Shown here: piece by piece, positions 1-64,000 of the stretch | Numbering within the stretch: the first letter of the stretch is position 1 | Layout of the letters: each line of letters starts with the position of its first letter | NCBI GenBank assembly: GCA_013822395.1 | Contig: PNKK01000013.1 | Location: forward strand, 4,723-68,722 | Source of the DNA: Anaerolinea sp. | GTDB lineage: Bacteria > Chloroflexota > Limnocylindria > Limnocylindrales > CSP1-4 | Length of the DNA: 64,000 nucleotides | Reading direction: 5' to 3' | Notes under the pieces: model-generated | What the model was told of the DNA's origin: nothing | What the model saw: only the letters and a program-made list of their open reading frames with translations | The model's database searches: none | Position numbers and translations under genes: made by a program

Positions 1-92
1 ATCCGTGGACCAGGCACGGCGCGTAGCGGCCGAGGGGTGCGGCAGGCGCCAAGCCTGCCCCATGTCCGCGTCGCTCGCGCTACGATCAGCCC

Positions 93-428
93 GTGCCCGA
101 TCCCCGTGACCCCGCCGCCGTCCGTGTCGCCCTCCAGGTGGAGGCTGTGCGCCTCCGCACGGAGATCGGCGAGCCGATCGAGGGACCGGGCCAGATGACG
201 TATGGCTCGCAGGCAGCCGCCGCGACGCACGTCTTCGAGCAGCAGCGGGACCTCGCGCTCCGGGACCGCGAGCGCGCCCAGCTCCGCCAGGTCGAGGAGG
301 CGCTCGAGCGATTGGACGCGGGCACGTACGGGACCTGCCGGAGCTGCGGCCAACAGATCGCTCCGGAGCGGCTGGCGGCGATCCCCTGGGCGGCAGCCTG
401 CATCGACTGCGCCCGGGCGGCGCGGTGA
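93..428 (+). CDS. TraR/DksA-family C4-type zinc-finger protein
   Basis: 111-aa ORF. C-terminal CRSC-x17-CIDC four-cysteine finger follows a helical region, as in DksA/TraR. Stop overlaps the next start (GTGA). Confidence 0.75.
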   Translation: MPDPRDPAAVRVALQVEAVRLRTEIGEPIEGPGQMTYGSQAAAATHVFEQQRDLALRDRERAQLRQVEEALERLDAGTYGTCRSCGQQIAPERLAAIPWAAACIDCARAAR

Positions 429-1411
429 GCGATCCCCTCGTCGGGATCGAGGCCATCCGCGAGGCGGCCGCCAGGCTTCGCGGGGTCGCGGTCCGAACCC
501 CGCTCGTTGTCTTCTCGGCCGGGCCGCCGCGCATCCTCCTGAAGGCAGAGTCCCTCCAGCCGACCGGCGCGTTCAAGATCCGCGGCGCCTACAACGCGAT
601 CGCCCAGCTGACCGCCACGGAGCGTCGCCGCGGGGTCGTCACCCACTCATCCGGAAACCATGCCCAGGGGGTGGCGAGGGCAGCGCGCCTGCTGGGGACG
701 AGCGCGGTGGTCGTGATGCCGTCGGACGCCCCGTCGGTCAAGCGTGCGCGGGTGGAGGCGGACGGCGCCGAGGTGGTGACGGTCGGTGTCGAGAGCGGCG
801 CCCGAGAGGTGATGGCCCAGCGACTCGTCGAGGAGCGTGGCCTCGTCCTCGTGCCCCCCTACGACCACGATCGGATCATCGCGGGCCAGGGAACGTGCGG
901 CCTCGAGATCGCGGAGGACGTCCAGGACCTGGCCCTCGTCCTCGTCCCGATCGGCGGCGGCGGGCTCGCCAGCGGCGTGGCCGCCGCCGTCAAGGCGCTC
1001 CGGCCGGGGGCGCGCGTGATGGGCGTGGAGCCGGAGCTCGCCGCGGACGCGGCCGAGTCGCTGCGCGAGGACCGGATCGTCCGCTGGGACGGCGCCCTGA
1101 CCGCGCGGACGATCGCCGACGGGGCGCGGACGCAGGCGATCGGGAGGCGCCCGTTCGAGCATCTGTCACGCCTGCTCGACGGCGTGATCACGGTGACGGA
1201 GGCTGAGATCGCCGCCGCGGTCCGCCTGGCGGCGGAGGAGAGCCGGCTCGTGGTCGAGCCGTCCGGTGCGCTGTCGATCGCCGCCGTGCGGTTCCGCGCC
1301 CACGAGCTGGACCTGGCCGCCCTCGACGGCGTGGTCGTCGCGGTGGTCAGTGGCGGGAATGTGGACCCGGCGCAGTACCGGGAGTTGCTCACCTCGCCCG
1401 TCCCGAACTGA
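425..1411 (+). CDS. PLP-dependent threonine/serine dehydratase (threonine ammonia-lyase family)
   Basis: 328 aa. PLP-lysine motif TGAFKIRGA, SSGNHAQG, glycine loop IGGGGL. Fold-type II PLP enzyme pattern. Confidence 0.85.
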   Translation: MSDPLVGIEAIREAAARLRGVAVRTPLVVFSAGPPRILLKAESLQPTGAFKIRGAYNAIAQLTATERRRGVVTHSSGNHAQGVARAARLLGTSAVVVMPSDAPSVKRARVEADGAEVVTVGVESGAREVMAQRLVEERGLVLVPPYDHDRIIAGQGTCGLEIAEDVQDLALVLVPIGGGGLASGVAAAVKALRPGARVMGVEPELAADAAESLREDRIVRWDGALTARTIADGARTQAIGRRPFEHLSRLLDGVITVTEAEIAAAVRLAAEESRLVVEPSGALSIAAVRFRAHELDLAALDGVVVAVVSGGNVDPAQYRELLTSPVPN

Positions 1412-1653
1412 CCGGCACGCGGCGGGGAGCCTCACCGGCGCGCTCCCCGGTCTGCCAGAGCCGCACACCGCGACCAGAGCCGCACACCGCGACATCGCGC
1501 AGCCCCATGCGAGGGGTATCCGGGGACCCGTCATGACAAACGGCCCTCGGTTATCATGTCAAACGGCCTGTCCCTGCGGCGGGCCGCCTTCGCGTCCCGC
1601 CGGACGGTCCGTCCCGCACCGCCGGTATCGTCAGCCCCATCCGAGGACACCCG

Positions 1654-2766
1654 ATGTCGAGTACCCCCAGGAAGCGCCCTGCGCCCGACGCCCTCGTCGC
1701 CGGTGCCGTCGTCGCCATCCTGATCGCGCTCGTCCTCGCCGTCTTTCTGAGCGGCTGGGGCGCCAGTCTCTATCCGCCCGAGGCGGCAACGTCACAGGGT
1801 CGCGAGATCCGGGGGCTGTACGACATCGTCTTCGCGGTCGCCATCGCCATCTTCGTGGTCGTCGAGGGCCTGATCGTCTGGAGCGTCCTGCGCTACCGAC
1901 GCCGGCCGGGTGACAACGAGCTCCCCGCGCAGACGCACGGGAACAACGTCGCCGAGGTCATCTGGACGCTCGTCCCGACGGTGATCGTCCTGTTCCTGTT
2001 CGTCATCTCGTGGCAGACCCTCAACAGCGTCGACGCCGTGAGCGCGCAGCCGGACGTCCGGATCCGTGCCATCGCCGGACAGTTCCAGTGGCAATTCGAG
2101 TACCTCGACGGCAACGGCACCAAGGTCGCGACCCAGCTCGCCCCGGAGTACAACCAGGACACCGGCGAGGGCGGCATGGCCGTCCCGGTGGGCCGGTCCG
2201 TCCAGGTCGCCCTGGACAGCCCGGACGTCATCCACGCGTTTTACGTGCCGAGATTCCTGTTCAAGCGGGACGTCGTTCCCGGTCAGACCAACCGGTTCGA
2301 GTTCACCGTGGATCCGAAGGAGGCCGGCCAGTTCTTCCGCGGGCAATGCGCCGAGCTGTGCGGCGCAGGCCACGGGTCGATGCTGTTCACCGTCCGTGCG
2401 CTGTCTCCGGCCGACTACGACACGTGGCTCCAGGCGCTCATCGCCAAGAGCAACGCCACGCCGGCGCCGCTTCCGAGTGGCACGGTCCTCAACGTCACCG
2501 CCAGAGAGATCGCGTTCGACACGAAGGCGCTCGAGGTCCCCGCGGACACGCCGTTCGCGATCGCCTTCCAGAACCAGGACCCGTCCGGCGTCACCCATGA
2601 CATCGACATCCGAGACGCGAACGGGAACGTCCTCGCGAACCAGGAGCCGATCAACGGCGGGACCTCGACGAACTATACGTACGAAGGTCTCCCGGCCGGG
2701 ACCTACACGTTCATCTGTGCCATCCATCCGATCCCGGCCATGACCGGGACGCTGACGGTCAAGTAA
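1654..2766 (+). CDS. ctaC: cytochrome c oxidase subunit II with fused C-terminal type-1-copper cupredoxin domain
   Basis: 370 aa. N-terminal TM helices. CuA site HAFYVP...CAELCGAGHGSM (CxExCx3Hx2M). An extra roughly 90-aa C-terminal domain carries H...C-x2-H-x4-M (VTHDIDI...FICAIHPIPAMTG), as in plastocyanin/amicyanin. Confidence 0.9.
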   Translation: MSSTPRKRPAPDALVAGAVVAILIALVLAVFLSGWGASLYPPEAATSQGREIRGLYDIVFAVAIAIFVVVEGLIVWSVLRYRRRPGDNELPAQTHGNNVAEVIWTLVPTVIVLFLFVISWQTLNSVDAVSAQPDVRIRAIAGQFQWQFEYLDGNGTKVATQLAPEYNQDTGEGGMAVPVGRSVQVALDSPDVIHAFYVPRFLFKRDVVPGQTNRFEFTVDPKEAGQFFRGQCAELCGAGHGSMLFTVRALSPADYDTWLQALIAKSNATPAPLPSGTVLNVTAREIAFDTKALEVPADTPFAIAFQNQDPSGVTHDIDIRDANGNVLANQEPINGGTSTNYTYEGLPAGTYTFICAIHPIPAMTGTLTVK

Positions 2767-2776
2767 GGAGCCCGGC

Positions 2777-4408
2777 ATGGCGACCCACGCCCTGGCCCCC
2801 GCCCCCGCGACTGCCTCCCGGGGCTGGCTCTACGAGTGGTTGACGACCACCGATCACAAGAAGATCGGGATCATGTACGTCATCAACTCGTTCATCTTCT
2901 TCCTGATCGGCGGCGTGCTGGCGCTCGTCGTCCGGGCGGAGCTCGCCCGGCCCGGCCTCCAGTTCCTCACCGACGAGCGCGTGTACAACCAGATGTTCAC
3001 GATGCACGCGACGTTGATGATCTTCCTGTTCGTCATCCCGATGCTGGCGGGTCTCGGCAACTACGCCGTCCCGCTGATGATCGGGGCGCCGGACATGGCG
3101 TTCCCGCGGATCAACGCCCTGTCGTTCTGGATACTGCCGCTCGGCGGGATCCTCATGATCTCCAGCTTCTTCACGGGCGGCGCGGCGGCGGCCGGCTGGA
3201 CGTCCTACCCGCCGCTCTCCGCGGAGGGTCCCCTCAACTCACCCGGCGCAGGGCAGGACCTGTGGATCGTGTCGCTCATCCTCATCGGGACCAGCTCCAT
3301 CCTCGGCGCGATCAACTTCCTCGTCACGATCTTCAAGATGCGCGCCCCGGGCATGACGCTCTTCCGGATGCCGATCATGGTCTGGACGATCCTCGTGACG
3401 AGCGTCCTGGTCCTCATGGCCACGCCGGTCATCACGAGCGCGCTCGTGATGCTGTTCATCGACCGGAACTATGGCGGCACCTTCTTCGACCCGTCCGGCG
3501 GCGGCAGCGCGATCCTCTACCAGAACATCTTCTGGTTCTACTCGCATCCGGCGGTCTACGTGATGATCCTGCCGGCGATGGGCGTGATCAGCGAGATCCT
3601 GCCCGTCTTCAGCCGGAAGCCCCTCTTCGGCTACAAGGCCTTCGTTTTCGCGACGGCGGCCATCGGCGCTCTCGGATTCTCCGTGTGGGCCCACCACATG
3701 TTCACCACCGGCTCGGTCTTCCTGCCGTTCTTCAGCCTCCTGACGTTCATGATCGCGGTCCCGACCGGCGTGAAGATGTTCAACTGGGTCTTCACGTTGT
3801 TCCGGGGTCAGCTGACGTTCTCGACGCCACTGATCTTCGCCATCGGGTTCCTGACGATGTTCCTCATCGGCGGGATCAACGGTGCCTTCAGCGCATCCGT
3901 CCCGGTCGACTTCGCACTCCACGACACGTACTGGATCGTCGCTCACATCCACTACGTGCTCTTCGGCGGTTCCGTCTTCGGGATCTTCGCGGGGCTCTAT
4001 TACTGGTTCCCCAAGATGACCGGCCGGATGCTGGACGAGGGCCTCGGCAAGATCCAGTTCGTCCTGATGTTCGTCGGATTCAACCTGACGTTCTTCCCGA
4101 TGCACATGCTCGGCATCCAGGGCATGCCGCGCCGCATCGCCGACTACGCCGCGGAAGCCGGCTGGAACGACTGGAACATGGCCGCGACCATCGGCGGGTT
4201 CGTGATCGCCGCCTCGATCCTCCCGTTCATCTGGAACGTCTTCGTGTCGCTCCGGGGCGGGAAGGTCGCCGGCGACGACCCCTGGGAGGCGAACACGCTC
4301 GAGTGGGCGACGTCCTCGCCGCCGCCGCCCTACAACTTCGACCAGCTGCCGGAGATCCGCTCCGAGCGGCCGCTGTTCGACGCCCGCCACGGGCGTGCCG
4401 GGCACTGA
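2777..4408 (+). CDS. ctaD: cytochrome c oxidase subunit I
   Basis: 543 aa, 12-TM pattern. Motifs WFYSHPAVYVMILP, WAHHMF, HDTYWIVAHIHYVLFGG. Confidence 0.95.
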   Translation: MATHALAPAPATASRGWLYEWLTTTDHKKIGIMYVINSFIFFLIGGVLALVVRAELARPGLQFLTDERVYNQMFTMHATLMIFLFVIPMLAGLGNYAVPLMIGAPDMAFPRINALSFWILPLGGILMISSFFTGGAAAAGWTSYPPLSAEGPLNSPGAGQDLWIVSLILIGTSSILGAINFLVTIFKMRAPGMTLFRMPIMVWTILVTSVLVLMATPVITSALVMLFIDRNYGGTFFDPSGGGSAILYQNIFWFYSHPAVYVMILPAMGVISEILPVFSRKPLFGYKAFVFATAAIGALGFSVWAHHMFTTGSVFLPFFSLLTFMIAVPTGVKMFNWVFTLFRGQLTFSTPLIFAIGFLTMFLIGGINGAFSASVPVDFALHDTYWIVAHIHYVLFGGSVFGIFAGLYYWFPKMTGRMLDEGLGKIQFVLMFVGFNLTFFPMHMLGIQGMPRRIADYAAEAGWNDWNMAATIGGFVIAASILPFIWNVFVSLRGGKVAGDDPWEANTLEWATSSPPPPYNFDQLPEIRSERPLFDARHGRAGH

Positions 4409-5051
4409 GGGAGAGCCGACGACCGTGACTGCCGACAGCCACGCCCTCGCGACCGCCGAGCACACTCCCATCGCGGGACTCGCCCACGACCGCCGCGGGA
4501 TCAGCAACCCGATCCTCGGGATGATCCTGTTCATCACCTCCGAGGTGATGTTCTTTGCCGGCCTCTTCGCCGCCTACTTCAGCACCCGCGCCGCGAACAG
4601 GCCCTGGCCACCGGAGGAGTTCGCGGACGTCCTCAACCCGTTCTCGGTCATCCTCGTCGCGACGGCCATCCTCATCGTGAGCTCGTTCACCTGCCAGCTC
4701 GCGATCCGTGCCATCCGGCGCGAGGATCGCCGTGGGTTCATCCGGAACATCGCCGTGACGTTCGTCCTTGGCATCGTCTTCCTCCTCCTCCAGGCGTACG
4801 ACTACAGCATCCTGTTCGAGGAGGGGATGACGATGGGGTCCGGCCCGTTCGGGACGACGTACTTCACGCTCACCGCCTTCCACGGCGCCCACGTCTTCGG
4901 CGGCGTGATCATGCTCGGGGTCATCCTGTATCGTGGCATGGCCGGCCAGTTCTCGGCCCGCCACCACGACGCGGTGGAGGCGACGTCCCTGTACTGGCAT
5001 TTCGTCGACGTGGTCTGGATCCTGCTCTTCTCGATCCTCTACTTCCTGTAA
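4395..5051 (+). CDS. ctaE: cytochrome c oxidase subunit III
   Basis: 218 aa polytopic membrane protein. ILFITSEVMFFAGLFAAYF and YWHFVDVVWILLF are subunit III signatures. Overlaps the ctaD stop. Start could be slightly downstream. Confidence 0.85.
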   Translation: MPGTEGEPTTVTADSHALATAEHTPIAGLAHDRRGISNPILGMILFITSEVMFFAGLFAAYFSTRAANRPWPPEEFADVLNPFSVILVATAILIVSSFTCQLAIRAIRREDRRGFIRNIAVTFVLGIVFLLLQAYDYSILFEEGMTMGSGPFGTTYFTLTAFHGAHVFGGVIMLGVILYRGMAGQFSARHHDAVEATSLYWHFVDVVWILLFSILYFL

Positions 5052-5064
5052 CGGGGCAGCGCGA

Positions 5065-5259
5065 ATGCATCCGATCCGGCATCCCCGCAACGTCGTCGTC
5101 ATCGGCGGTGCCTTCGTCATCGTCGCGGCGCTCTACGCGCTCGGCGCGGTACCGCTGGGCTACAACATCGAGTGGGCCGGGGTCACGATGCTCGCGGCCC
5201 TCGGCATCGCGATGTCGCTCATGGCGTACATCCTGATCGCCGGCTCGTCCAGGGACTGA
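5065..5259 (+). CDS. small two-TM membrane protein, possible oxidase subunit IV-like
   Basis: ATG at 5065 inside ORF 4933..5259 gives a 64-aa protein (MHPIRHPRNVVVIGGAFVIVAALYALG...) with two hydrophobic helices. The position after ctaE matches small oxidase subunits. No diagnostic motif. Confidence 0.4.
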   Translation: MHPIRHPRNVVVIGGAFVIVAALYALGAVPLGYNIEWAGVTMLAALGIAMSLMAYILIAGSSRD

Positions 5260-5275
5260 GGCCGCTCCGGGTCGC

Positions 5276-6343
5276 ATGGAAGGACTCTGGCAGTCGATTC
5301 TTGAGCTCATCTCCAGGCTCGTCATCCCCGACTGGGGCGAGCTGATCGGGCTGTTGCCGCTCGGGCTGGCCGGGCTCGTCGTGCTCTGGTTCACGTGGAC
5401 GATCCGCCGGTTCGCGACCGCCGGTCCCACGCGCCGCGCCCCCGCGCGGCTCACGCCGATCGCCCCGCCGGGCATCCACATGCCGGGCCCGTCCTACGCG
5501 CCCATCCTCGCCGCTGTTGGTTCCGCCGCGCTCTTGTGGGGCCTGGTGGTCGGCGGGAACGCGCTCCTCGTCGGGGCGACCATCCTCGTCTTCACGCTCC
5601 TGTACTGGGGCCGCGAGGCCATCCGCGACTACGACCATGCGACACACACGGAGACGCTCCCTGCGGTCGTCCACCCCGGCCCGCCGCCCGGGGTCCACAT
5701 GCCCGGCCCGTCGTTCCGGCCACTCCTCGGCGCGATCGGGGCGACCGCACTGATGGCCGGTCTCGTCGCGGGCGGCTGGGTCCTCGCCGCCGGCGCGATC
5801 ATCCTCGTCGTCACCCTGATCGGCTGGCTCGTCGATGCCCGGGAGGAGTACGGCAAGACGGAGAAGGCGGACCGGACCGGGCACCTCGAGAACATCCCCG
5901 CCCCCGGCTGGCCGCGCCGCCTCCTCCAGGGCATCGCGGTTGTCTTCGTCCTCGCGGTGCTCGTCCAGACCGGCGTCATCCCGCCCAGGGGCACGGACAC
6001 GACCGGGGGGGTCGAGAGCTCGCCTGCGCCGTCCGGTGGCGGCGGTGCACCAGGGACCGCCTTCACGGTCGTCGCGAAGGACATCGCCTTCGACGCGAGC
6101 ACCCTGGTCGTCCCGGCGAATACACCGTTCACGATCCAGTTCGAGAACCAGGACCCGTCGGGGGTGGTTCACGACATCGACATTCGAGCAGCGGACGGGA
6201 CGACCGTCGTCAAGGACCAGGAGATCGTGAACGGCGGCGTGTCGACGACCTACAGCTATGACGGACTGCCGGCCGGCGAATACATCTTCATCTGCTCGAT
6301 CCACCCCATCCCGCAAATGACCGGGACGCTCACCGTCAAGTAG
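5276..6343 (+). CDS. membrane protein with duplicated HMPGPS two-helix module and C-terminal type-1-copper cupredoxin domain
   Basis: 355 aa. N-terminal TM. Two copies of PPG(I/V)HMPGPS(Y/F)xP(I/L)L..G plus TM pairs. The C-terminal domain (FTIQFENQDPSGVVHDIDI...FICSIHPIPQMTGTLTVK) is closely paralogous to the ctaC C-terminus. Confidence 0.75.
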   Translation: MEGLWQSILELISRLVIPDWGELIGLLPLGLAGLVVLWFTWTIRRFATAGPTRRAPARLTPIAPPGIHMPGPSYAPILAAVGSAALLWGLVVGGNALLVGATILVFTLLYWGREAIRDYDHATHTETLPAVVHPGPPPGVHMPGPSFRPLLGAIGATALMAGLVAGGWVLAAGAIILVVTLIGWLVDAREEYGKTEKADRTGHLENIPAPGWPRRLLQGIAVVFVLAVLVQTGVIPPRGTDTTGGVESSPAPSGGGGAPGTAFTVVAKDIAFDASTLVVPANTPFTIQFENQDPSGVVHDIDIRAADGTTVVKDQEIVNGGVSTTYSYDGLPAGEYIFICSIHPIPQMTGTLTVK

Positions 6344-6403
6344 GGAGCCGGTCACGGCTGCTCGAATCGCTCCACGCCGCCGACACGACCGCGCGACCGC
6401 CCC

Positions 6404-7372
6404 GTGACGTCGTCGGTGACCCCGTCCATAGCGCTCGAGGGCGTTGTCAAGCGCTATGGATCACGAACCGTCCTCGACGGCGTCTCGCTTGCGGTACGCC
6501 CGGGCGAGCTCGTGGCGCTCCTCGGTCCGAACGGCGCCGGCAAGACCACGGCGGTCGAGATCCTGGAGGGCTATCGAACGGCCGACGGCGGCGTGGTCCG
6601 TGTCCTCGGGGAGGATCCGCGGCATGGCGGGCCTGCGCTCAAGGCGCGGGTGGGGATGATGCTCCAGGACGGCGGCCTGGACCCGCGCTCCACGCCGGGC
6701 GACGTACTCCGGCTGTATGCCCGATTCCACGAGGGCGCGCGGGAGCCTGACAAGCTCCTGGAGTCGGTCGGGCTCGCAACCGTCGCGCGGACCCGTGTAC
6801 GGCGACTCTCCGGTGGAGAGCGGCAGCGCCTCGCGCTCGCCCTTGCGCTCGTGGGCGACCCGGAGGTCCTCCTTCTCGACGAGCCCACCGCGGGGATGGA
6901 CCCGGAGGCTCGACGGACGACCCGGGCGTTGATCGGCGGCCTCCGTGCAGAGGGCCGGGCCATCCTCCTCACGACGCACGATCTCGGCGACGTGGAGCGC
7001 CTCGCGGACCGGGTGGCAATTCTCCACGGCGGCCGGATCGTGGCGGGCGGGACGCCGGCCGAGCTGGCCGCCGGCGCAATGCCGAGGCTCCGATTTCGGC
7101 TGGCGCGCGCCCTCGATCCGGTGGAGCTCACCGGGTTGGGGGCGGCGCTCGCGGTCACGGCGTCGGGGGCAACCCTTGTCGCCGAGCCTGGCGAGGCGCC
7201 CGGGGCCTTCCGCGTCGAGGGTGCGGCGCCGGATCCCGCGCTCCTGGCCGCGCTCGCGACATGGTGCGCGGGCGCCAGGATCCAGATCGCGATCCTGTGG
7301 GCGACGGCGGCCACGCTCGAGGAGCGGTACCTGGAGCTGACCGGCGATCGGCACGTGGAGGCGGTCGAGTGA
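6404..7372 (+). CDS. ABC transporter ATP-binding protein (DrrA/ABC-2 type)
   Basis: Walker A GPNGAGKTT, signature LSGGERQRLALA, Walker B LLLDEPTAGMD. Confidence 0.9.
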   Translation: MTSSVTPSIALEGVVKRYGSRTVLDGVSLAVRPGELVALLGPNGAGKTTAVEILEGYRTADGGVVRVLGEDPRHGGPALKARVGMMLQDGGLDPRSTPGDVLRLYARFHEGAREPDKLLESVGLATVARTRVRRLSGGERQRLALALALVGDPEVLLLDEPTAGMDPEARRTTRALIGGLRAEGRAILLTTHDLGDVERLADRVAILHGGRIVAGGTPAELAAGAMPRLRFRLARALDPVELTGLGAALAVTASGATLVAEPGEAPGAFRVEGAAPDPALLAALATWCAGARIQIAILWATAATLEERYLELTGDRHVEAVE

Positions 7373-8118
7373 GCCGACCGGCGTCACCGGTCCGGGCGAC
7401 CGTCGCGCTCGCGGCCCTGGAGATGCGTCTCACCGCGCGTCGCGGGGAGAACGTCCTCGTGACCCTCGTGATCCCGCCCGCCGTGCTCGTCTTCTTCGCG
7501 ACCGTCGGAATCGTGCCCGGGATCGCCGGCCGGCCGGTGGACTTCTTCCTTCCAGGGACGCTCGCGCTCGCCGTGATCGCGAGCGGCCTCGTGAGCCTTG
7601 GCATCGCGACCGCCTACGAGCGGGGCTACGGCGTGCTCAAACGGCTCGGCGGCTCCCCGCTCCCCCGCTGGGGGCTCGTGGCCGCCAAGCTGGCCGCGGT
7701 CCTCGCGCTCGAGCTGCTCCAGATGGCGCTCCTGCTCGTCGTGGCGATGACTGTCCTCGGCTGGCGGGCCCCGACCGGGACGTCGATTCCCATCTTCGCG
7801 GCTGCCCTGCTGTCTGGAACACTCGCCTTCGCCGGGCTGGGCCTGCTCCTCGCCGGAACACTCCGCGCCGAGGCGACGCTCGCGCTCGCCAACGGCCTCT
7901 TCCTCCTGTTCCTGATGGTCGGTGGAGTCGTCCTCCCCGTGGACCGCCTCCCGGCGCCGCTGGACGCCCTTGCCGCCGTTCTGCCCGCGGCCGCGCTCGC
8001 CGACGCCTTCCGGTCGGCGCTCGGCAGCGGGCAGAACCCAGCCGGCTCGCTCCTCGTCCTCGGCGTGTGGGGCGCGGCGACGGCGGGCCTGGCCATCCGC
8101 ACCTTCCGCTGGGAGTAG
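7369..8118 (+). CDS. ABC-2 type transporter permease
   Basis: GTG at 7369 overlaps the upstream stop (GTGA). About 249 aa, six hydrophobic segments. Paired with the preceding ATPase. The ORF-track start at 7261 lies inside the previous gene. Confidence 0.8.
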   Translation: MSRPASPVRATVALAALEMRLTARRGENVLVTLVIPPAVLVFFATVGIVPGIAGRPVDFFLPGTLALAVIASGLVSLGIATAYERGYGVLKRLGGSPLPRWGLVAAKLAAVLALELLQMALLLVVAMTVLGWRAPTGTSIPIFAAALLSGTLAFAGLGLLLAGTLRAEATLALANGLFLLFLMVGGVVLPVDRLPAPLDALAAVLPAAALADAFRSALGSGQNPAGSLLVLGVWGAATAGLAIRTFRWE

Positions 8119-8220
8119 CCTTCCGCTGGGATTTCCGCTGGGAGCAGTCCCGGCGATCGCCCGTATACTCACCTCCCATCTCCTCCTCGCCCGCCACCTT
8201 CCCGCGTCCCCGGAGGTCCA

Positions 8221-9198
8221 ATGCGCGCGATCCTGGCCGAGGGTCTGGTCAAGATCTACCGAACCCGTGGAGCGCAGGTCCGCGCTCTCGACGGCGTCGA
8301 TCTCGAGGTCGAGGAAGGCACGGTCCTGGGCCTTCTTGGGCCGAACGGCGCCGGCAAGACCACGACGGTCCGGATCCTCGCGACGCTCCTCCGCCCCGAC
8401 GCCGGCCACGCCACGGTCGCCGGCTTCGACGTCGTCCGCCAGGCACAGGAGCTCCGGTCGGTGATCGGGCTGTCCGGCCAGTACGCCGCCGTCGACGAGA
8501 ATCTGACGGGACGCGAGAACCTCTGGATGTTCGGGCGGCTCTACCAGCTGCCGTCGGCCGAGTCGCGTCGTCGAGCCGGTGGTCTCCTCGAGCAGTTCGA
8601 CCTCGCGGACGCCGCCGATCGGGTCGTGAAGACGTACTCCGGCGGCATGCGCCGCCGGCTCGACCTCGCGAGCGCTCTCATCGGACGGCCGCGCCTGCTC
8701 TTCCTCGACGAGCCGACAACCGGCCTGGACCCGCGCAGCCGCCTGGGGATGTGGGACGTGATCCGTGGCCTCGTCCGGGACGGGACGACGCTGCTGCTGA
8801 CGACGCAGTACCTCGAGGAGGCCGACGAGCTGGCCGACTCGATCGCGGTCATCGACCACGGCCGCGTCATCGCCCGAGGGACCGCGGACGAGCTGAAGTC
8901 GCAGGTCGGCGGAGAGCGGATCGAGGTGGTCGTCCGCGACCGGGCAGACCTCAACCGTGCCGAGGAGGTCCTCGCCCGCGACGGCTCGGGCCAGTGGACG
9001 CTCGACGAGCACACCCGAAAGCTGACCGTGCCCGCGATCGGCGGCGCCGCCAAGCTGATGGAGGTGGTCCGCGACCTCGGTGAGGCGGGGGTGGAGATCG
9101 ACGACATCGCGCTCCGCCGGCCGACCCTCGACGACGTCTTCCTCGCGCTCACCGGCCACGCGGCGGCGGCCGACGACCGCCCGGGGGCGGCGGCATGA
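8221..9198 (+). CDS. ABC transporter ATP-binding protein (daunorubicin-resistance DrrA-like)
   Basis: GPNGAGKTTT, YSGGMRRRLDLA, LFLDEPTTGLD. C-terminal extension typical of DrrA-like ATPases. Confidence 0.9.
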   Translation: MRAILAEGLVKIYRTRGAQVRALDGVDLEVEEGTVLGLLGPNGAGKTTTVRILATLLRPDAGHATVAGFDVVRQAQELRSVIGLSGQYAAVDENLTGRENLWMFGRLYQLPSAESRRRAGGLLEQFDLADAADRVVKTYSGGMRRRLDLASALIGRPRLLFLDEPTTGLDPRSRLGMWDVIRGLVRDGTTLLLTTQYLEEADELADSIAVIDHGRVIARGTADELKSQVGGERIEVVVRDRADLNRAEEVLARDGSGQWTLDEHTRKLTVPAIGGAAKLMEVVRDLGEAGVEIDDIALRRPTLDDVFLALTGHAAAADDRPGAAA

Positions 9199-9983
9199 GG
9201 CAGGCCCTCACCGACGGCCTGGTGGTCACCTGGCGGAACCTCAAGCGGATTCCGCGGATCCCGGAGCTCGCGATCTTCGCGATCCTCCAGTCGATCATGT
9301 TCGTGCTGCTGTTCGCGTTCGTCTTCGGCGGGGCGATCCCGCTTCCGGGCGGCGCGAGCTACCGCGAGTACCTGATGCCGGGAATCTTCGCTCAGACGAT
9401 CGTGTTCGCCGCTGCCACGACCGCGATCGGGATGTGCGATGACATCAACAAGGGCCTCCTCGACCGCTTCCGCTCTCTCCCGATGGCGCGGTCCGCGGTT
9501 CTGAGCGGCCGCACCGTGGCCGACGTCGTCTACAACGCCGGGATCCTGGTCGTCCTGATGGTCTCCGGGTTCGTCGTCGGCTGGCGGGTCAACACCGGGA
9601 TCCCTGAGCTCCTCGCGGGCATCGGGCTGCTGCTGCTCTTCGCGTTCGCGATGTCGGCGATCGGCGTCTGGCTCGGGCTGGCCGTGCCGAGCGTCGAGGT
9701 CGCCCAGCAGGTCTCGTTCACGGTGCTCTTCCCGATCACGTTCGTCTCGAACGTTTTCGTCCCGCCCCAGTCGCTCCCGGACTGGCTCCAGCCCGTCGCG
9801 GAGTGGAACCCGGTGAGCACGTTGACCGCGGCGACTCGCGAGCTGTGGGGCAACCCGAACCCGTACGTCGGGACCGGCCTGCCGGCCGAGGAGCCGGCCC
9901 TCGTGACGATCGGCTGGGTGATCGTGATCGTCGCGATCTTCCTGCCGACCGGGGTCCGCCGCTACCGGAACCTGAGTCGCTGA
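9195..9983 (+). CDS. ABC-2 type transporter permease
   Basis: 262 aa polytopic membrane protein. Start overlaps the ATPase stop (ATGA). Confidence 0.85.
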   Translation: MRQALTDGLVVTWRNLKRIPRIPELAIFAILQSIMFVLLFAFVFGGAIPLPGGASYREYLMPGIFAQTIVFAAATTAIGMCDDINKGLLDRFRSLPMARSAVLSGRTVADVVYNAGILVVLMVSGFVVGWRVNTGIPELLAGIGLLLLFAFAMSAIGVWLGLAVPSVEVAQQVSFTVLFPITFVSNVFVPPQSLPDWLQPVAEWNPVSTLTAATRELWGNPNPYVGTGLPAEEPALVTIGWVIVIVAIFLPTGVRRYRNLSR

Positions 9984-10019
9984 CAAAGGACGCGGACACA
10001 CCCACGAAGCTGGCGCGCC

Positions 10020-10049
10020 TTGACAGAATCTAACACCGTGTTAGATTCT
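10020..10049 (+). promoter_or_regulatory. candidate leaderless promoter with embedded perfect 10-bp inverted repeat (operator)
   Basis: TTGACA (10020-10025), 16-nt spacer, TAGATT (10042-10047), then ATG at 10055 only 7 nt after the -10. AGAATCTAAC-accgt-GTTAGATTCT (10025-10049) is a perfect inverted repeat between the -35 and -10. Confidence 0.55.
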
Positions 10050-10054
10050 CGGAC

Positions 10055-10555
10055 ATGAGCGAGGTCATCTATGCTCGGGTCCCGTCGGAGCTGAAGGCAG
10101 CCGCGGACGAATACGCCCGCGAGAACGACCGCACGACCGCGTCCGCGTTGGCCGTCCTTATCGATCGAGGCCTCCGAACGACGTCAACGATCCGCGATCT
10201 CGAGCGTCGGGTCGTGGATCTCGAGGGCGAACTCGCCGCAGCGCGAGCGCGAGCAGGGGAGCACGAGGCGACCATCGTGGTCCTCCTGGAAAAGCAGAAG
10301 ACGCTCGAGAGTGCTTACCAGGCGCTCGCAGACCGGATGGGAAAGGGCCTGGGAAGATGCCCGGCATGCGAGGGGCCAGTCACCGGGCAGGACCTTCTCG
10401 TCTCGGGCCGGTGCCCGAACGCCGCGTGCCAGAAAGGACTCGCGTCCCTCCTCGTCTCGCAGCCAAAGGGCCTCGACGAGCGGGAGCTGCTTCTCCTGAT
10501 CGGGGCGCTCGGCCTCGTGCTGGGCATCGCCTTGATGCAGACCAAGAACGAATAG
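10055..10555 (+). CDS. ribbon-helix-helix / coiled-coil / zinc-ribbon protein with C-terminal TM anchor
   Basis: 166 aa. N-terminus VIYARVPSELKAAADEYARENDRTTASALAVLIDRGL resembles Arc/CopG RHH. Heptad-like helix follows. CPAC-x16-CPNAAC zinc ribbon. C-terminal LLLLIGALGLVLGIALM helix. Confidence 0.6.
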   Translation: MSEVIYARVPSELKAAADEYARENDRTTASALAVLIDRGLRTTSTIRDLERRVVDLEGELAAARARAGEHEATIVVLLEKQKTLESAYQALADRMGKGLGRCPACEGPVTGQDLLVSGRCPNAACQKGLASLLVSQPKGLDERELLLLIGALGLVLGIALMQTKNE

Positions 10556-10565
10556 GAGGCATCCC

Positions 10566-10694
10566 GTGAACCTGCGATCGCTCGCCTTTGCCATCCTGGT
10601 GATCCTCGCCGCGTCGGCCTGGGTCACCTATGCCAAGCGCCCGACGGCGCACAACCTGCGCCGGGCGGTCCGAGACACCGTGCCACTCCTGTGA
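10566..10694 (+). CDS. small single-TM protein (42 aa), hypothetical
   Basis: Not in the ORF track (too short). GTG at 10566 is preceded by AGGAGG (10554-10559) with a 6-nt spacer. Product VNLRSLAFAILVILAASAWVTYAK... has one TM helix. Confidence 0.35.
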   Translation: MNLRSLAFAILVILAASAWVTYAKRPTAHNLRRAVRDTVPLL

Positions 10695-10809
10695 TGACTC
10701 AATCCACAGCTGGCGAACCCCAGATTCGACGTTGTCCACCTCCGCCCCAGGGGTTTTCCCGCACCCAGTGCGGCTCCGGCCGAATCTCGTTGATGGCCTC
10801 CCAAGGCTG

Positions 10810-10871
10810 TCATTGACAATGATGTCATGATGCGAGATGGGGCTGACAATCGAACGCACGTTCGGTATCAT
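10810..10871 (+). promoter_or_regulatory. palindrome plus candidate leaderless promoter of the methyltransferase gene
   Basis: TCATTGaCAATGA palindrome (10810-10822). CTGACA (10843-10848), 17-nt spacer, TATCAT (10866-10871), then in-frame GTG at 10878 six nt downstream. Confidence 0.45.
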
Positions 10872-10877
10872 GCTGGC

Positions 10878-11966
10878 GTGAGCGACCTGCCAGCCATCAG
10901 CCTCTTCTCGGGCGTCGGGGGCCTCGACCTGGGCGTAGCCAGGGCTGGTTTCGACGTTCGGGTGGCTGTCGAGCTCGACCGCGATTCGGCTGCGAGCCTC
11001 CGTGCGAACCACTTCCCCGATCGCCAGGATGCCGTCTTCGAGCGATCGATCGTGGGCCTTGATGTGTCCGAGATCCTGGAGCGAGCAGGCCTGATGGCGG
11101 GCGAAGCAGCACTTGTGGTCGGCGGTCCCCCCTGCACCCCGTTCAGCAAATCGGGCAACTGGCTCGAGTACAAGCGGACGGGCAACGACCCCGACGCCTC
11201 GCTGCTGGACGAGTTCGCAAGGGTCGTCGAGGATGCCCGACCTGCGGCCGTCCTCATGGAGAATGTCTGGGGCCTTGCGTACAGGAACCACAACACAGTC
11301 CCGCTCTCCAGGCTCATGGACCGCCTGGAGGCAGTCGGCTACCGGGTCAGGTGGGAGGTGCTCAACGCGGCCGACTACGGGATCCCGCAACTCCGGAAGA
11401 GGCTGATCCTCTACGGGATGCTCGGCGAGGATCCTCCCGAACTGCCGAGGGCGACGCACTCTGGGTGGACTGAGACGAAGCGTGTCGTTGACCAAAACCT
11501 GCTCCCATACGTCACCAGCCGACAGGCGATCGGCGACCTCGAGCATCGCGACGACCTCGCGGAGACGGATGAGGAGGTCAACGGCCGGTATGGGCACCTG
11601 TTGCCGGAGATTCCGGCTGGGGACAACTACCTGTATTTCACCGAGAAGCGAGGGCACCCAGAGCCCTTGTTCAGGTGGCGAGGCCGCTACTGGACCTTCC
11701 TCCTGAAGCTGGACCCCGAGCGGCCCTCGACCACGATCCAAAGCCAGCCCGGTCCTTACATCGGTCCGTTCCATTGGAACGACCGGAGGCTCCGACTGCT
11801 GGAGGTCAAGCGACTGCAGACCTTCCCGGATGACTACGTAGTCGTCGCCCGCAACAGGCGGTCGTGGCAGAACCAGCTTGGCAACGCGGTCCCGCCGAGA
11901 CTGGCCGAGATCGTCGCGCGCCCGTTGGCAGACGCTCTTCGCTCGCGCCTGTTGGTGCCCACCTAA
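10878..11966 (+). CDS. DNA (cytosine-5)-methyltransferase
   Basis: Motif I LFSGVGGLDLG, motif IV GGPPCTPFS, motif VI ENV, QLRKRL, motif X GNAVPP. An alternative upstream start at 10827 (ORF track) is possible. Confidence 0.9.
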   Translation: MSDLPAISLFSGVGGLDLGVARAGFDVRVAVELDRDSAASLRANHFPDRQDAVFERSIVGLDVSEILERAGLMAGEAALVVGGPPCTPFSKSGNWLEYKRTGNDPDASLLDEFARVVEDARPAAVLMENVWGLAYRNHNTVPLSRLMDRLEAVGYRVRWEVLNAADYGIPQLRKRLILYGMLGEDPPELPRATHSGWTETKRVVDQNLLPYVTSRQAIGDLEHRDDLAETDEEVNGRYGHLLPEIPAGDNYLYFTEKRGHPEPLFRWRGRYWTFLLKLDPERPSTTIQSQPGPYIGPFHWNDRRLRLLEVKRLQTFPDDYVVVARNRRSWQNQLGNAVPPRLAEIVARPLADALRSRLLVPT

Positions 11967-11967
11967 G

Positions 11968-12666
11968 TCAAGCCTCCTCCTCGGCCACGACCCGCTCGGA
12001 CTCGGCTGCGTCTGGGGTCTTCTTGATCGGAAGAGATCGCCAGTACGCGTAGAAGTCGTCGATCGTGTCGAACGCGCCGCGCTCGGCCCGCAAGTCCGCG
12101 AGGGAGTCCATCGCGCCGATGTAGTTCCGCGTGGTGCTCGAGCGCTTCATGGACGCGACGCGCCACGTCTCGACGACGAGGATCTCGACGTTCTGGACGC
12201 CGCCGTCCACCCAGTCGTACAGGACGATCAGATCGATGTGCCACGCCATGTCGCCATAGGCAACGCCGACGCCCGGGATCGGTTCGGTGGGCCGTCTGAA
12301 GTAGGAGTCGAAGGGGCCGAGCGTGATCCGGGACTGCGTCCTGGTCGGCGCCCCGCCTCTCCTCATTTTGCGGCGCGCCACCTTCACGTCCAGGGCCACG
12401 CGGCGGTTGTCGACAGCGCGCCCCGTGAGAAGGACGTCCGGGTATCCCCGACCCGACAGATCGTCGAGGATGTCGAGACCGCGAACGGCATACGCCTTGC
12501 GCTTGAAGTGCTCCGTCACGGAGACCTCAACCACCTTCGCGACGACGGCGGGCTCCTTGGGCAGCGGGATCACACGTCCGTCATCGAGGATGATCCCGCG
12601 GACGTTCCAGTGATAGTCGTGGACGGCCGCCCTCAGCCATGCCTTGACGCCTTCGAGCGTGGTCAT
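11968..12666 (-). CDS. putative type II restriction endonuclease (PD-(D/E)XK)
   Basis: Convergent with and abutting the methyltransferase. GYPDVLL...ALDVKV fits PD...(D/E)xK. The ORF extends to 12780, but that part overlaps vsr, so the ATG at 12666 (MTTLEG...) or 12696 is preferred. Family not recognised. Confidence 0.55.
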   Translation of the reverse strand: MTTLEGVKAWLRAAVHDYHWNVRGIILDDGRVIPLPKEPAVVAKVVEVSVTEHFKRKAYAVRGLDILDDLSGRGYPDVLLTGRAVDNRRVALDVKVARRKMRRGGAPTRTQSRITLGPFDSYFRRPTEPIPGVGVAYGDMAWHIDLIVLYDWVDGGVQNVEILVVETWRVASMKRSSTTRNYIGAMDSLADLRAERGAFDTIDDFYAYWRSLPIKKTPDAAESERVVAEEEA

Positions 12667-12737
12667 GTCAGATGTCGCGCGTCCTCTCGCCACCATGCCG
12701 TGGAGAATAGCAGCGGGCCCAGTCGTACCATCCGGTC

Positions 12738-13220
12738 GTGCGCCTTCCCTACCCGAACCCATCGTCAGAGTCGGCGTCACGGGTCATGCGCGGCAACCGA
12801 GGATCCGGCACTGGGCCGGAGGTCCGGTTACGCTCGGCGCTGCACCGGGACGGACTGCGCTTCCGAACGGGTCTGCCGGTGCTCGCAGGCGACGTGCGGG
12901 TCCGGCCCGACGCCACGTTCACCCGCGCACGGCTTGCCGTCTTCGTCGATGGCTGCTACTGGCATCGATGTCCGGAACACGGAACGCGGCCGTCGGCCAA
13001 TGCCGCGTACTGGGGGCCGAAGCTCGACCGCAACGTAGACCGTGACCTCCGCGTCGACGCCGCGCTCGCCGGGGAGGGGTGGGCTGCGGTGAGGCTGTGG
13101 GAGCACGAGATCCAGGCAGACCTCGCCGAATGCGTCGGAAGGGTTCGGGCCGCCCTCAGGGTGAGGCCTGACCGATCGAGCCTCCTGAGGACGCCGCGTA
13201 CCCGTGACCGACCGCCATGA
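12738..13220 (+). CDS. vsr: very short patch repair endonuclease
   Basis: 160 aa. SxxMRGNRGSGTGPEVRLRSALHRDGLRFR, FVDGCYWHRCPEHG and NAAYWGPKLDRNVDRD are Vsr signatures. Confidence 0.9.
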   Translation: MRLPYPNPSSESASRVMRGNRGSGTGPEVRLRSALHRDGLRFRTGLPVLAGDVRVRPDATFTRARLAVFVDGCYWHRCPEHGTRPSANAAYWGPKLDRNVDRDLRVDAALAGEGWAAVRLWEHEIQADLAECVGRVRAALRVRPDRSSLLRTPRTRDRPP

Positions 13221-13226
13221 AAGGAA

Positions 13227-13254
13227 GAACCCCGGCTGGTCGGGGCCGGGGTTC
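13227..13254 (-). terminator. stem-loop between vsr and tRNA-fMet
   Basis: GAACCCCGGC (13227-13236) pairs with GCCGGGGTTC (13245-13254), 8-nt loop. On the minus strand it is followed by TTCCTTTC, so it fits best as the tRNA terminator. Confidence 0.45.
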
Positions 13255-13269
13255 TCAGGGAGAGGCGGT

Positions 13270-13344
13270 TGGTTGCGGGGAGGGGATTCGAACCCCTGAC
13301 CTTCGGGTTATGAGCCCGACGAGCTGCCGCTGCTCCACCCCGCG
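13270..13344 (-). tRNA. initiator tRNA-fMet (anticodon CAT), CCA encoded
   Basis: The reverse complement CGCGGGGTGGAGCAGCGGCAGCTCGTCGGGCTCATAACCCGAAGGTCAGGGGTTCGAATCCCCTCCCCGCAACCA folds as a 75-nt cloverleaf. It has the C1-A72 mismatch and three GC pairs in the anticodon stem, both initiator hallmarks. Confidence 0.95.
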
Positions 13345-13448
13345 ACCTCGCATTGTACTCGGGCGGCGCCGATCGGGCAACGACTTCTCGATGCCATGTC
13401 GATGCCAAGTGAGATCTGTCAGGGCTAGCGACTTCCCGACATCCGCAG

Positions 13449-14822
13449 TCACCGCGCCGTGCCGCCCGCGGGTGCGTCCAGCGACGGGCGGGCCGCGGGT
13501 CGCATGGCTCGGAGCGCCGGGCCGCTGACGACCAACGTGACGGCGAGCAGGACGGTCACGGCGGCCGAACCGACAAAGAACGGAAGCGAGAGGTCCACGG
13601 CGGCCATCACCCCGGTCGCGAGGGCCGCGGCGATCGTCCCGATGGTTCCCGCCGCCCCGAGGACGCCCTGGGCCGTGGACGACCGGCCGGCTGGCGTGCC
13701 CCGCGCGACGACAGCGTACGTCGCAGGCCCCAGAAACGAGAAACCGATCGCCTCGACGGCGACGAGCGGCACGTAGAGCAGCGGATCTGGCGTCACCGGA
13801 TAGGCGACCATCGTCACCGCCATGACGAGCAGACCGAAGATGATGAACGGGAACGGGCCCCGCCGGTCGACGATCCGCCCACCGAACGGCGAGACGAGAA
13901 TCGTCACCAGGCCGAATGTCGCGAACGTCACCCCGATGAGCTCGACCCCACCGCCCCGGTCGGTGACGAACAGCGACCAGATCGTCTCGTACAGCCCGCC
14001 CCCGAAATAGCCGGCCAGGTTGACGAGGATCGCGGCCGCGATGAACCGATTCCGGAGCGACGCAGGCACCTCGCCAGCCAGGTGTCCGGCCACCGTGGTC
14101 CGCCCGGTGTCGGCAAGGTCGGGTCCAAGATCCCCCGGGAACTCGGCAAGGGACCCGGGTGGGGTCACCCGCGTGTGCGGGACGCGAATCTCCGGCACCC
14201 GAACGGCCACCGCGAGCGATGCGACGAGCGACGCGACGGCGGCAAGCACGAGGACGAAGACGTACCCGCCGACGAGGGCGGTCCCGACGCCGCCGATCGC
14301 CGGCCCGAGCAGGATCCCGCCCATCTGCGCGGCGTTGTAGAGGCCGAACACCTCGCCCCTCCGACCGGCCGGCGCCGCGTCATTGAGATAGCCGCGGGCC
14401 GCCGGGTCATACATCGCGGTCCCCAGACCGGAGGCCGCCCGGAGCGCGACGAACGCGACCGGTGCGGTCCAGATCGCCATCGCCCCGACCGACGCGCCGG
14501 CAACGACCAGCCCGAGGACCATCAGCGGGACACGCGCCGCTCGGTCCGCGAGCATGCCGAAGAGGGGCTCCGCGATCAGGCGCGCGGCAGGCCAGGCGGC
14601 GATCACGACGCCGAGTAACGCGAGATCCACGCCGTTCTCGGTGAAGTAGAGGGGCATCACCGGGAGCAGCGCGCCAAAGCCGGTCCACAGGATGAACTCG
14701 GCCGCGAGGAGGGGCAGGATGGCACCCCACCGGACAAACCATCTGGCGATGCCGTCGCCGGCGCGGGAGATCAGGGACCCGGTGGGCATGGGTCCGCATC
14801 GTAGCCGGTCGCCGCGTACCAT
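13449..14822 (-). CDS. MFS transporter
   Basis: 457 aa, about 12 TM segments, with an MFS-like motif LFGMLADRAARVP after TM2. Start may be the ATG at 14789. Confidence 0.8.
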   Translation of the reverse strand: MVRGDRLRCGPMPTGSLISRAGDGIARWFVRWGAILPLLAAEFILWTGFGALLPVMPLYFTENGVDLALLGVVIAAWPAARLIAEPLFGMLADRAARVPLMVLGLVVAGASVGAMAIWTAPVAFVALRAASGLGTAMYDPAARGYLNDAAPAGRRGEVFGLYNAAQMGGILLGPAIGGVGTALVGGYVFVLVLAAVASLVASLAVAVRVPEIRVPHTRVTPPGSLAEFPGDLGPDLADTGRTTVAGHLAGEVPASLRNRFIAAAILVNLAGYFGGGLYETIWSLFVTDRGGGVELIGVTFATFGLVTILVSPFGGRIVDRRGPFPFIIFGLLVMAVTMVAYPVTPDPLLYVPLVAVEAIGFSFLGPATYAVVARGTPAGRSSTAQGVLGAAGTIGTIAAALATGVMAAVDLSLPFFVGSAAVTVLLAVTLVVSGPALRAMRPAARPSLDAPAGGTAR

Positions 14823-14830
14823 CCCCGTCG

Positions 14831-15154
14831 ATGTCGCCGACCACGATCGCGCTCGTCGGGCTCGTCGCCCTCCTCGTCCTCATCCCGACGCGGCGGTTGC
14901 AGCTGGCCGGCTGGCGGCGCGAATCGCTGACAGCGTACTTCCTCGTCGTGTGGGCGCTGGGGGCGCTGATTGCCGCGATGCCGGGACCCGCACGCTTCCT
15001 CGTCCCGATCCTGATCGTCGCCTATCTCGCGCCGTTCGTGACGCTGCGGGACGGCCTGGATCGACTGCTCGGGCGGCCCCGCGGCGGGGGCGGTGAGGTG
15101 GCGGATCGCCCGCCGGCCAAGGACGTGACGCCTCCGGAGCAGCACGACCGATGA
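14831..15154 (+). CDS. hypothetical small membrane protein
   Basis: 107 aa, three hydrophobic helices. Stop overlaps the next start (ATGA). No recognisable motif. Confidence 0.45.
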   Translation: MSPTTIALVGLVALLVLIPTRRLQLAGWRRESLTAYFLVVWALGALIAAMPGPARFLVPILIVAYLAPFVTLRDGLDRLLGRPRGGGGEVADRPPAKDVTPPEQHDR

Positions 15155-15948
15155 TCGGTCCGCTCGCCCTCCACGGCGGCGGCGAGTTCCTGTCGGGTGA
15201 CGAGCCGTTCCTCCGTCACCTCATCAAGCTCGCGGTCGCGGCCGCGCGCGAGCGCGTCCGAGCCTGTGCGCCCGGGAACACGACACCCGGTGGGACCCCT
15301 GTCGAGACCGTCCGGGTCGAGCTCCTCACGACCGCCGTCGCGCGGCATCGACCCGACCTCGCCTTCGCGGTGGGCTCGGCGGCCCTTGAGCGGCTGGCCG
15401 CGGAGGCGGCCGACGCACCCGACGCACCCGACCCTGGCGCGCTGACCGTCCGGATTCGCCATGCTCGCGCCGTCGACGCCACCTCGGCCGAGGACGCGAC
15501 GATCGCCGGCCGGCTCGCAGGCGCGGACCTTGTCTACCTGCCCGGCGGGGACCCGGACGCGGTGGTCGAGATTCTCGCGGGGACGCTCGCCTGGCGGAGC
15601 GTCGAGGCGGCACGTGCACGAGGCGCGGTCGTTGCCGGGGCGAGCGCGGGCGCGATGGCCCTCGGTGAGCGGACGTGGATGCGCGACGGGCTCGGCGCAG
15701 GGTTCGGCTGGGCAGGCCGACTCGCGGTGGTGCCGCACGCGACGGCAGAACGCGTGGTCTCGATGCGCTCCGCGGTCGACGGCCTACCGCGCGGCACCGA
15801 GCTCGCGATCCTGGGCCTGCCCGAGCGGACCGGCGTGACCGGCCGGCCTGGAGCGTGGGTGGTCGTGGGCGATGCCGGGGTCTGGTGGTGGCCGCCGCAC
15901 GCGCCGGCGCCGCGGCACGAACCGGCGGGTGCCATCATCCGCGACTGA
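15151..15948 (+). CDS. peptidase S51 / class I glutamine amidotransferase-like protein
   Basis: LHGGGEFLSGDEPF, LVYLPGGDPDAV and nucleophile-elbow-like GASAGAMALG resemble the cyanophycinase/peptidase E fold. Family assignment is tentative. Confidence 0.55.
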   Translation: MIGPLALHGGGEFLSGDEPFLRHLIKLAVAAARERVRACAPGNTTPGGTPVETVRVELLTTAVARHRPDLAFAVGSAALERLAAEAADAPDAPDPGALTVRIRHARAVDATSAEDATIAGRLAGADLVYLPGGDPDAVVEILAGTLAWRSVEAARARGAVVAGASAGAMALGERTWMRDGLGAGFGWAGRLAVVPHATAERVVSMRSAVDGLPRGTELAILGLPERTGVTGRPGAWVVVGDAGVWWWPPHAPAPRHEPAGAIIRD

Positions 15949-16220
15949 GCAGGCGGTCGGTCGGCGACGGTCGCATCGCCGGCGTCGCGGCGGAGCTCGA
16001 GCAGTCGTGGTCACCCGGAATCGACGGGACTTCGAGCGGCAGGCTATACGCGTCCTCGACTATTGAGCCGGCCCGCGCCCGCACGCCGACTCCGCTCGTG
16101 GCCGTCGATGACGCCGACGGTCATCTGGAAATTCCCCCCCGCGCGGGAATCCGGCCATACGGATCCGGAGACCGACGTCGGCCGCATCGCACGGCATCGC
16201 GCCGCACAACCCCCAACCCG

Positions 16221-16973
16221 TCACGCTCCGGTTCGCAGCCGGACCCCAATCCGAGCGGCCGCGGCCTGCACCGCCACCGCCACGGCCGCCTCCGTCCCCG
16301 GCGTCGGGAAGCGATACGTCGGCCCGTGGGCATGGACCGCCGCCACGACCTCCCCGTCCGCCCCGGCGATCGGAGCCGCCACGGACGCGATCCCCTCGGC
16401 GAACTCCTCGCGCACCCAGGCGTGGCCGTCGCGTCGCACGTCTCGCAGCCGCTCCAGGAGCGTACCCGCGTCCGTGATGGTCCACGACGTGAACCGCTCG
16501 AGCGGCTCGGCCAGGAACCGCGCCACCGCCGGCGACGGGAGGTGAGCCAGGAACACCTGCCCGGAGGACACCGCGTGCATGGGAATGCGCGAGCCGGTCC
16601 AGTCGCGGACCTGCACCGGGTTCGGGGAATCGACCTGATCGACGTAGTGGACGGTCCGCCCGTCCGGCACCGACAGCCCCGCGGCCTCGCCGAGCTCGCC
16701 GGCCAGGGCGACGAGCGTTGGATGGGCGATCGCGACGAGCCCGCGAGTGTCCCGGAGCCCGGCGGCAAGCGACACGAGACGCGGCCCCAGGCGGTAGCGC
16801 GTCTCCCCGGGAACCTGCTCCACGGCGCCCTCGCGCTCGAGCGACGCGAGCAACCGGGCGGCCGTGGACTTCGGAAGGCCGACCCGACCGGCGACGTCGG
16901 TGACCCCGACCGGACCGTCGGCGAGCGCGCCGAGGACGGTGAACGCGCGCTCGATGCTCTGGACTCTGGACAT
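16221..16973 (-). CDS. IclR-family transcriptional regulator
   Basis: 250 aa. N-terminal wHTH (VQSIERAFTVLGALADGPVGVTDVAGRVGLPKSTAARLLASL) and C-terminal IclR effector domain. Confidence 0.85.
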   Translation of the reverse strand: MSRVQSIERAFTVLGALADGPVGVTDVAGRVGLPKSTAARLLASLEREGAVEQVPGETRYRLGPRLVSLAAGLRDTRGLVAIAHPTLVALAGELGEAAGLSVPDGRTVHYVDQVDSPNPVQVRDWTGSRIPMHAVSSGQVFLAHLPSPAVARFLAEPLERFTSWTITDAGTLLERLRDVRRDGHAWVREEFAEGIASVAAPIAGADGEVVAAVHAHGPTYRFPTPGTEAAVAVAVQAAAARIGVRLRTGA

Positions 16974-17006
16974 CCGGCTCCCCGTCGGCTACGCTGTCGG
17001 TCGGTC

Positions 17007-17041
17007 GTTCCATCATACGGCATTGTTCCACGATATGGAAC
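17007..17041. promoter_or_regulatory. candidate IclR-type operator in divergent intergenic region
   Basis: GTTCCAcgataTGGAAC perfect palindrome (17025-17041) plus an upstream GTTCCA half-site (17007-12). The TGGAA/TTCCA half-sites resemble classical IclR boxes. Confidence 0.5.
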
Positions 17042-17075
17042 CACCCGGAGACCGCACAGGAGCCAGGATCACCCG

Positions 17076-17777
17076 ATGGCACAGGATGGCTACCAAGACA
17101 TCGACCTCAGCGGACTCGCCGACGCCGAGCTGGTCGAACAGATGCACAACGACCTGTACGACGGGATGGCCGCCGAGATCGTCCAGGGCACGAACATCCT
17201 CCTCGGCCGCGGCTGGGGTCCCGAGAAGGTCCTGAATGAGGCCCTCGTCGAGGGCATGCGCATCGTCGGCATGGATTTCCGCGACGGGATTCTATTCGTG
17301 CCTGAGGTGCTCCTGGCGGCCAATGCGATGAAAGCCGGGATGGCCATTCTCCGTCCGCTCCTCGCCGAGACCGGCGCGCAGCCGATCGGCAAGGTCGTGA
17401 TCGGGACGGTCAAGGGCGACATCCACGACATCGGCAAGAACCTCGTCGCGATGATGCTCGAGGGCGCCGGCTTCGAGGTCCACGACCTCGGGATCAACAC
17501 CGATGCCGACAAGTTCATCGCCGCGCTCGAGCTGCACCAGCCGGACATCCTCGGGATGTCCGCCCTCCTCACCACCACGATGCCGTACATGAAGGTCGTC
17601 ATCGAGGAGCTCAAGAAGCGGGGAATCCGCGATGACTACATCGTCCTCGTTGGTGGCGCGCCCCTGAACGAGGAGTTCGGCCAGGCCGTCGGCGCCGACG
17701 CCTACTGTCGGGATGCCGCAGTCGCGTCGGAGACCGCTCGCAGGCTCGTCGAGCAACGCCGTGCGCAGGTCGCCTGA
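17076..17777 (+). CDS. corrinoid (cobalamin-binding) methyl-carrier protein
   Basis: 233 aa from the ATG at 17076. B12-binding cap plus Rossmann domain with GDIHDIGKN (DxHxxG) and MSALLTTTM, as in MtgC/MttC-like proteins. The upstream part of the 700-aa ORF is non-coding. Confidence 0.9.
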   Translation: MAQDGYQDIDLSGLADAELVEQMHNDLYDGMAAEIVQGTNILLGRGWGPEKVLNEALVEGMRIVGMDFRDGILFVPEVLLAANAMKAGMAILRPLLAETGAQPIGKVVIGTVKGDIHDIGKNLVAMMLEGAGFEVHDLGINTDADKFIAALELHQPDILGMSALLTTTMPYMKVVIEELKKRGIRDDYIVLVGGAPLNEEFGQAVGADAYCRDAAVASETARRLVEQRRAQVA

Positions 17778-17841
17778 CGGCACGTCCATCCGGCGCGGGC
17801 CGGCGTTGTCGGCTGCGGGCACTCACGCACGCACGACCGAG

Positions 17842-18759
17842 GTGCGCTCACTCGCGTCCTCGCCGGCACCTTCGTCCGCACTCGGCTTGACGCGCCCTCG
17901 GGAGCGCCCGCTCGTCATCGGCTGCGGCGCGCTCGCCAAAGAGCTGGCGGCGCTGACGCGTCGGGCCGGCTTTCCCGAGGTGGACCTGACGTGCCTGCCG
18001 GCCACTCTTCACAACCGTCCGGAGCGGATCCCGGAGGCGGTTCGTGCCCGGATCAAGCGCGCCCGCGCGGCCGGCCGCCAGCGGCTCTTCGTCGCTTATG
18101 CGGACTGTGGCACGGGTGGGATGCTGGACCGCGTCCTCGAGGAGGAGGGCGTCGCCCGCCTGGAGGGCGCCCACTGCTACGAGGTCTACGCCGGCCGCGC
18201 CGCCTTCATGGCCCTCGCCGAGGAAGAGCCGGGAACGTTCTACCTCACCGACTTCCTCGCCCGGAACTTCGAGAGACTTGTGATCCGCGGTCTCGGACTG
18301 GACCGCCACCCGGAGCTGCTGCCGCTCTATTTCGGGAGCTACACGCGGCTGCTCTACCTCGCTCAGACGGACGATGCCGCGCTCACGGCTGCCGCCCGCA
18401 GCGGCGCCGAACGCCTCGGCCTGCGCTTCGAGCGCCGGTATACGGGCTACGGCGAGCTCGTCCCGGCGATGACGGCCCTCACCTCGTCGGAGGCGGGGGC
18501 GTTTGCACCAGGTGCAAGCAACTCGGCATCGACGGCCGATCCCGGCGCCCGATCGGTCATTTCCTTGCCGCGCATGCACGAAATCGATGACATCGAGGTC
18601 GATGGGGTGCCCATGTTGCAGGTGGCGCAAAGGAATCGCCCCGGCGGGGTCGCGGCACGAAGTTGCTTGCATCCCGTGCAACGCGTCGACGAATCGTTGC
18701 ACCCGGTGCAGGGAATCGGCTGGACGCCGCCAGCGATCGCGATCGGGGGCCCCCGCTGA
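17842..18759 (+). CDS. DUF1638 domain protein with about 90-aa C-terminal extension
   Basis: PLVIGCGALAKEL...LHNRPERIP...ADCGTGGMLD...CYEVY...TFYLTDFL matches DUF1638, a family that accompanies corrinoid methyltransferase clusters. Start assigned to the in-frame GTG at 17842. The tail (18490-18757) contains the TTGCA palindromes. Confidence 0.7.
   Translation: MRSLASSPAPSSALGLTRPRERPLVIGCGALAKELAALTRRAGFPEVDLTCLPATLHNRPERIPEAVRARIKRARAAGRQRLFVAYADCGTGGMLDRVLEEEGVARLEGAHCYEVYAGRAAFMALAEEEPGTFYLTDFLARNFERLVIRGLGLDRHPELLPLYFGSYTRLLYLAQTDDAALTAAARSGAERLGLRFERRYTGYGELVPAMTALTSSEAGAFAPGASNSASTADPGARSVISLPRMHEIDDIEVDGVPMLQVAQRNRPGGVAARSCLHPVQRVDESLHPVQGIGWTPPAIAIGGPR
18503..18711. repeat. four TTGCA-N5-TGCAA palindromic 15-mers
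   Basis: TTGCAccaggTGCAA 18503-18517 (perfect 7+1+7), TTGCAggtggCGCAA 18616-18630, TTGCAtcccgTGCAA 18667-18681, TTGCAcccggTGCAG 18697-18711. Confidence 0.7.
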
Positions 18760-19088
18760 TGGCCGCCACGCTGACCGTGATCTGGTGGCGGGACATTCCC
18801 GCCCAGGTCGTGGCGAAGGACCGGCGCGAGGCCCACAAGGTCGTGCTGCATCCGCGCTTCCAGGTGGCGATCGACAAGGCCGCGATGAAGGGGGGTCGGA
18901 AGGAGTTCGGCGACTACATCGAGGAGTGGCGCCGCGAGGCCCGCCCGTGCGGCGACGACCTGCTGGCCGAGGCGGCGGCCGAGGCGGCGCGCCTCGAGGC
19001 GCAGTACACGAGGGAGGTCCTGGCGCGACTCGTCGCGGCCGGCGGCCTCGATCCCGCTCGAAGCGTCCCGAAGGATGGACCCGCATGA
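18759..19088 (+). CDS. small accessory protein of methyltransferase clusters (virulence-factor-domain-like)
   Basis: 109 aa (MAATLTVIWWRDIPAQVVAKD...). ATGA overlaps at both ends. Resembles the small conserved protein found beside MtrH-like genes. Function unknown. Confidence 0.6.
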   Translation: MAATLTVIWWRDIPAQVVAKDRREAHKVVLHPRFQVAIDKAAMKGGRKEFGDYIEEWRREARPCGDDLLAEAAAEAARLEAQYTREVLARLVAAGGLDPARSVPKDGPA

Positions 19089-20128
19089 CCCATACCGTCG
19101 TCTCGTCGGCCACGAAGGAGATCGTCCTCGGGTTCGACCGCCCGTTCGTGATCATCGGCGAGCGGATCAACCCGACCGGGCGAAAGCTCCTCGCCGAGGA
19201 GATGCGCGCGGGCGATTTCAGCCGCGTCGAGCGCGACGCGATCGCCCAGGTCGAGGCAGGGGCCCACATGCTCGATGTCAACGCGGGCATCCCCCTCGCG
19301 GACGAGCCCGGAATCCTGGCCCGGACGGTCCAGCTCGTCCAGTCGCTCGTGGACGTGCCCCTGTCGATCGACTCCTCGATCGTGGAAGCCCTCGAGGCCG
19401 GCCTCGCCGTCTACCGGGGCAAGGCGCTCGTCAACAGCGTGACCGGCGAGGAGGAACGCATGGAGCGCGTCCTGCCGTTGATCCGGAAGTACGGCGCCGC
19501 GGTCGTGGCGATCTCCAACGACGACACCGGGATCAGCGAGGACCCGGACGTCCGGTTCGCGGTCGCCAAGCGGATCGTCGAGCGGGCCGCGGACCACGGC
19601 ATCCCACGCAAGGACATCGTCGTGGATCCCCTCGTCATGCCGATCGGGGCGATGCGAACGGCCGGTCAGCAGGTCTTCCGGCTCGTCCGCCGCCTCCGCG
19701 AGGAGCTCGGCGTGAATTCAACCTGTGGCGCCTCCAACGTGAGCTTCGGCCTGCCGAACCGGGAGGGGATCAACGCGGCCTTTCTGCCCATGGCGATCGC
19801 GTCCGGTCTGACCTCGGCGATCACGAACCCGCTCTCGGCGGACGTCCGGGCCGCGATCATGGCCGCCGACGTCCTGATGGGCAACGACCAGGACGCCGCT
19901 CGCTGGATCCGGGCGAACCGCGCACCCACCCCGGAGGCCGGCATGGGCAGCGGGCCCGATGGGGCCGCCGCGGCGGGCGAGCGCGGGCGCCGGGTCAACC
20001 GGCGGGCGCTCGCGGCAGCGGGCAACGCCGCCGGCGGAGGCAGCTCCGCGGGCGGAGGAGACGCCGTGGTCGGAGACAACCCCGTGGTCGGAGGGGGCAT
20101 CGTGACCGGAGGCGGCGGCGCGTCGTGA
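19085..20128 (+). CDS. methyltetrahydrofolate:corrinoid methyltransferase (pterin-binding, MtrH/MtgA-like)
   Basis: 347 aa. IIGERINPTGRK, LDVNAG, ALVNSVTGEE and CGASNVSFGLPNR are pterin-binding TIM-barrel signatures. Gly-rich tail. Confidence 0.85.
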   Translation: MTHTVVSSATKEIVLGFDRPFVIIGERINPTGRKLLAEEMRAGDFSRVERDAIAQVEAGAHMLDVNAGIPLADEPGILARTVQLVQSLVDVPLSIDSSIVEALEAGLAVYRGKALVNSVTGEEERMERVLPLIRKYGAAVVAISNDDTGISEDPDVRFAVAKRIVERAADHGIPRKDIVVDPLVMPIGAMRTAGQQVFRLVRRLREELGVNSTCGASNVSFGLPNREGINAAFLPMAIASGLTSAITNPLSADVRAAIMAADVLMGNDQDAARWIRANRAPTPEAGMGSGPDGAAAAGERGRRVNRRALAAAGNAAGGGSSAGGGDAVVGDNPVVGGGIVTGGGGAS

Positions 20129-22245
20129 CCGCCGGCGCAGACCCGCTCGTCATCTTCACCCCCTCTGGGCGGCGGGGCCGGTTCGCCGCCGGGACGACGG
20201 TCCTCGATGCCGCCCGCGCCCTCGGCGTCGACCTCGACTCCGTGTGCGGCGGGCGCGGGCTGTGCGGCCGCTGTCAGGTTCGGCCCGGTGAGGGCGAGCT
20301 CCCGAAGCACGGCATCACCTCGTCCGGTGGCCACCTCTCCCCGGCCGGCGCGGACGAGGCGGAGTTCGACCGGCGGCGCGGCCTCGCGGCGGATCGGCGG
20401 CTCGGCTGTCGCGCGGCGATCTACGGCGACGTGCTCGTCGATGTGCCGCCCGAGAGCCAGGTCCACCGGCAGGTCATCAGGAAAGGTGTCCCGGTGCGGG
20501 ACTTCGTCATCGATCCCGTCGTCCGCCTCTTTGAGGTCGAGGTCGAGCGGCCAACGCTCGAGACGCCCGGCGGCGACCTCGCTCGCTTGCTCGCCGCCCT
20601 CAACCGTGAGTGGAGCCTCGATGGGCTGGTGGCGGACCTTGATGTCATCCGCGCGCTCCAGCCGGCGCTGGAGGCGGGCGACCACCGCGTCACCGTCGCG
20701 GTGCACGACGGACGGGACATCACCGCGATCTGGCCGGGCCTCCACGACCGGGCGCTCGGCATCGCGATCGACGTCGGCTCCACCACGATCGCCGGTCACC
20801 TCGCGGACCTTGCCGACGGCGCGGTCCTCGCCTCGGACGGCGTGATGAACCCGCAGATCCGGTTCGGCGAGGACCTCATGAGCCGCGTCTCGTTCGCGAT
20901 GCTCCACGAGGGCGGCGCCGCCGAGATGACCCGCGCGGTTCGCGACGCGCTGGGGACCCTGATCACCGGGCTCGCCGCCGGCGCCGGGGTGGACGCCGGC
21001 GACATCCTCGAGGTCACGCTCGTCGGCAACCCGATCATGCATCACCTCGTGCTGGGCATCGATCCCGTGCCGCTCGGCTCGGCGCCGTTCGCGCTGGCCA
21101 CGGACGGGGCGGTCCGGACCACGGCCCGCGAGCTGGGCCTCCCCCTTCGCCCGGGCGCGCGCGTCTACCTGCTGCCGTGCATCGCCGGCCACGTGGGCGC
21201 GGACGCGGCGGGTGCGATCCTCGCCGAGACTCCGTACCTGTCCGACGAGCTGACGCTCCTCGTGGACGTCGGTACGAATGCTGAGATCGTCCTCGGCAAT
21301 CGCGAGCGGCTCCTCGCGGCGAGCTCGCCCACGGGCCCCGCCTTCGAGGGTGCCCAGATCAGCTGTGGCCAGCGGGCGGCGCCCGGCGCCATCGAGCGGG
21401 TCCGAATCGACCGCGAGACGCTCGAACCGCAGTTCCGGGTCATCGGGTCCGGCCGCTGGTCGGACGAGACCGGCTTCGCGGCCTCCACCCGACGGACGGG
21501 CATCACCGGCGTCTGCGGGTCGGGGATCGTGGAGGTGATCGCCGAGCTGTTCCTGGCCGGCGTCATCACGGCGGACGGGACGATCGACGGGTCGCTGGCC
21601 GCCCGGAGCCCGCGGATCGTCAGGGACGGACGGACGTGGTCGTACGTGCTCCACGAGGGTGCGGCGCCGGCCGGCGAGGGGCTGCCCGGCAGCCCGCGCC
21701 TGGCGATCACCCAGAACGACGTCCGGGCGATCCAGCTCGCGAAGGCCGCGCTGTATGCGGGCGCGCGGCTGCTCATGGACCACCTCGGCGTCGAGACCGT
21801 GGACCGGGTCAGGCTTGCCGGTGCGTTCGGCAGCCAGATCGACCCGCTCCACGCGATGGTCCTGGGGCTCGTGCCGGACGCCCCGCTGGACCGCGTTGGC
21901 CCGGCGGGCAATGCCGCGGGCACCGGCGCCCTCATCGCCCTGCTGTCCGGCGAGGCCCGCCGAGAGATCGAGGCGGTCGTTCGTCGGGTCGAGAAGATCG
22001 AGACCGCGATCGAGCCGCGCTTCCAGGAGCACTTCGTGAACGCCATGGCCATCCCCCACGGGACCGCGCCAACGCCGAACCTGGCCGCGACGGTGCTGCT
22101 CCCCACCCGCCCTGCCGCGCCGGCCGTGGATGGCGCGAGCTCCGGCCGGCCGGGTGGCCCGGCCCAGCTCGGCAGCTCAGCCACCATCCACGGGCGCAGA
22201 ATCAACCGGCGACGGACGGCCGCCGCCGCGACGGAGGAACGCTGA
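20125..22245 (+). CDS. corrinoid reductive activation protein (2Fe-2S ferredoxin + ASKHA ATPase, RACo-type)
   Basis: GTG at 20125 (GTGA overlap). N-terminal CGGRGLCGRCQV plant-type 2Fe-2S motif. Large DUF4445/ASKHA-like body (IAIDVGSTTIAGH, DVGTNAEIV, GICGSG-like GVCGSGIV). Confidence 0.8.
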   Translation: MTAGADPLVIFTPSGRRGRFAAGTTVLDAARALGVDLDSVCGGRGLCGRCQVRPGEGELPKHGITSSGGHLSPAGADEAEFDRRRGLAADRRLGCRAAIYGDVLVDVPPESQVHRQVIRKGVPVRDFVIDPVVRLFEVEVERPTLETPGGDLARLLAALNREWSLDGLVADLDVIRALQPALEAGDHRVTVAVHDGRDITAIWPGLHDRALGIAIDVGSTTIAGHLADLADGAVLASDGVMNPQIRFGEDLMSRVSFAMLHEGGAAEMTRAVRDALGTLITGLAAGAGVDAGDILEVTLVGNPIMHHLVLGIDPVPLGSAPFALATDGAVRTTARELGLPLRPGARVYLLPCIAGHVGADAAGAILAETPYLSDELTLLVDVGTNAEIVLGNRERLLAASSPTGPAFEGAQISCGQRAAPGAIERVRIDRETLEPQFRVIGSGRWSDETGFAASTRRTGITGVCGSGIVEVIAELFLAGVITADGTIDGSLAARSPRIVRDGRTWSYVLHEGAAPAGEGLPGSPRLAITQNDVRAIQLAKAALYAGARLLMDHLGVETVDRVRLAGAFGSQIDPLHAMVLGLVPDAPLDRVGPAGNAAGTGALIALLSGEARREIEAVVRRVEKIETAIEPRFQEHFVNAMAIPHGTAPTPNLAATVLLPTRPAAPAVDGASSGRPGGPAQLGSSATIHGRRINRRRTAAAATEER

Positions 22246-23783
22246 TGCATGAAGGTCCTCGCCACCGCACCGGCGGCCGCGCTGGGCGCATGGCGGCCCG
22301 CCTGGCCGCCCACGTCGAGGCCGCACCGTTCCTGACCCGGACGCTGAAGCCGTTCGAGGTCCTGGACGAGGAGGGCCTGTCGCTCATCGAGGCCAACGCC
22401 GACACGATCCTCGAGGAGGTCGGCATCGAGTTCCGCGGCGACCCCGATGCGCTCCGACTCCTCCGCGAGGCCGGTGCGGACGTCGCGGGCGAGCTCGTCC
22501 GGTTTCCCCGCGGGATGTGCCGCCGGATCGTCCAGGCGTCGGCCCCTCGGATCTTCACCCAGCACGCCAGGAACCCCGAGCGGACCGTGAAGATCGGTGA
22601 CCCATACACCGTCCTCGCCCCGAACTACGGCTCGCCGTTCGTCCGTGACCTCGACAACGGCCGGCGCTACGGGACGATCGAGGACTTCCGGAATTTCGTG
22701 AAGCTCACCTACCTGAGCCCGCACCTCCACCACTCCGGAGGCACCGTCTGCGAGCCCGTGGACGTGCCGGTCAACAAGCGCCATCTCGACATGGTCTATT
22801 CGCACATCCGGTACTCGGACAAGCCGTTCATGGGCTCGGTCACCCACCCGTCGCGGGCCGCCGACACGGTCGAGCTGGCGAAGATCGCGTTCGGCGCGGA
22901 CTACGTCCGCGACCACACGGTGATCCTCAGCCTGATCAACGCGAACTCGCCGCTCGTCTGGGACTCGACGATGCTCGGCGCGGCCCGCGCCTACGCGACC
23001 AACAACCAGGCGACGCTCATCACCCCGTTCATCCTTGCGGGGGCGATGTCACCGGTGACGGTGGCCGGAACGGCGGCGCAGACGCTCGCCGAGGCGCTCG
23101 CTGGGATGACCTTCGTCCAGCTCACCCGGCCGGGAGCGCCGGTGGTCCTGGGGAGCTTTGCCAGCTCGATCTCGATGCAGTCGGGCGCTCCGACGTTCGG
23201 GACCCCGGAACCGGCCCTTGTCCTGTACACAATGGCCGCCCTCGCCCGGCGCCTTGGTGTCCCGTTCCGGTCCGGCGGCAACCTGTGCGCGTCGAAGGTC
23301 GCCGACGCGCAGGCGGCCTACGAGTCCGCCGCCACGTTCCAGCCGACGATCCTCGCCGGGGTCAACTTCGTTCTCCATGCGGCCGGCTGGCTGGAGGGCG
23401 GCCTGGCGATCGGCTACGAGAAATTCATCATGGACGCGGACCAGTGCGGGATGGCCGCCGTCTTCGTGAGGGGCGTGGACCTGTCGCCCAACGGCCAGGC
23501 CCTCGACGCCATCCGGGAGAACGGGCCCGGCGTCCACTTCCTCGGCAACAGCCATACGCTGGCGAACTTCGAGACCGCCTTCTACCGCTCCGAGATCGCG
23601 GACAACAACTCCTACGAGCAGTGGCTGGAGGACGGTGGCAAGGACGCCGCCGTGCGCGCGAACGCGATCTGGAAGCGGATGCTGGCCGAGTACGAAGCGC
23701 CGCCGATCGACGACGCCATCGACGAGGCGCTCCTCGAGTTCATCGTCCGCCGCAAGGCGTCCTTCCCCGACTCGGAGGTCTGA
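22245..23783 (+). CDS. MttB-superfamily (trimethylamine methyltransferase family) substrate:corrinoid methyltransferase, non-pyrrolysine
   Basis: 512 aa from the ATG at 22245 (ATGA overlap). The length and sequence look like MttB/MtgB TIM-barrel proteins. The frame is uninterrupted, with no in-frame TAG. Confidence 0.8.
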   Translation: MHEGPRHRTGGRAGRMAARLAAHVEAAPFLTRTLKPFEVLDEEGLSLIEANADTILEEVGIEFRGDPDALRLLREAGADVAGELVRFPRGMCRRIVQASAPRIFTQHARNPERTVKIGDPYTVLAPNYGSPFVRDLDNGRRYGTIEDFRNFVKLTYLSPHLHHSGGTVCEPVDVPVNKRHLDMVYSHIRYSDKPFMGSVTHPSRAADTVELAKIAFGADYVRDHTVILSLINANSPLVWDSTMLGAARAYATNNQATLITPFILAGAMSPVTVAGTAAQTLAEALAGMTFVQLTRPGAPVVLGSFASSISMQSGAPTFGTPEPALVLYTMAALARRLGVPFRSGGNLCASKVADAQAAYESAATFQPTILAGVNFVLHAAGWLEGGLAIGYEKFIMDADQCGMAAVFVRGVDLSPNGQALDAIRENGPGVHFLGNSHTLANFETAFYRSEIADNNSYEQWLEDGGKDAAVRANAIWKRMLAEYEAPPIDDAIDEALLEFIVRRKASFPDSEV

Positions 23784-23785
23784 GC

Positions 23786-24676
23786 GTGGCCTTCCCCAGG
23801 CACCGATCGCGCCTCGACGATGCGGGCCGCGCGGCCCTCATCCGCGTCCTCGAGGCGCCGACCTTCGAGCTCATCCCGCTGAAGAACGCCGACGATCAGG
23901 CGAGCCACCTCCCGGCCGGCGCCACGGTCTCGGTCACTGCGTCGCCGGCGAAGGGCCTCATGGCGACAGCCGAGCTGTCGCTCCGTCTCCACGAGCGCGG
24001 GCTGCGCGTCGTGCCCCACCTGTCGGCCCGCCTGACCCGCGACCGCCGGGAGCTGCTCGCGTACCTCGCGCCGCTCCGGGATGCTGGGATCGATCGCCTG
24101 TTCGTGGTCGGCGGCGACCCGGAGGAGCCGGGTGACTATCCCGACGCGCTGAGCGTACTCCGGGAGATGGCCGACCTCGGCGTGCTCCCAGCCGAGATCG
24201 GGATCGGCGGCTACCCCGACGGCCACGCGTTCATCCCCGACGAGTGGCTCGACGCGGCCCTTGCGGCCAAGGCGCCGTTCGCCTCGTACCTCACCACCCA
24301 GCTGTGCTTCGACCCGAAGGCGATCGCGACCTGGATCGAGGGTCGTCGTGCGGCCGGGATCACGCTGCCGATCAAGCTCGGAATCCCGGCGGTCGCCCAG
24401 ATCCCCAAGCTCATCGAGATCTCCGCGCGGATCGGGGTCCGCGACGCCTCCAAGTTCATCATGAAGAACACGGCGTTCGTCGGGCAGCTGATCGCGTCCG
24501 GCGGGATGTATCGGCCGAACGGCTTCCTCGAGGCCGTCGCGCCGGTCATCGCCGACCCGACGGCCGGGATCGTTGACCTCCACGTCTACACGTTCAACCA
24601 GGTGGTCTCGACCGAAGCCTGGCGACGCGAGTACCTCGCCGCGCTCGGGGCATCGACCGCGGGAGCCGGGGCGTGA
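23786..24676 (+). CDS. metF: methylenetetrahydrofolate reductase
   Basis: 296 aa from the GTG at 23786. FELIPLKN..., VPHLSAR, FVVGGDP, GGYPDGH and TQLCFD follow the MTHFR pattern. Confidence 0.8.
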   Translation: MAFPRHRSRLDDAGRAALIRVLEAPTFELIPLKNADDQASHLPAGATVSVTASPAKGLMATAELSLRLHERGLRVVPHLSARLTRDRRELLAYLAPLRDAGIDRLFVVGGDPEEPGDYPDALSVLREMADLGVLPAEIGIGGYPDGHAFIPDEWLDAALAAKAPFASYLTTQLCFDPKAIATWIEGRRAAGITLPIKLGIPAVAQIPKLIEISARIGVRDASKFIMKNTAFVGQLIASGGMYRPNGFLEAVAPVIADPTAGIVDLHVYTFNQVVSTEAWRREYLAALGASTAGAGA

Positions 24677-25119
24677 CCCCGGACCAGCGCCGCCTGCGCG
24701 ACGCGCTGGCCGCGGTGCCCGAGCGGGTGGCGGCGACCATCGAGGCATCGTCCAGGCCGCCGGATGATGCTCCGGCGCCAGGGGAGTGGTCCGCAAGGCA
24801 GGTCGTCCTCCATCTCGCCGCCGTCGAGGAGGAGGTCTGGCAGGCGCGCCTCGACGCGCTCGCGAGCGAGGCGTTCCCGCACTGGCCGTGGGTGGAGCCG
24901 GGGCTCTGGGCAGGCCCGGGCGGCGACACCTGGGATGGCGCATTGGCCGCCTTCGCAGCGTGCCGCGCGGCGACCGTCGCCCGGCTCGACGCCCTCGACG
25001 CCGACGGCTGGCGCCGGACCGGCCGCCACGCCACCTACGGGATCCTCGATGTCGCCGCGCTGCTCCGCATCCTCCTCGCCCACGACGAAGAGCACCTCGC
25101 GCAGATCGCCACGGGTTGA
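24673..25119 (+). CDS. DinB-family protein
   Basis: 148 aa. WSARQVVLHLAAVEEEVW and the C-terminal LLAHDEEHLAQI His motifs are typical of DinB_2. Confidence 0.8.
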   Translation: MTPDQRRLRDALAAVPERVAATIEASSRPPDDAPAPGEWSARQVVLHLAAVEEEVWQARLDALASEAFPHWPWVEPGLWAGPGGDTWDGALAAFAACRAATVARLDALDADGWRRTGRHATYGILDVAALLRILLAHDEEHLAQIATG

Positions 25120-25121
25120 TC

Positions 25122-25787
25122 TCACCGGCGGGTGGTGCGCCACCACCGCCATCCGGCGAACGCCACCGCGACGGTCGCCCCGCACGGGAGCAGCCAGCCC
25201 AGGCCGCCTGGATCGAACGGGCCACCGGCGACGGCCGCCTCGCCCTCGATGGGCCGGATCCGGACGACCGGCAGGCTCCGATGCCGCTCGAGGAGCTCCG
25301 CCTCGTCAGTTGTGCGCACGTCGCCGACGATCGTTCGCCCGATGAGCCCGAAGCTGGCGATGAGCGCGCGGTACGTCGCCAACCACTCGTCGGGGTCGGT
25401 CACCGGCTCGGCCGTGCCGCGGAACCGCCGGGTCGGCAGGACGACCTCCACCGACGGATCCGCGATGAGGTTGCGCAACCACGACGTGGAGGCGCCGTAG
25501 CCGGCGACGCAGTACACCGCGCCGTCCCCGATGACGTACCCGAGCGGTGCTTCGCGGATCCGGCCGGAGCGGTGTCCACGGGTTCGGAGCAGCATCAGGT
25601 GACCAGTGAGCGGATTGCCGACGAGCCAACCGAATCCGTGCCGGATCAGCGGCGCCATGAAACCACGGTTCAGGACGAGGAACCCGCGCTGGAGCGGCCG
25701 CAGGAGACGGGTCATCACCGGCCCATAGGGGAGCGCCGGCGCGGCTGCGGGCATGGGCGCAGGCTCCCGCTCGACCGTGGTGATCAC
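25122..25787 (-). CDS. deazaflavin-dependent nitroreductase-family (Ddn/DUF385-like) protein with C-terminal TM
   Basis: LLRTRGHRSGRIREAPLGYVIDGDAVYCVAGYGASTSWLRNL-like core, characteristic of the F420-dependent split-barrel family. Confidence 0.75.
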   Translation of the reverse strand: MITTVEREPAPMPAAAPALPYGPVMTRLLRPLQRGFLVLNRGFMAPLIRHGFGWLVGNPLTGHLMLLRTRGHRSGRIREAPLGYVIGDGAVYCVAGYGASTSWLRNLIADPSVEVVLPTRRFRGTAEPVTDPDEWLATYRALIASFGLIGRTIVGDVRTTDEAELLERHRSLPVVRIRPIEGEAAVAGGPFDPGGLGWLLPCGATVAVAFAGWRWWRTTRR

Positions 25788-26179
25788 CCCGGGAGCGTGA
25801 CGCGGCCGACGTCCGACGGCCAGGGTCGAACGGCCCCCTCGGCTACCGCCCGAAGATCCCGCGCCTGATCACTGGATGATCATCTCGCGGTCACCGCCGT
25901 CTCGACGTCAGGCCTCCACCTCCCGACAGGCATCGTTGTCCGGTGTCGTGTTCGCCCAGTGATCAAGGCGCCTCGGAAGGCGGGCTCGCGGCACAGTATT
26001 ACGACGGCGCTGCGACGGTGAGGCTCACGGAGCGCCAAGAATGGTCATGTCGTGATCGTCAATCATGTCAGGGCCGCTGGCGGGACGGAGTCACGGCGCG
26101 ACGCCCGCTCGGCCGTCGAACGGCGGCTCCGCTACCCTGCCCCGTGGCCCGCGACACCTGACCACCGCCGGAGGACCCG

Positions 26180-27886
26180 ATGCCGACGATCAGTGAGATT
26201 TCCACTCGTTACATCGACGAGGTCGCGGACCTCGATCCCGTCCGCGGCGAGCGCTGGGGCGTCGCCTCCGATCCCACCCGGCTGACGGACTACTCGCCGG
26301 CCGGGTACGCGGCGTTCCGTGCCCTCCTCCAGCGGACGCTGGACGCGCTCGCGGCTGCAGAGTCGCCCAGGGACGAGGCCGAGCGCCTGGGGATCGGCTT
26401 TCTCGCCGACTGGATCGGGGGCGAGGCCGGCGTGCTCGACGCTGGGGAGCGCGAGCGTGGGCTGAGCATCATCACAGGCCCCCCCGCGGTCACCCGCTCG
26501 GTCTTCGACCTCATGGATCACGCGACCCCCGAGGCCTGGGAGAAGATCGCCGCGCGCTTGCGAGCCGCGCCGGCCGCGATGGACGGCTACCGCGCGACCC
26601 TGGAGGCGGGGCTGGCCAAGGGTCGCCCGGCCGCACGCCGCCAGGCCATCGCCGTCGCGGAGCAGTGCGCGACCTGGGCCGGGAACGGCGACGATGGCGG
26701 CTGGTTCGGCGGGTTCGTCGCGGGTGCCGCAGCCGTGGGCGCCGACGACGCCCTTCGAGCCGAGCTCGCCGCCGCCGCCCGCGACGCCGGCAACGCCTAC
26801 GGCCGACTCGCGTCCTGGCTCCGCGACGAGTACGCGCCGCGGGCCACGGAGATCGACGCCTCGGGCGACGAGCGCTACCAGACGTGGGCTCGTTACCTCC
26901 TGGGCACGGACCTCGACCTCGACGAGGCGTACGCGTGGGGCTGGGAGGAGCTCGCCCGGCTCGAGGCCGAGAAAGCGAAGGAGTGCGCCAGGATCCTGCC
27001 CGGAGCCTCCTTCCTCGAGGTCCGGAAGCTGCTCATCACGGACCCGGCCCGCTCGGTCGAGGGCGTCGATGCCTACCGCGACTGGCTCCAGTCGGTGACG
27101 GACGAGGCGATCGAGGGCCTCGACGGCCGCGAGTTCGACATCCACCCCTCGATCCGCCGCTGCGACGTCCGGATCCCGCCGGAGGGGAGCGCCGCCGCCG
27201 CCTACTACACGCCACCGTCGGAGGACCTCGTCCGGCCCGGCCAGACCTGGTTCCCCACGGTCGGGCGGACCCGCTTCCCGAAGTGGGACGAGGTGAGCAC
27301 CGTCTACCACGAGGCCGTGCCGGGGCACCACCTTCAGGGCGCGACGATCCGCCTGGTGCCGTTGACCCGCGCCCAGAAGCTCGGCTTCGTCTCGGCGCAC
27401 GGGGAGGGCTGGGCGCTCTACGCCGAGCGGCTCATGGACGAGCTCGGCTGGTTCCGGACCCCGGACACGCGCCTGGGGTTCCTGTGCGCCCACGCGTTCC
27501 GGGCCGCGCGCGTCGTCGTCGACATCGGCCTCCACACCGGTCGGGCCATCCCCGCCGCCGGCGTTGCGCTCTTCCCAGACTGGTCCGGCCAGGCCGGCCG
27601 TCCGTGGACGTACGACGGGGCCATCGACTTCATGATCCGAGCCGGCGGGATGGAGCGTGACAAGGCCGAGAGCGAGGTCCTGCGCTACCTCTCCTGGCCG
27701 AGCCAGGCGACCGCCTACAAGCTCGGCGAGCGGACCTGGCTCGCCGGGCGAGAGGCGGCAAAGGCCGCCGCGGCCGCCGCGGCCGCCGACGGCCGGGTCT
27801 TCGATCTCAAGACGTGGCACGCGCGGGCGCTCGCGCTGGGGCCGCTGGGTTTGCGGCGGCTCGGCGCCGAGCTTGCCCGGATCTGA
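26180..27886 (+). CDS. DUF885-family protein
   Basis: 568 aa. GGAGGA SD upstream. YHEAVPGHHLQ (HExxH-like) and the overall pattern fit DUF885. Confidence 0.8.
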   Translation: MPTISEISTRYIDEVADLDPVRGERWGVASDPTRLTDYSPAGYAAFRALLQRTLDALAAAESPRDEAERLGIGFLADWIGGEAGVLDAGERERGLSIITGPPAVTRSVFDLMDHATPEAWEKIAARLRAAPAAMDGYRATLEAGLAKGRPAARRQAIAVAEQCATWAGNGDDGGWFGGFVAGAAAVGADDALRAELAAAARDAGNAYGRLASWLRDEYAPRATEIDASGDERYQTWARYLLGTDLDLDEAYAWGWEELARLEAEKAKECARILPGASFLEVRKLLITDPARSVEGVDAYRDWLQSVTDEAIEGLDGREFDIHPSIRRCDVRIPPEGSAAAAYYTPPSEDLVRPGQTWFPTVGRTRFPKWDEVSTVYHEAVPGHHLQGATIRLVPLTRAQKLGFVSAHGEGWALYAERLMDELGWFRTPDTRLGFLCAHAFRAARVVVDIGLHTGRAIPAAGVALFPDWSGQAGRPWTYDGAIDFMIRAGGMERDKAESEVLRYLSWPSQATAYKLGERTWLAGREAAKAAAAAAAADGRVFDLKTWHARALALGPLGLRRLGAELARI

Positions 27887-27984
27887 GGAGGACAGACCGC
27901 GATGACCGCGTTCGACCACTGCTGACGATGAACGTGGCGGCCAACCCGGCTCGGTCGGCGGCGCGGTTCCACCTTGGGTGGCCC

Positions 27985-28135
27985 ACCCATCGACCGTTCG
28001 ACGAAGGAAGCAGCCTCGACCCGACCAGATCGGACGGTTCCGCCGTCGATTGGTCCGCCACCGTGCCATTCGACGCACGATCGGGTCTCCAGCGATCCTA
28101 CGTTCGTCGCTCGGTCGATCTATCGACCAAGCGAG
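27985..28135. repeat. hairpin-containing intergenic repeat element, copy 1
   Basis: TCGACCGTTCGACGAAGGA (left) and ACGTTCGTCGCTCGGTCGATCTATCGACC (right) are mutually inverted. They share motifs with 45381-45522. Confidence 0.55.
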
Positions 28136-28177
28136 CCGCAGGTGGCGAGATGGCCCGAAGCCAAGTGGGAGAGTCCG

Positions 28178-28519
28178 ATGTCCAAGCTGGTTGATCGACC
28201 CGCTCTGCTCGACCGGTACCGCTCCGGCACAACCGATCTCGACGACGCCGTTGCCGGCGTGACTGACGCCGAGCTCGACCGACCCCAGGCATCGGGCGGC
28301 TGGACCGCCCGCCAGGTCGTGCACCACCTCGCCGACAGCGAATCGATGGCCTACGTCCGGCTCCGGCGGCTCATCGCCGAGGACGACCCCGTCATCCAGG
28401 GCTACGACGAGCCCGAGTGGACCCGCCGGCTCCACTACGACCGGCCGATCGCGCGATCGCGAGCCTCGCGGTGTACGCGGTGGAGCAGCGCCACGTCGCC
28501 GAGGCTGCAAACCCGATGA
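28178..28519 (+). pseudogene. DinB-family N-terminal fragment (truncated)
   Basis: 113 aa. WTARQVVHHLADSESMAYVRLRRLIAEDDP...EWTRRLHY matches the first half of DinB_2. The C-terminal His-containing helices are absent in every frame. Confidence 0.5.
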
Positions 28520-28747
28520 GCCTCAATGAGCGACCGACATGGGACGATGCGGATGAGGCCATCGCAACGGCCGAGAACGCCGTCTCGGTCGTGTCCGCCG
28601 ACCTCGCCGCGGCCGGCCGGGACGGCGAACCGGGCTGATCGCCAGGATCGTCTCGCAGCCATTCCCCGATCTCAGAACTCGGCCCCAGCCGAGATGAGGA
28701 GATCCGGCCCCAGCTCGGGAAGTGGCCTCCCATGACGCCCCGGCCGA

Positions 28748-28802
28748 TTGACGCACCGCTCCGCGGGCGCCTAGACTAATCCCGACCCCGGAGGTCGGAT
28801 TT
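28748..28802 (+). promoter_or_regulatory. candidate promoter and inverted-repeat operator upstream of Rrf2-suf
   Basis: TTGACG (28748-53), 18-nt spacer, TAGACT (28772-77), immediately followed by the imperfect inverted repeat AATCCCGACC-ccgg-AGGTCGGATT (28778-28802). Confidence 0.45.
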
Positions 28803-28917
28803 ACACGAGCCACCGGCGGGCGCAGATACACACCGACGCGAGGACCCAACCCTGAGCACCCGACCCACGTTCCATGGCTCCGGCGCCGTCGCCTTCAGCA
28901 CGAAGGGCGAGTACGGC

Positions 28918-29372
28918 GTGCGGCTCATGGTCCAGCTTGGGCGGCACTTTGGGACCGGGCCGGCGAGCCTCGCCGAGATCGCGGCCGCAGAGGATCTCCC
29001 GCGCGCCTACCTCGAGCAGCTGGCGATGGGCCTCCGCGACGCCGGCCTGGTCGTCTCCACCCGCGGGGCCCACGGCGGCTACGAGCTCGCCCGCGACCCG
29101 GGCGAGCTCCGGATGAGCGATGTCCTCCGCGCCCTGGAGGGTCCGATCGCGCCGATGATCTGCGCGACGGACGACCCCGACCACGCTTCCACCTGCGACC
29201 GGACCTCGTCCTGCACCGTCAACTTCCTGTGGGTGCGCGTCCGGGATGCCATCACCGGCGCCCTCGACGGCATGACCCTCGCCGACCTCGTTCCCCTCCG
29301 GCCGCGCCCCATCGACCTCGACTTCGACGCGCCGGATGCCCACCCCATCCTCTCTGGAGCCGTGAGCCGCAC

Positions 29373-29376
<4 letters not shown>
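28918..29376 (+). CDS. Rrf2-family transcriptional regulator (start uncertain, conserved N-terminus lies upstream)
   Basis: GPASLAEIAAAEDLPRAYLEQLAMGLRDAGLVVSTRGAHGGYELA wHTH. Cys cluster C-x..C-x5-C. The in-frame upstream codons encode FSTKGEYG, the conserved Rrf2 N-terminus, but have no ATG/GTG/TTG. Confidence 0.8.
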
Positions 29377-30254
<878 letters not shown>

Positions 30255-30270
30255 CCCCGGCGGCCGACCG

Positions 30271-31617
30271 ATGACGATCACCGCCCGACCCGACGCAAGC
30301 GGCAACCCGCCCGGCACGGGGGCGCCCGAGGGCGGCTCACCCGCGGGACCCGCCGCCACCGCCGATCCCCGGATCCGCGACGGCTGCCTGGTCCCCGAGG
30401 TCATCCGCGCCGAATTCCCGATTCTCGCGACGGCGACCTCGACCGGCAAGCCGCTCGTCTACCTCGACTCGGCGTCCACCAGCCAGAAGCCGCAGGCCGT
30501 CATCGACGCCCTGGACACCTACTACCGCGAGTACAACGCGAACGTCCATCGCGGGATCTACGAGATCGGTGAGCGGTCCACCGCGGCGTACGAGGCCGCG
30601 CGGGTCAAGGTCGCGAGGTTCATCAACGCGCCAGACGCCCACGAGATCGTCTTCACCCGGAACGCAACCGAGGCGATCAACCTCGTCGCCTACGCGTGGG
30701 GCCGGCAGAGCATCGGCCGCGGCGACGTGATCGTCCTGACGGAGATGGAGCACCACGCCAACCTCGTCCCGTGGCAGCTCCTCGTCCAGGAGCGGGACGG
30801 CGACCTCGAGTTCATCCCGATCACGGACGATGGGATCCTTCGCCTGGACGTCTTCGAGGTCCTCCTCCGGCTCCGCCCGAAGCTCGTCGCGTTCACCCAT
30901 GTCAGCAACACGCTCGGCACGATCAACCCGGTCGCCGAGATGACCCGGATGGCCCACGAGGCCGGAGCGCTCGTCCTGATCGACGGGGCGCAGGCCGTCC
31001 CCCACGTCCCGGTCGACGTCGGGGCCATCGACGCCGACTTCTACGTCTTCTCCGGCCACAAGATGCTGGCGCCCACCGGGTCCGGCGCGCTCTGGGCGCG
31101 CCGCGAGCTGCTGGAATCGATGCCCCCGTTCCTTGCCGGCGGCGAGATGATCCGCGAGGTCCACCTCCGTCGCAGCGAGTGGAACGAGATCCCCTGGAAG
31201 TTCGAGGCCGGGACGCCGGACATCGCCGCCGAGATCGGCCTCGGCGCGGCGGCGGACTACCTCCGCACGCTGGGGATGGGCCGCGTCCGCGACCATGAGC
31301 GCGAGCTCCTTGAGTACGCCCTCCCCGCGCTCGCCGCCGCGCACCCGGACCTTGCCCTGTACGGCCCCATGGACCCGGCGATCCGGGGCGGGGTCGTCCC
31401 GTTCAACGTCCCGGGCGTCCACCCGCACGACGTGGCGCAGGTGCTGGATCGGTCCGGCGTCGCCGTCCGCGCCGGCCACCACTGCACGATGCCGCTCCAC
31501 GAGCGCCTGGACCTGCCGGCCACGGCCCGTGCCAGCTTCAACGTCTACACCACCCGCACAGATATCGATGCCCTCATCGCCGGCATCGCCGAGGTGAAGC
31601 GGGTCTTCGGGGTCTGA
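30271..31617 (+). CDS. sufS: cysteine desulfurase SufS (group II)
   Basis: 448 aa from the ATG at 30271. YLDSASTSQKP, NANVHRG, FSGHKMLAPTG (PLP Lys) and RAGHHCTMPL (active-site Cys loop). Confidence 0.9.
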   Translation: MTITARPDASGNPPGTGAPEGGSPAGPAATADPRIRDGCLVPEVIRAEFPILATATSTGKPLVYLDSASTSQKPQAVIDALDTYYREYNANVHRGIYEIGERSTAAYEAARVKVARFINAPDAHEIVFTRNATEAINLVAYAWGRQSIGRGDVIVLTEMEHHANLVPWQLLVQERDGDLEFIPITDDGILRLDVFEVLLRLRPKLVAFTHVSNTLGTINPVAEMTRMAHEAGALVLIDGAQAVPHVPVDVGAIDADFYVFSGHKMLAPTGSGALWARRELLESMPPFLAGGEMIREVHLRRSEWNEIPWKFEAGTPDIAAEIGLGAAADYLRTLGMGRVRDHERELLEYALPALAAAHPDLALYGPMDPAIRGGVVPFNVPGVHPHDVAQVLDRSGVAVRAGHHCTMPLHERLDLPATARASFNVYTTRTDIDALIAGIAEVKRVFGV

Positions 31618-31708
31618 GGCGCAGCCGCGGACAGGGGCCACCCCTTGGCCTGCCAGGCGGGCTCTCTGAACCACAGGATCTTTGCGTTTTTGGTGTTTAC
31701 AGTCCATC

Positions 31709-32224
31709 ATGGCGAGCATGGAGTTGGAGACCGACCTTCTCAGCACGGGCCAGGCAGCCAGATTCCTCGGCTGTTCGCGCCAGCATGTCGTGGATCTCTG
31801 CGACCGGGGCGAGATCCGCTCGACGTCGATCGGCGCGCATCGACGGCTCCGTCGGAGTGACGTCCAAGCGTACGTTCAGCGCCGCACAAGAGGCGAGCTG
31901 ACCACCGACCAGCTTCGTTCCATCTGGCTCCACCGGGCCGTCGCGGCCCATGTGGCGGCGGACCCCGACGCGACGCTCGGGCTCGCGCGTGAGAACGCGC
32001 GGCGATTCCTGGCTCGCGGTCCGAGCTCGGGAAGCGCTCGCTGGCTGCGGCGATGGCTGCAACTCATCGACCGGGGTCCCGAGCCGGTGATGGAAGCTCT
32101 GACGTCGACATCCGACGACGCACGCGAGCTCCGCCAGAACTCACCATTCGCGGGCGTTCTCAGCGAGCCGGAGCGCCTGGCGATCCTCGATTCCTTCCGG
32201 CGCCATGCCGCGACACTTCGATGA
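31709..32224 (+). CDS. helix-turn-helix (excisionase/MerR-like) DNA-binding protein, antitoxin-like
   Basis: LSTGQAARFLGCSRQHVVDLCDRGEIRSTSIGAHRRLRRSDVQAYV. Stop overlaps the next start (ATGA). The ORF track starts at TTG 31682; the ATG at 31709 is preferred. Confidence 0.7.
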   Translation: MASMELETDLLSTGQAARFLGCSRQHVVDLCDRGEIRSTSIGAHRRLRRSDVQAYVQRRTRGELTTDQLRSIWLHRAVAAHVAADPDATLGLARENARRFLARGPSSGSARWLRRWLQLIDRGPEPVMEALTSTSDDARELRQNSPFAGVLSEPERLAILDSFRRHAATLR

Positions 32225-32895
32225 GACGTGGCGAGCTGGAGCACATCCTGCGCGCAGCATCGCGCGTGCTGGGCGAGCGCGATCTCCTGGTGATCGGCAG
32301 CGCCTCGATCCTCGGCACGTTTCCGGAATCGGTGCTGCCGAGCGCCGCAACGAGGTCAGATGAGGCCGACATCGCCTCGTTCAGTGATGAGGATGGCGCG
32401 AAGTCGACGCAGATCGACGGAGCCATCGGCGAGCTTTCGCCCTTCCACCGGGCCAACGGCTACTACGGTCAGGGGGTCGACGCAAGGGCCGCGAAGCTGC
32501 CGCCCGGGTGGCGCGATCGCCTCATCCTCTACCGAAACCGGAGCACGACGCCGGGACGCGGGTTGTGTCTCGATCGACACGACTGCATTGCTTCGAAGTT
32601 GGCAGCCTCTCGGGACAAGGATCGTGAGTTCGCCGACGCCCTGTTCGCCGCTGGTCTCGCCGATGCATCCACCGTTCGGGAACGGGTCGCGCAGATCGAG
32701 GAGCTGGACCCGAAGTTGCGCGAAGTCGTGCTCGCGTGGCTGGACGCGCGTCTCGCGCCCATGGTTGGGCGCAAGCTCGGCACTGAGGACAGTCTCGACG
32801 AGTTCGTCGGGATCCTGCCGTTGCCGCCGGGTGGAACCGACGCGTTCATTCGCGAGATTCGTGGCCCCGGTCCGGACGAGGACAGCGCTACGTGA
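32221..32895 (+). CDS. DUF6036-like nucleotidyltransferase-fold protein with foreign C-terminal tail
   Basis: MRRGELEHILRAASRVLGERDLLVIGSASILGTFPE...SPFHRANGYYGQGV...CLDRHDCIASKLAASRDKDREFA resembles DUF6036 family members. The last roughly 40 aa (SLDEFVGILP...DAFIREIRG) look like the C-terminus of an AbrB-type antitoxin. Confidence 0.6.
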   Translation: MRRGELEHILRAASRVLGERDLLVIGSASILGTFPESVLPSAATRSDEADIASFSDEDGAKSTQIDGAIGELSPFHRANGYYGQGVDARAAKLPPGWRDRLILYRNRSTTPGRGLCLDRHDCIASKLAASRDKDREFADALFAAGLADASTVRERVAQIEELDPKLREVVLAWLDARLAPMVGRKLGTEDSLDEFVGILPLPPGGTDAFIREIRGPGPDEDSAT

Positions 32896-33101
32896 TCTCG
32901 GCAGTGGATGCGAACGTGTTGGTCGACATCCTGGGGGCCACTCCGCAGTTCGGACCGGCTCCCCTCGCGCTGGTCCTCCCCCTTTCCACTCCCGTTGATC
33001 GATCTCGTTCATCAATCCGGCGCCATCTGAGCGTGGCCATGGACCGATTCCGACGAATCCGCGGGCCGGCCGAGCGTGGATGTCTCGGATCTGATGACTG
33101 A
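32892..33101 (+). pseudogene. PIN-domain (VapC) N-terminal remnant
   Basis: Begins VISAVDANVLVDIL, the canonical first strand and acidic residue of PIN toxins, then degenerates into non-PIN sequence. Confidence 0.45.
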
Positions 33102-33249
33102 CGTCGATCACGGGCGGGACTCGGGAGCGGCGGAAGCGGCGGCCCCGGGGAGTCAGCACAGACGTTGGGATGTGTGCTTGCTTGCTCGCATTCGCGATAT
33201 CCGAGCCTGCTGGTTGGGATTGGTGACTCGCGATACACTCCACCTTCGC

Positions 33250-33645
33250 ATGGACGATCTTTACCGCGACTACATCCTGGAGCACTACCGGCGGCCCCAC
33301 AACTTCGGGGTCTTGGAGCACGCGAACGCGTCCCACGAGGGCGCGAACCCGCTGTGCGGCGACCGGATCACGCTGCAGCTCCGCCTCGCCGACGGCAAGA
33401 TCGCGGCCGTGGGCTTCACCGGCCGCGGCTGCGCGATCAGCCAGGCCTCGGCGTCCCTGCTCACCGATGAGATCAAGGGGAAGCCGGTCGTCGATGCCGC
33501 GGCATTGACGTCGCAGGACGTCCTGGACCTCCTCGGGATCGACATCTCGCCGGCGCGCCTGAAGTGCGCGCTCCTGAGCCTCGAAACCCTCCAGCGCGCG
33601 CTCGCCGAGGCAGGCACGGGTGCGCGCATGGAGGCACAGGTGTGA
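33250..33645 (+). CDS. sufU: Fe-S cluster scaffold/sulfur acceptor SufU (IscU-like)
   Basis: 131 aa from the ATG at 33250. YRDYILEHYRRPHNFG, NPLCGD, GRGCAISQASAS and LKCALL are SufU Cys ligand motifs. Confidence 0.9.
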   Translation: MDDLYRDYILEHYRRPHNFGVLEHANASHEGANPLCGDRITLQLRLADGKIAAVGFTGRGCAISQASASLLTDEIKGKPVVDAAALTSQDVLDLLGIDISPARLKCALLSLETLQRALAEAGTGARMEAQV

Positions 33646-33856
33646 TGGCAACCTCCCCGAGTCGGTACCCGCTCTCCGAGGTCCAAGGCGGAGCTCCGCG
33701 ACGCCATTGGCTTGAGGATCGCTGCAGGTGTACGCCGCCGGCCTGATTGCCGGCTGACCCGCGACCGCGTCTCTCTCGCGGATCGCCCTCCCCAATCCTC
33801 TTCCGCCCCGTCGCAAGTTCGGCGACGGCCTGTCGACCACCGGAGCCACACCGCAG

Positions 33857-35137
33857 ATGCCAAAGAGCTACGCAGAGCTCCTCCGCGAGGCGAAGGCCTC
33901 GATCAGGGAGGTCAACCCCCAGGAGGCCGAGCGCCTCCGCGTCGAGGGCGTGACCCTCGTCGACGTTCGCGAGGCGACCGAATGGGAGCAGGGGTACATC
34001 CCCGGCGCCCTCCACGTCGGCCGGTCCTACCTGGAGCAGCAGATCGAGGGCGCCGTTCCCGATCGTGACACCCCCCTCGTCCTGTACTGCGCGGGCGGGG
34101 TCCGCTCCGCGTTCGGCGCGCAGACCCTCCAGCAGCTCGGCTACACGAACGTCGCCTCGATGAGCGGCGGCTTTCAGGGCTGGAAGGCCGCGGGGCTTCC
34201 GTGGACGACCCCGGTCGTCCTGTCGAAGGAGCAGCAGCAGCGCTACAGCCGCCACCTCCTCATCCCCGAGGTCGGCTCGAAGGGCCAGGCGAAGCTCCTG
34301 GAGTCGAAGGTCCTGCTGATCGGCGCCGGCGGTCTCGGCAGCCCGTCGGCCCTCTACCTCGCCGCGGCCGGCGTCGGCACGATCGGCATCGTCGACTTCG
34401 ACGTCGTGGACGTCTCCAACCTCCAGCGCCAGATCCTCCACACGACGGATCGGGTCGGGCAGAAGAAGGTGGAGAGCGCCCGGACGTCGATCGGGGCGCT
34501 CAATCCGGACGTCACCGTGGTGGCCCACGAGGAGATGCTCGTCGGCGACAACGTCGAGCGGATCATCGCCGGGTACGACGTGATCCTCGACGGCACGGAC
34601 ACGTTCGAGACCCGGTACCTCCTCAACGACGCGGCGGTTGCGGCCGGCATCCCGGTCGTCCATGCCTCGGTCTTCCGGTTCGAAGGCCAGCTCACGACCT
34701 TCATCCCGTACGAGGGTCCCTGCTACCGCTGCCTCTATCCGACCCCGCCGCCGCCGGAGCTCGCGCCCGGCTGCTCCGTGGCCGGGGTCCTCGGCGTGGT
34801 GCCGGGGATCATGGGCCTCCTCCAGGCGAACGAGGTCCTCAAGGTCTTCCTCGGGATCGGGACGACGCTCGCCGGGCGGCTCCTGATCTTCGACGCCCTC
34901 GAGGCCGAGTTCACCGAGCTGAAGCTTCGGCGCGATCCGGCCTGCCCCGTCTGCTCGGACGAGGCGCGCGCGGCCCGGGAGCGGGGCGAGGCGCCGGTGC
35001 TCTCGGCGTTCCCCGTCGACGCGCCGTTCGTCCTGGCAGGCGCCGGATTCGGCGGCACATTCGGCACGGCATCACCGCTCGGCTCCGGGCCGCTCGGCTC
35101 CGCGCCGCTCGGCACGACCCCGGAGGCGCGCGCATGA
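33857..35137 (+). CDS. rhodanese-ThiF/MoeB fusion (MoeZ-like sulfur-carrier adenylyltransferase/sulfurtransferase)
   Basis: N-terminal rhodanese with active loop YCAGGVRS. ThiF domain GAGGLGS, DxDxVDxSNLQRQ. Two CxxC pairs (CYRC, CPVC). Confidence 0.85.
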   Translation: MPKSYAELLREAKASIREVNPQEAERLRVEGVTLVDVREATEWEQGYIPGALHVGRSYLEQQIEGAVPDRDTPLVLYCAGGVRSAFGAQTLQQLGYTNVASMSGGFQGWKAAGLPWTTPVVLSKEQQQRYSRHLLIPEVGSKGQAKLLESKVLLIGAGGLGSPSALYLAAAGVGTIGIVDFDVVDVSNLQRQILHTTDRVGQKKVESARTSIGALNPDVTVVAHEEMLVGDNVERIIAGYDVILDGTDTFETRYLLNDAAVAAGIPVVHASVFRFEGQLTTFIPYEGPCYRCLYPTPPPPELAPGCSVAGVLGVVPGIMGLLQANEVLKVFLGIGTTLAGRLLIFDALEAEFTELKLRRDPACPVCSDEARAARERGEAPVLSAFPVDAPFVLAGAGFGGTFGTASPLGSGPLGSAPLGTTPEARA

Positions 35138-35406
35138 GCACGGTGTTCATCCCGGCGGTCCTCCGGTCCGCGGTCGGCGGCGCGAAGTCGCTCGAACTGG
35201 CCGGCGGCACCGTCGGGGAGCTGGTCAATGCGCTCCTTGAGCGACACCCCGGTCTCGGTGGCCAGCTGCTCACGCCCGAGGGCGAGCTCAACCGCTTCGT
35301 CAACGTCTACGTGAACGGGCAAGACGTCCGGTACCTCGACGGTCTCGCGACGCCGGTCGGGGAGCGCGACGAGGTGCGGCTCCTCCCGGCGATGGCGGGC
35401 GGCTGA
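35134..35406 (+). CDS. cysO: MoaD/ThiS-family sulfur-carrier protein (CysO-like), C-terminal GG
   Basis: 90 aa ending ...LLPAMAGG. ATGA overlap with the adenylyltransferase. Immediately precedes cysM. Confidence 0.85.
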   Translation: MSTVFIPAVLRSAVGGAKSLELAGGTVGELVNALLERHPGLGGQLLTPEGELNRFVNVYVNGQDVRYLDGLATPVGERDEVRLLPAMAGG

Positions 35407-35407
35407 C

Positions 35408-36484
35408 GTGTCGGCGCTGCGGGTGCCAGGGTCCGTGCCGCGCGCTCGGCCGCGTCCCGCGCAGGGTCTCCGGGCCGGCGCAGCCGACCCCTTCACCGGC
35501 GCGCACGATCACGCACGCGCCCACGAGGACCTGGCTCCCCACGGCGGCCGGTACGAGAGCATCCTCGAGGCGATCGGGCACACGCCACTCGTCGCCGTGC
35601 CACGGATGAGCCCGAACCCGGCGGTCCGGATCTACGCGAAGCTCGAGTTCCTGAACCCGACGGGATCCGTGAAGGACCGCGCCGCGCGCGCACTCATCGA
35701 GGACCTCGAGGCGCGCGGCGCGCTCGGGCCGGACTCGATCATCCTGGAGCCCACGTCCGGCAACACCGGCATCGCCCTGGCGATGATCGCCCGCCGCAAG
35801 GGCTACCGGATCGCGCTGGTCATGCCGGACAACGTGACCCCGGAGCGGCGCCAGATGGCGGCGCTGTACGGAGCGGAGGTCATCGATTCCCCCGGGCGCC
35901 TCGGCTCGAACGGGGCGATTGCCATGGCGAAGGAGCTGGCGGCGCGGGACCCCCGGTTCGTGATGCCCTACCAGTACGGCAACCCGGCGAACCCGCGGGC
36001 CCACGAGGAGACCACCGGCCCGGAGATCCTCGCCGACTGCCCGGAGGTGGACGCGGTTGTCGCCGGTCTCGGGACCGGCGGGACGCTGATGGGCGTCGCC
36101 CGCTTCTTCCGGCGCACGAGGCCGGGCGTCCGGATCGTCGCCACGGAGCCGCTCCCCGGCGAGGCGGTTCAGGGCCTCCGTTCGCTCGACGAGGGATTCG
36201 TGCCGGAGATTCTTGATCCGTCGCTGCTCGACGCGAAGCTGCTCGTCTCAAATCGTGACGCCGTGGCCGCGGTTCGGGATCTCATCGCCCTCGAGGGCAT
36301 CTTTGCGGGCCCGTCGTCCGGGGCGGTCCTCGTCGCGGCGGCGCGCGTGGCGCGGGAGATGGACGGCGGCACGATCGTGGCGATTCTCCCCGACGGCGGT
36401 TGGAAGTACCTGTCGGCCGGCACTTACTCTCGCGAGCTCGCCGAGATGGAAGCCGATCTCGAGGGCGGCATCAACTGGTGGTGA
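35408..36484 (+). CDS. cysM: cysteine synthase (CysM-type, sulfur-carrier dependent)
   Basis: IGHTPLV, LEFLNPTGSVKDR (PLP Lys), TSGNTG. The roughly 50-aa N-terminal extension suggests the true start may be downstream. Confidence 0.85.
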   Translation: MSALRVPGSVPRARPRPAQGLRAGAADPFTGAHDHARAHEDLAPHGGRYESILEAIGHTPLVAVPRMSPNPAVRIYAKLEFLNPTGSVKDRAARALIEDLEARGALGPDSIILEPTSGNTGIALAMIARRKGYRIALVMPDNVTPERRQMAALYGAEVIDSPGRLGSNGAIAMAKELAARDPRFVMPYQYGNPANPRAHEETTGPEILADCPEVDAVVAGLGTGGTLMGVARFFRRTRPGVRIVATEPLPGEAVQGLRSLDEGFVPEILDPSLLDAKLLVSNRDAVAAVRDLIALEGIFAGPSSGAVLVAAARVAREMDGGTIVAILPDGGWKYLSAGTYSRELAEMEADLEGGINWW

Positions 36485-36566
36485 GCGGCACCCGCGCAGG
36501 CTGAGCCCGTCCTGATGCTTCCGCGACGCCCGACCAGGGCCGAGGCCGGCAGGATGTCGGCCGGGC

Positions 36567-36674
36567 ATGCGCACCGCGCATGAGATCGGCCGGTCCTGCG
36601 CCCGTAGTACATGTCCCGCGCGAGGTTCGGGGTGGCGTATGCGCACCGCGCATGAGATCGGCCGGTCCTGCGCC
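36567..36674. repeat. two perfect 36-nt direct repeats separated by a 36-nt unique spacer
   Basis: ATGCGCACCGCGCATGAGATCGGCCGGTCCTGCGCC occurs at 36567-36602 and 36639-36674. Each has an internal ATGCGC-acc-GCGCAT hairpin. Confidence 0.8.
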
Positions 36675-36877
36675 TGCGCTGCAGCCGGTGAGCCTGCTCG
36701 CGCATGGAACGGCCCATCTCATGCCCTGCCAGCATGATGTGCGACACCAGGGCCGCCCGGATGCTCGCGCTGATGCGCTCAGGGATACGTGCCCCGGCCG
36801 CACCGTCGTCGATGGGCCGAAGGTGCCGCGCAGGGACACGAGCGGAGATACGTCCACGCGAGCAGAGATACACCACC

Positions 36878-36916
36878 TTGACCGACTTTTGACCATTGAC
36901 TATAGTCAGTAGTCAG
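36878..36916 (+). promoter_or_regulatory. candidate phd-vapC promoter with overlapping operator repeats
   Basis: TTGACC (36878-83), 17-nt spacer, TATAGT (36901-06). Palindrome TGACTATAGTCA (36897-36908). Tandem TAGTCAG x2 (36903-36916). Three TTGAC(C/T) repeats. Confidence 0.55.
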
Positions 36917-36929
36917 AAGAGGGTATGGC

Positions 36930-37166
36930 GTGGACGATCGGGCGATTATGGCGAGCCGCTTCAAGGCCGAGTGTCTCGCCATCCTTGACCAGGTAAATGC
37001 CTTGAAGATCTCGGTGACGGTCACGAAGCATGGTCGGCCGGTGGCCAGGCTCGTGCCGATGGACGATGCGCCGGAGGCCCTGCCGGCCCGCAGTGTCCGG
37101 CTCGTCGCCGACGATGACGCCGACTACTTCTCCACCGGCGAGCGGTGGCACGCGGACGCGCGATGA
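36930..37166 (+). CDS. Phd/YefM-family antitoxin
   Basis: SRFKAECLAILDQVNALKISVTVTKHGRPVARLVP follows the Phd/YefM pattern. Start is GTG 36930 or, more likely, ATG 36948. Confidence 0.8.
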   Translation: MDDRAIMASRFKAECLAILDQVNALKISVTVTKHGRPVARLVPMDDAPEALPARSVRLVADDDADYFSTGERWHADAR

Positions 37167-37179
37167 CACCGGACGCACG

Positions 37180-37608
37180 ATGACACGCGGACGATGGTCC
37201 GGCGTGACGGTTCTGCTCGACACGCACGTCCTGCTGTGGTGGCAGGCCGGCGGCGGCCGCCTGTCCGAGCGCGCGGATCGCGTCATCCGTGAGGCGGAGC
37301 GCCTGCTCGTCAGCCCGCTGAGCTGCTGGGAGATCACGACCCTCCACCGGCAGGGCAGGATCGAGCTGGATCGGGATCCGCTGCGCTGGGTCCAGGCCCT
37401 CTTCCACGTCCCACGGGTGGAGCCTGCCGCCCTGACCGCCGCGGCCGCGGCGTGGGCCGGCACCCTTGATGCAGAACGGTTTCCAGGTGATCCCATCGAC
37501 CGAATGCTCTACGCCACGGCGCTCGATCTCCGCGTCCCGTTCCTCACCAGGGACGAGCGCCTTCGCGACTACGCCAGACGGGCGGGTGACGTCGATGTTC
37601 GCTGGTGA
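37180..37608 (+). CDS. vapC: PIN-domain toxin VapC
   Basis: 142 aa from the ATG at 37180. VLLDTHVLLWW, SPLSCWEI and DPIDRMLYATA are the PIN acidic residues. Confidence 0.85.
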   Translation: MTRGRWSGVTVLLDTHVLLWWQAGGGRLSERADRVIREAERLLVSPLSCWEITTLHRQGRIELDRDPLRWVQALFHVPRVEPAALTAAAAAWAGTLDAERFPGDPIDRMLYATALDLRVPFLTRDERLRDYARRAGDVDVRW

Positions 37609-38092
37609 CGGCGAGGACCATCACGGCCGCCGGGGCCACCCGGGCCACCCGGGCCCGGCGACCGTCGTTCTCCCGGACGATATCCGCGAGGCGATCGTGG
37701 CCCACGCCCGGGCGGAGCTACCCAACGAGGCGTGCGGCCTCGTCATCGGCGATCGTCCGGCGGCCGGCGGCGGTCGCACCCTCCGCTGGGTCCCGACCCG
37801 GAATCGTGCCGCGTCGCCGTTCCGGTACGAGATCCACCCCCAGGATCTCCTGCGCCTGACGATCGAGACCGACGCCGCGGATGAGGTCTTCTGGGCCATC
37901 GTCCATTCGCACGTCGCGTCGCCGGCGCGGCCGTCACCGACCGACATCGGCCTGGCCTTCCACCCGGACGCGCTGTACATCCTCGTGTCGCTCCATCCGG
38001 ACGAGGTGGATCGGACAACCGGGGAGCCGGGCGTCCGTGCCTGGCGGATCCTGGACGGCGCCGTCCACGAGGTCGAGATCTCCACCGGCTGA
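37595..38092 (+). CDS. mec: JAMM/MPN+ metalloprotease (Mec-like CysO-cysteine peptidase)
   Basis: 165 aa from the ATG at 37595. NEACGLV and HSHVASPARPSPTD (HxHx7Sx2D JAMM motif). Overlaps the vapC stop. Confidence 0.85.
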   Translation: MFAGDGEDHHGRRGHPGHPGPATVVLPDDIREAIVAHARAELPNEACGLVIGDRPAAGGGRTLRWVPTRNRAASPFRYEIHPQDLLRLTIETDAADEVFWAIVHSHVASPARPSPTDIGLAFHPDALYILVSLHPDEVDRTTGEPGVRAWRILDGAVHEVEISTG

Positions 38093-38157
38093 TCCCCGGC
38101 CGGTGGTGCGACGAGACTTCCCGGGGTGGATTCCAGCCCGCTCCATGCGGGCCGTGG

Positions 38158-39102
38158 TCAGGCCGTGCCGGAGGTCACGACGTCGCGGGCCTCGGTCCGT
38201 GCCGCGCCCAGGGTCTCGCGGACGACGAGGACCGAGCTCGGCGCGTGGAGCAGCACGTTCCGAGCGACCGATCCCAGGACCAGGCGGGCGATGCCGCCGT
38301 GGCCACGCGTCCCGACGACGACCAACGAGTGCGGCCGTGCCCGGGCGAACTCGACGATCTCCTGGGCCGGGTCGCCCTCGAGGAGGTGGGGGACAGCGGC
38401 GATGCCGGCGAGCTGGAGCTGGTTTGCGCTTCGATGCGCCAGCGCCCGCGTACCCTCGCGCGCGGCGTCGACGTCGTGGACGTACGAGGCCATGACCTCG
38501 TCGTACAGGCCGGCCGCCATGCCAGCGTTCCATGGAACGGCAGTCTCGGCGACGGAGACGACGTCGACGGGGAGGTCGTGGAAGATGGGCCAGGTCCGCA
38601 GCACCCGGGCCGCTCGCGCGGCACCCGGCGATCCGTCCTCGGCGAAAACGACCGATGCGATCTCGGCGTCTCGTACAACCAGGACCGGACACGGCGCCTG
38701 GTCGACGACCTCGGCCGAGACCGACCCGAGGACCATCGAGGCGATCGGCCCATGACCGCGGCTACCGAGGACCACGAGATCGGCCGCCCAGGCGCGAGCC
38801 TCCTCGACGATTGCGGACGCCGGCCGGCCGCGGAGCGTGAGTCGCTCGACGGTCCGGCTGGGACCGCCCAGGGTCCGCTCGGCGTCGTCGAGGGTGACGT
38901 CGGCGTGGCGAAGCAGCTCGGACTCGACCGAGTCGATCTCGGCTGGGGCGGCGGTCAGCCACGGCGCGCCGAACAGCTCGCCTCGCGGCTCGAGCGCCGC
39001 CACGATGCAGAAGCGTGTGCCGTCGGGCCAGGGCAACCGGGCCACCAGGTCGCGGGCCCGATCGGCGGAGCGCGACCCGTCCGTTGCGAACAGGACTCGC
39101 AC
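38158..39102 (-). CDS. tandem-domain universal stress protein
   Basis: Two Usp domains (VVLGSRGHGPIASMVLGSVSAEVV; VVVGTRGHGGIARLVLGSVARNVL). The GTG at 39102 is preceded by AAGGAGG with a 7-nt spacer. The ORF track starts at ATG 39123. Confidence 0.85.
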   Translation of the reverse strand: MRVLFATDGSRSADRARDLVARLPWPDGTRFCIVAALEPRGELFGAPWLTAAPAEIDSVESELLRHADVTLDDAERTLGGPSRTVERLTLRGRPASAIVEEARAWAADLVVLGSRGHGPIASMVLGSVSAEVVDQAPCPVLVVRDAEIASVVFAEDGSPGAARAARVLRTWPIFHDLPVDVVSVAETAVPWNAGMAAGLYDEVMASYVHDVDAAREGTRALAHRSANQLQLAGIAAVPHLLEGDPAQEIVEFARARPHSLVVVGTRGHGGIARLVLGSVARNVLLHAPSSVLVVRETLGAARTEARDVVTSGTA

Positions 39103-39162
39103 GGAAGAACCTCCTTGGTCCATCCATCATCCGGCCGCCGTCGCCGGCGTTCCCCGTCCGTA

Positions 39163-39217
39163 CGGCCCGATCTCCGGGGTTCGCTCGGCCCGATCTCCGG
39201 GGTTCGCTCGGCCCGAC
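39163..39217. repeat. 23-bp tandem repeat x2.4
   Basis: CGGCCCGATCTCCGGGGTTCGCT occurs at 39163-39185 and 39186-39208, with a partial third copy to 39217. It lies upstream of the USP gene. Confidence 0.8.
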
Positions 39218-39287
39218 CGTCACGCAGGCGGATGGCGAGATACGGCGCCCTCCGGCAGCCCCGGCCGGTCTCGGTCCCCGGCCGGCC

Positions 39288-40343
39288 TCAGCGGCCTCCG
39301 GCCAGCCCGCCGATGCGATCGATGAGACGGTCGAGAAACGCGGCAGCGTCGCCCTCGACGGCGACCGCCACGTTCGGGGCGTGACCGGTGATCCCGCGCC
39401 AATCCGCGATCGTCATCCCATGGGCGAGGCCCGACCCGACCTCGACGTCAACGAAGAGTGGGCGGACCTCGACGAGCACCCGGTCGATCGCCCCCGCGAC
39501 GACGAATGGATCGTGGATGAATGCGCCGTAGAAGCCGTCGTACCGGGCGTGAAACTCGAAGTAGAACCGAAGCGCATGGACGATGAACTCGAGGAGGGGG
39601 TTGGCTCTGACCGTGCCACGAGGGTGCATCCGGGTTGCGGCGTCCGTGAGGGCGTCCGCGTCGGCGTCCGCGGCGCCCGCGCGCCGGGCGAGCCGGGTCA
39701 CATCGACGGGGAGGATCCGCGCGCGCTCGGTAACATCGAGCCCCATCCCGAGGGGCAGGGGAACCGCGGAATCCACGGTGAGTGCGGATGCCCACGCGGC
39801 GAGGCAGACCTGCGCCGCATCCGGGTCCACGTACACGTTCCATTCGCTCGTCGGGGTCGTGTTGCCCGGGACCCGGAATGCGCCGCCCATGAACGTCCAG
39901 CCGCGAAGGAGCGAAGGCAGGCGCGGCTCGCGCCGCAGCGCGAGGGCGAGGTTGGTCATCGGGCCGAGGGTGACGAGCTGGACGGCCCCGGGGCAGCGGC
40001 GTGCAGCGTCGATGATCAGGTCGGCGGCGTCCTGCTCGGCGAGCGCGCGGGTTGGGGCGGGGAGCTCGGCATGGCCGATCCCGCGCGGGCCGTGCGTCTC
40101 CTCGGTGGTCTCGAGCGGTTTCACGAGCGGCCGCTCGGCGCCAAGCGCGACGGGCACGTCGCCGCGGCCGGCGAGCTCGAGCAGGGACCTCGTGCTGTCC
40201 GCGACCCGACCGGCCGGCACGTTCCCGGCGACGCACGTCACTGCGAGCAGCTCGATCTCGGGCGAAGCGCACGCGTAGAGGATCGCGAGGCTGTCGTCGA
40301 TCCCGGTGTCGACATCGAGGATCATGGGCAGGCGGCCGGTCAT
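39288..40343 (-). CDS. nucleoside hydrolase (inosine-uridine preferring family)
   Basis: N-terminal ILDVDTGIDDSLAI aspartate cluster. The overall IU-NH pattern is present. Start is ATG 40343 or 40325. Confidence 0.85.
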   Translation of the reverse strand: MTGRLPMILDVDTGIDDSLAILYACASPEIELLAVTCVAGNVPAGRVADSTRSLLELAGRGDVPVALGAERPLVKPLETTEETHGPRGIGHAELPAPTRALAEQDAADLIIDAARRCPGAVQLVTLGPMTNLALALRREPRLPSLLRGWTFMGGAFRVPGNTTPTSEWNVYVDPDAAQVCLAAWASALTVDSAVPLPLGMGLDVTERARILPVDVTRLARRAGAADADADALTDAATRMHPRGTVRANPLLEFIVHALRFYFEFHARYDGFYGAFIHDPFVVAGAIDRVLVEVRPLFVDVEVGSGLAHGMTIADWRGITGHAPNVAVAVEGDAAAFLDRLIDRIGGLAGGR

Positions 40344-42162
40344 CGCCGGAATCCTACGGTCCCACTGGACCGGCCGGGTGACCTCTACACTCCACCCCGT
40401 GTCCGATTCCGTGGTCGATCGCCCCGACCTCCCGATCCTGATCTACGAGCGCCGCGAGGCGCGGGTCAGAGACTGGGACCCGCGAACGGTCGAGGTCGCC
40501 GCGTCGGTCGCCGCGATGGTCCGGCGGCGACGCCCGGATCTCGTCGTGGAGCACATCGGCAGCACGGCGGTCCCGGGCCTGCCCGGGAAGGGCATCGTGG
40601 ATCTGTCGGTCGAGGCCGCCCCGGCCGAGATTCCGGGGATCACGCGGCTCCTCTACGAGCTCGGCCTCCAGCCCCAGCCCGGCCCGGACCCGTGGCCACC
40701 GACCCGGCCGATGGTCGTCGGGGCGGTCAGGGTCGGGGGCGACGAGTTCCGAATCCATCTCCACGTCCAGCCGACGGGCGGCGACTTCCGGCGTGACATC
40801 GCGTTCCGGGACGCCCTGCGCGGCGATCCGGAGCTCAAGCGGCAGTACACGGAGCTCAAGACCGCGATCACCGGCGGCAATTCGGTCGACGGCTACCGGT
40901 ACACGCACTCGAAGACGACCTGGATCCTGGGCGTCTACAAGGCTCTCGGGTTCCGGATCCCGGCGATCCAGCCACCGGCCCGGATCGGCATCCTCGGCGG
41001 CGGACAGCTCGGGCGGATGCTGGGCTTGGCCGCCCGAGAGCTCAGCTACCGGATCGTCGTCCTGGACCCCGACCCGCATTGCCCAGCTGCCGCGGTGGCA
41101 GATCGCGTGGAGATCGGGCGATACGACGACATCGAGGCCGCGAAGCGACTTGCCGCCGGCTGCTCGGTGATCACCTACGAGCTCGAGCATGTCTCGCTCG
41201 ACCTGGTGAAGGCGCTCGACGACGGCCAAGTCGCGATCCGACCGGGCCCCTACGCGTTGAAGCTCACCCAGGACCGGCTCGCCGAGCGGCGCTTCCTCCA
41301 AGCGAACGGCGCCACGGTCGCCCCGTGGCGCGAGGTGTCGACGCCGGACGAGCTCCGCGCCGGCGTCGCCGAGCTCGGACCCCCGCTTCGGCTCAAGGCC
41401 TCGATCGGGGGCTACGACGGCCGGAGCCAGGTCCGGATCGCGGCCGCCGACGATCTCGAGGCTGCCGGCACGCTGCTGGATCGCGAGGCGGCGGTCGGCC
41501 GGTCGCTCCTCCTCGAGCGCGAGCTCCCGTTCGAGGCCGAGCTGTCGGTGATCGTGGCCCGCGGCGTCGACGGGATCTCACGCGGCTACCCCGCGGCGCG
41601 GAACGTCCACGATCGCGGGATCCTCGTCGAGTCGTCGGTCCCGGCAGGGATTCCGGCCGAGACGACCTCGGCCGCGGTCTCGCTGGCCACGGATCTCGCG
41701 ACCGGGATGGGCATGGTGGGCGTCCTCACCGCGGAGCTCTTTCTCATGCCGGACGGCTCGCTGGTCGTGAACGAGCTCGCCCCGCGCGTCCACAACAGCG
41801 GCCACTGGACGATCGAGGCCGCCGCCACGAGCCAGTTCGAGCAGCACATCCGGGCGATCTGCGGCCTGCCGCTGGGCTCGACGGAGCTGCGGGCGGGCGG
41901 TGCCGCGACGGTGAATCTCCTGGGGACCGGCGGCGATCGGGAGGCCGGCGTCCTGGGCGTGGATGCCGCGCTCGAGGCTCCCGACGCCCACGTCCACCTG
42001 TACGACAAGCGCCGCGTCTTCGAGCGGCGGAAGATGGGCCATGTCACGGCCGTCGGATCCTCGCCGGAGGCGGCGCTCGCGACGGCTCGGGAAGCCGCCG
42101 AACGGATCCGCTGGGCGGGGCCCGCCGTCGGCGGTGCGGACAGGCAGGAGGAGACCACCTGA
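40306..42162 (+). CDS. purK: GrpB-domain / N5-carboxyaminoimidazole ribonucleotide synthase (PurK) fusion protein
   Basis: The N-terminal roughly 190 aa (VEHIGSTAVPGLPGKGIVDL..., FRDALRGDPELKRQYTELK) is GrpB/UPF0157. It runs without a stop or start codon into PurK (IGILGGGQLGRML...ATP-grasp...HNSGHWT). The true start is probably 40378-40400. Confidence 0.8.
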   Translation: MSTSRIMGRRPVIAGILRSHWTGRVTSTLHPVSDSVVDRPDLPILIYERREARVRDWDPRTVEVAASVAAMVRRRRPDLVVEHIGSTAVPGLPGKGIVDLSVEAAPAEIPGITRLLYELGLQPQPGPDPWPPTRPMVVGAVRVGGDEFRIHLHVQPTGGDFRRDIAFRDALRGDPELKRQYTELKTAITGGNSVDGYRYTHSKTTWILGVYKALGFRIPAIQPPARIGILGGGQLGRMLGLAARELSYRIVVLDPDPHCPAAAVADRVEIGRYDDIEAAKRLAAGCSVITYELEHVSLDLVKALDDGQVAIRPGPYALKLTQDRLAERRFLQANGATVAPWREVSTPDELRAGVAELGPPLRLKASIGGYDGRSQVRIAAADDLEAAGTLLDREAAVGRSLLLERELPFEAELSVIVARGVDGISRGYPAARNVHDRGILVESSVPAGIPAETTSAAVSLATDLATGMGMVGVLTAELFLMPDGSLVVNELAPRVHNSGHWTIEAAATSQFEQHIRAICGLPLGSTELRAGGAATVNLLGTGGDREAGVLGVDAALEAPDAHVHLYDKRRVFERRKMGHVTAVGSSPEAALATAREAAERIRWAGPAVGGADRQEETT

Positions 42163-42653
42163 TGGGTCACTCAGGGCCGATCGTCGGAGTCGTGGGCGGC
42201 AGTCGTTCCGATTTCCCGATCCTCGAGAAGGCGACGGCGCTCCTCGAGATGCTCGACGTCCCGTGCGAGATGCGGGTCGTTTCCGCGCACCGCAGCCCGG
42301 ACCACCTCTTCCACTACGCCGAGACGGCCGCGGGGCGAGGGATCCGGGTCATCGTCGCGGGCGCCGGCGGGGCGGCCCACCTGCCGGGCATGCTGGCGTC
42401 GAAGACGACGCTCCCGGTGATCGGCGTGCCGATCCCGACGCAGCATCTCGGCGGCCTGGACTCGCTCCTGTCGATCGTCCAGATGCCACGCGGGATCCCG
42501 GTCGCGACGGTGGCCATCGGCAATGCTGAGAACGCCGCGCTCCTCGCGATCGAGATCCTCGCCCTGTCCGATCCGGCCCTCGGCGAGCGCCTTCTGGCCT
42601 ACCGGGCCGACCAGACCAGGATGGTCATGGACGACCCGTCAAATCGGCCCTGA
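42162..42653 (+). CDS. purE: N5-CAIR mutase PurE
   Basis: 163 aa. GSRSD, VSAHRSP, AGGAAHLPGM. ATG overlaps the purK stop. Confidence 0.9.
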   Translation: MGHSGPIVGVVGGSRSDFPILEKATALLEMLDVPCEMRVVSAHRSPDHLFHYAETAAGRGIRVIVAGAGGAAHLPGMLASKTTLPVIGVPIPTQHLGGLDSLLSIVQMPRGIPVATVAIGNAENAALLAIEILALSDPALGERLLAYRADQTRMVMDDPSNRP

Positions 42654-43509
42654 CCGTCAGCTCCTCGGTCCCGCGGAGGATCGCGACCTCGATCGCTCCG
42701 GTGGCGCCGGCCATCGCGTCGAGCAGGCCGTCGGCGTCGCTCACGTCCGTGCCGGCGACACGGACGATGAGGTCGCCCTCGCGGATCCCGGCGCCGGCCG
42801 CCGCCGAGCCATCCTCGACGCCCCGGACGAGAAGCCCGCTGCGCTCCGGCAGGCCCACCGAACGGCGAAGACGGCGCGCCACGTGGGCCGGCGCGACCGC
42901 GATGCCGAGCCGCGGCCGGCCCACGGACTGACCGCGGGACAGGACCTCGACCCGCTCGCGGAACTCGGCATCGGCCTGGCGGGCAAGGTAGAAGCCCTCG
43001 CCGATGCGGTGCGTGTTGAGGCCCACGAGGCGACCGGCGGCGTCGACGATCGGTCCGCCGGATGAGCCTGGGGCCATCGGCGCGGTGTGCTCGAGGCTCC
43101 CGGAGATTCGCCGGCCGCCAGGACCGCGGAACGCGCGATTGACGGCTGAAACCGTGCCGACGGTGACGCGGGGCGGGCCGCCGCTCGTGGCGGCGAGCCC
43201 GAAGACGACGCTACCGACGGCCACACTGCCGTCTGCCCACGCGAGCGCCGGGGCGCCGGCCGTATCGACGTCGATGACGGCGAGGTCACCGTCCAGGTCC
43301 GTGCCGGCGACCTTGCCGCGCACGGCGCGCCCATCCGAGAAGGTCACCGTGACCTCCTCGCCGCGGAGGTTGTGGGCGTTCGTCAGGACGCGGCCGGCAC
43401 CGACGATCACGCCGGAGCCGCGTAGGCGTGACCCGATGCCCACGACGCCGGGGGAAGCGGCCGCGGCGGCGGCGGCGATGGAGGAGGAGAGATCGTCGAG
43501 GAGGGACAT
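42625..43509 (-). CDS. trypsin-like serine protease with C-terminal PDZ domain (HtrA-like)
   Basis: Catalytic TNAHNL, DGDLAVIDV and GSSGGPIV, with a PDZ-like C-terminus. Start assigned to ATG 43509 (MSLLDD...). The ORF extends to 43608. Confidence 0.85.
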   Translation of the reverse strand: MSLLDDLSSSIAAAAAAASPGVVGIGSRLRGSGVIVGAGRVLTNAHNLRGEEVTVTFSDGRAVRGKVAGTDLDGDLAVIDVDTAGAPALAWADGSVAVGSVVFGLAATSGGPPRVTVGTVSAVNRAFRGPGGRRISGSLEHTAPMAPGSSGGPIVDAAGRLVGLNTHRIGEGFYLARQADAEFRERVEVLSRGQSVGRPRLGIAVAPAHVARRLRRSVGLPERSGLLVRGVEDGSAAAGAGIREGDLIVRVAGTDVSDADGLLDAMAGATGAIEVAILRGTEELTVRADLTGRP

Positions 43510-43528
43510 CGTTTCGTTCGCTCCGGAT

Positions 43529-43554
43529 GTGTGACTTGCAAACTGCAAGTGACA
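43529..43554. promoter_or_regulatory. inverted repeat in protease/HxlR divergent region
   Basis: tGTGACTTGCAaacTGCAAGTGACa has core ACTTGCA-aac-TGCAAGT perfect arms. It lies between the two divergent starts. Confidence 0.45.
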
Positions 43555-43614
43555 TGGTAGCGCACACGTCCCGATGCTGCAGGCAGGAGCCTCGACGTCG
43601 CCTACCATGGACCG

Positions 43615-44067
43615 ATGGTCAACCTCGGCGGCGCGCCCGGATCAGGCGATGTCTCACCACTCGCCGCCGCCCTCGAGCGGATCGGCGATCGCTGGAGCCC
43701 GCGGATCGTGGAGGCCCTGTTTGCCGGCCCGCTGCGTTACGGCGAGCTCCAGGCGGCCGTCGCCGGAATCGCCTCGAACATCCTCGCCGACCGTCTGCGG
43801 CGACTCGAGGCGGACGGACTGCTCACGGTCACGGCCTACGCTGAGCGACCGCCGCGCCTCGAATACCGGCTGACGGCTGAGGGGCGCGCTCTCGGGGGAG
43901 CGCTCCGCATGCTCGCCGACTGGGGTGCGCGCCACGGTGCCGATGCGGGTGGCCAGGAGACGCTCCGTCACGACGTCTGCGGCGCCGCCCTCGAGGCGCG
44001 CTGGTTCTGCCCGACCTGCGATCAGGTCGTTGACGCCGACGTCACTCACGAGGTGCGCCGCCTCTGA
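43615..44067 (+). CDS. HxlR-family transcriptional regulator with C-terminal Cys-rich tail
   Basis: IGDRWSPRIVEAL...LRYGELQAAVAGIASNILADRLRRLEADGLL...RLEYRLT is the HxlR wHTH. The tail has C-x9..CPTC. Confidence 0.8.
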   Translation: MVNLGGAPGSGDVSPLAAALERIGDRWSPRIVEALFAGPLRYGELQAAVAGIASNILADRLRRLEADGLLTVTAYAERPPRLEYRLTAEGRALGGALRMLADWGARHGADAGGQETLRHDVCGAALEARWFCPTCDQVVDADVTHEVRRL

Positions 44068-44168
44068 AAGTGTCGCGTCTCGCCACCGTGGCTCAGCGTC
44101 GCTTCGTATGACCAGATTCGCGGCCGCCCGATTCTCGTTTTCGATATGCCTCTCGGCGTCATACGAGT

Positions 44169-44699
44169 GTGCCCGAAGTGCCGGCGCATGGATCAGGCCG
44201 TTCGACCGCCACGGTGCTGCCGCCCGCTACACTCGATGGGATGGACGATCCCCGTTGGGAACCGGGCATGCCGGTCCTCGACCGCCAGACCGTTCGGGAG
44301 GCCGGCGGCGTCCCGGACGCGCTTGCGGGGCAGGGTGGCACGGCGCGACCCACGGCGCGACCCACGGCGCCCCGGGCGATCGCCGAGACCGCGCCGACGC
44401 CGCTTCAGAAGCACTACATCAGTCTGTCCGCGATCGCGTTGGTCGCGGGCGCGGTCGCGATCACCGCGCTCGAGACCGGCTCCACCTTCGCGAGCCCGCT
44501 CGTGAAGGTGGGCATTCTCGTCGCGGCGCCGATACTCATCGTCACGACCGCGGACGCTTCGCTGCGGATCTGGCGATCTGCCTGGGCGTGGATGCCGGTG
44601 AACCGCAACCGGGGCCTGTTCCGACTGGCCTGGCTCGCGGCCTCGGGGATCGGGATCCTGGTGTTCGCCGGCGCGGCAGTCCTGGCCCTGTCGGCATGA
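44169..44699 (+). CDS. hypothetical membrane protein
   Basis: The C-terminal half has three or four TM helices. Stop overlaps the NUDIX start (ATGA), which supports translation. The N-terminal limit is uncertain (possibly ATG 44241). Confidence 0.5.
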   Translation: MPEVPAHGSGRSTATVLPPATLDGMDDPRWEPGMPVLDRQTVREAGGVPDALAGQGGTARPTARPTAPRAIAETAPTPLQKHYISLSAIALVAGAVAITALETGSTFASPLVKVGILVAAPILIVTTADASLRIWRSAWAWMPVNRNRGLFRLAWLAASGIGILVFAGAAVLALSA

Positions 44700-45310
44700 C
44701 GCACTCCGACCGCGGTCCGGACGCCCGGTCAACGGATATCGCGTCCGGCGCCGGCGTGCCGCGCTGGATCGCAGCGAGCCTGAACTTCTGCTCGCGCTGC
44801 GGGGCGGAGCTCAGGTTCGGGGCGATCGAGGGCGAGGACCGCCTCCGGTCGAGCTGCCCGGCCTGCGGGCATGTCGCCTACGTCAACCCGCGCCTCGTCG
44901 TCACGACGCTGCCTGTGACCGACGACGGCCGGATCGTCCTGCTCCGGCGCGGGATCGAGCCCGGCCTCGGGGCGTGGGCCCAACCGGGCGGTTTCCTCGA
45001 GGTCGACGAGACCGTGGCCGAGGCGGCCGTCCGAGAGACGTTCGAGGAGACCGGCCTACAGGTCCGGCCCGGCGAGATCGTCGGACTGTATACGCGCCTC
45101 GAAGCGGCGGTGGTCGTCCTCGTGTTCGAGGCACTCGTCGTGGGTGGGACTCCGGCCCCGACGCCCGAGGCACTCGAGGTCCAGGCCTTCCACGCCGACG
45201 CGATCCCATGGTCCGGACTTGCGTTCAAGACCACCTACTGGGCGCTCGTCGACTGGCTCGAGCGGCGGCATCCGCACCTCAGGGCGCCGGCGTTCACTGT
45301 CGGGCGCTAG
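44696..45310 (+). CDS. NUDIX hydrolase with N-terminal zinc ribbon
   Basis: CSRCG...CPACG zinc ribbon. Nudix box GGFLEVDETVAEAAVRETFEETG. Confidence 0.85.
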   Translation: MTHSDRGPDARSTDIASGAGVPRWIAASLNFCSRCGAELRFGAIEGEDRLRSSCPACGHVAYVNPRLVVTTLPVTDDGRIVLLRRGIEPGLGAWAQPGGFLEVDETVAEAAVRETFEETGLQVRPGEIVGLYTRLEAAVVVLVFEALVVGGTPAPTPEALEVQAFHADAIPWSGLAFKTTYWALVDWLERRHPHLRAPAFTVGR

Positions 45311-45380
45311 CCGAGCTTGCCGCACAGGACCTCGGGCCGCTCTCCGCCCGCCCGCATGCGTCGACCGGGATCGGAGACGG

Positions 45381-45522
45381 CTGGTCGATCCGTCGACCAT
45401 CCGACGAAGGAGCGCGGCCTGAGAGTCCCAGACCGGCACCTCGGTCGCCGCTGGTCGATCCACCGACCACCCGACGAAGGACGGAGACTCGGCCAGCGTC
45501 ACGTTCGTCGTTTGGTCGATCC
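45381..45522. repeat. hairpin-containing intergenic repeat element, copy 2 (two direct units plus inverted partner)
   Basis: CTGGTCGATCCGTCGACCATCCGACGAAGGAG (45381-45412) and CTGGTCGATCCACCGACCACCCGACGAAGGAC (45451-45482), then ACGTTCGTCGTTTGGTCGATCC (45501-45522). Confidence 0.6.
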
Positions 45523-45630
45523 GGCACCGCGCGGCCGCATCGAGGCCCGCCAGTGCCCCCGGATCACGCGGCGCCATGACCTGGAGGACGATGCGCCTCC
45601 CGAGGAATAGCTACCTCGCTGGCGGACCCG

Positions 45631-46878
45631 TTACCTCGTCGCCGGCTCCTGGCGGGTGCCAACGGCGCGTGACCGAGCGCGACCCGCCCGCGCCGGCAGC
45701 GGCCCCGGCTTCCCGAGGAAATAGCCCTGACCGAAGCGGACGTGCAGGGCACGGAGCGTCTCCAGCTCCGCGGCGGTCTCGATGCCCTCGGCCACGATGG
45801 ACAGTCCCATCTCCCTCGCGAAGGAGACCAGCGCGATCGCCAGCGACCGCCTCGCCCGGTCGGTATCGATGTCGCGGGTGAGGGAGATGTCCAGCTTGAT
45901 CACGTCCGGCTGGAGGCGGATGATGTGGCGGAGGCTCGCGAAGCCCGCCCCGGCGTCGTCGATGGCCAGGCGGAGGCCCGCGGCGCGGAGGGGCGCAAGC
46001 GCGAGGCTCAGGGCGGCATAGTCCGGGACCGGGGCATGCTCCGTGATCTCAAGGTCGACGCGATCCAGCGGCAGGCCGAGCAGCGCCTCGCCGAGGCCTT
46101 CCGAGATCGCCGTTTCCGGGGACGCGTTGAGCGACAGGAAGACGTCCGGGGGCAGGTCGTCGAACCGGTGGGCGGCGGCCCGGATGGCCGCCAGCTCGAG
46201 CTCCTCCCGCAGCCCCACCTCCTCGGCGGTCTCGAACCAGAGGTCGGGCCGGCGCTGGGCGCCGACCTCGAAGCGGGCGAGTGCCTCGTACCCCGCCAGT
46301 CGCAGGGTCTCGAGGTCCATGATGGGCTGGAAGACCGGAACAATCGAACCTGGCCGGAGTGCCGCCTCCACCTCGGCCCGCAACCGTCGATCGTGCTCGT
46401 CGGTCATCTCGCTGGTCGTCAGCTCGGCCGACACGTTGCCGGCGATGACTCGCGCGGCGCCGGCGGAGAACGTGGACACTCCACGGCTCGCTCGGATCAC
46501 CGTCTGGACGAGGTCCTCGATCGGGGAGCCCTTGACGAGGTAGGAGGTCGCCCCGGCTCGGATCATCTCGCCGACGGTCGGGCCGTCCTCCTGAGCGGAG
46601 AAGGCGACGATCCGCGTGGCCGGGGACATGCGAAGAATGCCCCGCGCCGCGCGGGCACCGCCGCCGGTCCGCAATCGGGCATCGATCACCGCGACGTCCG
46701 GTCGATGGTCCGCCGCGGCCACGACGGCATCGTCGACATCGCCGGCGCTCGCGACCACGGTCATCCCGGGCTGGGCGGCGAGGACGTCGCAGACCACCGC
46801 GCGCAGGCTCGCGTTGTGGTCGGCGACGAGGATTCGAATCGTCGACTCGGCGGTGCCGCGGTCCGGATCGGAGATCAT
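45631..46878 (-). CDS. response regulator with EAL domain (c-di-GMP phosphodiesterase-type)
   Basis: REC (ILVADHNASLR...VAVIDARL) plus EAL domain (FQPIMDL...YEALARF, EITEH, DDAGAGFASL, IKLD). ATGA overlap with the upstream kinase. Confidence 0.85.
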   Translation of the reverse strand: MISDPDRGTAESTIRILVADHNASLRAVVCDVLAAQPGMTVVASAGDVDDAVVAAADHRPDVAVIDARLRTGGGARAARGILRMSPATRIVAFSAQEDGPTVGEMIRAGATSYLVKGSPIEDLVQTVIRASRGVSTFSAGAARVIAGNVSAELTTSEMTDEHDRRLRAEVEAALRPGSIVPVFQPIMDLETLRLAGYEALARFEVGAQRRPDLWFETAEEVGLREELELAAIRAAAHRFDDLPPDVFLSLNASPETAISEGLGEALLGLPLDRVDLEITEHAPVPDYAALSLALAPLRAAGLRLAIDDAGAGFASLRHIIRLQPDVIKLDISLTRDIDTDRARRSLAIALVSFAREMGLSIVAEGIETAAELETLRALHVRFGQGYFLGKPGPLPARAGRARSRAVGTRQEPATR

Positions 46879-48161
46879 CCGGTCGTCCCGGATCCGGCGC
46901 CCCCGGTACCTGGCGGCTCGCCTGGTTCCGCTGACTCCATCTCGGGGACGTCATCCGCTCCGGGCGCGTCATCCGCTCCGGGCGCGACAGCCGCCTCGGG
47001 ATCGACGGCCGCCTCGGGATCGAGCGGGAGCCACGCGTGGATCTCCGCCCCGTGCCCCACGGACGCGTCGGCCTGAAGCCAGCCGCCCGCCAGCCTGGCC
47101 CGTTCGTCCATGATCGCGAGGCCGCCCCGCCCGCGGATGGCAAGGATCTCCACGGGGTCGAATCCGACCCCGTCGTCCCGGACCCAGAGGTCAACACCCG
47201 CCGTGTCCCCGGTGATGCGCACCTCGAGCGTTCGGGCGGCGGCGTGCCGCCGGACGTTGGAGATCGCGCCCTGGGCGATCCGGTAGAGCACCGTCTGGGT
47301 CGCCAGCGGCGGGTCCACCGACAGGTCGACAACAAGGGTGGTCGCCGGCTCGGACGAACCCGCCCGCCCGCCCGCCTGGAGGAGCTCCCGGATCGCGCCC
47401 TCCAGCCCGTCGGTCTCCATGGCCACGGGCCGCAGCTGGGACACCAGCTGCCGGAGCTCGGCCAGTGCCCGCGCGGCCGCATCGCTCAGGCGCTCGATCT
47501 CCGCCCGAAGCACGGGGTCCTCGAATCTGTGTCCGTGGAGCTCCAGGCGCAACTGGAGCTCCACGAGGGTTTGGATCACCGTGTCGTGGACCTCCGCGGC
47601 CACCTCGCGTCGCTCCATCTCCTGGGCGTCGACGAGCCTGTTCAGCAGCTTCTCACGGTGGCGAGCCGCCTCCCGCAGGCGCTCGACGCTCTCATGGAGC
47701 GCCCGCGTCCGGAGGTCCACCACCTCCTCCAAGCGCTCGTTCTGGCGCGCCAGGTGGACCTCCAGGTGACGCCAGGCAAGGAGGTTCCGGACGCGGAGGA
47801 CGGCTTCCAGGTGGTCGAACGGCTTCGTCAGGAAGTCCATCGCCCCGGCGCGGAGCGCTCGCTCTCGCGCCCGGTGGGTGGCGTCGGCGGTGAGCACGAG
47901 GACGGGCGGCCGCAGCCCGTCCCGCCACAGTTCCGCGACGAGCTCCAGGATCCGGTAGCCGTCCAGGTATGGCATCAGGAGGTCGAGAAGGATCAGGTCC
48001 GGCGGAGCCTGGCTCAGGATGGCCGGAACCTCGCGAGGGTCCGTAACCCCGATCACATCCTTGTATCCCTCCTGGGCGAGGACCCGCTGGAGGATCGTGA
48101 CGTTCGCGGGCTCGTCGTCCACGACGAGGATGCGGCTCTTTCCGAGGTCGGCGTCAGGCAT
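46875..48161 (-). CDS. REC-domain-containing HisKA_3-type sensor histidine kinase
   Basis: N-terminal REC (ILVVDDEPANV...LILLDLLMPYLDG). H-box EVAAEVHDTVIQTL. HATPase_c. Start at ATG 48161 (MPDADLGK...). Repetitive acidic C-terminal tail. Confidence 0.8.
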   Translation of the reverse strand: MPDADLGKSRILVVDDEPANVTILQRVLAQEGYKDVIGVTDPREVPAILSQAPPDLILLDLLMPYLDGYRILELVAELWRDGLRPPVLVLTADATHRARERALRAGAMDFLTKPFDHLEAVLRVRNLLAWRHLEVHLARQNERLEEVVDLRTRALHESVERLREAARHREKLLNRLVDAQEMERREVAAEVHDTVIQTLVELQLRLELHGHRFEDPVLRAEIERLSDAAARALAELRQLVSQLRPVAMETDGLEGAIRELLQAGGRAGSSEPATTLVVDLSVDPPLATQTVLYRIAQGAISNVRRHAAARTLEVRITGDTAGVDLWVRDDGVGFDPVEILAIRGRGGLAIMDERARLAGGWLQADASVGHGAEIHAWLPLDPEAAVDPEAAVAPGADDAPGADDVPEMESAEPGEPPGTGGAGSGTTG

Positions 48162-51036
48162 CGGTCGGCCTCCCCCCTTCCACGAGCCGGTCGACCAGGC
48201 CGAGGAATTCGTCCATGTCGAGAGGCTTGGCCAGGAAACCATCCGCCCCCGCGTGCTCGAGCCGGCGTCTGAGCCCGGGCCCGTTCGACGAGCTCAGGAC
48301 GAGCACCGGGATGTCCCGGGTGCGAGGGTCCCCGCGCAAGGCATCCAGCACTTCTTCGCCCGAGATGTCCGGGAGGTGGAGGTCCAGGAGGACCAGGTCC
48401 GCCTCGTGCTGCCGGACGAGCTCCAGGCCCAGCCGGCCCTGCATCGCCGCCACCAGGCGCGTCCCCGGCCGCGCGGTGAGAATCCGCTCCACGAGGCCCA
48501 GGTTCGGCAGGTTGTCCTCGATGTAGACGACCGTCCGGTGCGCCGCCCCAGCGTCGACCGGCCCTGCGTCCGGTCCCGGGGGCGCGGCGGGGGTGTCCGT
48601 GGCCGGCAGCTCGACGTGGAACGTGCTGCCGCGGCCAGGGGTCGAGTCCACGCCGATCGTCCCGGCCATCGCCTCGATCAGGCCCGCGGAGAGAGCCAGC
48701 CCCACGCCCAGGCCACCGGGGGCGCCGTCACCAGCGGAAGCCCCGCGCCGGAACGGGGTGAACAGATGGTCGCGCACCTCGGGCGCGATGCCCGGACCGT
48801 CGTCGGCGACGGAGATCCGCCACCGGCCGGACGCCGTGCCTGGCTCCCGCCCCACGACGATCTCGCCGCCCGACGGGCTGTGCTTCACGGCATTGGACAG
48901 GAGGTTCAGGAGGACCTGCCGCAGGCGCCGGCCGTCGGCCAGGACCCACGCCCCGGGATCCGCCGCGGGAAGGCGCACGACGAGCCCGCGGGCATCGGCG
49001 GCCGGGCGGATCAGGTCCGCCGTATCGTGCAGCACCTCGTCCACGGCGACCGGCTCGATCGACAGTGTCAGGCGGCCCGCATCCACGCGAGCCAGCTCGA
49101 TAAGGCCGTCCACCATCTCGAGCAACCGGCGACCACCGCGCAGGACCTGGGCCACCGCATCCCGGTCCTCTGGGCCTGGCAGCTCGGCGCGCTCGAGGAG
49201 CTGGCCGAAGCCCAGGACCGCGTTGAGCGGGGTGCGGAGCTCGTGGCTCACCCCTGACAGGAACTCGCTCTTCGCCCGGTTGGCCAGCTCCGCCGCCTCC
49301 TTCGCCTCTCGGAGCTGACGCTCGGTCTCGTTCCGCTCGGTCATGTCGACGAGCGTGCCGTTGAACTGCCACGAGCCGTCGTCGTTGAACGTGCGGCGCA
49401 GCGTCACGTGCATGTCGCGGGTATCGCCCGCAGCCGTCATGTAGCGGAGCTCACGCACGAACCGCGTCTCCCGCGCCTCAGCAGACGCCATGAGCGCCGC
49501 ATGGGTGGCTTCACGTTCGCCGGGCTCGATGACGTCGACGACCCACCGTGGGACGCCGACCACCGCGGCCGGCGGATACCCGAGGATGGATTCCACGCTC
49601 GGGCTGATGTAGTCCAGCACGAGTTCCGGGCCCCGGCCGCGGAGCAGGATGACGGGCGTGGACCGGGCGATCTCCTCGAGGTACCCACTTGCCGCCGAGA
49701 GCTCGGTCTGGGCGGCCCGCCAGGCCGTGACGTCAACGCCCGTTCCCAGGAAGGTGGCCGGACTGCCGTCCTCCGAGCACTCCCACCGTGACGCGACGAG
49801 GATGTTCCGGTACGAGCCGTCCGCATGCCACATCCGCACCTCGCCGGTCACGACACCGCCCATGGCGGCTGCCTCGGCGACGGTCGCGGGGAAGATCTTC
49901 ACGTCATCCGGATGGACGATGCCCGGCCACCAGCCGGGTCGGCCGACCACGTCCTCCGGTCGATACCCGAGGACCGACCAGAGCGCGGGACTCGCGTACG
50001 TGAGGACGGCGTCCGAGATCCGACCCCGCACCACGATGCCCGGCGAGGTCGCGACCAGCTCCTCCGCAAAGGCGTGGGCGGCGACCTCCTTCCGACGCTC
50101 GAGCTCGAGCGCCATGAACAGGCCCCGGATCCGGGCGATCGCCAGGATCGCCACCGTGGCCGCCACGACGTCCAGGACGAACGAGTCCTCGGCACCCGGA
50201 AACAGGTGTCGGGTGAGGGTTCCGATGGTGGGCGCCAGGATCGCGGCGGCGAGGAGGGCGAATCGTGGCCTCGGACCCAGGAGCGGCGCATCCGCCGCCC
50301 GCGTGTTCGAGGGATGCAGCGCAGCCGCGCCGAAGCAGACGAGAGAGAGGAGCCACATCGGTTCGGGCGCGACCGGCAGCGGCGGGACATGGATCCCGAG
50401 TCCGAACGTGGCGTCACCGGCTGACTGCGCCGTCAAGGCGGCGAGGAGCAGCCCGATCGCTTCCCGTCCCGGGCCCGGCGTCAGCGCGAGCCAGACGCCC
50501 ATTGCGAGCGCCGGAATGCCGACGAAGAAGGATGCGAGAACCCGCGGATCCTCCAACCCGTGGCCCCCGACGCCCGTGACCGAGAGCCCGAACAGGAACA
50601 CCCCCAGGCCCAGCCCCACGACCACGATCACGGCGTCCAGGAGCGCTGCGCGATCCGTGGTCGCGCCCCGAGACCGGGCGAGCGACCAGAGTCCGATGGC
50701 CAGGAGACCATACGGGACGATGAAGCCGGCGTCGATCCAGGCATGGGGCAGGGCGACGGACGGCCAAGCGGCGCCGACCGTCAACAACACGTTGAGTCCG
50801 AACTGGACCGCGACCGCGGCGAGAATGACTTGCCAGGCCGGCCGTTCGGAGGGGCGGTTGCGCCGGACACCAACGCCGATCGCGACGACGGCGGCCGCGT
50901 TGCCTACCGTGCGCAGGGCGTCCGCTCCTGGGCCGGCCGGGGCGATCGCGATGAAGGCGGCGAGCCCGATGCCGGCGAGCAGGAAGAGTCGCCAGGCGCG
51001 ATCATCCATGGCGCGCCGGGCAAGGTTGCCGTCCAC
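48154..51036 (-). CDS. hybrid sensor histidine kinase (polytopic membrane N-terminus, PAS domains, HisKA, HATPase_c, REC)
   Basis: 960 aa. About 10 TM helices. PAS-like repeats. SHELRTPLNAV H-box. G-boxes. C-terminal REC (VVYIEDNLPNL...LLDLHLPDISG). Confidence 0.85.
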   Translation of the reverse strand: MDGNLARRAMDDRAWRLFLLAGIGLAAFIAIAPAGPGADALRTVGNAAAVVAIGVGVRRNRPSERPAWQVILAAVAVQFGLNVLLTVGAAWPSVALPHAWIDAGFIVPYGLLAIGLWSLARSRGATTDRAALLDAVIVVVGLGLGVFLFGLSVTGVGGHGLEDPRVLASFFVGIPALAMGVWLALTPGPGREAIGLLLAALTAQSAGDATFGLGIHVPPLPVAPEPMWLLSLVCFGAAALHPSNTRAADAPLLGPRPRFALLAAAILAPTIGTLTRHLFPGAEDSFVLDVVAATVAILAIARIRGLFMALELERRKEVAAHAFAEELVATSPGIVVRGRISDAVLTYASPALWSVLGYRPEDVVGRPGWWPGIVHPDDVKIFPATVAEAAAMGGVVTGEVRMWHADGSYRNILVASRWECSEDGSPATFLGTGVDVTAWRAAQTELSAASGYLEEIARSTPVILLRGRGPELVLDYISPSVESILGYPPAAVVGVPRWVVDVIEPGEREATHAALMASAEARETRFVRELRYMTAAGDTRDMHVTLRRTFNDDGSWQFNGTLVDMTERNETERQLREAKEAAELANRAKSEFLSGVSHELRTPLNAVLGFGQLLERAELPGPEDRDAVAQVLRGGRRLLEMVDGLIELARVDAGRLTLSIEPVAVDEVLHDTADLIRPAADARGLVVRLPAADPGAWVLADGRRLRQVLLNLLSNAVKHSPSGGEIVVGREPGTASGRWRISVADDGPGIAPEVRDHLFTPFRRGASAGDGAPGGLGVGLALSAGLIEAMAGTIGVDSTPGRGSTFHVELPATDTPAAPPGPDAGPVDAGAAHRTVVYIEDNLPNLGLVERILTARPGTRLVAAMQGRLGLELVRQHEADLVLLDLHLPDISGEEVLDALRGDPRTRDIPVLVLSSSNGPGLRRRLEHAGADGFLAKPLDMDEFLGLVDRLVEGGRPTDA

Positions 51037-51089
51037 GCTTCGAGGCTACGGCGGGGTGCTCCGCCGCATCACCCCCCGTCCGTCGGCGC

Positions 51090-54000
51090 TCAACCGGTAC
51101 CATCGGGGGCCGCCGAGGAGTCCCCCGGCGGCTGGCGCAGTGCGAGAAGCCGATCAATGAGCTCCAGGAACTCGCCGACATCGATGGGCTTGGAGACGTA
51201 CGCGACCGCGCCGCGCGCTAGGAGGCGCTCCCGCTGGGCCGGCGTCGCGTCGGCGCTCAGGATCACGACCGCGATGTCGCGGGTCAGCTCATCCGACCGG
51301 AGCCGGCCCATGACCTCGGTCCCGTCCAGGTCGGGCAGGTGCATGTCCAGAAGAATCAGGTCCGGCCGATGCTCGCGTGCCAGCTCGAGCCCCAGCCTCC
51401 CGAGCATCGCGGGAATCACCCGGATAGCTCCGCGCAGCGCGAACAGCCGCTCGACGAGCTGCAGATTCGAGAGGTTGTCCTCGATGTAGAGGACGGTCCC
51501 CCCAAGCCTGGGGCCGGGCGCGGGCGGCTCGGCCACCTGAGCCGCCCGCGCCTCCGCCGGTACCCCGTCCGGGCGCCCCGTGTCGTCCGGGCTCGTCGCT
51601 GGCAGCTCGAACCAGAACGTGGACCCCTCGCCCGGGACGCTGTCGAAGCCGATGGTCCCGCCCATTCGCTCCACGAGCACCTTCGAGAGCGCCAGCCCCA
51701 GCCCGGTCCCTTCGACGCCCGTTGCCTCCGCCTCGAGACGGTCGAACGGGGCGAAGACGCGATCGCGCATGGCCACCGGAATGCCGGCGCCCTCATCGTG
51801 GACGCCGACGCGGACGCGGTCGGCGGCGGCGTCGGAGAGGGAGACGATGATCCGGCCGCCTGGACGGTTGAACTTCACCGCGTTCGACAGCAGGTTCAGC
51901 AGCACCTGCTTGAGGCGTTGCCGGTCCGCCAGGACGTGGCGGTCGCCGTCCTCGACGAGGAGCCTGATCCCGTGGTCCTCGGCGAGCGGCGCGATGAGCG
52001 CCGTCGCCTCGGTCACGGCGCCGGCGAGGTGGACCGGCTCGGGCGAGATCGTGAGCGTGCCGGACTCGATCCGGCTGATATCGAGGACCTCGTTGATCAG
52101 GTCGAGCAGGTGCCGGCCGCCCCTGAGGATGTGGTGCACGCTCTCCCGCTGGTCGTGGCCGAGCGGCTCCATGTCCATGAGCTGGGCGAAGCCGATGACC
52201 GCGTTCAAGGGCGTCCGGAGCTCGTGGCTCATCCGCGACAGGAACTCCGTCTTGGACCGGTTGGCTCGTTCCGCCTCCGCGCGCGCGGACTCCAATGCCC
52301 GCTGGAGCTGCTTCGTGGTTGTCACGTCCCGAAAGGCGATGGCGACGCCGTCACCGACCCTGGTGATCCGGACCGAGAGATCGCGCGTCTCGCCTGTCGA
52401 CGCATGGGGCAGGCTGGCCTCGTATTCGACCGGACTGCCGCTCGCGACCACCCGCGACCAGAGTGCGAGGCGCCGCTCGTACAGGTCCGGAGGCTGCGCC
52501 GACAGGCGGGCACCGACCGCGCCGAAGGACGGTCCGATGATCTCCGCCGCCGGATCGTTCGAGAAGACGGCCTCGAAGTCGACGACCTCACCCGTGTCCG
52601 GATCCCGGATCGCTCGGCTCACGGTGAGTGGATCGACGGCGATGTCCAGGTATTCGCGTGTCTGGCGCTCCGCCTCGATGCGCTCGGTGATGTCGCGCAC
52701 GACGGCGACGAGCCGGAGCGGACCGTCCTCTGCCCGGACGGCCTGGAGGATGATCTCGACCGGGAGCTCGGTCCCGTCCTTCCGCCGGTGGACGGTCTCG
52801 AACCGGTGGACGTCCCGGGTCCCGTCGACGAGTGGCGCGATGAGAGCCCGGAAGCCGGCCTCGTCGAAGCGCGGCTTGAGGTCCAGGGGCGTCATCTTCA
52901 GGAGCTCGTCGCGGCTGTAGCCGACCTGCTCCGTGGCTCCCCGGTTGACGTAGAAGAAGCGCAGCGTCTCCGGATCGAAGATGAACAGGCCGTCGCGGGT
53001 GGCCTCCACGAGGGCAGCCTGGGCCGCGAGGCGAGCCTCGCTTTCCCGGAGCTCCGCGAGCGCCGCCGACAGGTCCGCCGTCCGCGTCTCCACCCGCTCC
53101 TGGACAGAGGCCGCCATGCGGTCGAAGGTGGCGGCGAGCGCGCCGAGCTCTCCGCCGCCGGAGAAGCCCGTGCGCGCCTCCAGGTCCCCGGAGGCGATCC
53201 GGTCGGCCGCGGCGGCAAGCTGATCGACGGGCCGCAGGATCAGGCGGCGGACGCCATACCAGGACAGCGCAAGCGCGACGCCCACCGCGGTCAGGAGCAG
53301 GCCCATCCCCACCTGGAACGACCGGTCGGCCACGGCCGTCAGCCGACCCAGCTCGAAGCCGATGGCAACGGAGATCGCGTTCGCATTCGCGTTCCCGAGA
53401 TCGACGTGGCGGTGAACGTACAGCCGCGGGATCCCGTCGACACCGGCTGTTTCCAGCTGCCCATCCGGACCCCGCAGCATGGCGGCGACGAGCGGGACGT
53501 CCGGCAATGTCTGGCCCACCCAATCCTGTGGCGCGGGCTCCCGGACGATGATCGTGCTCTTCCGGTCGACGACCAGCAGGTCGGCGCCCTCGGGGATGCC
53601 GGCATCGACGCCGAGCCGGGTGAGCGAGGAGAGTGGGAGCGACGCGAGAACGACTCCCGAGAATGCCCCGGCATCGCCGCGGATCGGCAACGCGACCACG
53701 ATGACCCGCTGCTTCGTGACCCGGCCCACGCTGTAGTCGCCGATCGCGAACGAGCCCGTCGCCATCGCCTGGATGAAGTACGGCCGGTCCGCGACGGACA
53801 CGGGTCCGCTGGTCGGGACACCCGAGCAGAGGACGTTCCCGTCAGCGTCGGTGGCGGCCAGGTTGACGTACTCGGGATACGCGGGCAGGAGGTCGCGGAG
53901 GTACGCGGCACAGGCCGCCTGGTCGAGATCGCGAACCTGCGGGACCGCCGCGATCGCGATGAGGGTCTGTCGCGAGGCCTCGAAAAACACCCGTGTGCTG

Positions 54001-54224
54001 TCAGCGACGAGTGACGCATGCCGACCCGCATCCTCGACCGCAGCCGCTCGTGTCGTCTCGCGTTCGGCGGCCAGCCGCAGGACGCTGCCAACGACGAGCG
54101 GCGCGGCGACCAGGATCGCGATGACGCCGACCCTGGCGCGAAGGCCGAATTGCCCGAAGCGTGGATCTCCCCGCGGGGTAGGCTCATTGGAGGTGATCGG
54201 AATCCCCCGGTCGCCCCGTGTCAA
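51090..54224 (-). CDS. hybrid sensor histidine kinase (Cache-like periplasmic domain, HAMP, PAS x2, HisKA, HATPase_c, REC)
   Basis: SHELRTPLNAV H-box, HATPase G-boxes, C-terminal REC (VLYIEDNLSNL...LLDMHLPDLDG). Start is uncertain. The TTG at 54224 (GAGG upstream) is chosen because the ORF 5' part to 54503 is Arg-rich and overlaps the upstream gene. Confidence 0.8.
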   Translation of the reverse strand: MTRGDRGIPITSNEPTPRGDPRFGQFGLRARVGVIAILVAAPLVVGSVLRLAAERETTRAAAVEDAGRHASLVADSTRVFFEASRQTLIAIAAVPQVRDLDQAACAAYLRDLLPAYPEYVNLAATDADGNVLCSGVPTSGPVSVADRPYFIQAMATGSFAIGDYSVGRVTKQRVIVVALPIRGDAGAFSGVVLASLPLSSLTRLGVDAGIPEGADLLVVDRKSTIIVREPAPQDWVGQTLPDVPLVAAMLRGPDGQLETAGVDGIPRLYVHRHVDLGNANANAISVAIGFELGRLTAVADRSFQVGMGLLLTAVGVALALSWYGVRRLILRPVDQLAAAADRIASGDLEARTGFSGGGELGALAATFDRMAASVQERVETRTADLSAALAELRESEARLAAQAALVEATRDGLFIFDPETLRFFYVNRGATEQVGYSRDELLKMTPLDLKPRFDEAGFRALIAPLVDGTRDVHRFETVHRRKDGTELPVEIILQAVRAEDGPLRLVAVVRDITERIEAERQTREYLDIAVDPLTVSRAIRDPDTGEVVDFEAVFSNDPAAEIIGPSFGAVGARLSAQPPDLYERRLALWSRVVASGSPVEYEASLPHASTGETRDLSVRITRVGDGVAIAFRDVTTTKQLQRALESARAEAERANRSKTEFLSRMSHELRTPLNAVIGFAQLMDMEPLGHDQRESVHHILRGGRHLLDLINEVLDISRIESGTLTISPEPVHLAGAVTEATALIAPLAEDHGIRLLVEDGDRHVLADRQRLKQVLLNLLSNAVKFNRPGGRIIVSLSDAAADRVRVGVHDEGAGIPVAMRDRVFAPFDRLEAEATGVEGTGLGLALSKVLVERMGGTIGFDSVPGEGSTFWFELPATSPDDTGRPDGVPAEARAAQVAEPPAPGPRLGGTVLYIEDNLSNLQLVERLFALRGAIRVIPAMLGRLGLELAREHRPDLILLDMHLPDLDGTEVMGRLRSDELTRDIAVVILSADATPAQRERLLARGAVAYVSKPIDVGEFLELIDRLLALRQPPGDSSAAPDGTG

Positions 54225-54403
54225 GCGCTCTTCGACCTCGCTGCTTCCCCACCCGACGGGCCGCGCGCTGCACGCCGGGCCGGCTCTGCCCGCGGATTGT
54301 ACGCGCCGCCTCTCCCCGCGGAGCGCCAGACTTCGCGGAGCGCCCCACTCCGCCGGCTGCCGACGCGGCCCTGCGTTCACGCCGACGGCGGGATGCGGAC
54401 CCC

Positions 54404-55036
54404 TCAGTCGGCTCCCTCCTCCAGCAGCGGGCCGACGGAGAACGGCCGGCGCGTCCCGCCGAGCGGCATGCCCCGCTCGTCGTAGACCGTGACGACGATC
54501 CACATCGTCCCGTTCGGGCGCGGGTAGGGCAGGTCGAAGCTCGCGCTGAACGTCGGCGCCCGCTCCGGACGGACCCCGCCATCCGGGTCGGTGACGTCGA
54601 TCGAGACGTGATCGAGGACGCGGTTGCCGCGCGCCTCGAGGAAGATCTCGACTCGCGCCGCGCGGACGAGCACCGAGCCCAGGACCGCCACCCGGCGCGT
54701 CGTGATCTCGACTCGTGCCGGCGCCGGGGACGCGAGGTCGACGACGTCGGTGACAACCGCCGTGCCGTGCCCGGGGGACTGGTGGGCCTGGGGCGACGAG
54801 GGCGACGTGGCGGGTTGTGCCACGTCCGGCTCGGCCGCCCCCGCCGGCGGAAGACCACGGGCAGTTCCGGGCTCACCCGCCCCGCCCGCGAGCGCCCCAA
54901 CCCCCGCGAGCGCGACCAGCCCGATCGCCCAGGCGCTCGCGATCAGCGGCCCGCGCCGGCTCGAGGGACCGACCGCCCGCGGCGCGAAGTCGACCTCGCG
55001 GAGCGGTGCCTCCTCGAAGATCGGGAGGTCGTCCAC
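54404..55036 (-). CDS. hypothetical membrane-anchored protein
   Basis: 210 aa. One TM (LIASAWAIGLVALAGVGALAG), then a beta-rich extracytoplasmic region. First gene after the aldehyde dehydrogenase on the same strand. No motif recognised. Confidence 0.5.
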   Translation of the reverse strand: MDDLPIFEEAPLREVDFAPRAVGPSSRRGPLIASAWAIGLVALAGVGALAGGAGEPGTARGLPPAGAAEPDVAQPATSPSSPQAHQSPGHGTAVVTDVVDLASPAPARVEITTRRVAVLGSVLVRAARVEIFLEARGNRVLDHVSIDVTDPDGGVRPERAPTFSASFDLPYPRPNGTMWIVVTVYDERGMPLGGTRRPFSVGPLLEEGAD

Positions 55037-55046
55037 GGCGCCCTGA

Positions 55047-56528
55047 TCAGGGCCGAAGGTCGATGAAGACGTTCTTCGTTTCGGTGTAGAGGTCGATCGC
55101 GGACATTCCGAGCTCCCGCCCGATCCCGGACATCTTGTAGCCGCCGAACGGCGCCTCGGTGTGAACGCTGCTGTTGCAGTTGACCGACAGGACCCCGGCC
55201 TGGATGCCCCTGGCGGTCCGGAGCGCCTTGCCGATGTCGCGACTCCAGACGGAGCCGGAGAGGCCGTACGGCGTCGCGTTGGCGAGGCGCATCGCCTCCG
55301 CCTCCGTGTCGAACGGGATGATCGACACGACCGGCCCGAAGATCTCCTCGCCGGCGATCCGCATCTCGTTGCGCACGCCGTCGAAGACGGCCGGCATCAG
55401 GTAGGCACCGTCGGCCAGGGCAGGATCCGTCGGCGCCTCGCCGCCGACGACGAGAGTGGCGCCCTCGGACAGGCCGATCTCGATGTAGTCGCGGACGCGG
55501 TCGCGTTGCTTGAAGCTCACGAGCGTGCCGACCTCGGTGGCCTCGTCGGCCGGGTCGCCGACCACGACCTTCCGCGTCGCCGCCGCAAACAGCTCGACGA
55601 CCTGGTCGTGGACCGACCGCTCGACGAGGATCCGGCTCCGCGCACAGCAGTCCTGGCCGCAGTTGTCAAAGACCGAATACGGGGACTCGGCCGCGAAGCG
55701 CTCGATGTCCGCGTCCGCGTAGACGATGTTCGGGCTCTTGCCGCCGAGTTCGAGGGAGACCTTCTTCACGTTGCCTGCCGCGAGTCGCATGATCTCCTGC
55801 CCGGTCGTCGTCTCGCCGGTGAAGGCGACCTTGCCGACGCCCGGATGCGCTGCGATGGCCGCGCCGGCGGTGCCGCCCGGGCCGGTGACCACATTGATGA
55901 CGCCGGGCGGGAATCCCGCCTCCAGCGCCAGCTCGCCGACCCTCAGCGCGGTCATCGGGGAGAGGCTCGCGGGCTTCAGGACGCAGGTGTTGCCCGCGGC
56001 GAGGGCCGGTCCCAGCTTCCAGCTGGCCATGAGGAGCGGGAAGTTCCACGGCACGATGAGCCCGACGACCCCGATCGGCTCGCGGAGCGTCAGGTCCAGG
56101 CCTGGCTTCGTCACCGGGATCGTCTGGCCGAAGATCTTGTTCGCGGCGCCGGCGTAGTAGTCGAAGACGAGGCTCGCGCCGACGACCTCGCCGCGAGACG
56201 ACGAGATCGGCTTGCCGGTGTTGCGGGTCTCCAGCCAGGCCAGCTCGTCCGTGTGGTCCTTGATGAGCGCCGCGAACTTCGCCAGCGTTCGGCCGCGCTT
56301 GCCGGCGGCCCAGGTGCCCCAGCCCTTCGGGTCGTCGAATGCCCTCTGCGCAGCCTCCACGGCGCCGTCGACGTCGGCCTTGCCGCCGAGCGGCGCGGTG
56401 GCAATGACGCCGCCGGTCGCGGGATTGACGATCTCGAACGTCTGCCCGTCAGCGGCATCGACGGTCTGGCCGCCGATCACCATCTTCAGGGCACTGATGC
56501 CGGCGGACGCGGTCTGGTCGATGGCCAT
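55047..56528 (-). CDS. NAD(P)-dependent aldehyde dehydrogenase
   Basis: 493 aa from the ATG at 56528. VPWNFPL, ELGGKSP and NCGQDCCA (catalytic Cys). The ORF 5' extension to 56696 is not protein-like. Confidence 0.9.
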   Translation of the reverse strand: MAIDQTASAGISALKMVIGGQTVDAADGQTFEIVNPATGGVIATAPLGGKADVDGAVEAAQRAFDDPKGWGTWAAGKRGRTLAKFAALIKDHTDELAWLETRNTGKPISSSRGEVVGASLVFDYYAGAANKIFGQTIPVTKPGLDLTLREPIGVVGLIVPWNFPLLMASWKLGPALAAGNTCVLKPASLSPMTALRVGELALEAGFPPGVINVVTGPGGTAGAAIAAHPGVGKVAFTGETTTGQEIMRLAAGNVKKVSLELGGKSPNIVYADADIERFAAESPYSVFDNCGQDCCARSRILVERSVHDQVVELFAAATRKVVVGDPADEATEVGTLVSFKQRDRVRDYIEIGLSEGATLVVGGEAPTDPALADGAYLMPAVFDGVRNEMRIAGEEIFGPVVSIIPFDTEAEAMRLANATPYGLSGSVWSRDIGKALRTARGIQAGVLSVNCNSSVHTEAPFGGYKMSGIGRELGMSAIDLYTETKNVFIDLRP

Positions 56529-56752
56529 CGGAGGAACCTCGGGTCTTGGAGGGCACGGCCGGTGGTCGTGGCTGCGCCCAAACGGGCCGGACGGACGTGG
56601 ACCGATGATACGCCTGAGGCACGCGGCGTCTTCCGCTCGGAGGCTAGAGCTCGCCTGTGGACACCACGGTCGGCGGCACGAGACGGAAGGCCTCACGCTC
56701 GGTGGCGCCGCACGCGCGTCACGCGCGCATCTAGGCTGGCGTCGTCGTCGTC

Positions 56753-57318
56753 GTGGTCGGGCTCGGGACGCTGGGTTTCGTGGCGTTCGAGGGCTGGTCG
56801 CTCGACGACAGCCTGTACATGACGGTGATCACGATGACGACCGTCGGGTTCCGGGAGGTCCGCGAGCTCGATGCCACCGGCCGGCTCTGGACGATGCTCC
56901 TTGCGATTGCCGGCGTCGCGATCATCTTCGGGTCGATCGGGATCGTCGCGGAATCGATCCTCAGCGAGGCGGCGAGCGGCAGGAGGGGGCGGCGACGAAT
57001 GACGGACACGGTGGGCGCGCTGAGCGAGCACTTCATCCTGTGCGGGTACGGGCGGGTCGGGGCGACGGTCGCCCGGGAGCTGTCCCATGCCGGCATCGCG
57101 TTCGTGGTCGTCGACATCAACCCGGCCTCCCTCGAGACGGCGACCCGTGATGGGTTCCTGGTCGTGGAGGGCGACGCCACGCGCGATGACGTCCTCCGCG
57201 CCGCGGGTGTCGACCGGGCCCGCGGGCTCATCACGACCGTCGACTCGGATGCCGTGGCGACGGGCTCATCGTGTCGGGGACGTCGGACACGCTCAAGCGG
57301 CTTCGCGAACGGGCCTGA
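56753..57318 (+). pseudogene. decayed K+ channel / RCK (TrkA-N...TrkA-C) gene with internal deletion and frame change
   Basis: Pore-like TMTTVGFRE, TM2 and TrkA-N (ILCGYGRVGATVARELS...VVDIN...GDATRD) run to about 57250. A different frame then reads GDGLIVSGTSDTLKRLRERA-stop (to 57318), the typical TrkA-C end. An in-frame TAG at 56732 truncates TM1. Confidence 0.6.
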
Positions 57319-57360
57319 CAGGCGGTCCGGCCGAACGGCCCGCCGCCATTCGTGCCGGCG

Positions 57361-57430
57361 GTGTCCCGCCCCTCGTGTCCCGCCCCTCGTGTCCCGCCCC
57401 TCGTGCCCCGCCCCTCGTGCCCCGCGCGCG
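57361..57430. repeat. 14-bp tandem repeat x5 (GTGTCCCGCCCCTC)
   Basis: Three perfect copies plus two diverged copies. The complementary strand is G-tract rich (GAGGGGCGGGACAC)n. Confidence 0.85.
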
Positions 57431-57768
57431 GGTGTGCGGGTGCGCGCGGCCTTGTTCTCCGTGGGCGAACCGATCGTCCGAATCGAGCCAGACCGGCGCT
57501 CATCGATGGTTCGATCGAGCCCGCCGGTCACCTCGAGCGGGGTCGGCGAGGGACCGTCCACGCTCGTCGCCGGGCGCCCGGGCCGGGCGCCCGGATCCCC
57601 AGATCGGACCGGCTCAGCCCGCCCGACGATTCGGCCGATTAGTTCGGCGGTGGCGAACACCGGCCTCGCGGCGCGCTCCCCACCGCGCCGTGGCAGACCC
57701 GAGCGCGTCCAGTTACGCTCGCATCCCCGGGCCTTGACCTCGCCCGCCCTCGTCCGGGCGGGAGGAGC

Positions 57769-58536
57769 TCAGAAGTAGTTCACCGTGATGCCGCCGTCGA
57801 CGACCATCGCCGCGCCGTTCGTCCAGCGCGACTCATCGGAGGCGAGGTAGATCCCCATCGCGACGATCTCCTCGGGCCTGCCGAAGCGGCCGGTCGGATT
57901 GCGGGCAAGCCGGATCCGCTTGGCCTCCTCGTCCTTCACGAGCCAGTCCATGAGCAGCGGCGTCTCCACCGGGCCGGGGCAGATCGCATTCGATCGGACG
58001 CCCTTCGGCGCGAACTGGACGGCGAGCGACTTCGTCAGCGCGAGGACCGCGCCCTTCGATGCCGTGTAGGCATCCTGCGGGTTGGAGCAGCCGATGAGGG
58101 CGACGAAGCTCGAGATGTTGATGATGGAGCCGGATCCCTGCTTCACCATCTGCGGGATGGCGTACTTGCAGCCGAGGAACACGCCGCGGACGTTCACGGC
58201 CATGACCCGATCCCAATCCTCGACCGAGGTGTCGATGACCGAGTGGTCCGCCTCAGGCATGATCCCGGCGTTGTTGTAGAGGACGTCCACGCGCCCGTAC
58301 GTCGCGATCGCGTGGTCCACCATCCCCTTCGCCGACGCCTCGTCGGCGACGTTCGTCGTGATGAAGGTCGCCTCGCCGCCGGCCTCGTTGACGAGCCGAA
58401 CGGTCTCCTTGCCGGCCGTCTCGTTGTACTCGGCGACGACGACCTTGGCGCCCTCGGCGGCGAACATGAGCGAGGCGACCCGGCCCATGCCGGAGCCGCC
58501 GCCCGTGATGATCGAGACCTTGTCCGTCAGTCGCAT
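57769..58536 (-). CDS. SDR-family oxidoreductase
   Basis: TGGGSGMGR cofactor motif, NNAG, and the S...YTASKGAV catalytic tetrad. Confidence 0.9.
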   Translation of the reverse strand: MRLTDKVSIITGGGSGMGRVASLMFAAEGAKVVVAEYNETAGKETVRLVNEAGGEATFITTNVADEASAKGMVDHAIATYGRVDVLYNNAGIMPEADHSVIDTSVEDWDRVMAVNVRGVFLGCKYAIPQMVKQGSGSIINISSFVALIGCSNPQDAYTASKGAVLALTKSLAVQFAPKGVRSNAICPGPVETPLLMDWLVKDEEAKRIRLARNPTGRFGRPEEIVAMGIYLASDESRWTNGAAMVVDGGITVNYF

Positions 58537-58725
58537 GGCCGTCTACCTCTCATGGGTTGCTCGCAGCGGTGGCAGCCGGCGCCGGCCGGCGGTTGATGAG
58601 ATCGGGCGGGGACCGATTGTCCGCGACACGGCGGCCTGCCCGCCGTGATGACCCACGCGGCGATCCACCTGTCACACAACAGCGTAGCCGTCAGAACCGG
58701 GGCTCGCAGGGTGGCCCCTCGCCAG

Positions 58726-59613
58726 TCAGGCGCGTGGGCGGATGTGCTCGGCGAGGGCCTGTGCTCCATCGGCAACGCGACCCGGCAACAGCAGGACGGA
58801 GGCCTCGATCGCCAGGCCGGCGGCAGGCCCGCCGACGGCGACGACGATGTCGGGGCGAGCCTCCCTGAGTGCCCGGGCTGCTTCGAGCGCGGGTCCGGCA
58901 TCGATCGCCGTCATGACGGCGATCACGGCGGCCACGGCGCGACTCTCTCCGGCGGCGAGTGCCCAGGATGCGACAGGAACATCGGCACCGAGGTAGACGA
59001 CGTTGACGCCAAGGCGTCGGAGCGCGACGGCGAAGGCCGAGGCGCCGATCTCGTGGCGGCTCCCCGCGGGAAGGCCCACGAGGACGCCGGGTCCTGAACC
59101 TGGCGTACCCCCTTGGGCGAAAAGCGCCGAAAGGCGCCGTGTCACCGCCGCGCTGGCGACGTGCTCGGCGGCGACGTCGATCCGGCCATTCGCCCAGGCG
59201 GTTCCGAGAGCGGCGACCACCGGCAGAAGGAGATCGTCCGCCACCGCCTCGAAGGACCCTTTCGCGAAGATCCCGTCGAGCTGTCGATCGAGTGCGGCGA
59301 CGTCGTAGGTGCGCGCGGCTTCGACGAACGATTCAGCGGGGCCACCGGAGGCAACGGCCGTCTGGACCCCGCCCCCGTGGAGATCGATCTGCGTCCCGCC
59401 GGGGCGGGCAACCTCCCCGGCGGCCTGCGCGGCGGCCCACCCGGCATCGATGAGACGGCGCATGGCCCTGAGGCGGGCAAGAGCCTCGTCGTCATAGAGC
59501 CGGTAGCCGCTCGGGGTTCGGGCCGGCTTGACGATGCCATACCGGCGCTCCCAGGCACGAATCAGCGAGACGCTGACGCCCGTTCGGAGCGAGGCCTGTC
59601 TGATCGTGTACAT
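58726..59613 (-). CDS. MerR-family regulator with cobalamin-binding domain (CarH/LitR-like photoreceptor candidate)
   Basis: MerR HTH (YTIRQASLRTGVSVSLIRAWERRYG). Four-helix-bundle motif W-x9-EH (WANGRIDVAAEH). Rossmann B12-binding region with RHEIG (xHxxG). Confidence 0.8.
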   Translation of the reverse strand: MYTIRQASLRTGVSVSLIRAWERRYGIVKPARTPSGYRLYDDEALARLRAMRRLIDAGWAAAQAAGEVARPGGTQIDLHGGGVQTAVASGGPAESFVEAARTYDVAALDRQLDGIFAKGSFEAVADDLLLPVVAALGTAWANGRIDVAAEHVASAAVTRRLSALFAQGGTPGSGPGVLVGLPAGSRHEIGASAFAVALRRLGVNVVYLGADVPVASWALAAGESRAVAAVIAVMTAIDAGPALEAARALREARPDIVVAVGGPAAGLAIEASVLLLPGRVADGAQALAEHIRPRA

Positions 59614-59641
59614 GGTTTGTCGATCCTACCACCCCAAAACA

Positions 59642-59682
59642 ATGGACAAAGTATTGACATCTCGGCCTGCTCATCGTATCGT
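59642..59682 (+). promoter_or_regulatory. candidate promoter with 11-bp-phased direct repeats
   Basis: ATGGACA (59642-48) and ATTGACA (59653-59) are 11 bp apart. TTGACA (59654-59), 17-nt spacer, TATCGT (59677-82). This is an AT-richer stretch between the regulator and DUF378. Confidence 0.45.
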
Positions 59683-59735
59683 TGAGGTCGGGACCCAGGA
59701 CAGAGATTGCACAAGACATCGATAGGAGGACACAC

Positions 59736-59954
59736 ATGCAGGTCGTCAAGACGCTCGCTCTGCTACTTGTCATCGTCGGCGGGCTCAACTGGCTGCTCGT
59801 CGGGCTGTTCAGCTTCGACCTTGTTGCGAGTGCCACCGGCTCGTCGTTCGGCGAGACCAACGTGATCTCGACCGTTGTCTACGCCCTCGTTGGAATCTCG
59901 GCCGTCGCCCTTGTTCCGACACTGGTCTCGTGGGTGACCGGCAAGAGCTCCTGA
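59736..59954 (+). CDS. DUF378-family small membrane protein
   Basis: 72 aa from the ATG at 59736, preceded by AGGAGGA (5-nt spacer). LLLVIVGGLNWLLVGLFSFDLVA is the DUF378 signature. Confidence 0.8.
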   Translation: MQVVKTLALLLVIVGGLNWLLVGLFSFDLVASATGSSFGETNVISTVVYALVGISAVALVPTLVSWVTGKSS

Positions 59955-59968
59955 CCGGACACGATCGA

Positions 59969-60002
59969 CCGGGCCTGCCGCCGCAATCGGTGGCAGGCCC
60001 GG
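59969..60002 (+). terminator. strong stem-loop between DUF378 and heliorhodopsin genes
   Basis: CCGGGCCTGCC (59969-79) pairs perfectly with GGCAGGCCCGG (59992-60002), 12-nt loop. No U-tract, so it could be an attenuator or processing site rather than a terminator. Confidence 0.35.
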
Positions 60003-60049
60003 CATGAACCCATTCGCCACGCACGGACCACGACGCACTCGGAGCATCG

Positions 60050-60862
60050 ATGACCGCCACCGCCATCCCCGCTGACCGGGCCCGATCCCTGGTCCGCTGG
60101 AACCGTGCCCTGACGTTCCTCCACGGCATCCAGTTCGTCGTCATGCTCGCCGTCGCGAGCACCGACGTCGCCTTTGCGCCGTTCATCCCGACCGTGAGGC
60201 CGATCATCGAGGACGGGGCCTTCGCCGGGATCGAGCCGACGAGCGTCGAGCTCTTCTCATTCCCGCTCGCCTGGCTCATCGTGTCATTCCTGGCGATGAG
60301 CGCGATCGCCCATGCGGCCGCCGGATGGCCGCTTCGCGCCCGCTACGAGGACTGGCTCGCCCGGGGCATGAACCCGCTCCGCTGGGTCGAGTACTCGTTC
60401 AGCAGCACGGTGATGATCGTCGCGATCGCCTACCTGTCCTTCATCCGGGACGTGCCCGCGCTCGTGGCCATCGCTGCCTCCAATGTGGCGATGATCCTGT
60501 TCGGCTGGAGCATGGAGGCTGCGAACGAGCGCCGGCGCGAGAATCCCGACTGGAAGCACTACGTCTTCGGCTGCATCGCCGGGATCGCCCCCTGGATCGG
60601 GATCTTCTCGATCCTCGTCGCGTACGGCGCCCAGGCCAACCTGCCGGTCGACGCGGGGATCCCGGCCTTCGTCTACCTGATCGTCGGATCGCTCTTCGTG
60701 GCGTTCAACATCTTCGCCGTCACGATGGTTCTTCAGTACAGACGGATCGGCCGCTGGAGCGACTACCTCGCCGGCGAGAAGACGTATATGGTCATGAGCC
60801 TCGTCGCGAAGTCGCTTCTCGCGTGGCAGGTCTTCAGCGGGACACTCCGCCCCGGTGGCTGA
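60050..60862 (+). CDS. heliorhodopsin
   Basis: 270 aa, 7 TM. Full-length resemblance to characterised heliorhodopsins: FLHGIQ, RWVEYSFSSTVMIV (counterion Glu), MILFGW, FGCIAGIAPWIG, YMVMSLVAKSLLAWQVFSGTL (Schiff-base Lys). Confidence 0.9.
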   Translation: MTATAIPADRARSLVRWNRALTFLHGIQFVVMLAVASTDVAFAPFIPTVRPIIEDGAFAGIEPTSVELFSFPLAWLIVSFLAMSAIAHAAAGWPLRARYEDWLARGMNPLRWVEYSFSSTVMIVAIAYLSFIRDVPALVAIAASNVAMILFGWSMEAANERRRENPDWKHYVFGCIAGIAPWIGIFSILVAYGAQANLPVDAGIPAFVYLIVGSLFVAFNIFAVTMVLQYRRIGRWSDYLAGEKTYMVMSLVAKSLLAWQVFSGTLRPGG

Positions 60863-60920
60863 TCCCCGGGGAGATCGCGCTCTGGCGCGTCAGCGGCGCG
60901 GGAGCCGAGCCGCCGTGGCG

Positions 60921-62312
60921 TCAGCCGCGCTCGAGGTAGCGCTCGCGCTCCCAGTCGTGGACGACGGAGTCGTAGACCTGCTGCTCGACGCGGGCGGCGT
61001 TCAGGTAGTGGTCCACGACGTCGACGCCGAAGATCTCCGCGGCGGCCTCGGAACGCTCCAGCTCCCAGATCGCCTCGTACAGCGCCCGCGGCATCCGGGC
61101 CACACCCTTGGCGATGTAGCCGTTGCCCTTGAACTCGGGGGCCAGCTCGAGGCCGTGCTCGATGCCGTACAGGCCGGCGCCGATCATCGCCGCGTACGTC
61201 AGGTATGCGTTCATGTCGCCACCGGGGAAGCGGTTCTCGATGTGGAGCGACGGGCCATGGCCCACCAGCCGGAAGCCGGTCGTCCGGTTGTCGCGGCCCC
61301 AGACCACGTTGACCGGCGCCCATGACAGCGAGGCGTAGCGCTTGTAGCTGTTGATGAACGGCGCGACGAACACGGCGAGCTCGCGCGACAGGGCCATCAT
61401 CCCGGCCACGAACTGGCTGAACGGACGGCTGATCCCGTACGGCAACCCGTCGGCCTCGTTGTGGCTGAGCGGCTGCTTTCCGGCAGCGTCCCAGATGCTC
61501 ATGTGGAGGTGGCCGGACGAGCCGGTCCAGGTGTGATCCGGCTTGGCCATGAACGTGATGCCCCACCCGTTGAGGTAGGCGATCTCCTTCGCGCCGTGCT
61601 TGAACAGGACGCTCCGGTCGGCCGATTCGAGGACGTCGTCGTAGCGGATGTTCACTTCGTGCTGTCCGGCGGCCGCCTCGCCCTTCGAGAACTCGATCGG
61701 GATTCGGGCCTCCGTCATCTGGTTCCGGAGCAGCCGGTGGAGCGGCTCTGCCTTGGTCGCCTGGAGGAGGTGGTAGTCCTCGTTGTAGGTGCCGAACCGC
61801 TTCGGGATGGCGAAGCCGTTCTCGGCGATGGTGTCCCACGAATCCTTGAGGACGTAGTACTCGAACTCGGAGCCGGCCTTGATCGAGATCCCGGCCTTCG
61901 TGGCCCGCTCGACCTGTCGTTTGAGGATCGTTCGCGGAGAGACCGGGATCTCCCTGTGCGTCTCCTCGTCGACGGCGTCGGACAGGACGAGCGCGGTCTT
62001 CTCGAGCCACGGGAGGACGCGGAGACTGTCCCAGACGGGCGAGGCGATCCAGTCGCCATAGCCGGTCTCCCAGTTCATGAGCGCGAACCCCTCGGGCGTG
62101 TTCATCTCCATGTCCGTGCCGAGGAGGTATGTGCAGAAGTGCGCCCCGTGGTCGATGACGCCATTCAGGAAGGCCTGGGCCTGAACGCGCTTGCCCATGA
62201 GGCGTCCCTGCATATCGGTGAAGGCCACCACGAGGGTGTCGATCCGGCCGTCCCGGACCATTCCCTCCAGCTCCTCGAGCCGGGCGTGCTTGCGATGGCT
62301 GGTGCTGCTCAT
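60921..62312 (-). CDS. glutamine synthetase-family ligase (GlnA3/PuuA-like gamma-glutamyl-amine synthetase candidate)
   Basis: 463 aa from the ATG at 62312. KPDHTWTGSSGHLHMSIW ATP site, NSYKRY and ENRFPG are GS type I family motifs. It lacks the look of a housekeeping GlnA N-terminus. Confidence 0.85.
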   Translation of the reverse strand: MSSTSHRKHARLEELEGMVRDGRIDTLVVAFTDMQGRLMGKRVQAQAFLNGVIDHGAHFCTYLLGTDMEMNTPEGFALMNWETGYGDWIASPVWDSLRVLPWLEKTALVLSDAVDEETHREIPVSPRTILKRQVERATKAGISIKAGSEFEYYVLKDSWDTIAENGFAIPKRFGTYNEDYHLLQATKAEPLHRLLRNQMTEARIPIEFSKGEAAAGQHEVNIRYDDVLESADRSVLFKHGAKEIAYLNGWGITFMAKPDHTWTGSSGHLHMSIWDAAGKQPLSHNEADGLPYGISRPFSQFVAGMMALSRELAVFVAPFINSYKRYASLSWAPVNVVWGRDNRTTGFRLVGHGPSLHIENRFPGGDMNAYLTYAAMIGAGLYGIEHGLELAPEFKGNGYIAKGVARMPRALYEAIWELERSEAAAEIFGVDVVDHYLNAARVEQQVYDSVVHDWERERYLERG

Positions 62313-62420
62313 GTGACCTCGCTCGGGACGCTCCGCAGGGTGGATGGAACCGGAAGTGAGGGGGCCGGCCGGCACGTGCCGGCCGGCCCCCTCACGTGCA
62401 TGCTGCTTGAACGCTTGGGA

Positions 62421-64000
62421 TCAGCCGCCGAGCTGCTCGGCGGCCTGCTCGAACTCCTTCTCGATCTCGGTGAGCTCCGCCTCGGCGCCCATGCGGTGGG
62501 GCCCCTTGAACCGGGCGCGCGCCCAGACGACGTAGTAGATCGCGAGCAGAACGAGGAAGCCGGCCGTGGTCGCGAGCGCGGCCGGGTTGAGCGGGAACGG
62601 GTAAAGGAAGAGCGGGCTGATCAGGATGATCCAGACGACGGAGACGAGCGCCATCGGCCGGCTCCAGCGGCCAAGGCTCCAGACTCGCTCGTTGCGCCAG
62701 CTCTGGTCGCCCCACAGCCCGAGCGCGATGCACAGGCCGTAGGCCCAGTACAGCAGCACCGTGCTGACGCCGGTCACGCCGGCGATGAGGAAGAGCGGGT
62801 CGCCGCCGAACGCCTTGGTCAGGACGTAGATCAGGGCGATGAGGAGCCAGCTCGCGACGCTGATCGCGATCACGGAGTTCGCCGGGCTCCGATAGCGATG
62901 CGAGACCTTCTTGAGCCAGCCCGAGCCGGGCATCCCGTCGTCGCGGGCGAAGGCGTAGAGCATCCGGCCAGACGACGCGATCGACGAGAACCCGGCGAAC
63001 GTCATGGCGAAGGCGATGCCGAGGGCCAGGAGGCCGCCGAGCTGCCCGAGGCCCGCCCCGAGGTTGGTCTCGAGGATGTAGGCGACGCCGCCGCCGCCGG
63101 TGCTGTTGGCGAGCACGTCGGCCGGATCGGTCATCTTCAGCGTCAGCGCCGTGAGGACGACGTAGCCGGCCACGGCGGACACGGCCACGGACAGGAAGAC
63201 GCCCCAGGCGGACGCGGCCCGCGCACGAACCGTCTCCTCTGCCACGTGCGCCGAGGCGTCGTAGCCGGTGTACGTCCACTGCGCCTGAAGCAGGCTCAGG
63301 GCGAACGCGCCGGCGACCCCGAACGGCAGGATGCTGGCGATCGGGGCGCCTTCGGCGGTCGTGCCGGCCGGCGCGACGGAGAACAGGAAACCGAGGTCGT
63401 GGATCGGCTGGGAGCCGGCGACGAAGAGCAGGATCGCGATCGCGGCGACGAAGCCGATGTGCCACCAGACGGACAGGTCGTTCATGAAGGCGACGACCCG
63501 CGTCCCGGCCACGTTGAATCCGATCTCGATCAGGATCAGGACCCCGGTGATCCAGATCGCGTTCAGGACGCCGAGGGTCTCGACGTTCGGGTCGATTCCG
63601 AAGACCGGGTTGAGGAACGTGGCGGCGAGGTAGAACGCCGCCGCGTAGTTGATCCCGGCGACGATCGAGATCTGGCCACCCAGGTTGAGCCAGGCGGTCC
63701 ACCAGCCCCAATCCTTGTTCCGGAGGCGACTCGCCCAGTAGTAGAGGCCGCCCGCCGTCGGATAGGCCGAGGCGATCTCGGCCATCGTGGCGGCGATCAG
63801 CAGCGTGAAGACCGTCACGAGCGGCCAGCCGATTCCGACCGAGGCCGGCCCGCCGAGCGCCAGGCCGTAGTTGAAGAGGATGACGGCGCCGGTCAGGATC
63901 GAGATGATCGAGAAGCTGATCGCGAAGTTGCTGAACCCGCCCATCGTGCGGAACAGCTCCTGCGCGTACCCGAGCTTGTGCAGGTCCCTGATGTCCTGCT
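62421..64000 (-). CDS. APC-family amino acid/amine permease (5' end beyond window)
   Basis: Polytopic. FSNFAISFSIISILTG and EIASAYPTAGGLYYW are APC signatures. The frame stays open upstream of the Met at 63944 (…LGYAQELFRTMGG) to the window edge. Confidence 0.85.
   Translation of the reverse strand, partial: QDIRDLHKLGYAQELFRTMGGFSNFAISFSIISILTGAVILFNYGLALGGPASVGIGWPLVTVFTLLIAATMAEIASAYPTAGGLYYWASRLRNKDWGWWTAWLNLGGQISIVAGINYAAAFYLAATFLNPVFGIDPNVETLGVLNAIWITGVLILIEIGFNVAGTRVVAFMNDLSVWWHIGFVAAIAILLFVAGSQPIHDLGFLFSVAPAGTTAEGAPIASILPFGVAGAFALSLLQAQWTYTGYDASAHVAEETVRARAASAWGVFLSVAVSAVAGYVVLTALTLKMTDPADVLANSTGGGGVAYILETNLGAGLGQLGGLLALGIAFAMTFAGFSSIASSGRMLYAFARDDGMPGSGWLKKVSHRYRSPANSVIAISVASWLLIALIYVLTKAFGGDPLFLIAGVTGVSTVLLYWAYGLCIALGLWGDQSWRNERVWSLGRWSRPMALVSVVWIILISPLFLYPFPLNPAALATTAGFLVLLAIYYVVWARARFKGPHRMGAEAELTEIEKEFEQAAEQLGG

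What the first reader, a model, noticed from the sequence alone, without database searches (positions are those of the whole stretch)
1654..6343. The aa3 oxidase operon carries two paralogous type-1-copper cupredoxin domains
Seen in sequence:
- Subunit II (CuA site intact) ends in an extra domain with H...C-x2-H-x4-M ligands (about 2491-2763).
- The last gene of the operon encodes a membrane protein ending in a domain of similar length and clearly related sequence, at both protein and nucleotide level (about 6077-6340). Compare FAIAFQNQDPSGVTHDIDIRDANG... with FTIQFENQDPSGVVHDIDIRAADG....

Established knowledge:
- caa3 oxidases fuse a cytochrome c domain to subunit II.
- Blue-copper proteins can act as electron donors to oxidases.

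Inference: here tethered blue-copper domains may replace cytochrome c as the built-in electron entry. This would be a duplicated donor module within a single operon.
Basis: partly seen in the sequence, partly recalled or inferred. Interest (0 to 1): 0.6.

Follow-up and report, generated by a model that had tools for sequence, protein, structure and literature searches.

The report
Blue-copper domains tethered to a respiratory oxidase
A soil and freshwater bacterium (Chloroflexota, class Limnocylindria) has two related blue-copper domains fused to its oxygen-reducing oxidase, and relatives carry a third on the bc complex that feeds the oxidase, so tethered copper domains probably do the job that free or fused cytochrome c does elsewhere.

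Summary
Subunit II (CtaC, 1654-2766) has an intact CuA site and ends in a cupredoxin domain (about 2473-2763). The last operon gene (5276-6343) is a six-helix membrane protein ending in a paralogous domain (6056-6340). The two are 67% identical in protein and 72% in DNA.

Both domains keep invariant His/Cys/His/Met type-1 copper ligands in 37 and 40 homologues. Both are predicted to fold as cupredoxins closest to auracyanins. The CtaC fusion is present in 58 of 62 species-representative Limnocylindria loci and in independent assemblies, so it is not an assembly error.

Cytochrome c is not absent. In related genomes the bc-type complex III operon ends in a membrane-anchored monohaem cytochrome c fused to a third paralogous cupredoxin. 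It co-occurs with the oxidase operon in at least 17 genomes.

The best model is a fully tethered relay in a single-membrane cell: Rieske, haem c, Cu (bc), Cu (CtaF-like and/or CtaC), CuA. The oxidase is A2-type, the class that includes the caa3 oxidases of Thermus and Rhodothermus. Similar CtaC-cupredoxin fusions occur in many Actinomycetota genomes assembled from metagenomes. I found no prior description. Copper binding and electron transfer are untested.

The parts
1654..2766 (+). ctaC: oxidase subunit II (370 aa) with three N-terminal helices, a CuA domain and a C-terminal cupredoxin
   Evidence: Pfam COX2_TM, COX2 and Cupredoxin_1; TIGR02866 scores 177.5 against cut-off 147.7. The AF2 model has pLDDT 81.6 and pTM 0.73. 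Its N-terminal part best matches mycobacterial CtaC, Thermus caa3 subunit II and Paracoccus subunit II. CuA ligands and the entry Trp146 are invariant in 37 homologues.
2473..2763 (+). Cupredoxin domain 1 (CtaC residues 274-370), with type-1 copper ligands H315, C355, H358 and M363
   Evidence: PF13473 E 1.5e-12. The ligands are invariant in 37 homologues. The domain is all-beta with pLDDT 85-96. The closest solved sequences are auracyanin B and A.
2777..4408 (+). ctaD: oxidase subunit I (543 aa), A2-type
   Evidence: PF00115 E 8e-165; TIGR02891 scores 723.8 against cut-off 670.75. The motif FWFYSHPAVY at residue 257 is the Tyr-Ser signature of A2 enzymes in place of the A1 Glu (the classification is from established knowledge).
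4425..5051 (+). ctaE: oxidase subunit III (208 aa by the public gene call; the longest ORF starts at 4395)
   Evidence: PF00510 E 3e-39. Gene call taken from the near-identical contigs L002 and L003.
5065..5259 (+). 64-aa protein with two transmembrane helices, probably the N-terminal half of an actinobacterial-type subunit IV (CtaF)
   Evidence: It is called as a gene and conserved in position in L002-L005. Alone it gives only a weak match to M. tuberculosis CtaF (E 0.57). Joined to hairpin 2 of the next gene it matches PF12270 over profile positions 13-125 of 132, at 34.7 bits against cut-off 26.9.
5276..6343 (+). Last gene (355 aa): six-helix membrane protein with two repeats of a CtaF-like hairpin (PPG[IV]HMPGPS...), a flexible Gly/Ser/Pro linker and a C-terminal cupredoxin
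   Evidence: PF12270 29.3 bits and PF13473 44.4 bits. AF2 helices at 20-48, 75-92, 95-123, 148-165, 168-201 and 216-232. The loop 42-74 has 5 K+R and 0 D+E, which implies N-terminus out and C-terminus out. It is conserved with the same architecture in more than 120 clusters and 80 species loci.
6056..6340 (+). Cupredoxin domain 2 (last-gene residues 261-355), with type-1 copper ligands H299, C340, H343 and M348
   Evidence: The ligands are invariant in 40 homologues. The best Foldseek matches are auracyanins 6kol (E 5e-5), 1qhq and 2aan. A profile search also puts auracyanin A and B on top.

Best explanation
The operon encodes an A2-type haem-copper oxygen reductase of a single-membrane Chloroflexota bacterium (class Limnocylindria, also called Ellin6529).

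Its electron entry is built from tethered type-1 (blue) copper cupredoxin domains instead of a fused or free cytochrome c.
- One domain sits directly behind the CuA domain of subunit II on a short linker.
- A paralogous one hangs on a flexible linker from a CtaF-like membrane subunit.

In related genomes the bc-type complex III ends in a membrane-anchored monohaem cytochrome c that carries a third paralogous cupredoxin.

The proposed path is: menaquinol, Rieske centre, haem c, Cu(bc), Cu(CtaF-like) and/or Cu(CtaC), CuA, haem a, haem a3-CuB.

Shown here:
- the domain architecture
- ligand conservation
- the predicted fold
- outward topology
- conservation of the fusions
- co-occurrence with the bc fusion.

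Inferred, not shown:
- copper occupancy
- the order of the steps
- whether the complexes form a supercomplex
- that the window's own genome carries the bc fusion.
For: Nature of the domains:
- The two domains are paralogous (E 1e-39).
- The His/Cys/His/Met ligands are invariant in both.
- The fold is a cupredoxin nearest to auracyanins, which are known electron carriers of Chloroflexota (PMC10873879).

The oxidase:
- CuA ligands and the canonical electron-entry Trp146 are invariant.
- Subunit I has the A2 YSHPxV signature.
- Subunit II has no CxxCH.
- Topology places both domains outside the membrane.

Conservation of the fusion:
- It is present in more than 120 clusters each for CtaC and the last gene.
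- 58 of 62 species-representative loci carry the CtaC fusion.
- Independent metagenome contigs span the junction with no differences.
- The duplication is old and is not being homogenised. Same-contig pairs are 45-67% identical and the two types mostly separate in a tree.

The bc partner:
- The cytochrome c-cupredoxin protein is the last gene of a cyt b / subunit IV / Rieske operon.
- Its CxxCH and type-1 copper ligands are invariant.
- It shares the assembly with the oxidase operon in 17 genomes, and in two cases the same contig.

Context:
- The lineage is inferred to have a single membrane (10.1101/2021.08.23.457424), where carriers must be tethered.
- Actinobacteria solve the same problem with a dihaem QcrC (PMC8361435).
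Against: - No experiment shows copper binding, a redox potential or electron transfer.
- PF00127 (plastocyanin/azurin) scores fall just below its gathering cut-off (20.3 and 18.7 against 21.2).
- The bc fusion was shown in relatives, not in the 64-kb window's own genome.
- Four related genomes lack the CtaC copy, so that copy is dispensable and its role may differ from that of the last-gene copy.
- A whole-genome census of other cytochromes c and free cupredoxins could not be made. Many stand-alone homologues of the domain exist in metagenomes and could be the real mobile carriers.
Confidence: 0.6

Rival explanations
1. The tethered cupredoxins are entry ports for donors other than the bc complex. 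Candidates are free or anchored cupredoxins, periplasmic dehydrogenases, or extracellular Fe(II) or Mn(II). On this reading the two copies serve different donors.
For: - The same module is common as a stand-alone 120-200 aa protein and in tandem arrays of up to 15 copies.
- The two oxidase copies have diverged to 45-67% identity.
- Blue copper proteins take electrons from Fe(II) in acidophiles (rusticyanin, sulfocyanin; PMC10654088).
- One related genome comes from a manganese-oxidising enrichment (L119 title).
Against: - The bc complex itself carries the same module and co-occurs with the oxidase operon in every genome where both could be checked.
- No dehydrogenase or metal-oxidation gene is conserved beside the operon.
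Confidence: 0.2
2. The domains are copper chaperones, copper stores or assembly factors for CuA or CuB, or they act in copper or iron handling like the Cupredoxin_1 domains of EfeO and FtrB. On this reading they are not electron carriers.
For: - PF13473 also covers EfeO-type domains.
- Foldseek lists FtrB (8vuk), EfeO (7wgu) and the B. anthracis Cupredoxin_1 protein (4hcf) among the matches.
- Relatives have CtaG and a redoxin next to the operon.
Against: - A complete, invariant Cys/His/His/Met set with a plastocyanin-length loop is the signature of a redox type-1 site, not of a chaperone.
- The best sequence and fold matches are auracyanins and plastocyanins.
- The same module sits on the cytochrome c of complex III, where a chaperone role makes little sense.
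Confidence: 0.07
3. The domains are mainly structural. They glue complex III to complex IV, or oxidase dimers together, and their copper sites are not on the main electron path.
For: - Paralogous domains on both complexes could pair with one another.
- Actinobacterial supercomplexes share intertwined subunits (PMC8361435).
Against: Strict conservation of all four ligands in three families over deep divergence points to selection on the metal site itself.
Confidence: 0.05
4. The fusion is an artefact: a missed stop codon, a frameshift or a chimeric assembly.
For: The window comes from a metagenome assembly.
Against: - The same reading frame and length occur in hundreds of independent clusters and 58 species genomes.
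- Two near-identical contigs from other samples have the same gene calls.
- Contigs of independent runs cross the junction with no differences.
Confidence: 0.01

Closest known systems
caa3-type (A2) cytochrome c oxidases of Thermus thermophilus and Rhodothermus marinus
   Same: - A2-type subunit I (YSHPxV).
- Subunit II carries a covalently tethered one-electron donor domain C-terminal to the CuA domain.
- Thermus subunit II (2yev_B) is among the best fold matches for the N-terminal part.
   Different: - The tethered domain is a blue-copper cupredoxin, not a CxxCH cytochrome c.
- A second copy sits on another subunit.
Actinobacterial bcc-aa3 supercomplex (Mycobacterium, Corynebacterium; dihaem QcrC, subunit CtaF)
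   Same: - A single-membrane cell with no free carrier, in which complex III carries the final donor on a membrane-anchored subunit.
- The best structural match of CtaC is mycobacterial CtaC (7e1v_E).
- CtaF-like membrane elements are present.
   Different: - The second haem c domain of QcrC is replaced by a cupredoxin.
- CtaF is split, partly duplicated and fused to a cupredoxin.
- Cytochrome b is split in the b6 / subunit IV manner.
- The NCBIfam actinobacterial aa3 models score below their cut-offs.
Auracyanins of Chloroflexus and Roseiflexus
   Same: - They are the closest solved relatives by sequence (E 3e-5; 1e-8 with a profile) and by fold.
- They are blue copper carriers on the outer face of the membrane in the same phylum (PMC10873879).
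   Different: - Auracyanins are separate, anchored proteins of about 140 aa.
- They are reduced by alternative complex III.
- Here the module is fused to oxidase and bc subunits, and the partner is a Rieske/cytochrome b complex.
Sulfocyanin (SoxE) in the archaeal SoxM supercomplex; halocyanin with the ba3 oxidase of haloarchaea
   Same: A blue copper protein stands in for cytochrome c between a Rieske/cytochrome b module and a CuA-containing oxidase. Sulfocyanin is a subunit of the complex (own knowledge; PMC10654088).
   Different: - Those are separate polypeptides of another cupredoxin family. PF06525 is not matched by the window proteins.
- They are archaeal.
- They show no triple use of one paralogous module.

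Membership tests
Type-1 (blue) copper cupredoxins (plastocyanin / azurin / auracyanin kind) | Greek-key beta-sandwich cupredoxin fold | tested here: met
   The AF2 domains are all-beta, with pLDDT 85-96 in CtaC and 73-85 in the last gene. Foldseek top hits are auracyanins 6kol, 1qhq and 2aan.
Type-1 (blue) copper cupredoxins (plastocyanin / azurin / auracyanin kind) | Ligand set: one upstream His plus Cys-x(n)-His-x(n)-Met in the C-terminal loop | tested here: met
   H315/C355/H358/M363 and H299/C340/H343/M348 are invariant in 37 and 40 homologues. The window has C-x2-H-x4-M, as in plastocyanin.
Type-1 (blue) copper cupredoxins (plastocyanin / azurin / auracyanin kind) | Curated family model above its cut-off | tested here: inconclusive
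   PF13473 Cupredoxin_1 is well above its cut-off (47.9 and 44.4 against 27). PF00127 Copper-bind is just below (20.3 and 18.7 against 21.2).
Type-1 (blue) copper cupredoxins (plastocyanin / azurin / auracyanin kind) | Binds one copper, with an intense band near 600 nm, small A-parallel in EPR and reversible one-electron redox chemistry | not testable with these tools
   Needs expressed protein.
A-family haem-copper oxygen reductase, subtype A2 | Subunit I and II equivalog models above cut-off, with the CuA ligands present | tested here: met
   TIGR02891 scores 723.8 against 670.75 and TIGR02866 scores 177.5 against 147.7. The H...CxExCxxxHxxM ligands are invariant.
A-family haem-copper oxygen reductase, subtype A2 | Helix VI motif YSHPxV instead of GHPEV | tested here: met
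   FWFYSHPAVY at CtaD residue 257.
caa3 oxidase | Cytochrome c domain (CxxCH) fused to the C-terminus of subunit II | tested here: not met
   No CxxCH occurs in CtaC or in any high-GC3 ORF of the window. The C-terminal domain is a cupredoxin.
Actinobacterial aa3 oxidase (NCBIfam NF050116, NF050117, NF050119) | Scores above the curated cut-offs | tested here: not met
   Scores are 733.5 against 880, 202 against 250 and 165.4 against 190.
Actinobacterial oxidase subunit IV, CtaF (PF12270) | Full-length match to the four-helix subunit | tested here: inconclusive
   The last gene matches only profile positions 83-125 (29.3 bits). The 64-aa ORF joined to one hairpin matches positions 13-125 of 132 at 34.7 bits against 26.9. 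The PDB match of the small ORF to M. tuberculosis CtaF is weak (E 0.57).
Auracyanin | A separate, anchored protein reduced by alternative complex III | tested here: not met
   The module is fused to CtaC and to a CtaF-like protein. The upstream complex in relatives is Rieske / cytochrome b, not alternative complex III.

The most novel reading that the evidence does not exclude
Limnocylindria, and possibly many uncultured Actinomycetota, run an obligate complex III - complex IV unit wired by a chain of paralogous tethered blue-copper domains. One sits on the cytochrome c subunit of the bc complex, one on a CtaF-like oxidase subunit and one on subunit II. Electrons would then hop Cu to Cu to CuA with no diffusible carrier. 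This would be a copper counterpart of the actinobacterial dihaem QcrC bridge, and it would have arisen by repeated duplication and fusion of one module.
Probability: 0.35. Interest if true: 0.75.

Novelty: new variant of a known kind. Interest (0 to 1): 0.62.

Why it matters
[quoted passage not shown] The known answers use haem: fused cytochrome c in caa3 oxidases, and the dihaem QcrC in actinobacterial supercomplexes.

Here one blue-copper module appears to have been copied onto both complexes. That would be a copper-based answer to the same problem.

- Limnocylindria occur widely in soil and freshwater metagenomes, and runs holding this operon come from freshwater, biofilm, soil and drinking water.
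- Similar fusions occur in many Actinomycetota genomes.
- The idea is directly testable with small soluble domains.
- It bears on the copper demand of soil respiration, on the evolution of electron-carrier choice, and on how oxidase genes are annotated. These proteins are now simply named 'cytochrome c oxidase subunit II' and 'cupredoxin domain-containing protein' or 'plastocyanin'.

Tried and rejected
Searches that gave little or nothing:
- An exact look-up of the last gene found nothing, because public copies differ by about 1% (the closest, P0121, is 99% identical).
- A single-protein genome scan found only one locus, so alignments were used instead.
- Seven literature searches returned no description of a subunit II-cupredoxin or cytochrome c-cupredoxin fusion. 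They covered Limnocylindria, Ellin6529, CtaC with cupredoxin, fused blue copper with subunit II, and type 1 copper with caa3. Papers that looked promising were unrelated.
- Cluster names for divergent fusions were uninformative.
- The promoter and terminator scan gave nothing above shuffles.
- Rfam found no RNA element in or before the operon.

Ideas rejected:
- Assembly error.
- Recent duplication or gene conversion. Identity at third codon positions is only 0.56, and same-contig pairs are no closer than cross-genome pairs.
- A PCuAC, EfeO or FtrB-type function, because the full Cys/His/His/Met set is present.
- The view that cytochrome c is absent from these organisms.

Not possible with these tools:
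- Measuring Cu-to-CuA distances, because model coordinates are not exposed.
- Modelling the multi-subunit complex.
- A whole-genome census of cytochromes c.

Full report
**What is there.** The plus strand carries a tight five-gene operon with gaps of 10, 16, 13 and 16 bp:
- ctaC, 1654-2766.
- ctaD, 2777-4408.
- ctaE, 4425-5051.
- A 64-aa ORF, 5065-5259.
- A 355-aa gene, 5276-6343.

The same gene calls stand on two near-identical public contigs from other samples. The long minus-strand ORFs over the region are mirror-frame artefacts of 70% G+C DNA, since GC3 of 0.91-0.96 marks the plus-strand genes.

Pfam and NCBIfam identify the proteins as follows:
- Subunit II: COX2_TM, COX2, and TIGR02866 above its cut-off.
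- Subunit I: TIGR02891 above its cut-off.
- Subunit III.

Subunit I has FWFYSHPAVY, the Tyr-Ser signature of A2-type enzymes. That is the subclass of the caa3 oxidases of Thermus and Rhodothermus (own knowledge). 'aa3' is an assumption, because haem types cannot be read from sequence.

**The observation.** CtaC continues past its CuA domain into a Cupredoxin_1 domain (residues 274-369). The last gene ends in another (residues 261-354).
- The two are 67% identical over 93 residues, E 1e-39.
- They are 72% identical in DNA, with third codon positions at only 0.56.
- There is no third copy in the window.
- Both carry His...Cys-x2-His-x4-Met.
- In alignments of 37 CtaC and 40 last-gene homologues all four ligands are invariant. 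So are the CuA ligands and Trp146, the canonical electron-entry residue of subunit II.

**Fold and nearest relatives.**
- The CtaC model is confident (pLDDT 81.6, pTM 0.73; C-terminal domain 85-96) and all-beta.
- Its N-terminal 265 residues match mycobacterial CtaC, Thermus caa3 subunit II and Paracoccus subunit II.
- The last-gene model is weaker overall (pLDDT 63.6). It still shows six helices and a beta domain at 73-85.
- That beta domain best matches the auracyanins 6kol, 1qhq and 2aan, followed by other cupredoxins.
- By sequence, auracyanins B and A are also the closest solved proteins: E 3e-5 with one sequence and 1e-8 with a profile.

**Topology.**
- In CtaC a positively charged N-terminus and three helices put the CuA and cupredoxin domains outside.
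- In the last gene the loop after helix 1 has five Arg/Lys and no acidic residue, which puts it on the cytoplasmic side.
- With six helices, the Gly/Ser/Pro linker and the cupredoxin therefore lie outside.

**The last gene is a remodelled subunit IV.**
- It matches the C-terminal hairpin of actinobacterial CtaF (PF12270, 29.3 bits), and it contains that hairpin twice (PPG[IV]HMPGPS...).
- The 64-aa ORF looks like the missing N-terminal half. Joined to one hairpin, it matches PF12270 over positions 13-125 of 132 at 34.7 bits.
- Alone, the 64-aa ORF gives only a weak hit to M. tuberculosis CtaF.
- A shorter public form with a single hairpin exists (P0263).

**Not an artefact, and old.**
- The organism belongs to Chloroflexota class Limnocylindria (Ellin6529), judged from the names of homologues.
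- More than 120 clusters each, down to about 60-65% identity, keep both architectures.
- Among 62 species-representative loci that include ctaC, 58 have the fusion.
- The other four have a short CtaC ending in a Pro/Ser/Thr-rich tail and keep only the last-gene domain.
- Contigs from independent runs cross the COX2-cupredoxin junction without a difference.
- One run labelled 'RNA?' holds pieces of the operon.
- Domains from the same contig are 45-67% identical, no closer than domains from different genomes. The two types mostly separate in a tree.

So the duplication predates the radiation sampled here and both copies are maintained.

**Where the electrons come from.** A library-wide search with the domain found 1628 clusters. 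They fall into several kinds:
- Stand-alone proteins of 120-200 aa.
- Tandem arrays of up to 15 copies.
- Subunit II with one or two copies.
- A cytochrome c-cupredoxin fusion (P0299).

The cytochrome c-cupredoxin fusion is a large family of about 340-390 aa proteins, and many members are named as Limnocylindrales. Each has:
- one membrane anchor
- one CxxCH
- a flexible linker
- a cupredoxin with invariant His/Cys/His/Met.

In two genomes it is the last gene of an operon with a b6-type cytochrome b, subunit IV and a Rieske protein (CPHLGC...CPCHGS).

Genome scans list this gene and the oxidase last gene in the same assembly 17 times, twice on the same contig. All four genomes with the short CtaC also have it. 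Within one genome the three domains are 45-52% identical to each other.

**Mechanism proposed.** The lineage is inferred to have a single membrane, so carriers must stay attached. I propose a tethered relay in this order:
- Rieske centre.
- Haem c.
- Cu on the bc subunit, which swings on its linker.
- Cu on the CtaF-like subunit (also swinging) and/or Cu on CtaC (short linker, next to CuA).
- CuA, entered through the conserved Trp.

This parallels the dihaem QcrC bridge of actinobacterial supercomplexes (PMC8361435) and the fused cytochrome c of caa3 enzymes, with blue copper in place of haem. It is in line with auracyanin use elsewhere in the phylum (PMC10873879).

The architecture and its conservation are shown. 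Copper occupancy, potentials, the order of steps and supercomplex formation are inferred.

The domains are plausible built-in electron entries. They do not replace the c-type haem of complex III, and the module is used three times across two operons.

**Breadth.** Relatives of a subunit II with two cupredoxins occur in many Actinomycetota metagenome-assembled genomes. Labels include Jatrophihabitans, Nocardioides, Streptosporangiaceae, Acidimicrobiia and Gaiellaceae, with 318 matching stretches in all. One such locus contains:
- CopC/CopD
- CtaC with two cupredoxins
- CtaD
- a further 182-aa cupredoxin protein
- CtaB
- a thioredoxin-Sco fusion.

**Novelty.** Seven full-text searches found no description of these fusions. 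I rate this a new variant of a known kind: a tethered-donor oxidase, with blue copper as the donor.

**Limits.**
- The bc fusion was not shown in the window's own genome.
- No coordinates or multimer models were available.
- No genome-wide census of cytochromes c was possible.

Noticed in passing
window 9984-13218 (tRNA-Met at 13270-13344, minus strand): A 3.2-kb insertion is absent from a 99.8%-identical public contig (L002). It carries a ribbon-helix-helix-like ORF, a C-5 cytosine DNA methylase (PF00145) and an EcoRV-like restriction endonuclease (PF09233), and it lies next to a tRNA-Met gene. It looks like a mobile type II restriction-modification cassette that differs between strains.
   Followed up: partly
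L004 5139-6188 and 11127-11651; L005 5107-6201 and 11152-11622; compare window 1412-1653 and 6344-6403: Related Limnocylindria have a Caa3_CtaG assembly gene (minus strand) just upstream of ctaC and an AhpC-TSA/redoxin gene just after the last gene. The window and its near-identical contigs lack both at these positions.
   Followed up: no
L135, L138, L140, L152 (ctaC upstream of the last gene): Four species-representative genomes have a short CtaC of 287-293 aa ending in a Pro/Ser/Thr/Ala-rich tail with no cupredoxin. They keep the last-gene cupredoxin and the bc cytochrome c-cupredoxin. This is either domain loss or the state before fusion.
   Followed up: partly
L006 4055-5890 and L007 4068-5903: A 611-aa protein with 4Fe-4S ferredoxin and Pyr_redox_2 (GltD-like flavoprotein) domains overlaps the start of the cytochrome b gene by 4 bp in the bc operon. 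It could be an unusual extra subunit or electron input of this complex III.
   Followed up: no
proteins P0359 (1731 aa), P0282 (1390 aa), P0241 (447 aa): The same cupredoxin module occurs in membrane-anchored proteins with 3 to 15 tandem copies. These might act as long multi-copper electron conduits.
   Followed up: no
L169 4028-12985: An uncultured Actinomycetota genome has an analogous operon: CopC/CopD (divergent), CtaC with two cupredoxins (454 aa), CtaD, a separate 182-aa cupredoxin protein, CtaB (UbiA) and a thioredoxin-Sco fusion.
   Followed up: partly
window 5276-6343, residues 60-120 and 133-190: The last gene contains an internal duplication of the CtaF-like hairpin (PPGIHMPGPS... 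and PPGVHMPGPS...) with invariant His68, His141 and His203 in cytoplasmic loops. A single-hairpin form (P0263, 282 aa) also exists. The role of these conserved histidines is unknown.
   Followed up: no

Follow-up and report, generated by a model that had tools for sequence, protein, structure and literature searches.

Organization of the locus

The window, by which we mean the whole 64,000-nucleotide stretch analysed, belongs to a Limnocylindrales-like MAG of an oxygen-respiring soil Chloroflexota bacterium. Genes were called by third-position GC frame analysis and their domains assigned by Pfam/NCBIfam scans, which together revealed eight close-packed, codirectional genes and one divergent IclR gene at positions 16221-25119 (Table 1). 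A preliminary description of this DNA had recognized a non-pyrrolysine MttB-type corrinoid system with its own activator, MTHFR, and divergent IclR regulator, and the domain scans agree. All seven of the coupled genes that it listed were found, but it missed an eighth, encoding a DinB_2-family protein.

Table 1. Features of the corrinoid methyl-transfer locus, with positions in the window
Feature	Position	Strand	Evidence
IclR-family transcriptional regulator	16221..16973	-	HTH_IclR 55 bits + IclR_C 118 bits
Probable IclR operator	17007..17041	.	Palindrome + related site upstream, predicted
Corrinoid (cobalamin-binding) protein, MtgC-like	17076..17777	+	B12-binding_2 + B12-binding
DUF1638 protein	17761..18759	+	PF07796 92 bits; start codon uncertain (17761-17887)
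Small conserved PF13769 ("Virulence_fact") protein	18759..19088	+	PF13769 64 bits
Methyl-THF:corrinoid methyltransferase, MtgD/MtgA-like, pterin-binding	19085..20128	+	Pterin_bind 101 bits; NF005719 368 bits
RACo/RamA-like ATP-dependent reductive activator	20125..22245	+	Fer2, RACo_linker, Raco_middle, RACo_C_ter
Non-pyrrolysine MttB-superfamily methyltransferase, probably MtgB-like	22245..23783	+	PF06253 750 bits, full length
MTHFR-like protein	23786..24676	+	PF02219 only 30 bits
DinB_2-family protein	24673..25119	+	DinB_2 53 bits; GTGA overlap with the MTHFR gene

Four-nucleotide ATGA/GTGA overlaps join the PF13769 and methyltransferase genes, the methyltransferase and RACo genes, and the MTHFR and DinB genes, while the DUF1638/PF13769 and RACo/MttB junctions are 1-nt TGATG overlaps. 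The MttB and MTHFR genes are separated by 2 nt, and the corrinoid protein gene overlaps that for DUF1638 by about 17 nt, a figure that depends on the uncertain DUF1638 start. This is a real operon and not a chance arrangement: dozens of loci, spread over three phyla, have their genes in this order. The genes would be expected to be cotranscribed.

At 17025-17041, in the 102-bp region between the divergent genes, lies a perfect palindrome, GTTCCAcgataTGGAAC; a related site, GTTCCATCATACGGCAT, comes before it at 17007-17023. Chance alone would give 0.05 copies of the palindrome in the window, and there is one. An IclR homolog lies divergently upstream of the corrinoid protein gene in most of the Limnocylindrales loci and in several from Actinomycetota, and 15 loci from Limnocylindrales, Gaiellales, and other Actinomycetota keep the two-site element in the corresponding intergenic region. 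This conservation suggests that the element is probably an IclR operator, with the palindrome as the presumed binding site of the regulator.

As had been noted, the genome encodes an aa3 oxidase (1654-6343, with COX2, COX1, and COX3 within 1654-5051). The view that the methyltransferase pathway is complete was, however, too strong, since no transporter, dimethylglycine or sarcosine enzymes, or homocysteine methyltransferase were found in the window. Choline genes, a betaine transporter, and ETF genes were likewise not found there.

Corrinoid protein, methyltransferase, activator, and accessory proteins

The corrinoid protein carries the expected DxHxxG signature as DIHDIG (residues 115 to 120), and among the NCBIfam models it matches that for the glycine betaine-specific corrinoid protein MtgC best (207 bits, under the cutoff). 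The pterin-binding protein scores above the NF005719 cutoff of 259 bits for methyl-THF:corrinoid methyltransferases. The activator aligns over its full length with Carboxydothermus hydrogenoformans RACo (PDB 3zyy; 297 bits), has an N-terminal 2Fe-2S ferredoxin domain with cysteines at 41, 47, 50, and 95, and falls under the NF040756 AcsV cutoff (357 versus 800 bits).

Three further genes encode proteins whose contributions to methyl transfer are less direct to read. DUF1638 keeps H42, C74, H96, and C97 across phyla and has a poorly conserved tail. A 332-amino-acid database protein (P0121) is 100% identical across the 205-amino-acid DUF1638 query, and its length agrees with the start at 17761. 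The PF13769 protein is present in 39 of the 43 core loci, defined as those in which the corrinoid protein and the methyltransferase occur together. Searches of the PDB with the AF2 models of DUF1638 (pLDDT 82) and the PF13769 protein (pLDDT 84) returned no fold neighbor for either. The accession "PF13769" was not found in the literature searched, and its PGAP/Pfam name, "virulence factor," has no occurrence in the account of the proteobacterial system by Mausz et al. (PMC12478193). The DinB_2 gene likewise overlaps the MTHFR gene in two orthologous loci (L004 and L007), lies nearby in three more (L003, L010, and L029), and is missing from all the others. By analogy with Phaeobacter inhibens, whose split methionine synthase requires DUF1638 (PMC5764234), we regard DUF1638 as an accessory factor with a genetic link to corrinoid reactivation. 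The PF13769 protein may also serve the methyl-transfer system; a role for DinB_2 in it is uncertain.

The MttB-family protein and its substrate

Among solved structures, the MttB-family protein matches 4yyc best (722 bits), followed by Desulfitobacterium hafniense MtgB (2qne/9yce; 400 bits) and pyrrolysine-type MttB (7xcl; 106 bits). It is 66 to 71% identical to homologs from Sinorhizobium meliloti and Azoarcus, and its clade takes in both 4yyc and the S. meliloti protein. Identity to D. hafniense MtgB is roughly 40 to 45% as judged by eye from the alignment; an uncharacterized class of paralogs from the same loci has a measured identity of 40%, and the D. hafniense match is not higher than this. 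Of the four residues with which D. hafniense MtgB binds glycine betaine, three (Y97, R312, and H348) align with Y128, R342, and H378 in the window protein and are invariant across 83 orthologs. The fourth, F356, is replaced by G386. It is conceivable that W382, which is invariant within the clade, substitutes for it, but this is a guess.

The preliminary description held that the substrate could not be read from the sequence and might be novel. Comparative context instead favors glycine betaine. Gene order is conserved in Limnocylindrales and Actinomycetota, and the same parts are present in Proteobacteria, including an S. meliloti locus that also contains bmt and a glycine betaine/proline ABC transporter. 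That locus has been assigned to aerobic MtgBCD glycine betaine demethylation, in a scheme that comprises MtgBCDE and a pair of reactivation modules (Mausz et al., PNAS 2025, PMC12478193). In the same work, Ruegeria pomeroyi mtgC and mtgD mutants lost growth on glycine betaine, and glycine betaine induced MetF2, RamA, and DUF1638. The Azoarcus KH32C ortholog adjoins folD, a choline ABC binding protein gene, betA, and betB. When orthologous loci of 15 kb or more are counted, 38 of 58, from several phyla, have a betaine-pathway gene within 10 kb (dimethylglycine dehydrogenase-like, sarcosine oxidase SoxABG, choline dehydrogenase BetA, betaine-aldehyde dehydrogenase BetB, or GbdR-like); such genes, or ETF genes serving the same pathway, adjoin the operon in 7 of 10 long Limnocylindrales loci. 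On the other side, the window has just 393 bp at the spot where L004, its closest syntenic relative, has a dimethylglycine dehydrogenase-like gene. On balance, glycine betaine, and not a novel compound, is the likely substrate, as judged from genomic context and from proteomics in a relative, and the MttB-family protein is probably a glycine betaine:corrinoid methyltransferase.

The same mechanism could act on another methyl donor, such as proline betaine, carnitine, gamma-butyrobetaine, choline, phosphocholine, or another quaternary amine. MttB-superfamily members act on diverse quaternary amines (PMC13080624, PMC8604678), many genomes contain several MttB paralogs (PMC12478193), and R312 and H348 are common to enzymes with different acidic substrates and so are not diagnostic for glycine betaine. 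The exchange of F356 for Gly and the lack of glycine betaine pathway neighbors in the window point the same way. However, the Tyr equivalent to Y97 is invariant among the orthologs and, according to the MtgB authors, is not kept in enzymes for other substrates. Furthermore, it is a clade of at least 65% identity with invariant pocket positions that adjoins the betaine-pathway genes, and these produce glycine betaine or use up its demethylation product. We consider a different donor unlikely.

Fate of the methyl group

The best solved relative of the MTHFR-like protein is S6MTHFR of Sphingobium SYK-6 (PDB 7xg9; 125 bits, compared with 28 bits for canonical MTHFRs), a type 4 enzyme that oxidizes methyl-THF from THF-dependent demethylases (PMC11868366). 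Two of the five type 4 hallmark residues are kept (P49 and F269), and three are changed (L48 to S, R78 to L, and P268 to T), a pattern that recurs in 24 of 29 orthologs. Orthologs follow the MttB gene in 22 of the 43 core loci. The MTHFR-like protein probably oxidizes methyl-THF to methylene-THF. The proposal of an aerobic route in this direction gains from the published model of the orthologous proteobacterial system, which contains the same step (PMC12478193), but for the protein in the window the direction is one that we infer, and three of the five hallmarks are missing.

The changes at Leu48 and Pro268 remove S6MTHFR residues that block NADH binding, and Thr at the latter position is the residue of canonical reductive enzymes. 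Such a reductive enzyme would fit a mainly anabolic operon in which MTHFR supplies methyl-THF to a split methionine synthase whose core is the corrinoid protein and the pterin methyltransferase; methionine synthesis in P. inhibens and R. pomeroyi depends on orthologs of the corrinoid protein, the methyltransferase, the activator (RamA-like), and DUF1638 (PMC5764234, PMC12478193). We think this improbable, more so than a different methyl donor. A homocysteine S-methyltransferase (MtgE/Bmt) was found in only three proteobacterial loci and neither in the window nor in any Limnocylindrales or Actinomycetota locus, the operon itself contains a methyl-donor enzyme of the MttB type, and the neighbors in related loci are catabolic. 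Methionine synthesis as a secondary function, in a Ruegeria-like dual role, is possible.

A module for anaerobic methylotrophy or acetogenesis, or a true trimethylamine methyltransferase, is very improbable despite database labels of "trimethylamine--corrinoid protein Co-methyltransferase" for the homologs and a metagenome survey that placed such Limnocylindria genes under anaerobic methylotrophy (PMC11264602), given the aa3 oxidase in the window, the lack of Wood-Ljungdahl genes near the operon, and the O2-dependent sarcosine oxidase and ETF-linked dehydrogenases beside its relatives. A pyrrolysine-dependent trimethylamine enzyme, which the preliminary description had also discounted, is ruled out by Leu347 at the pyrrolysine position, a gene with neither UAG nor any other internal stop codon, a TIGR02369 score of 250 bits, far short of the 525-bit cutoff, and the low 7xcl score.

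Proposed pathway

We consider it likely that the operon encodes a cobalamin-dependent three-component system that transfers methyl groups from glycine betaine to folate in an aerobic Chloroflexota bacterium. The MttB-family enzyme would move one N-methyl group from glycine betaine to the Co(I) corrinoid of the MtgC-like carrier, leaving dimethylglycine, and the pterin-binding methyltransferase would pass it from methyl-Co(III) to tetrahydrofolate. The MTHFR-like enzyme would then convert methyl-THF to methylene-THF, feeding C1 oxidation or assimilation. In an aerobe, the corrinoid is likely to be oxidized often to inactive Co(II), and the RACo-type activator would then re-reduce it by using ATP and its 2Fe-2S cluster, helped by DUF1638 and possibly by the PF13769 protein. 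The divergent IclR regulator may control the operon through the conserved palindrome.

Comparison with known systems

Because this system had already been described from marine Proteobacteria (2025), what is new in the operon is the host, along with minor variation, and not the pathway. The variant features are the S6MTHFR-like enzyme that lacks three of five hallmarks, the IclR regulator with its palindrome, and two conserved accessory proteins. The closest counterpart is the MtgBCD-split methionine synthase system of R. pomeroyi, P. inhibens, and S. meliloti (PMC12478193; Price et al. 2018, PMC5764234), which also occurs in aerobic hosts and shares PF06253 MtgB, B12-binding MtgC, PF00809 MtgD, a RamA/RACo-like activator, DUF1638, and an MTHFR paralog assigned to methyl-THF oxidation. 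Identity between the window proteins and their S. meliloti counterparts is 66% (MttB), 71% (MtgC), 64% (methyltransferase), 56% (RACo), 51% (DUF1638), and 52% (PF13769, conserved in the orthologous loci and not named by Mausz et al.). Unlike the proteobacterial system, the window has all parts in a single translationally coupled operon in a Chloroflexota host, with no MtgE nearby, a single-subunit S6MTHFR-like enzyme in place of the MetF and MetV-like (DUF5981) pair, and an IclR regulator with its own putative operator in place of a GbdR-like AraC protein.

The anaerobic glycine betaine:THF system of D. hafniense (MtgB/MtgC/MtgA; 2QNE, 9YCE) shares the three-component logic, the MttB fold family, and Leu at the pyrrolysine position, but the window host is aerobic, its corrinoid protein falls under the NCBIfam MtgC cutoffs, and the MtgB motif HTAGILQYF reads HAAGWLEGG. 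With pyrrolysine-dependent Methanosarcina barkeri MttB (7XCL), the likeness is limited to PF06253 and a corrinoid protein partner, and the match covers the C-terminal half only. The genes for S6MTHFR (Sphingobium lignivorans SYK-6) and the MTHFR-like protein both adjoin a demethylase system that produces methyl-THF, which is LigM-type and THF dependent in Sphingobium and corrinoid dependent in the window. Finally, the activator has the domain order of C. hydrogenoformans RACo (2Fe-2S ferredoxin, linker, middle, and ASKHA ATPase), but its partner is an MtgC-type corrinoid protein in an aerobe, whereas that of RACo is CoFeSP of the acetyl-CoA pathway.

Gene organization and probable control of the locus

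Genes were called by third-position GC frame analysis and inspection of start codons, with a G+C content of ~71% making raw ORF lists noisy. The locus consists of one minus-strand gene and eight co-directional plus-strand genes spanning 17076-25119, whose junctions are 4-nt or 1-nt overlaps, one 2-nt gap, and one ~17-nt overlap. All genes listed in the preliminary description, including the divergent IclR gene, were recovered; the ninth gene, encoding a DinB_2 protein, had been overlooked there, and the form given for some of the overlaps was inexact. The aa3-type oxidase that it had reported for the same genome was found as an operon within the window.

Positions of the methyltransferase locus and of other features in the window
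Feature	Position	Strand	Basis or remarks
aa3-type oxidase operon	1654-6343	+	subunit II has an additional C-terminal cupredoxin domain
Further aa3-operon protein	5276-6343		CoxIV-like segment and cupredoxin domain joined in one protein
Lower-GC patch	10000-13350		~65% GC
C5 cytosine DNA methyltransferase	11052-11966	+	convergent with the endonuclease gene
EcoRV-like restriction endonuclease	11968-12780	-	
tRNA gene	13273-13344	-	adjoins the lower-GC patch
IclR regulator	16221-16973	-	HTH_IclR and IclR_C (Pfam)
Corrinoid protein	17076-17777	+	B12-binding_2 and B12-binding; DIHDIG at residues 115-120
DUF1638 protein	third gene of the set, after the corrinoid protein	+	Pfam
PF13769 protein	between DUF1638 and the methyltransferase	+	Pfam; 109 aa
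Pterin-binding methyl-THF:corrinoid methyltransferase	5' of RACo	+	NF005719, 368 bits (cutoff 259)
RACo-type activator	5' of MttB	+	2Fe-2S ferredoxin, linker, middle, and ASKHA domains
MttB-family methyltransferase	22245-23783	+	PF06253, full length
MTHFR-like protein	23786-24676	+	weak profile score, 30 bits
DinB_2 protein	24673-25119	+	overlaps the MTHFR stop codon (GTGA)
SufS-like cysteine desulfurase	30181-31617		
Two ORFs of lower GC	31682-32895	+	by eye, an excisionase-type HTH protein and a nucleotidyltransferase-like protein
NifU/SufU-like gene	33172-33645		
Sulfur-carrier cysteine biosynthesis-like cluster	33857-38092	+	rhodanese-ThiF fusion, ThiS-like carrier, PLP-dependent CysM-like enzyme, JAB-domain protease
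GrpB domain-PurK-like ATP-grasp carboxylase fusion	40306-42162	+	618 aa
Signal transduction genes	45631-54503	-	two large hybrid histidine kinases (PAS, Cache, HAMP), a receiver-HisKA_3 kinase, and a response regulator with an EAL domain
Aldehyde dehydrogenase	55047-56528	-	
Aldehyde dehydrogenase, short-chain dehydrogenase, glutamine-synthetase-like protein, and amino-acid permease	55047-63944	-	grouped

The 102-bp region between the IclR and corrinoid protein genes carries a perfect palindrome, GTTCCAcgataTGGAAC, at 17025-17041. Its pattern, GTTCCAN5TGGAAC, occurs once in the window versus 0.05 occurrences expected by chance. A related second site lies at 17007-17023, and the two-site element is kept in 15 Limnocylindrales and Actinomycetota loci. 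We regard this element as a strong candidate for the operator of the IclR protein, whose HTH_IclR and IclR_C domains, together with the palindrome in the divergent promoter region, identify it as a regulator of that family. An Rfam scan returned no cobalamin riboswitch, its sole hit being a tRNA. Between 16000 and 26200, a search for promoters and terminators gave no promoter-like sites, and terminator-like sites were no commoner than expected by chance.

The GTGA overlap between the MTHFR and DinB_2 genes recurs in two orthologous loci from other genomes (L004 and L007), and a DinB_2 gene lies nearby in three more (L003, L010, and L029); none is present in the orthologous loci of Actinomycetota and Proteobacteria. 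DinB-fold proteins are frequently thiol-dependent transferases, and this one could conceivably take part in handling formaldehyde or methylene-THF.

Distribution and synteny

The nearest homologs of the window MttB are 82-94% identical and belong to MAGs that carry the names Candidatus Limnocylindrales, Chloroflexota, or "uncultured Chloroflexia"; an NCBI MAG with the label Anaerolinea sp. is the source given for a PF13769 protein identical to that of the window. The host was placed by the names of these close homologs, and their taxonomy led us to reject an actinobacterial host, which the F420- and DinB-type neighbors had suggested. A scan using one genome per species yielded 80 loci with MttB orthologs at 69-93% identity. 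Besides Limnocylindrales and one Acidobacteriota genome, these were from Actinomycetota (Gaiellales, Thermoleophilia, Acidimicrobiia, and Ilumatobacteraceae; 72-76% identity) and many Gamma-, Beta-, and Alphaproteobacteria (69-73%). When the window proteins were placed on these loci by tblastn, almost every locus of Limnocylindrales and Actinomycetota proved to retain the order IclR (divergent), corrinoid protein, DUF1638, PF13769, methyltransferase, RACo, MttB, and MTHFR. Proteobacterial loci contain the same parts in rearranged order, and in them a canonical MetF and a DUF5981 (MetV-like) protein separate PF13769 from the methyltransferase. In the set of 43 loci that encode the corrinoid protein together with the methyltransferase, RACo was present in 42, PF13769 in 39, DUF1638 in 36, and an MTHFR resembling S6MTHFR, the enzyme of Sphingobium SYK-6, in 22.

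Class and binding pocket of the MttB protein

Residues 8-508 of the window MttB align with positions 1-500 of the superfamily profile PF06253 at 750 bits (cutoff, 25), and the protein matches a solved structure annotated as a putative trimethylamine methyltransferase (PDB 4YYC) at 722 bits. Its score was 400 bits against D. hafniense MtgB and 106 bits, across half of the protein, against M. barkeri MttB. The NCBIfam equivalog for trimethylamine MttB, TIGR02369, reached 250 bits, under its cutoff of 525; the ORF has no in-frame UAG or internal stop codon, and the pyrrolysine position (X in 7xcl) is occupied by Leu347. On the strength of these scores and of Leu347, we assign the protein to the enzymes that are not of the pyrrolysine type, which bears out the early reading of a non-pyrrolysine MttB lacking an in-frame TAG.

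Glycine betaine is bound in MtgB by Y97, R312, H348, and F356 (Picking et al., PMC13080624). In the alignment the first three are kept in the window MttB as Y128, R342, and H378, and F356 is replaced by Gly386. Trp382, four residues past the histidine and invariant among orthologs, might stand in for the phenylalanine. Of 83 orthologs, 80 have the pocket pattern Y-R-L-H-W-G-G, and paralogs at the same loci deviate from it. Taken alone, the pocket residues are ambiguous as to substrate: the invariant Y-R-H-W pocket of this clade could bind a compound other than glycine betaine, a reading that we consider the less likely one.

Extra MttB paralogs with 26-60% identity occur at six of the orthologous loci (L037, L067, L046, L061, L017, and L019). 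Their pockets differ (for example, G-R-L-H-W-G-G, Y-R-F-H-F-G-L, and T-R-V-H-W-G-G), and these second copies probably act on other methylated substrates via the same corrinoid protein.

Genomic context points to glycine betaine

All neighbors of 82 loci were clustered, and representatives were scanned for protein families. Proteins of the dimethylglycine/sarcosine-dehydrogenase type (DAO, FAO_M, and GCV_T) were encoded at 17 loci, GbdR-like regulators at 12 (all proteobacterial), subunits of heterotetrameric sarcosine oxidase at 9 to 11, choline dehydrogenase and ETF subunits at 9 each, formate-THF ligase at 6, and betaine-aldehyde dehydrogenase-like proteins at 5. Of the 58 orthologous loci that reach 15 kb or more, 38 had one or more strictly betaine-related genes within 10 kb; betaine-related or ETF genes stood immediately beside the operon in 7 of 10 long Limnocylindrales loci. 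In Azoarcus KH32C, the MttB ortholog (71% identity) is flanked by folD and by genes for a choline ABC binding protein, betA, and betB. The 64-kb window itself holds no such betaine-pathway neighbors (dimethylglycine, sarcosine, or choline genes, or ETF). Because betaine-related genes neighbor the orthologous loci, glycine betaine is the probable substrate of the window MttB, an assignment that draws on comparative context rather than on the window alone. The suggestion, made in the preliminary description, that the substrate might be novel is not supported.

At the closest syntenic relative, locus L004, a dimethylglycine-dehydrogenase-like gene lies between an F420H2-reductase-like gene and a DUF885 gene (compared stretch, 7709-10171 of that locus). 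At the corresponding place (25787-26180) the window has a gap of just 393 bp, and there is no copy elsewhere in its 64 kb, which suggests a lineage-specific gain or loss between the two. The aldehyde dehydrogenase of the window was considered as a betaine-aldehyde dehydrogenase and was not counted: it lies 30 kb away, and the betaine-aldehyde and other aldehyde dehydrogenase profiles score equally, all below cutoff. The group of genes to which it belongs is reminiscent of gamma-glutamylation-type amine catabolism.

An MTHFR related to S6MTHFR

The best solved relative of the window MTHFR was S6MTHFR, at 125 bits; canonical MTHFRs scored 28 bits. The type 4 enzymes, for which S6MTHFR serves as the prototype, oxidize methyl-THF and cannot use NADH (PMC11868366). 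The S6MTHFR motif residues Leu48, Pro49, Arg78, Pro268, and Phe269 correspond to Ser, Pro, Leu, Thr, and Phe in the window protein, and 23 of 29 orthologs read S-P-(M/L)-T-F. By these five residues the window MTHFR does not belong to type 4, and the oxidative direction that we propose for it thus derives from context. The MetF and MetV pair of the proteobacterial clusters is not orthologous to the window MTHFR (25% identity over 115 aa). By sequence comparison, then, the two versions of the system have unrelated MTHFR types in the same place, an observation in favor of a common role downstream of methyl-THF.

Activator and accessory proteins

The activator has the four Pfam domains of RACo/RamA proteins in the expected order, with Cys41, Cys47, Cys50, and Cys95, and matches C. 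hydrogenoformans RACo (3zyy) along its full length. DUF1638 and PF13769 had no sequence relatives among PDB structures. Their AlphaFold2 models were confident (pLDDT of 82 and 84, respectively), and Foldseek searches of these models against the PDB gave no significant neighbor, with best E-values of 0.009 and 0.17 and TM-scores of ~0.3. Residues of DUF1638 kept across phyla are H42, D73-C74-G75-T76, H96-C97, and T121-D122, and they may form a metal or cofactor site. Those of PF13769 are W10, R11, P14, Q16, F34, Q35, and D39, and include neither Cys nor His; the accession PF13769 did not occur in the searched literature.

A tentative proposal, which as a whole we think rather unlikely to hold, is that RACo, DUF1638 with its His/Cys site, and PF13769 would constitute a maintenance module for aerobic corrinoid methyltransferases, and that the window MTHFR would represent a further S6MTHFR-related class in Chloroflexota and Actinomycetota, with other active-site loop residues, that would couple the oxidation of methyl-THF to some electron acceptor.

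Other loci in the window

The convergent DNA methyltransferase and endonuclease genes in the lower-GC patch look like a small restriction-modification island by a tRNA. The two ORFs between the SufS-like and NifU/SufU-like genes may be a toxin-antitoxin or mobile insertion within an Fe-S assembly cluster. The sulfur-carrier cluster resembles mycobacterial CysO/CysM/Mec, and the GrpB-PurK fusion is an unusual combination of domains.

Relation to the aerobic MtgBCD system

Glycine betaine, one of the major osmolytes, also serves as a carbon and nitrogen source. The system described here, with an MttB that is 69-93% identical across phyla, is widespread in Limnocylindrales, Gaiellales, Acidimicrobiia, and many soil Proteobacteria; the first three lineages are abundant and mostly uncultured in soil and freshwater, and vitamin B12-dependent osmolyte turnover would thereby extend to soils. 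The pipeline label "trimethylamine methyltransferase" and the reading of such genes in surveys as anaerobic methylotrophy are both likely wrong here. Well-defined targets for further work are the DUF1638 protein, the PF13769 protein, and the S6MTHFR-like MTHFR with its divergent hallmark residues.

Aerobic, cobalamin-dependent first demethylation of glycine betaine was established in 2025 in marine Proteobacteria (Mausz et al., PNAS 2025, PMC12478193). Aerobic R. pomeroyi depends on the corrinoid protein MtgC and the methyl-THF:corrinoid methyltransferase MtgD both to grow on glycine betaine and to make methionine, and glycine betaine induces the PF06253 proteins MtgB1 and MtgB2, a RamA-like activator, DUF1638, and a MetF paralog; in S. 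meliloti all of those genes are colocalized (PMC12478193). Chloroflexota are not mentioned in that study, and its sole reference to Actinomycetota is that they account for 5% of marine mtgC reads. Genetic work on P. inhibens had shown its split methionine synthase to require a RamA-like protein and DUF1638, without a specific proposal as to how DUF1638 acts (Price et al., PMC5764234).

Counterparts of MtgB (PF06253), MtgC, and MtgD (PF00809), a RamA-like activator, and DUF1638 are all encoded in the window operon. Linkage to glycine betaine catabolism is seen in the orthologous loci and not in the window itself. Neither the window nor any Limnocylindrales or Actinomycetota locus contained a homolog of the homocysteine methyltransferase MtgE/Bmt (PF02574), and the dual role in methionine synthesis that the Mausz system has with MtgE is not indicated there. 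The S. meliloti locus is orthologous to the window operon at 51-71% identity (66% for MttB) and contains the window's families, to which it adds bmt and a glycine betaine/proline ABC transporter. The original interpretation of a corrinoid methyltransferase operon with its own activator, MTHFR, and IclR regulator was judged correct at its core. Since these families are shared and the MttB proteins are 66% identical, the operon is of a published kind, and it is probably a representative, from Chloroflexota, of the cobalamin-dependent system for aerobic demethylation of glycine betaine that was reported in 2025. The features that set it apart as a variant are modest: a single compact operon, an S6MTHFR-like MTHFR whose hallmark residues diverge, probable control by IclR through a conserved palindrome, and an optional coupled DinB_2 gene.

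Follow-up and report, generated by a model that had tools for sequence, protein, structure and literature searches.

Operators of the B12-dependent photoreceptor CarH have been described as tandem nAnnTnnACAn repeats, and their placement is flexible, over the -35 element, the -10 element or both (PMC8156234). Among the heliorhodopsins (HeRs), AbHeR binds and stimulates the glutamine synthetase (GS) AbGS (PMC9529153). No MerR/B12 regulator was involved in the published TfHeR-photolyase case (PMC9769723). MerR-family regulators, GS and SDRs are among the frequent neighbours of HeR genes, in a survey that gives no B12 or light-regulation reading (PMC11109279). Part of the novelty claimed for the present locus in a sequence-only reading was therefore in print before.

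The window, that is, the whole 64,000-nucleotide stretch analysed, has its nearest relatives in the Chloroflexota, class Limnocylindria, and not in Actinobacteria. The five genes of the sequence-only reading (regulator, DUF378, HeR, GS-like ligase and permease) were confirmed at their positions by ORF, Pfam and NCBIfam analyses, and HMM searches matched MerR_1, B12-binding_2, B12-binding, DUF378, PF18761 and Gln-synt_C (Table 1). The orientations agree with those claimed: the regulator and DUF378-HeR are transcribed divergently, HeR and the ligase convergently. The permease does lie beside the ligase, but transcriptionally 5' of it, not after it. The segment 58726-60862 is probably a small light cassette, in which a B12-based light-sensing repressor would switch on DUF378 and HeR in the light.

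Table 1. Features of the light cassette and the surrounding amine operon (window coordinates).
Feature	Position	Strand	Details
Aldehyde dehydrogenase (ALDH) of amine operon	55047..56528	-	Aldedh, 564 bits
K+ channel/TrkA_N gene, between ALDH and SDR	56753-57778	+	
Classical SDR dehydrogenase, other edge of amine operon	57769..58536	-	adh_short_C2, 224 bits
CarH/LitR-like regulator, MerR winged-helix plus AdoCbl-type B12-binding module, 295 aa	58726..59613	-	Pfam and PDB matches
Two more 11-bp-spaced TNNACA repeats, overlapping regulator start codon	59607..59623	-	TGTACATGGTTTGTCGA
Predicted sigma-70-type promoter of DUF378-HeR unit	59654..59682	+	-35 TTGACA 59654-59659, 17-nt spacer, -10 TATCGT 59677-59682
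CarH-type operator remnant, TNNACA-N5-TNNACA-N5-TNNACA, 2 mismatches	59697..59724	+	Three tandem 11-bp direct repeats
DUF378, 72-aa small membrane protein heading the predicted regulated unit	59736..59954	+	Pfam DUF378, 69 bits
GC-rich hairpin in DUF378-HeR gap, putative terminator or attenuator	59969..60002	+	15-bp stem, 4-nt loop, no U-tract
Heliorhodopsin (HeR), 270 aa, intact	60050..60862	+	PF18761, 268 bits; NF038020, 254 bits (cut-off 100)
GS-like ATP-dependent gamma-glutamyl ligase, GlnA4/5DM3 type, 463 aa, context gene	60921..62312	-	Gln-synt_C only, 287 bits
APC-family amino-acid/amine permease, N-terminus cut by window end, context gene	62421..64000	-	AA_permease_2, 154 bits

In Pfam the regulator scores 56 bits with MerR_1, 37 bits with B12-binding_2 and 33 bits with B12-binding, and its top PDB match, a full-length one, is T. 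thermophilus CarH 5c8d (E=2e-32, residues 1-266). Its C-terminal half carries the AdoCbl-photoreceptor motifs that had been noticed before, W-x9-EH as GTAWANGRIDVAAEH and HxxG as SRHEIG. W-x9-EH, RHEIG and YLGxDxP align with 5c8d, and all four SignatureFinder elements (GxxW, EH, GxxH and GxxxP) are present. CarH is also the top NCBIfam match, at 126 bits, far under the 400-bit equivalog cut-off. The acidic residue preceding the His ligand is replaced by Ser; because Ser, Cys, Ala or Gly is common at this position across the regulator clade, the Ser is not a local defect. The light-receptor motifs are kept in 22 of 22 aligned full-length MerR-B12 regulators, which are only 45-61% identical to that of the window. 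These matches support a CarH/LitR-like assignment, and by analogy with the CarH family the protein may bind B12 and respond to light. A RACo activator and a B12-binding-domain protein whose position is not fixed also occur within the window, indicating that the organism uses corrinoids.

Scanning of 58600-64000 revealed a sole promoter-like site, which matches 10 of 12 positions and lies upstream of DUF378; no second site was found upstream of HeR in this region. Its -35 element aligns with a TTGAC invariant in 22 related loci. In the relatives, CTTGACA-N17-TAATGT is followed at once by TNNACA-N5-TNNACA-N5-TNNACA, and this arrangement is conserved whether the downstream gene is DUF4397, SRPBCC-NAD, fasciclin, DUF378 or HeR. 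Sixteen copies of the exact 12-base operator pattern were found across 1.29 Mb of loci, every one at this divergent promoter or directly before HeR. The operator remnant of the window is the positional homologue of exact operators found in 15 related loci, and its third repeat reads ATA. It is the only match with at most two mismatches in the 64-kb window (0.14 expected), and such a match alone occurs by chance in 11% of shuffles. Compared with TAATGT of the relatives, the window -10 element is shifted by a 12-nt insertion (22 aligned loci), so that the predicted -10 has moved upstream by about one helical turn from the ancestral position and the repeats fall at about +10 to +40. The insertion and the 2-mismatch operator are both unique to the window among the 22 aligned loci; L083, the closest locus of the same arrangement, has a canonical promoter and operator before DUF378-HeR. 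The two repeats at the regulator start codon (TGTACATGGTTTGTCGA) are nearly invariant in the 22 loci, but partly coding, and are a possible autoregulatory half-operator.

DUF378 starts at ATG 59736, preceded by an AGGAGG ribosome-binding site. The start given in the ORF list, TTG 59682, was rejected, as it shares sequence with the predicted -10 hexamer. Six loci (L008, L014, L020, L027, L083 and L126) have a homologue at the equivalent position. The hairpin that follows has a local energy of -35 kcal/mol and ends only 47 nt before the HeR start, and it could terminate most transcripts. In L014, L020 and L027, where DUF378 directly precedes HeR, a strong hairpin of other sequence is found at the same place. 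The HeR itself is intact, in agreement with the earlier claim: E114 and K254 align with the counterion E107 and the Schiff-base K241 of 48C12 (PDB 6su3), and H25 and H88 with H23 and H80. It has more than 5,000 homologues, the closest ones from Limnocylindria.

The neighbourhood survey proposed in the sequence-only reading was run on 37 related genomes with HeR at least 77% identical. A MerR-B12 gene lies within 5 kb of HeR in 23 of the 29 genomes with enough upstream DNA, which is beyond chance, and the ligase lies downstream in 20 of the 25 loci with enough downstream DNA, but DUF378 was found in only 4 of 37 and is an occasional passenger of the cassette. The six loci of the 29 without an adjacent regulator count against the light-cassette model. 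In L023 the operator is located 17 nt before the HeR start, and in L029 likewise before HeR with one mismatch, both without a regulator nearby. Promoter-operator-like sequence directly before HeR was also read by eye in L012, L028, L033 and L041, where no three-repeat match with at most one mismatch was found before HeR. The operator directly before HeR in other genomes argues that HeR is a regulon member in this lineage. In four loci the gene after that of the regulator encodes a photolyase, at a spacing of -4 to 22 nt, which is company typical of light regulons. In addition, five loci of a sister HeR clade hold an ECF sigma, an anti-sigma, a stand-alone B12-binding_2 plus B12-binding protein, HeR and a NAD/DUF2867 protein; the B12 protein, directly upstream of HeR, has Wx9EH and no DNA-binding domain. 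CFA synthase and amine oxidase, likewise typical light-regulon genes, are also present in this clade, whose gene order with HeR is, as far as we found, undescribed in the literature. Based on the CarH-like regulator, its proximity to HeR, the conserved operator and the sister-clade B12 protein, HeR most likely belongs to a B12-gated, light-induced cassette that in relatives also holds a photolyase. The suggested gating of HeR by a B12 photoreceptor thus gains support.

We propose the following course of regulation. In the dark, the regulator would bind adenosylcobalamin and oligomerise, as in the CarH family, and the oligomer on the tandem 11-bp repeats would block DUF378-HeR transcription from the divergent promoter. 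UV, blue or green light would photolyse the cofactor, leading to dissociation of the oligomer and the start of transcription, with HeR presumably reached by read-through of the hairpin. Such release of repression would result in HeR being made mainly in the light. HeR is probably part of a photoprotection-type regulon; in relatives, photolyase, DUF4397 and fasciclin proteins and an SRPBCC plus NAD(P)-binding protein would also belong to it. The cassette appears to have been inserted at the ligase-SDR junction of a GlnA4-type operon for ethanolamine or a related amine.

The ligase of this operon starts at ATG 62312 and scores under the NCBIfam cut-offs for GlnA type I, type III and PuuA. Its best PDB matches are 5dm3 (384 bits) and 11zs (374 bits), compared with about 146 bits for true GS. 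The permease reading frame runs on to base 63998; the permease lies upstream of the ligase in one transcription direction, and the pair is kept in relatives. The operon begins with a conserved 280-aa protein without Pfam match, seen upstream of the permease in relatives, and continues as APC, ligase, SDR, (K+ channel) and ALDH, with a conserved succession of SDR, (channel) and ALDH. The SDR is 75-95% identical in relatives and directly follows the ligase where the cassette is absent. Of 49 metagenomic orthologue loci that were selected by their ligase, 12 have the SDR no more than 150 nt behind it and 30 no more than 1.5 kb behind it. The ligase, flanking dehydrogenases and permease probably form a self-contained GlnA4-type gamma-glutamylation operon with an ethanolamine-type substrate. 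It is reasonable to see in this enzyme a gamma-glutamyl-amine ligase that is coupled to uptake, with the correction that PuuA fits less well than GlnA4/5DM3.

Could HeR act as a light-dependent modulator of this ligase, with amine assimilation tuned by light and adjacency selected for that purpose? The frequent downstream position of the ligase would fit, as would published HeR binding to soluble enzymes, GS (PMC9529153) and photolyase (PMC9769723), but the two genes are convergent and thus cannot share a transcript, and the spacer between them varies in relatives from 47 nt to 8.6 kb with differing genes inside. L013, L017 and L019 retain the adjacency despite a different upstream flank, and in L023 and L029 HeR is elsewhere, yet inside the same operon; L126, however, has the cassette at the same junction without HeR, and HeR clades of 70-76% identity are located elsewhere. 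From the ligase side, HeR is the neighbour in only 1 of the 49 loci and the SDR is usually next. Moreover, actinobacterial HeRs of the 48C12 type have beside them a co-directional GS that is a true GlnA of type I and only 25% identical to the window ligase. HeR, ligase, SDR and regulator show correlated pairwise identities throughout, and a single ancestral insertion with vertical descent explains the pattern. We consider such modulation very improbable and the adjacency positional rather than functional; the HeR partnership earlier proposed for the GS-like enzyme is unlikely.

Two further explanations concern the switch itself. Terminators without U-tracts are often used by high-GC bacteria, and the strong hairpin after DUF378, which recurs with unconserved sequence in three other loci, would suit a regulator that controls only DUF378 and itself, HeR being transcribed from an unrecognised light-independent promoter. 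The 47 nt between hairpin and HeR hold no promoter-like site, however, other genomes have the operator directly before HeR, and hairpins after a first gene may commonly tune expression ratios within an operon rather than end transcription, making this arrangement unlikely. It is also very improbable that the switch has decayed in the window's genome, leaving a constitutive cassette or a regulator that reports B12 supply and not light. The insertion, the 2-mismatch operator and the Ser before the His ligand would be expected of decay, but the regulator ORF is intact with every signature motif, two repeats out of three remain good, the placement of CarH operators is flexible (PMC8156234) and the substitution is common across the clade. 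A light-induced cassette remains our preferred explanation.

Similar to T. thermophilus CarH, B. megaterium CarH/LitR and M. xanthus CarH, the window regulator has the domain order of MerR DNA-binding domain, four-helix bundle with Wx9EH and Rossmann B12 domain with His ligand. As in these systems, the regulator is transcribed divergently from its putative target, the operator consists of tandem 11-bp direct repeats ending in ACA that overlap a sigma-A promoter, and, in the window's relatives, a photolyase belongs to the predicted regulon. Unlike CarH/LitR, the predicted targets here are DUF378 and HeR, not carotenoid genes, the A that the published consensus repeat has at position 2 is not preserved, and the repeats stand just after the -10 and not over the -35. 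The regulator is about 35-40% identical by eye to TtCarH and falls under the NCBIfam equivalog cut-off.

The HeR gene adjoins a GS-superfamily gene, as in AbHeR-AbGS and the 48C12-type HeRs. In those, the GS lies immediately upstream on the same strand in a predicted shared operon, and the 48C12-type neighbour scores 685 bits against the GlnA cut-off of 429, whereas the window gene is convergent and encodes a GlnA4/5DM3-type enzyme within an amine-catabolic operon. A HeR-photolyase genetic link is shared with TfHeR (PMC9769723), in that the photolyase follows the regulator in the same cassette in Limnocylindria relatives, but this part of the window holds no photolyase. The operon resembles the Streptomyces GlnA4 ethanolamine-utilisation cluster (PMC6529630) in its GS-like ligase, SDR, aldehyde dehydrogenase and APC-type permease, and the C. 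salexigens glutamylation pathway in that the ligase's best solved relative is the 5DM3 enzyme of that pathway. It differs from both in having no recognisable amidohydrolase or amidotransferase, with the Pfam-less protein instead in relatives, and in its embedded K+ channel gene and its division by the light cassette. The sister-clade B12 protein, outside this window, resembles stand-alone AerR-like B12 photoreceptors and, by its ECF sigma and anti-sigma neighbours, Streptomyces LitR-LitS (B12 regulator and ECF sigma), although it lacks a DNA-binding domain. Judged by gene content, the sister-clade arrangement would link light sensing through B12 with an alternative sigma factor.

The region has a G+C content of about 65–72%, and the codon-position G+C gives one clear gene per stretch. 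The five genes named by the earlier sequence-only reading, encoding a MerR-B12 regulator, DUF378, heliorhodopsin (HeR), a glutamine synthetase (GS)-family ligase and a permease, were upheld by Pfam and NCBIfam; DUF378 scored 69 bits against the Pfam cut-off of 25. An Rfam search of 54–64 kb yielded zero families above threshold. The family match of the K+ channel/TrkA_N ORF is limited to its first ~170 residues, the remainder being a proline/arginine-rich low-complexity sequence that overlaps the stop of the short-chain dehydrogenase (SDR) gene, and the actual gene probably ends earlier or carries a frameshift. A homologue of it is embedded between the SDR and aldehyde dehydrogenase (ALDH) genes in many relatives.

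Genes surrounding the heliorhodopsin gene, with their positions in the window
Gene	Position	Strand	Remarks
Aldehyde dehydrogenase	55047-56528	-	
K+ channel/TrkA_N gene	56753-57778	+	between SDR and aldehyde dehydrogenase
Classical SDR	57769-58536	-	
Regulator	58726-59613	-	MerR_1 + B12-binding_2 + B12-binding
DUF378	59736-59954	+	start ATG 59736, AGGAGG ribosome-binding site; Pfam PF04070
Heliorhodopsin	60050-60862	+	PF18761 + NF038020
GS-family ligase	60921-62312	-	Gln-synt_C catalytic domain only
APC permease	from 62421	-	continues past window end; upstream of ligase in transcription order

The closest solved relative of the regulator is CarH of Thermus thermophilus (TtCarH, PDB 5c8d), with an E-value of 2e-32 over residues 1-266. 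The N-terminal winged helix was recognised by MerR_1 (56 bits) and MerR (41 bits), and residues 1-60 align with TtCarH. The W-x9-EH motif, GTAWANGRIDVAAEH opposite GEAWHRGEIGVAEEH of 5c8d, lies in the four-helix-bundle B12-binding_2 domain and is kept in all 22 of the 22 aligned full-length MerR-B12 regulators. In the Rossmann B12-binding domain, SRHEIG stands opposite ERHEIG of CarH (lower-ligand His, HxxG), with a Ser where an acidic residue precedes the His ligand, and the GxxxP element reads YLGADVP opposite YLGPDTP of CarH. The regulator thus carries all four elements, GxxW, EH, GxxH and GxxxP, by which light-responsive B12 proteins are recognised (PMC11796333). Its top match was the NCBIfam CarH model NF052513 at 126 bits, below the cut-off of 400 bits, which makes it a member of the CarH family and not an equivalog. 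By every sequence test available, the regulator would be a CarH/LitR-type B12 photoreceptor, a new member of a well-known family of repressors, and is predicted to bind AdoCbl, to oligomerise in the dark and to be released from DNA by light. Use of corrinoids by the organism is indicated by two further products of the window, a RACo-type protein that reductively activates corrinoid proteins and another protein with a B12-binding domain. The RACo gene and an MTHFR-like gene are at window:19075-22245 and 23285-24676; the B12-binding-domain protein, somewhere in 1-45 kb, was not placed by local phmmer, leaving RACo as the only one of the two corrinoid genes with a position. Together the three suggest a corrinoid methyltransferase system.

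HeR matched PF18761 with 268 bits (cut-off 26.7) and NF038020 with 254 bits (cut-off 100). Its K254 corresponds to the Schiff-base K241 in helix 7 of HeR 48C12 and its E114 to the counterion E107 in helix 3, and two His residues of 48C12 are also kept in the alignment. Similarity of 45–50% to the solved HeRs suggests an inverted topology and retinal binding. The closest HeR relatives, and all of the closest 80 HeR genome loci, come from Chloroflexota MAGs, mostly labelled Limnocylindrales.

These 80 loci were fetched together with an alignment of 30 HeRs, and the window proteins were placed in them by tblastn. All genes in the HeR loci were called and clustered and the clusters annotated, all within Limnocylindria-type relatives. 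HeR is at least 77% identical in 37 loci. Among these, a MerR-B12 gene lies at most 5 kb from HeR in 23 of the 29 with enough upstream DNA, so that the HeR/MerR-B12 synteny put forward by the sequence-only reading was found again in related genomes. The ligase is downstream of HeR in 20 of the 25 with enough downstream DNA, and DUF378 occurs in only 4 of the 37. The common framework consists, on one side, of ALDH, (K+ channel), SDR, an optional photolyase and the regulator, up to a divergent promoter. On the other side a variable set (DUF4397, SRPBCC plus NAD(P)-binding protein, fasciclin, DUF378) precedes HeR, followed by another variable set, the ligase, the permease and a 280-aa protein. 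The distance between regulator and HeR is 0.18-3.2 kb in the relatives and that between HeR and ligase 47 nt to 8.6 kb. Photolyase is the classic company of CarH/LitR regulons, and in four loci its gene follows that of the regulator at a distance of -4 to 22 nt. Other HeR clades of the class sit among housekeeping genes.

In Limnocylindria, HeR most often has as its immediate neighbour a protein that joins an SRPBCC/polyketide-cyclase-like domain to an NAD(P)H-binding domain, found in 21 loci (e.g. L038:10800-12257 and L047:10838-12268; L numbers denote related loci from the HeR-side or ligase-side scans) when the swapped form, NAD(P)-binding plus DUF2867, is counted too. As a candidate for physical interaction with HeR, this fusion, probably the 'SDR' group of Cho et al. 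2024 (PMC11109279), ranks above the GS-like ligase.

The 22 regulator-proximal intergenic regions that were aligned have an invariant -35 element, CTTGACA, and 17-18 nt on a -10 element of TAATGT, TAGAGT or similar. Directly after the -10 stand three tandem 11-bp direct repeats (3xDR) of the form TNNACA-N5-TNNACA-N5-TNNACA, e.g. CTGCACAGACCTTGTACAAAGGTTGTACA, and this architecture is the same whichever gene comes next. The exact 12-base pattern has 16 sites in 1.29 Mb of loci, every one of them at an expected promoter, and 25 with one mismatch; all but one of the sites with at most one mismatch are at the divergent promoter or directly before HeR. In L023, 17 nt lie between the end of the promoter-repeat stretch and the start of HeR, as also in L029, there with one mismatch; neither locus has a regulator gene nearby. 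HeR also directly follows a promoter-operator-like sequence, read by eye, in L012, L028, L033 and L041, where no 3xDR match with at most one mismatch precedes it. The placement of the operator directly before HeR in other loci argues that HeR is a direct member of the regulon in this lineage, not a mere neighbour. L021:9203-9272, L039:1081-1150 and L075:9108-9177 carry the 3xDR twice, over the -35 and, at a distance of 42 nt, after the -10 as well; at L028:1733-1760 only the -35-proximal set is present.

In the window itself, the sole 3xDR match in 64 kb lies at 59697-59724 with two mismatches; 0.14 such matches are expected by chance, and at least one occurred in 11% of shuffles. Compared with all relatives aligned, the window has its -35 set further from the repeats by an insertion of 12 nt, with the result that the predicted -10 (TATCGT, 59677-59682) is new and the repeats fall at about +10 to +40. 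The window is predicted to hold a weaker, degenerate copy of the operator of its relatives. The canonical promoter-operator stands before DUF378-HeR in L083, the only ligase-side locus with the gene arrangement of the window. A TTG at 59682 was rejected as the start of DUF378, since it overlaps the -10 hexamer, and the ATG with its AGGAGG is the real start. Between DUF378 and HeR there is a strong hairpin (59969-60002), and the three other loci in which HeR comes directly after DUF378 each have a hairpin of other sequence at the same place. No other promoter-like site was predicted in the 47 nt between the hairpin and the HeR start. Transcription would reach HeR by reading through this hairpin at a reduced level, which is the least secure step of the model.

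A second link between B12 and HeR was found in a sister HeR clade (~73% identical), in which L043, L046, L053, L054 and L059 share a gene order on one strand (L046:1344-7360). It starts with an amine oxidase where the locus reaches that far (L053, L059) and a cyclopropane-fatty-acid synthase (L046, L053, L059), continues with an ECF sigma factor (all but L043) and an anti-sigma factor (zf-HC2 + RskA_C), and ends with a B12 protein, HeR and a protein of the NAD(P)-binding + DUF2867 type, in whose place L043 has a fasciclin-domain gene. The B12 protein, of 230 aa, comprises B12-binding_2 and B12-binding with W-x9-EH and HxxG, and has no DNA-binding domain. Since two B12 photoreceptor architectures adjoin HeR, a functional tie between B12 light sensing and HeR is much likelier than by shared ancestry alone. 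A sequence of ~110 nt upstream of HeR, GCACCTGAGACCCATCCGC...GGCTCCTCCTGACGAGG, is highly conserved (L046:4951-5057 and L043, L047, L053, L054, L055, L059), even where the upstream gene differs (L047), and could be a promoter, leader or RNA element.

The ligase scored 202 bits with TIGR00653 (GlnA type I, cut-off 429), with no Gln-synt_N match, and 148 bits with NF045547 (PuuA, cut-off 650), and it is below the curated cut-off for type III GlnA too. Its best solved relatives are 5dm3 from C. salexigens (384 bits), which we take to be an enzyme of the glutamylation pathway of that organism, and 11zs (374 bits), compared with ~146 bits for true GS. According to PMC6529630, the Streptomyces ethanolamine cluster comprises SDR, aldehyde dehydrogenase, GlnA4, permease and amidohydrolase; the paper also refers to a glutamylation pathway of C. 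salexigens. The ligase here is likewise clustered with SDR, aldehyde dehydrogenase and permease, and the order 280-aa protein/APC/ligase/SDR/(channel)/ALDH is contiguous in most of 80 orthologue loci. Its composition and best PDB match point to a GlnA4/5DM3-type enzyme, predicted to glutamylate ethanolamine. Just past the window end, the ~280-aa protein (L029:18035-18877, plus 14 further loci) is encoded upstream of the permease in almost every ligase locus; it had no Pfam or NCBIfam match and is a possible candidate for the hydrolase still missing from the gamma-glutamylation pathway. The spacer from permease stop to ligase start contains a perfect 40-bp palindrome (window:62356-62395, GTGAGGGGGCCGGCCGGCAC/GTGCCGGCCGGCCCCCTCAC), unique in the window, absent from 160 of 160 related loci and with only a weak sub-threshold Rfam match to Chloroflexi-1 RNA. 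At window:45631-54503, close upstream of the amine operon, are genes for a REC-EAL protein and two large hybrid histidine kinases (dCache-HAMP-PAS-HisKA-REC and PAS-PAS-HisKA-REC); no chromophore-binding domain was detected in them, and they are not conserved neighbours among the relatives.

The adjacency of HeR and ligase was weighed by a scan from the ligase side, covering the closest 80 metagenomic loci (ligase 79–94% identical), 49 of which have at least 1 kb downstream. The SDR follows the ligase within 150 nt in 12 of the 49 and within 1.5 kb in 30. Any gene of the cassette, i.e. the regulator and the divergent-promoter genes including HeR (58726-60862), occurs in three; in L126 the regulator, DUF378 and fasciclin occupy the same ligase-SDR junction without HeR. 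HeR itself occurs in one (L083). The four-way functional unit including amine assimilation, the headline of the sequence-only reading, found no support; of its interpretation the light regulation is supported, and the ligase as partner of HeR is not. The scan indicates that the basic unit is an amine-catabolic operon, with the light cassette inserted at the ligase-SDR junction in a sub-lineage. The GS adjacency should not be over-read: a mobile, B12-gated light cassette inserted into an amine-catabolic operon is its best explanation, and a reasonably probable one.

A functional tie between HeR and ligase could lie behind the adjacency, as the ligase adjoins HeR in 20 of 25 loci of one clade, but this frequency also fits a single insertion followed by descent, and we consider such a tie improbable. 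Pairwise identities of HeR, ligase, SDR and regulator all correlate positively (0.50-0.72), which shows only common descent and cannot separate the models. When folded, the spacer between HeR and ligase was no more structured than shuffled controls (z = -0.95). Beside 48C12-type HeRs of actinobacteria stands a true GlnA type I (685 bits), which immediately precedes HeR on the same strand within a conserved lipA-DUF4191-RDD-glnA neighbourhood and shares 25% identity with the ligase; neither homology nor gene arrangement therefore allows the published HeR-GS precedent to be carried over. Even less credence is given to a fuller version, in which HeR, the dedicated output of B12 light sensing in both wirings, binds the GlnA4-type ligase or the permease once light-induced and tunes amine assimilation to daylight, a two-chromophore circuit from light to nitrogen scavenging that would make the operon position no accident. 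A mirror copy of ligase-HeR-regulator-SDR in L014:13200-20800 (55% HeR identity) would, if real, have spoken for a HeR-ligase pair of ancient and conserved standing. It was rejected, since an exact mirror image full of frame changes most likely stems from a fold-back error in the long-read MAG assembly.

The proposed B12-gated cassette bears on HeR function in a testable way, although the local copy is degenerate and the case is built from sequence throughout. B12-photoreceptor regulators with an operator before HeR would place HeR in a light-induced, photolyase-containing stress regulon. HeR mRNA is predicted to rise in UV, blue or green light in a cobalamin-dependent manner. The finding also suggests that in nature the supply of one photoreceptor may be governed by another. 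Cho et al. 2024 (PMC11109279) list MerR regulators, GS, SDR and photolyase among HeR neighbours and treat them as candidate interaction partners, the frequent 'MerR family regulator' being left without further interpretation; MerR, B12 and DUF378 are absent from the text-file supplements of that work. At least one large group of these regulators would be of the B12 photoreceptor type, with a recognisable operator before HeR. In the open-access literature searched, heliorhodopsin never occurs together with CarH, LitR, cobalamin or B12-binding. Direct targeting of HeR by a B12 photoreceptor appears to be new, as does the sigma/anti-sigma/B12-protein/HeR operon, and a B12 photoreceptor without DNA-binding domain beside a sigma/anti-sigma pair seems undescribed. 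The CarH operator consists of tandem 11-bp repeats, nAnnTnnACAn, three in Thermus or four in Bacillus, overlapping the promoter (PMC8156234). Compared with this repeat, the T and ACA are retained here, whereas the A at position 2 is not conserved, and the double 3xDR of some relatives, with six or more repeats, is larger than the three or four described for CarH.
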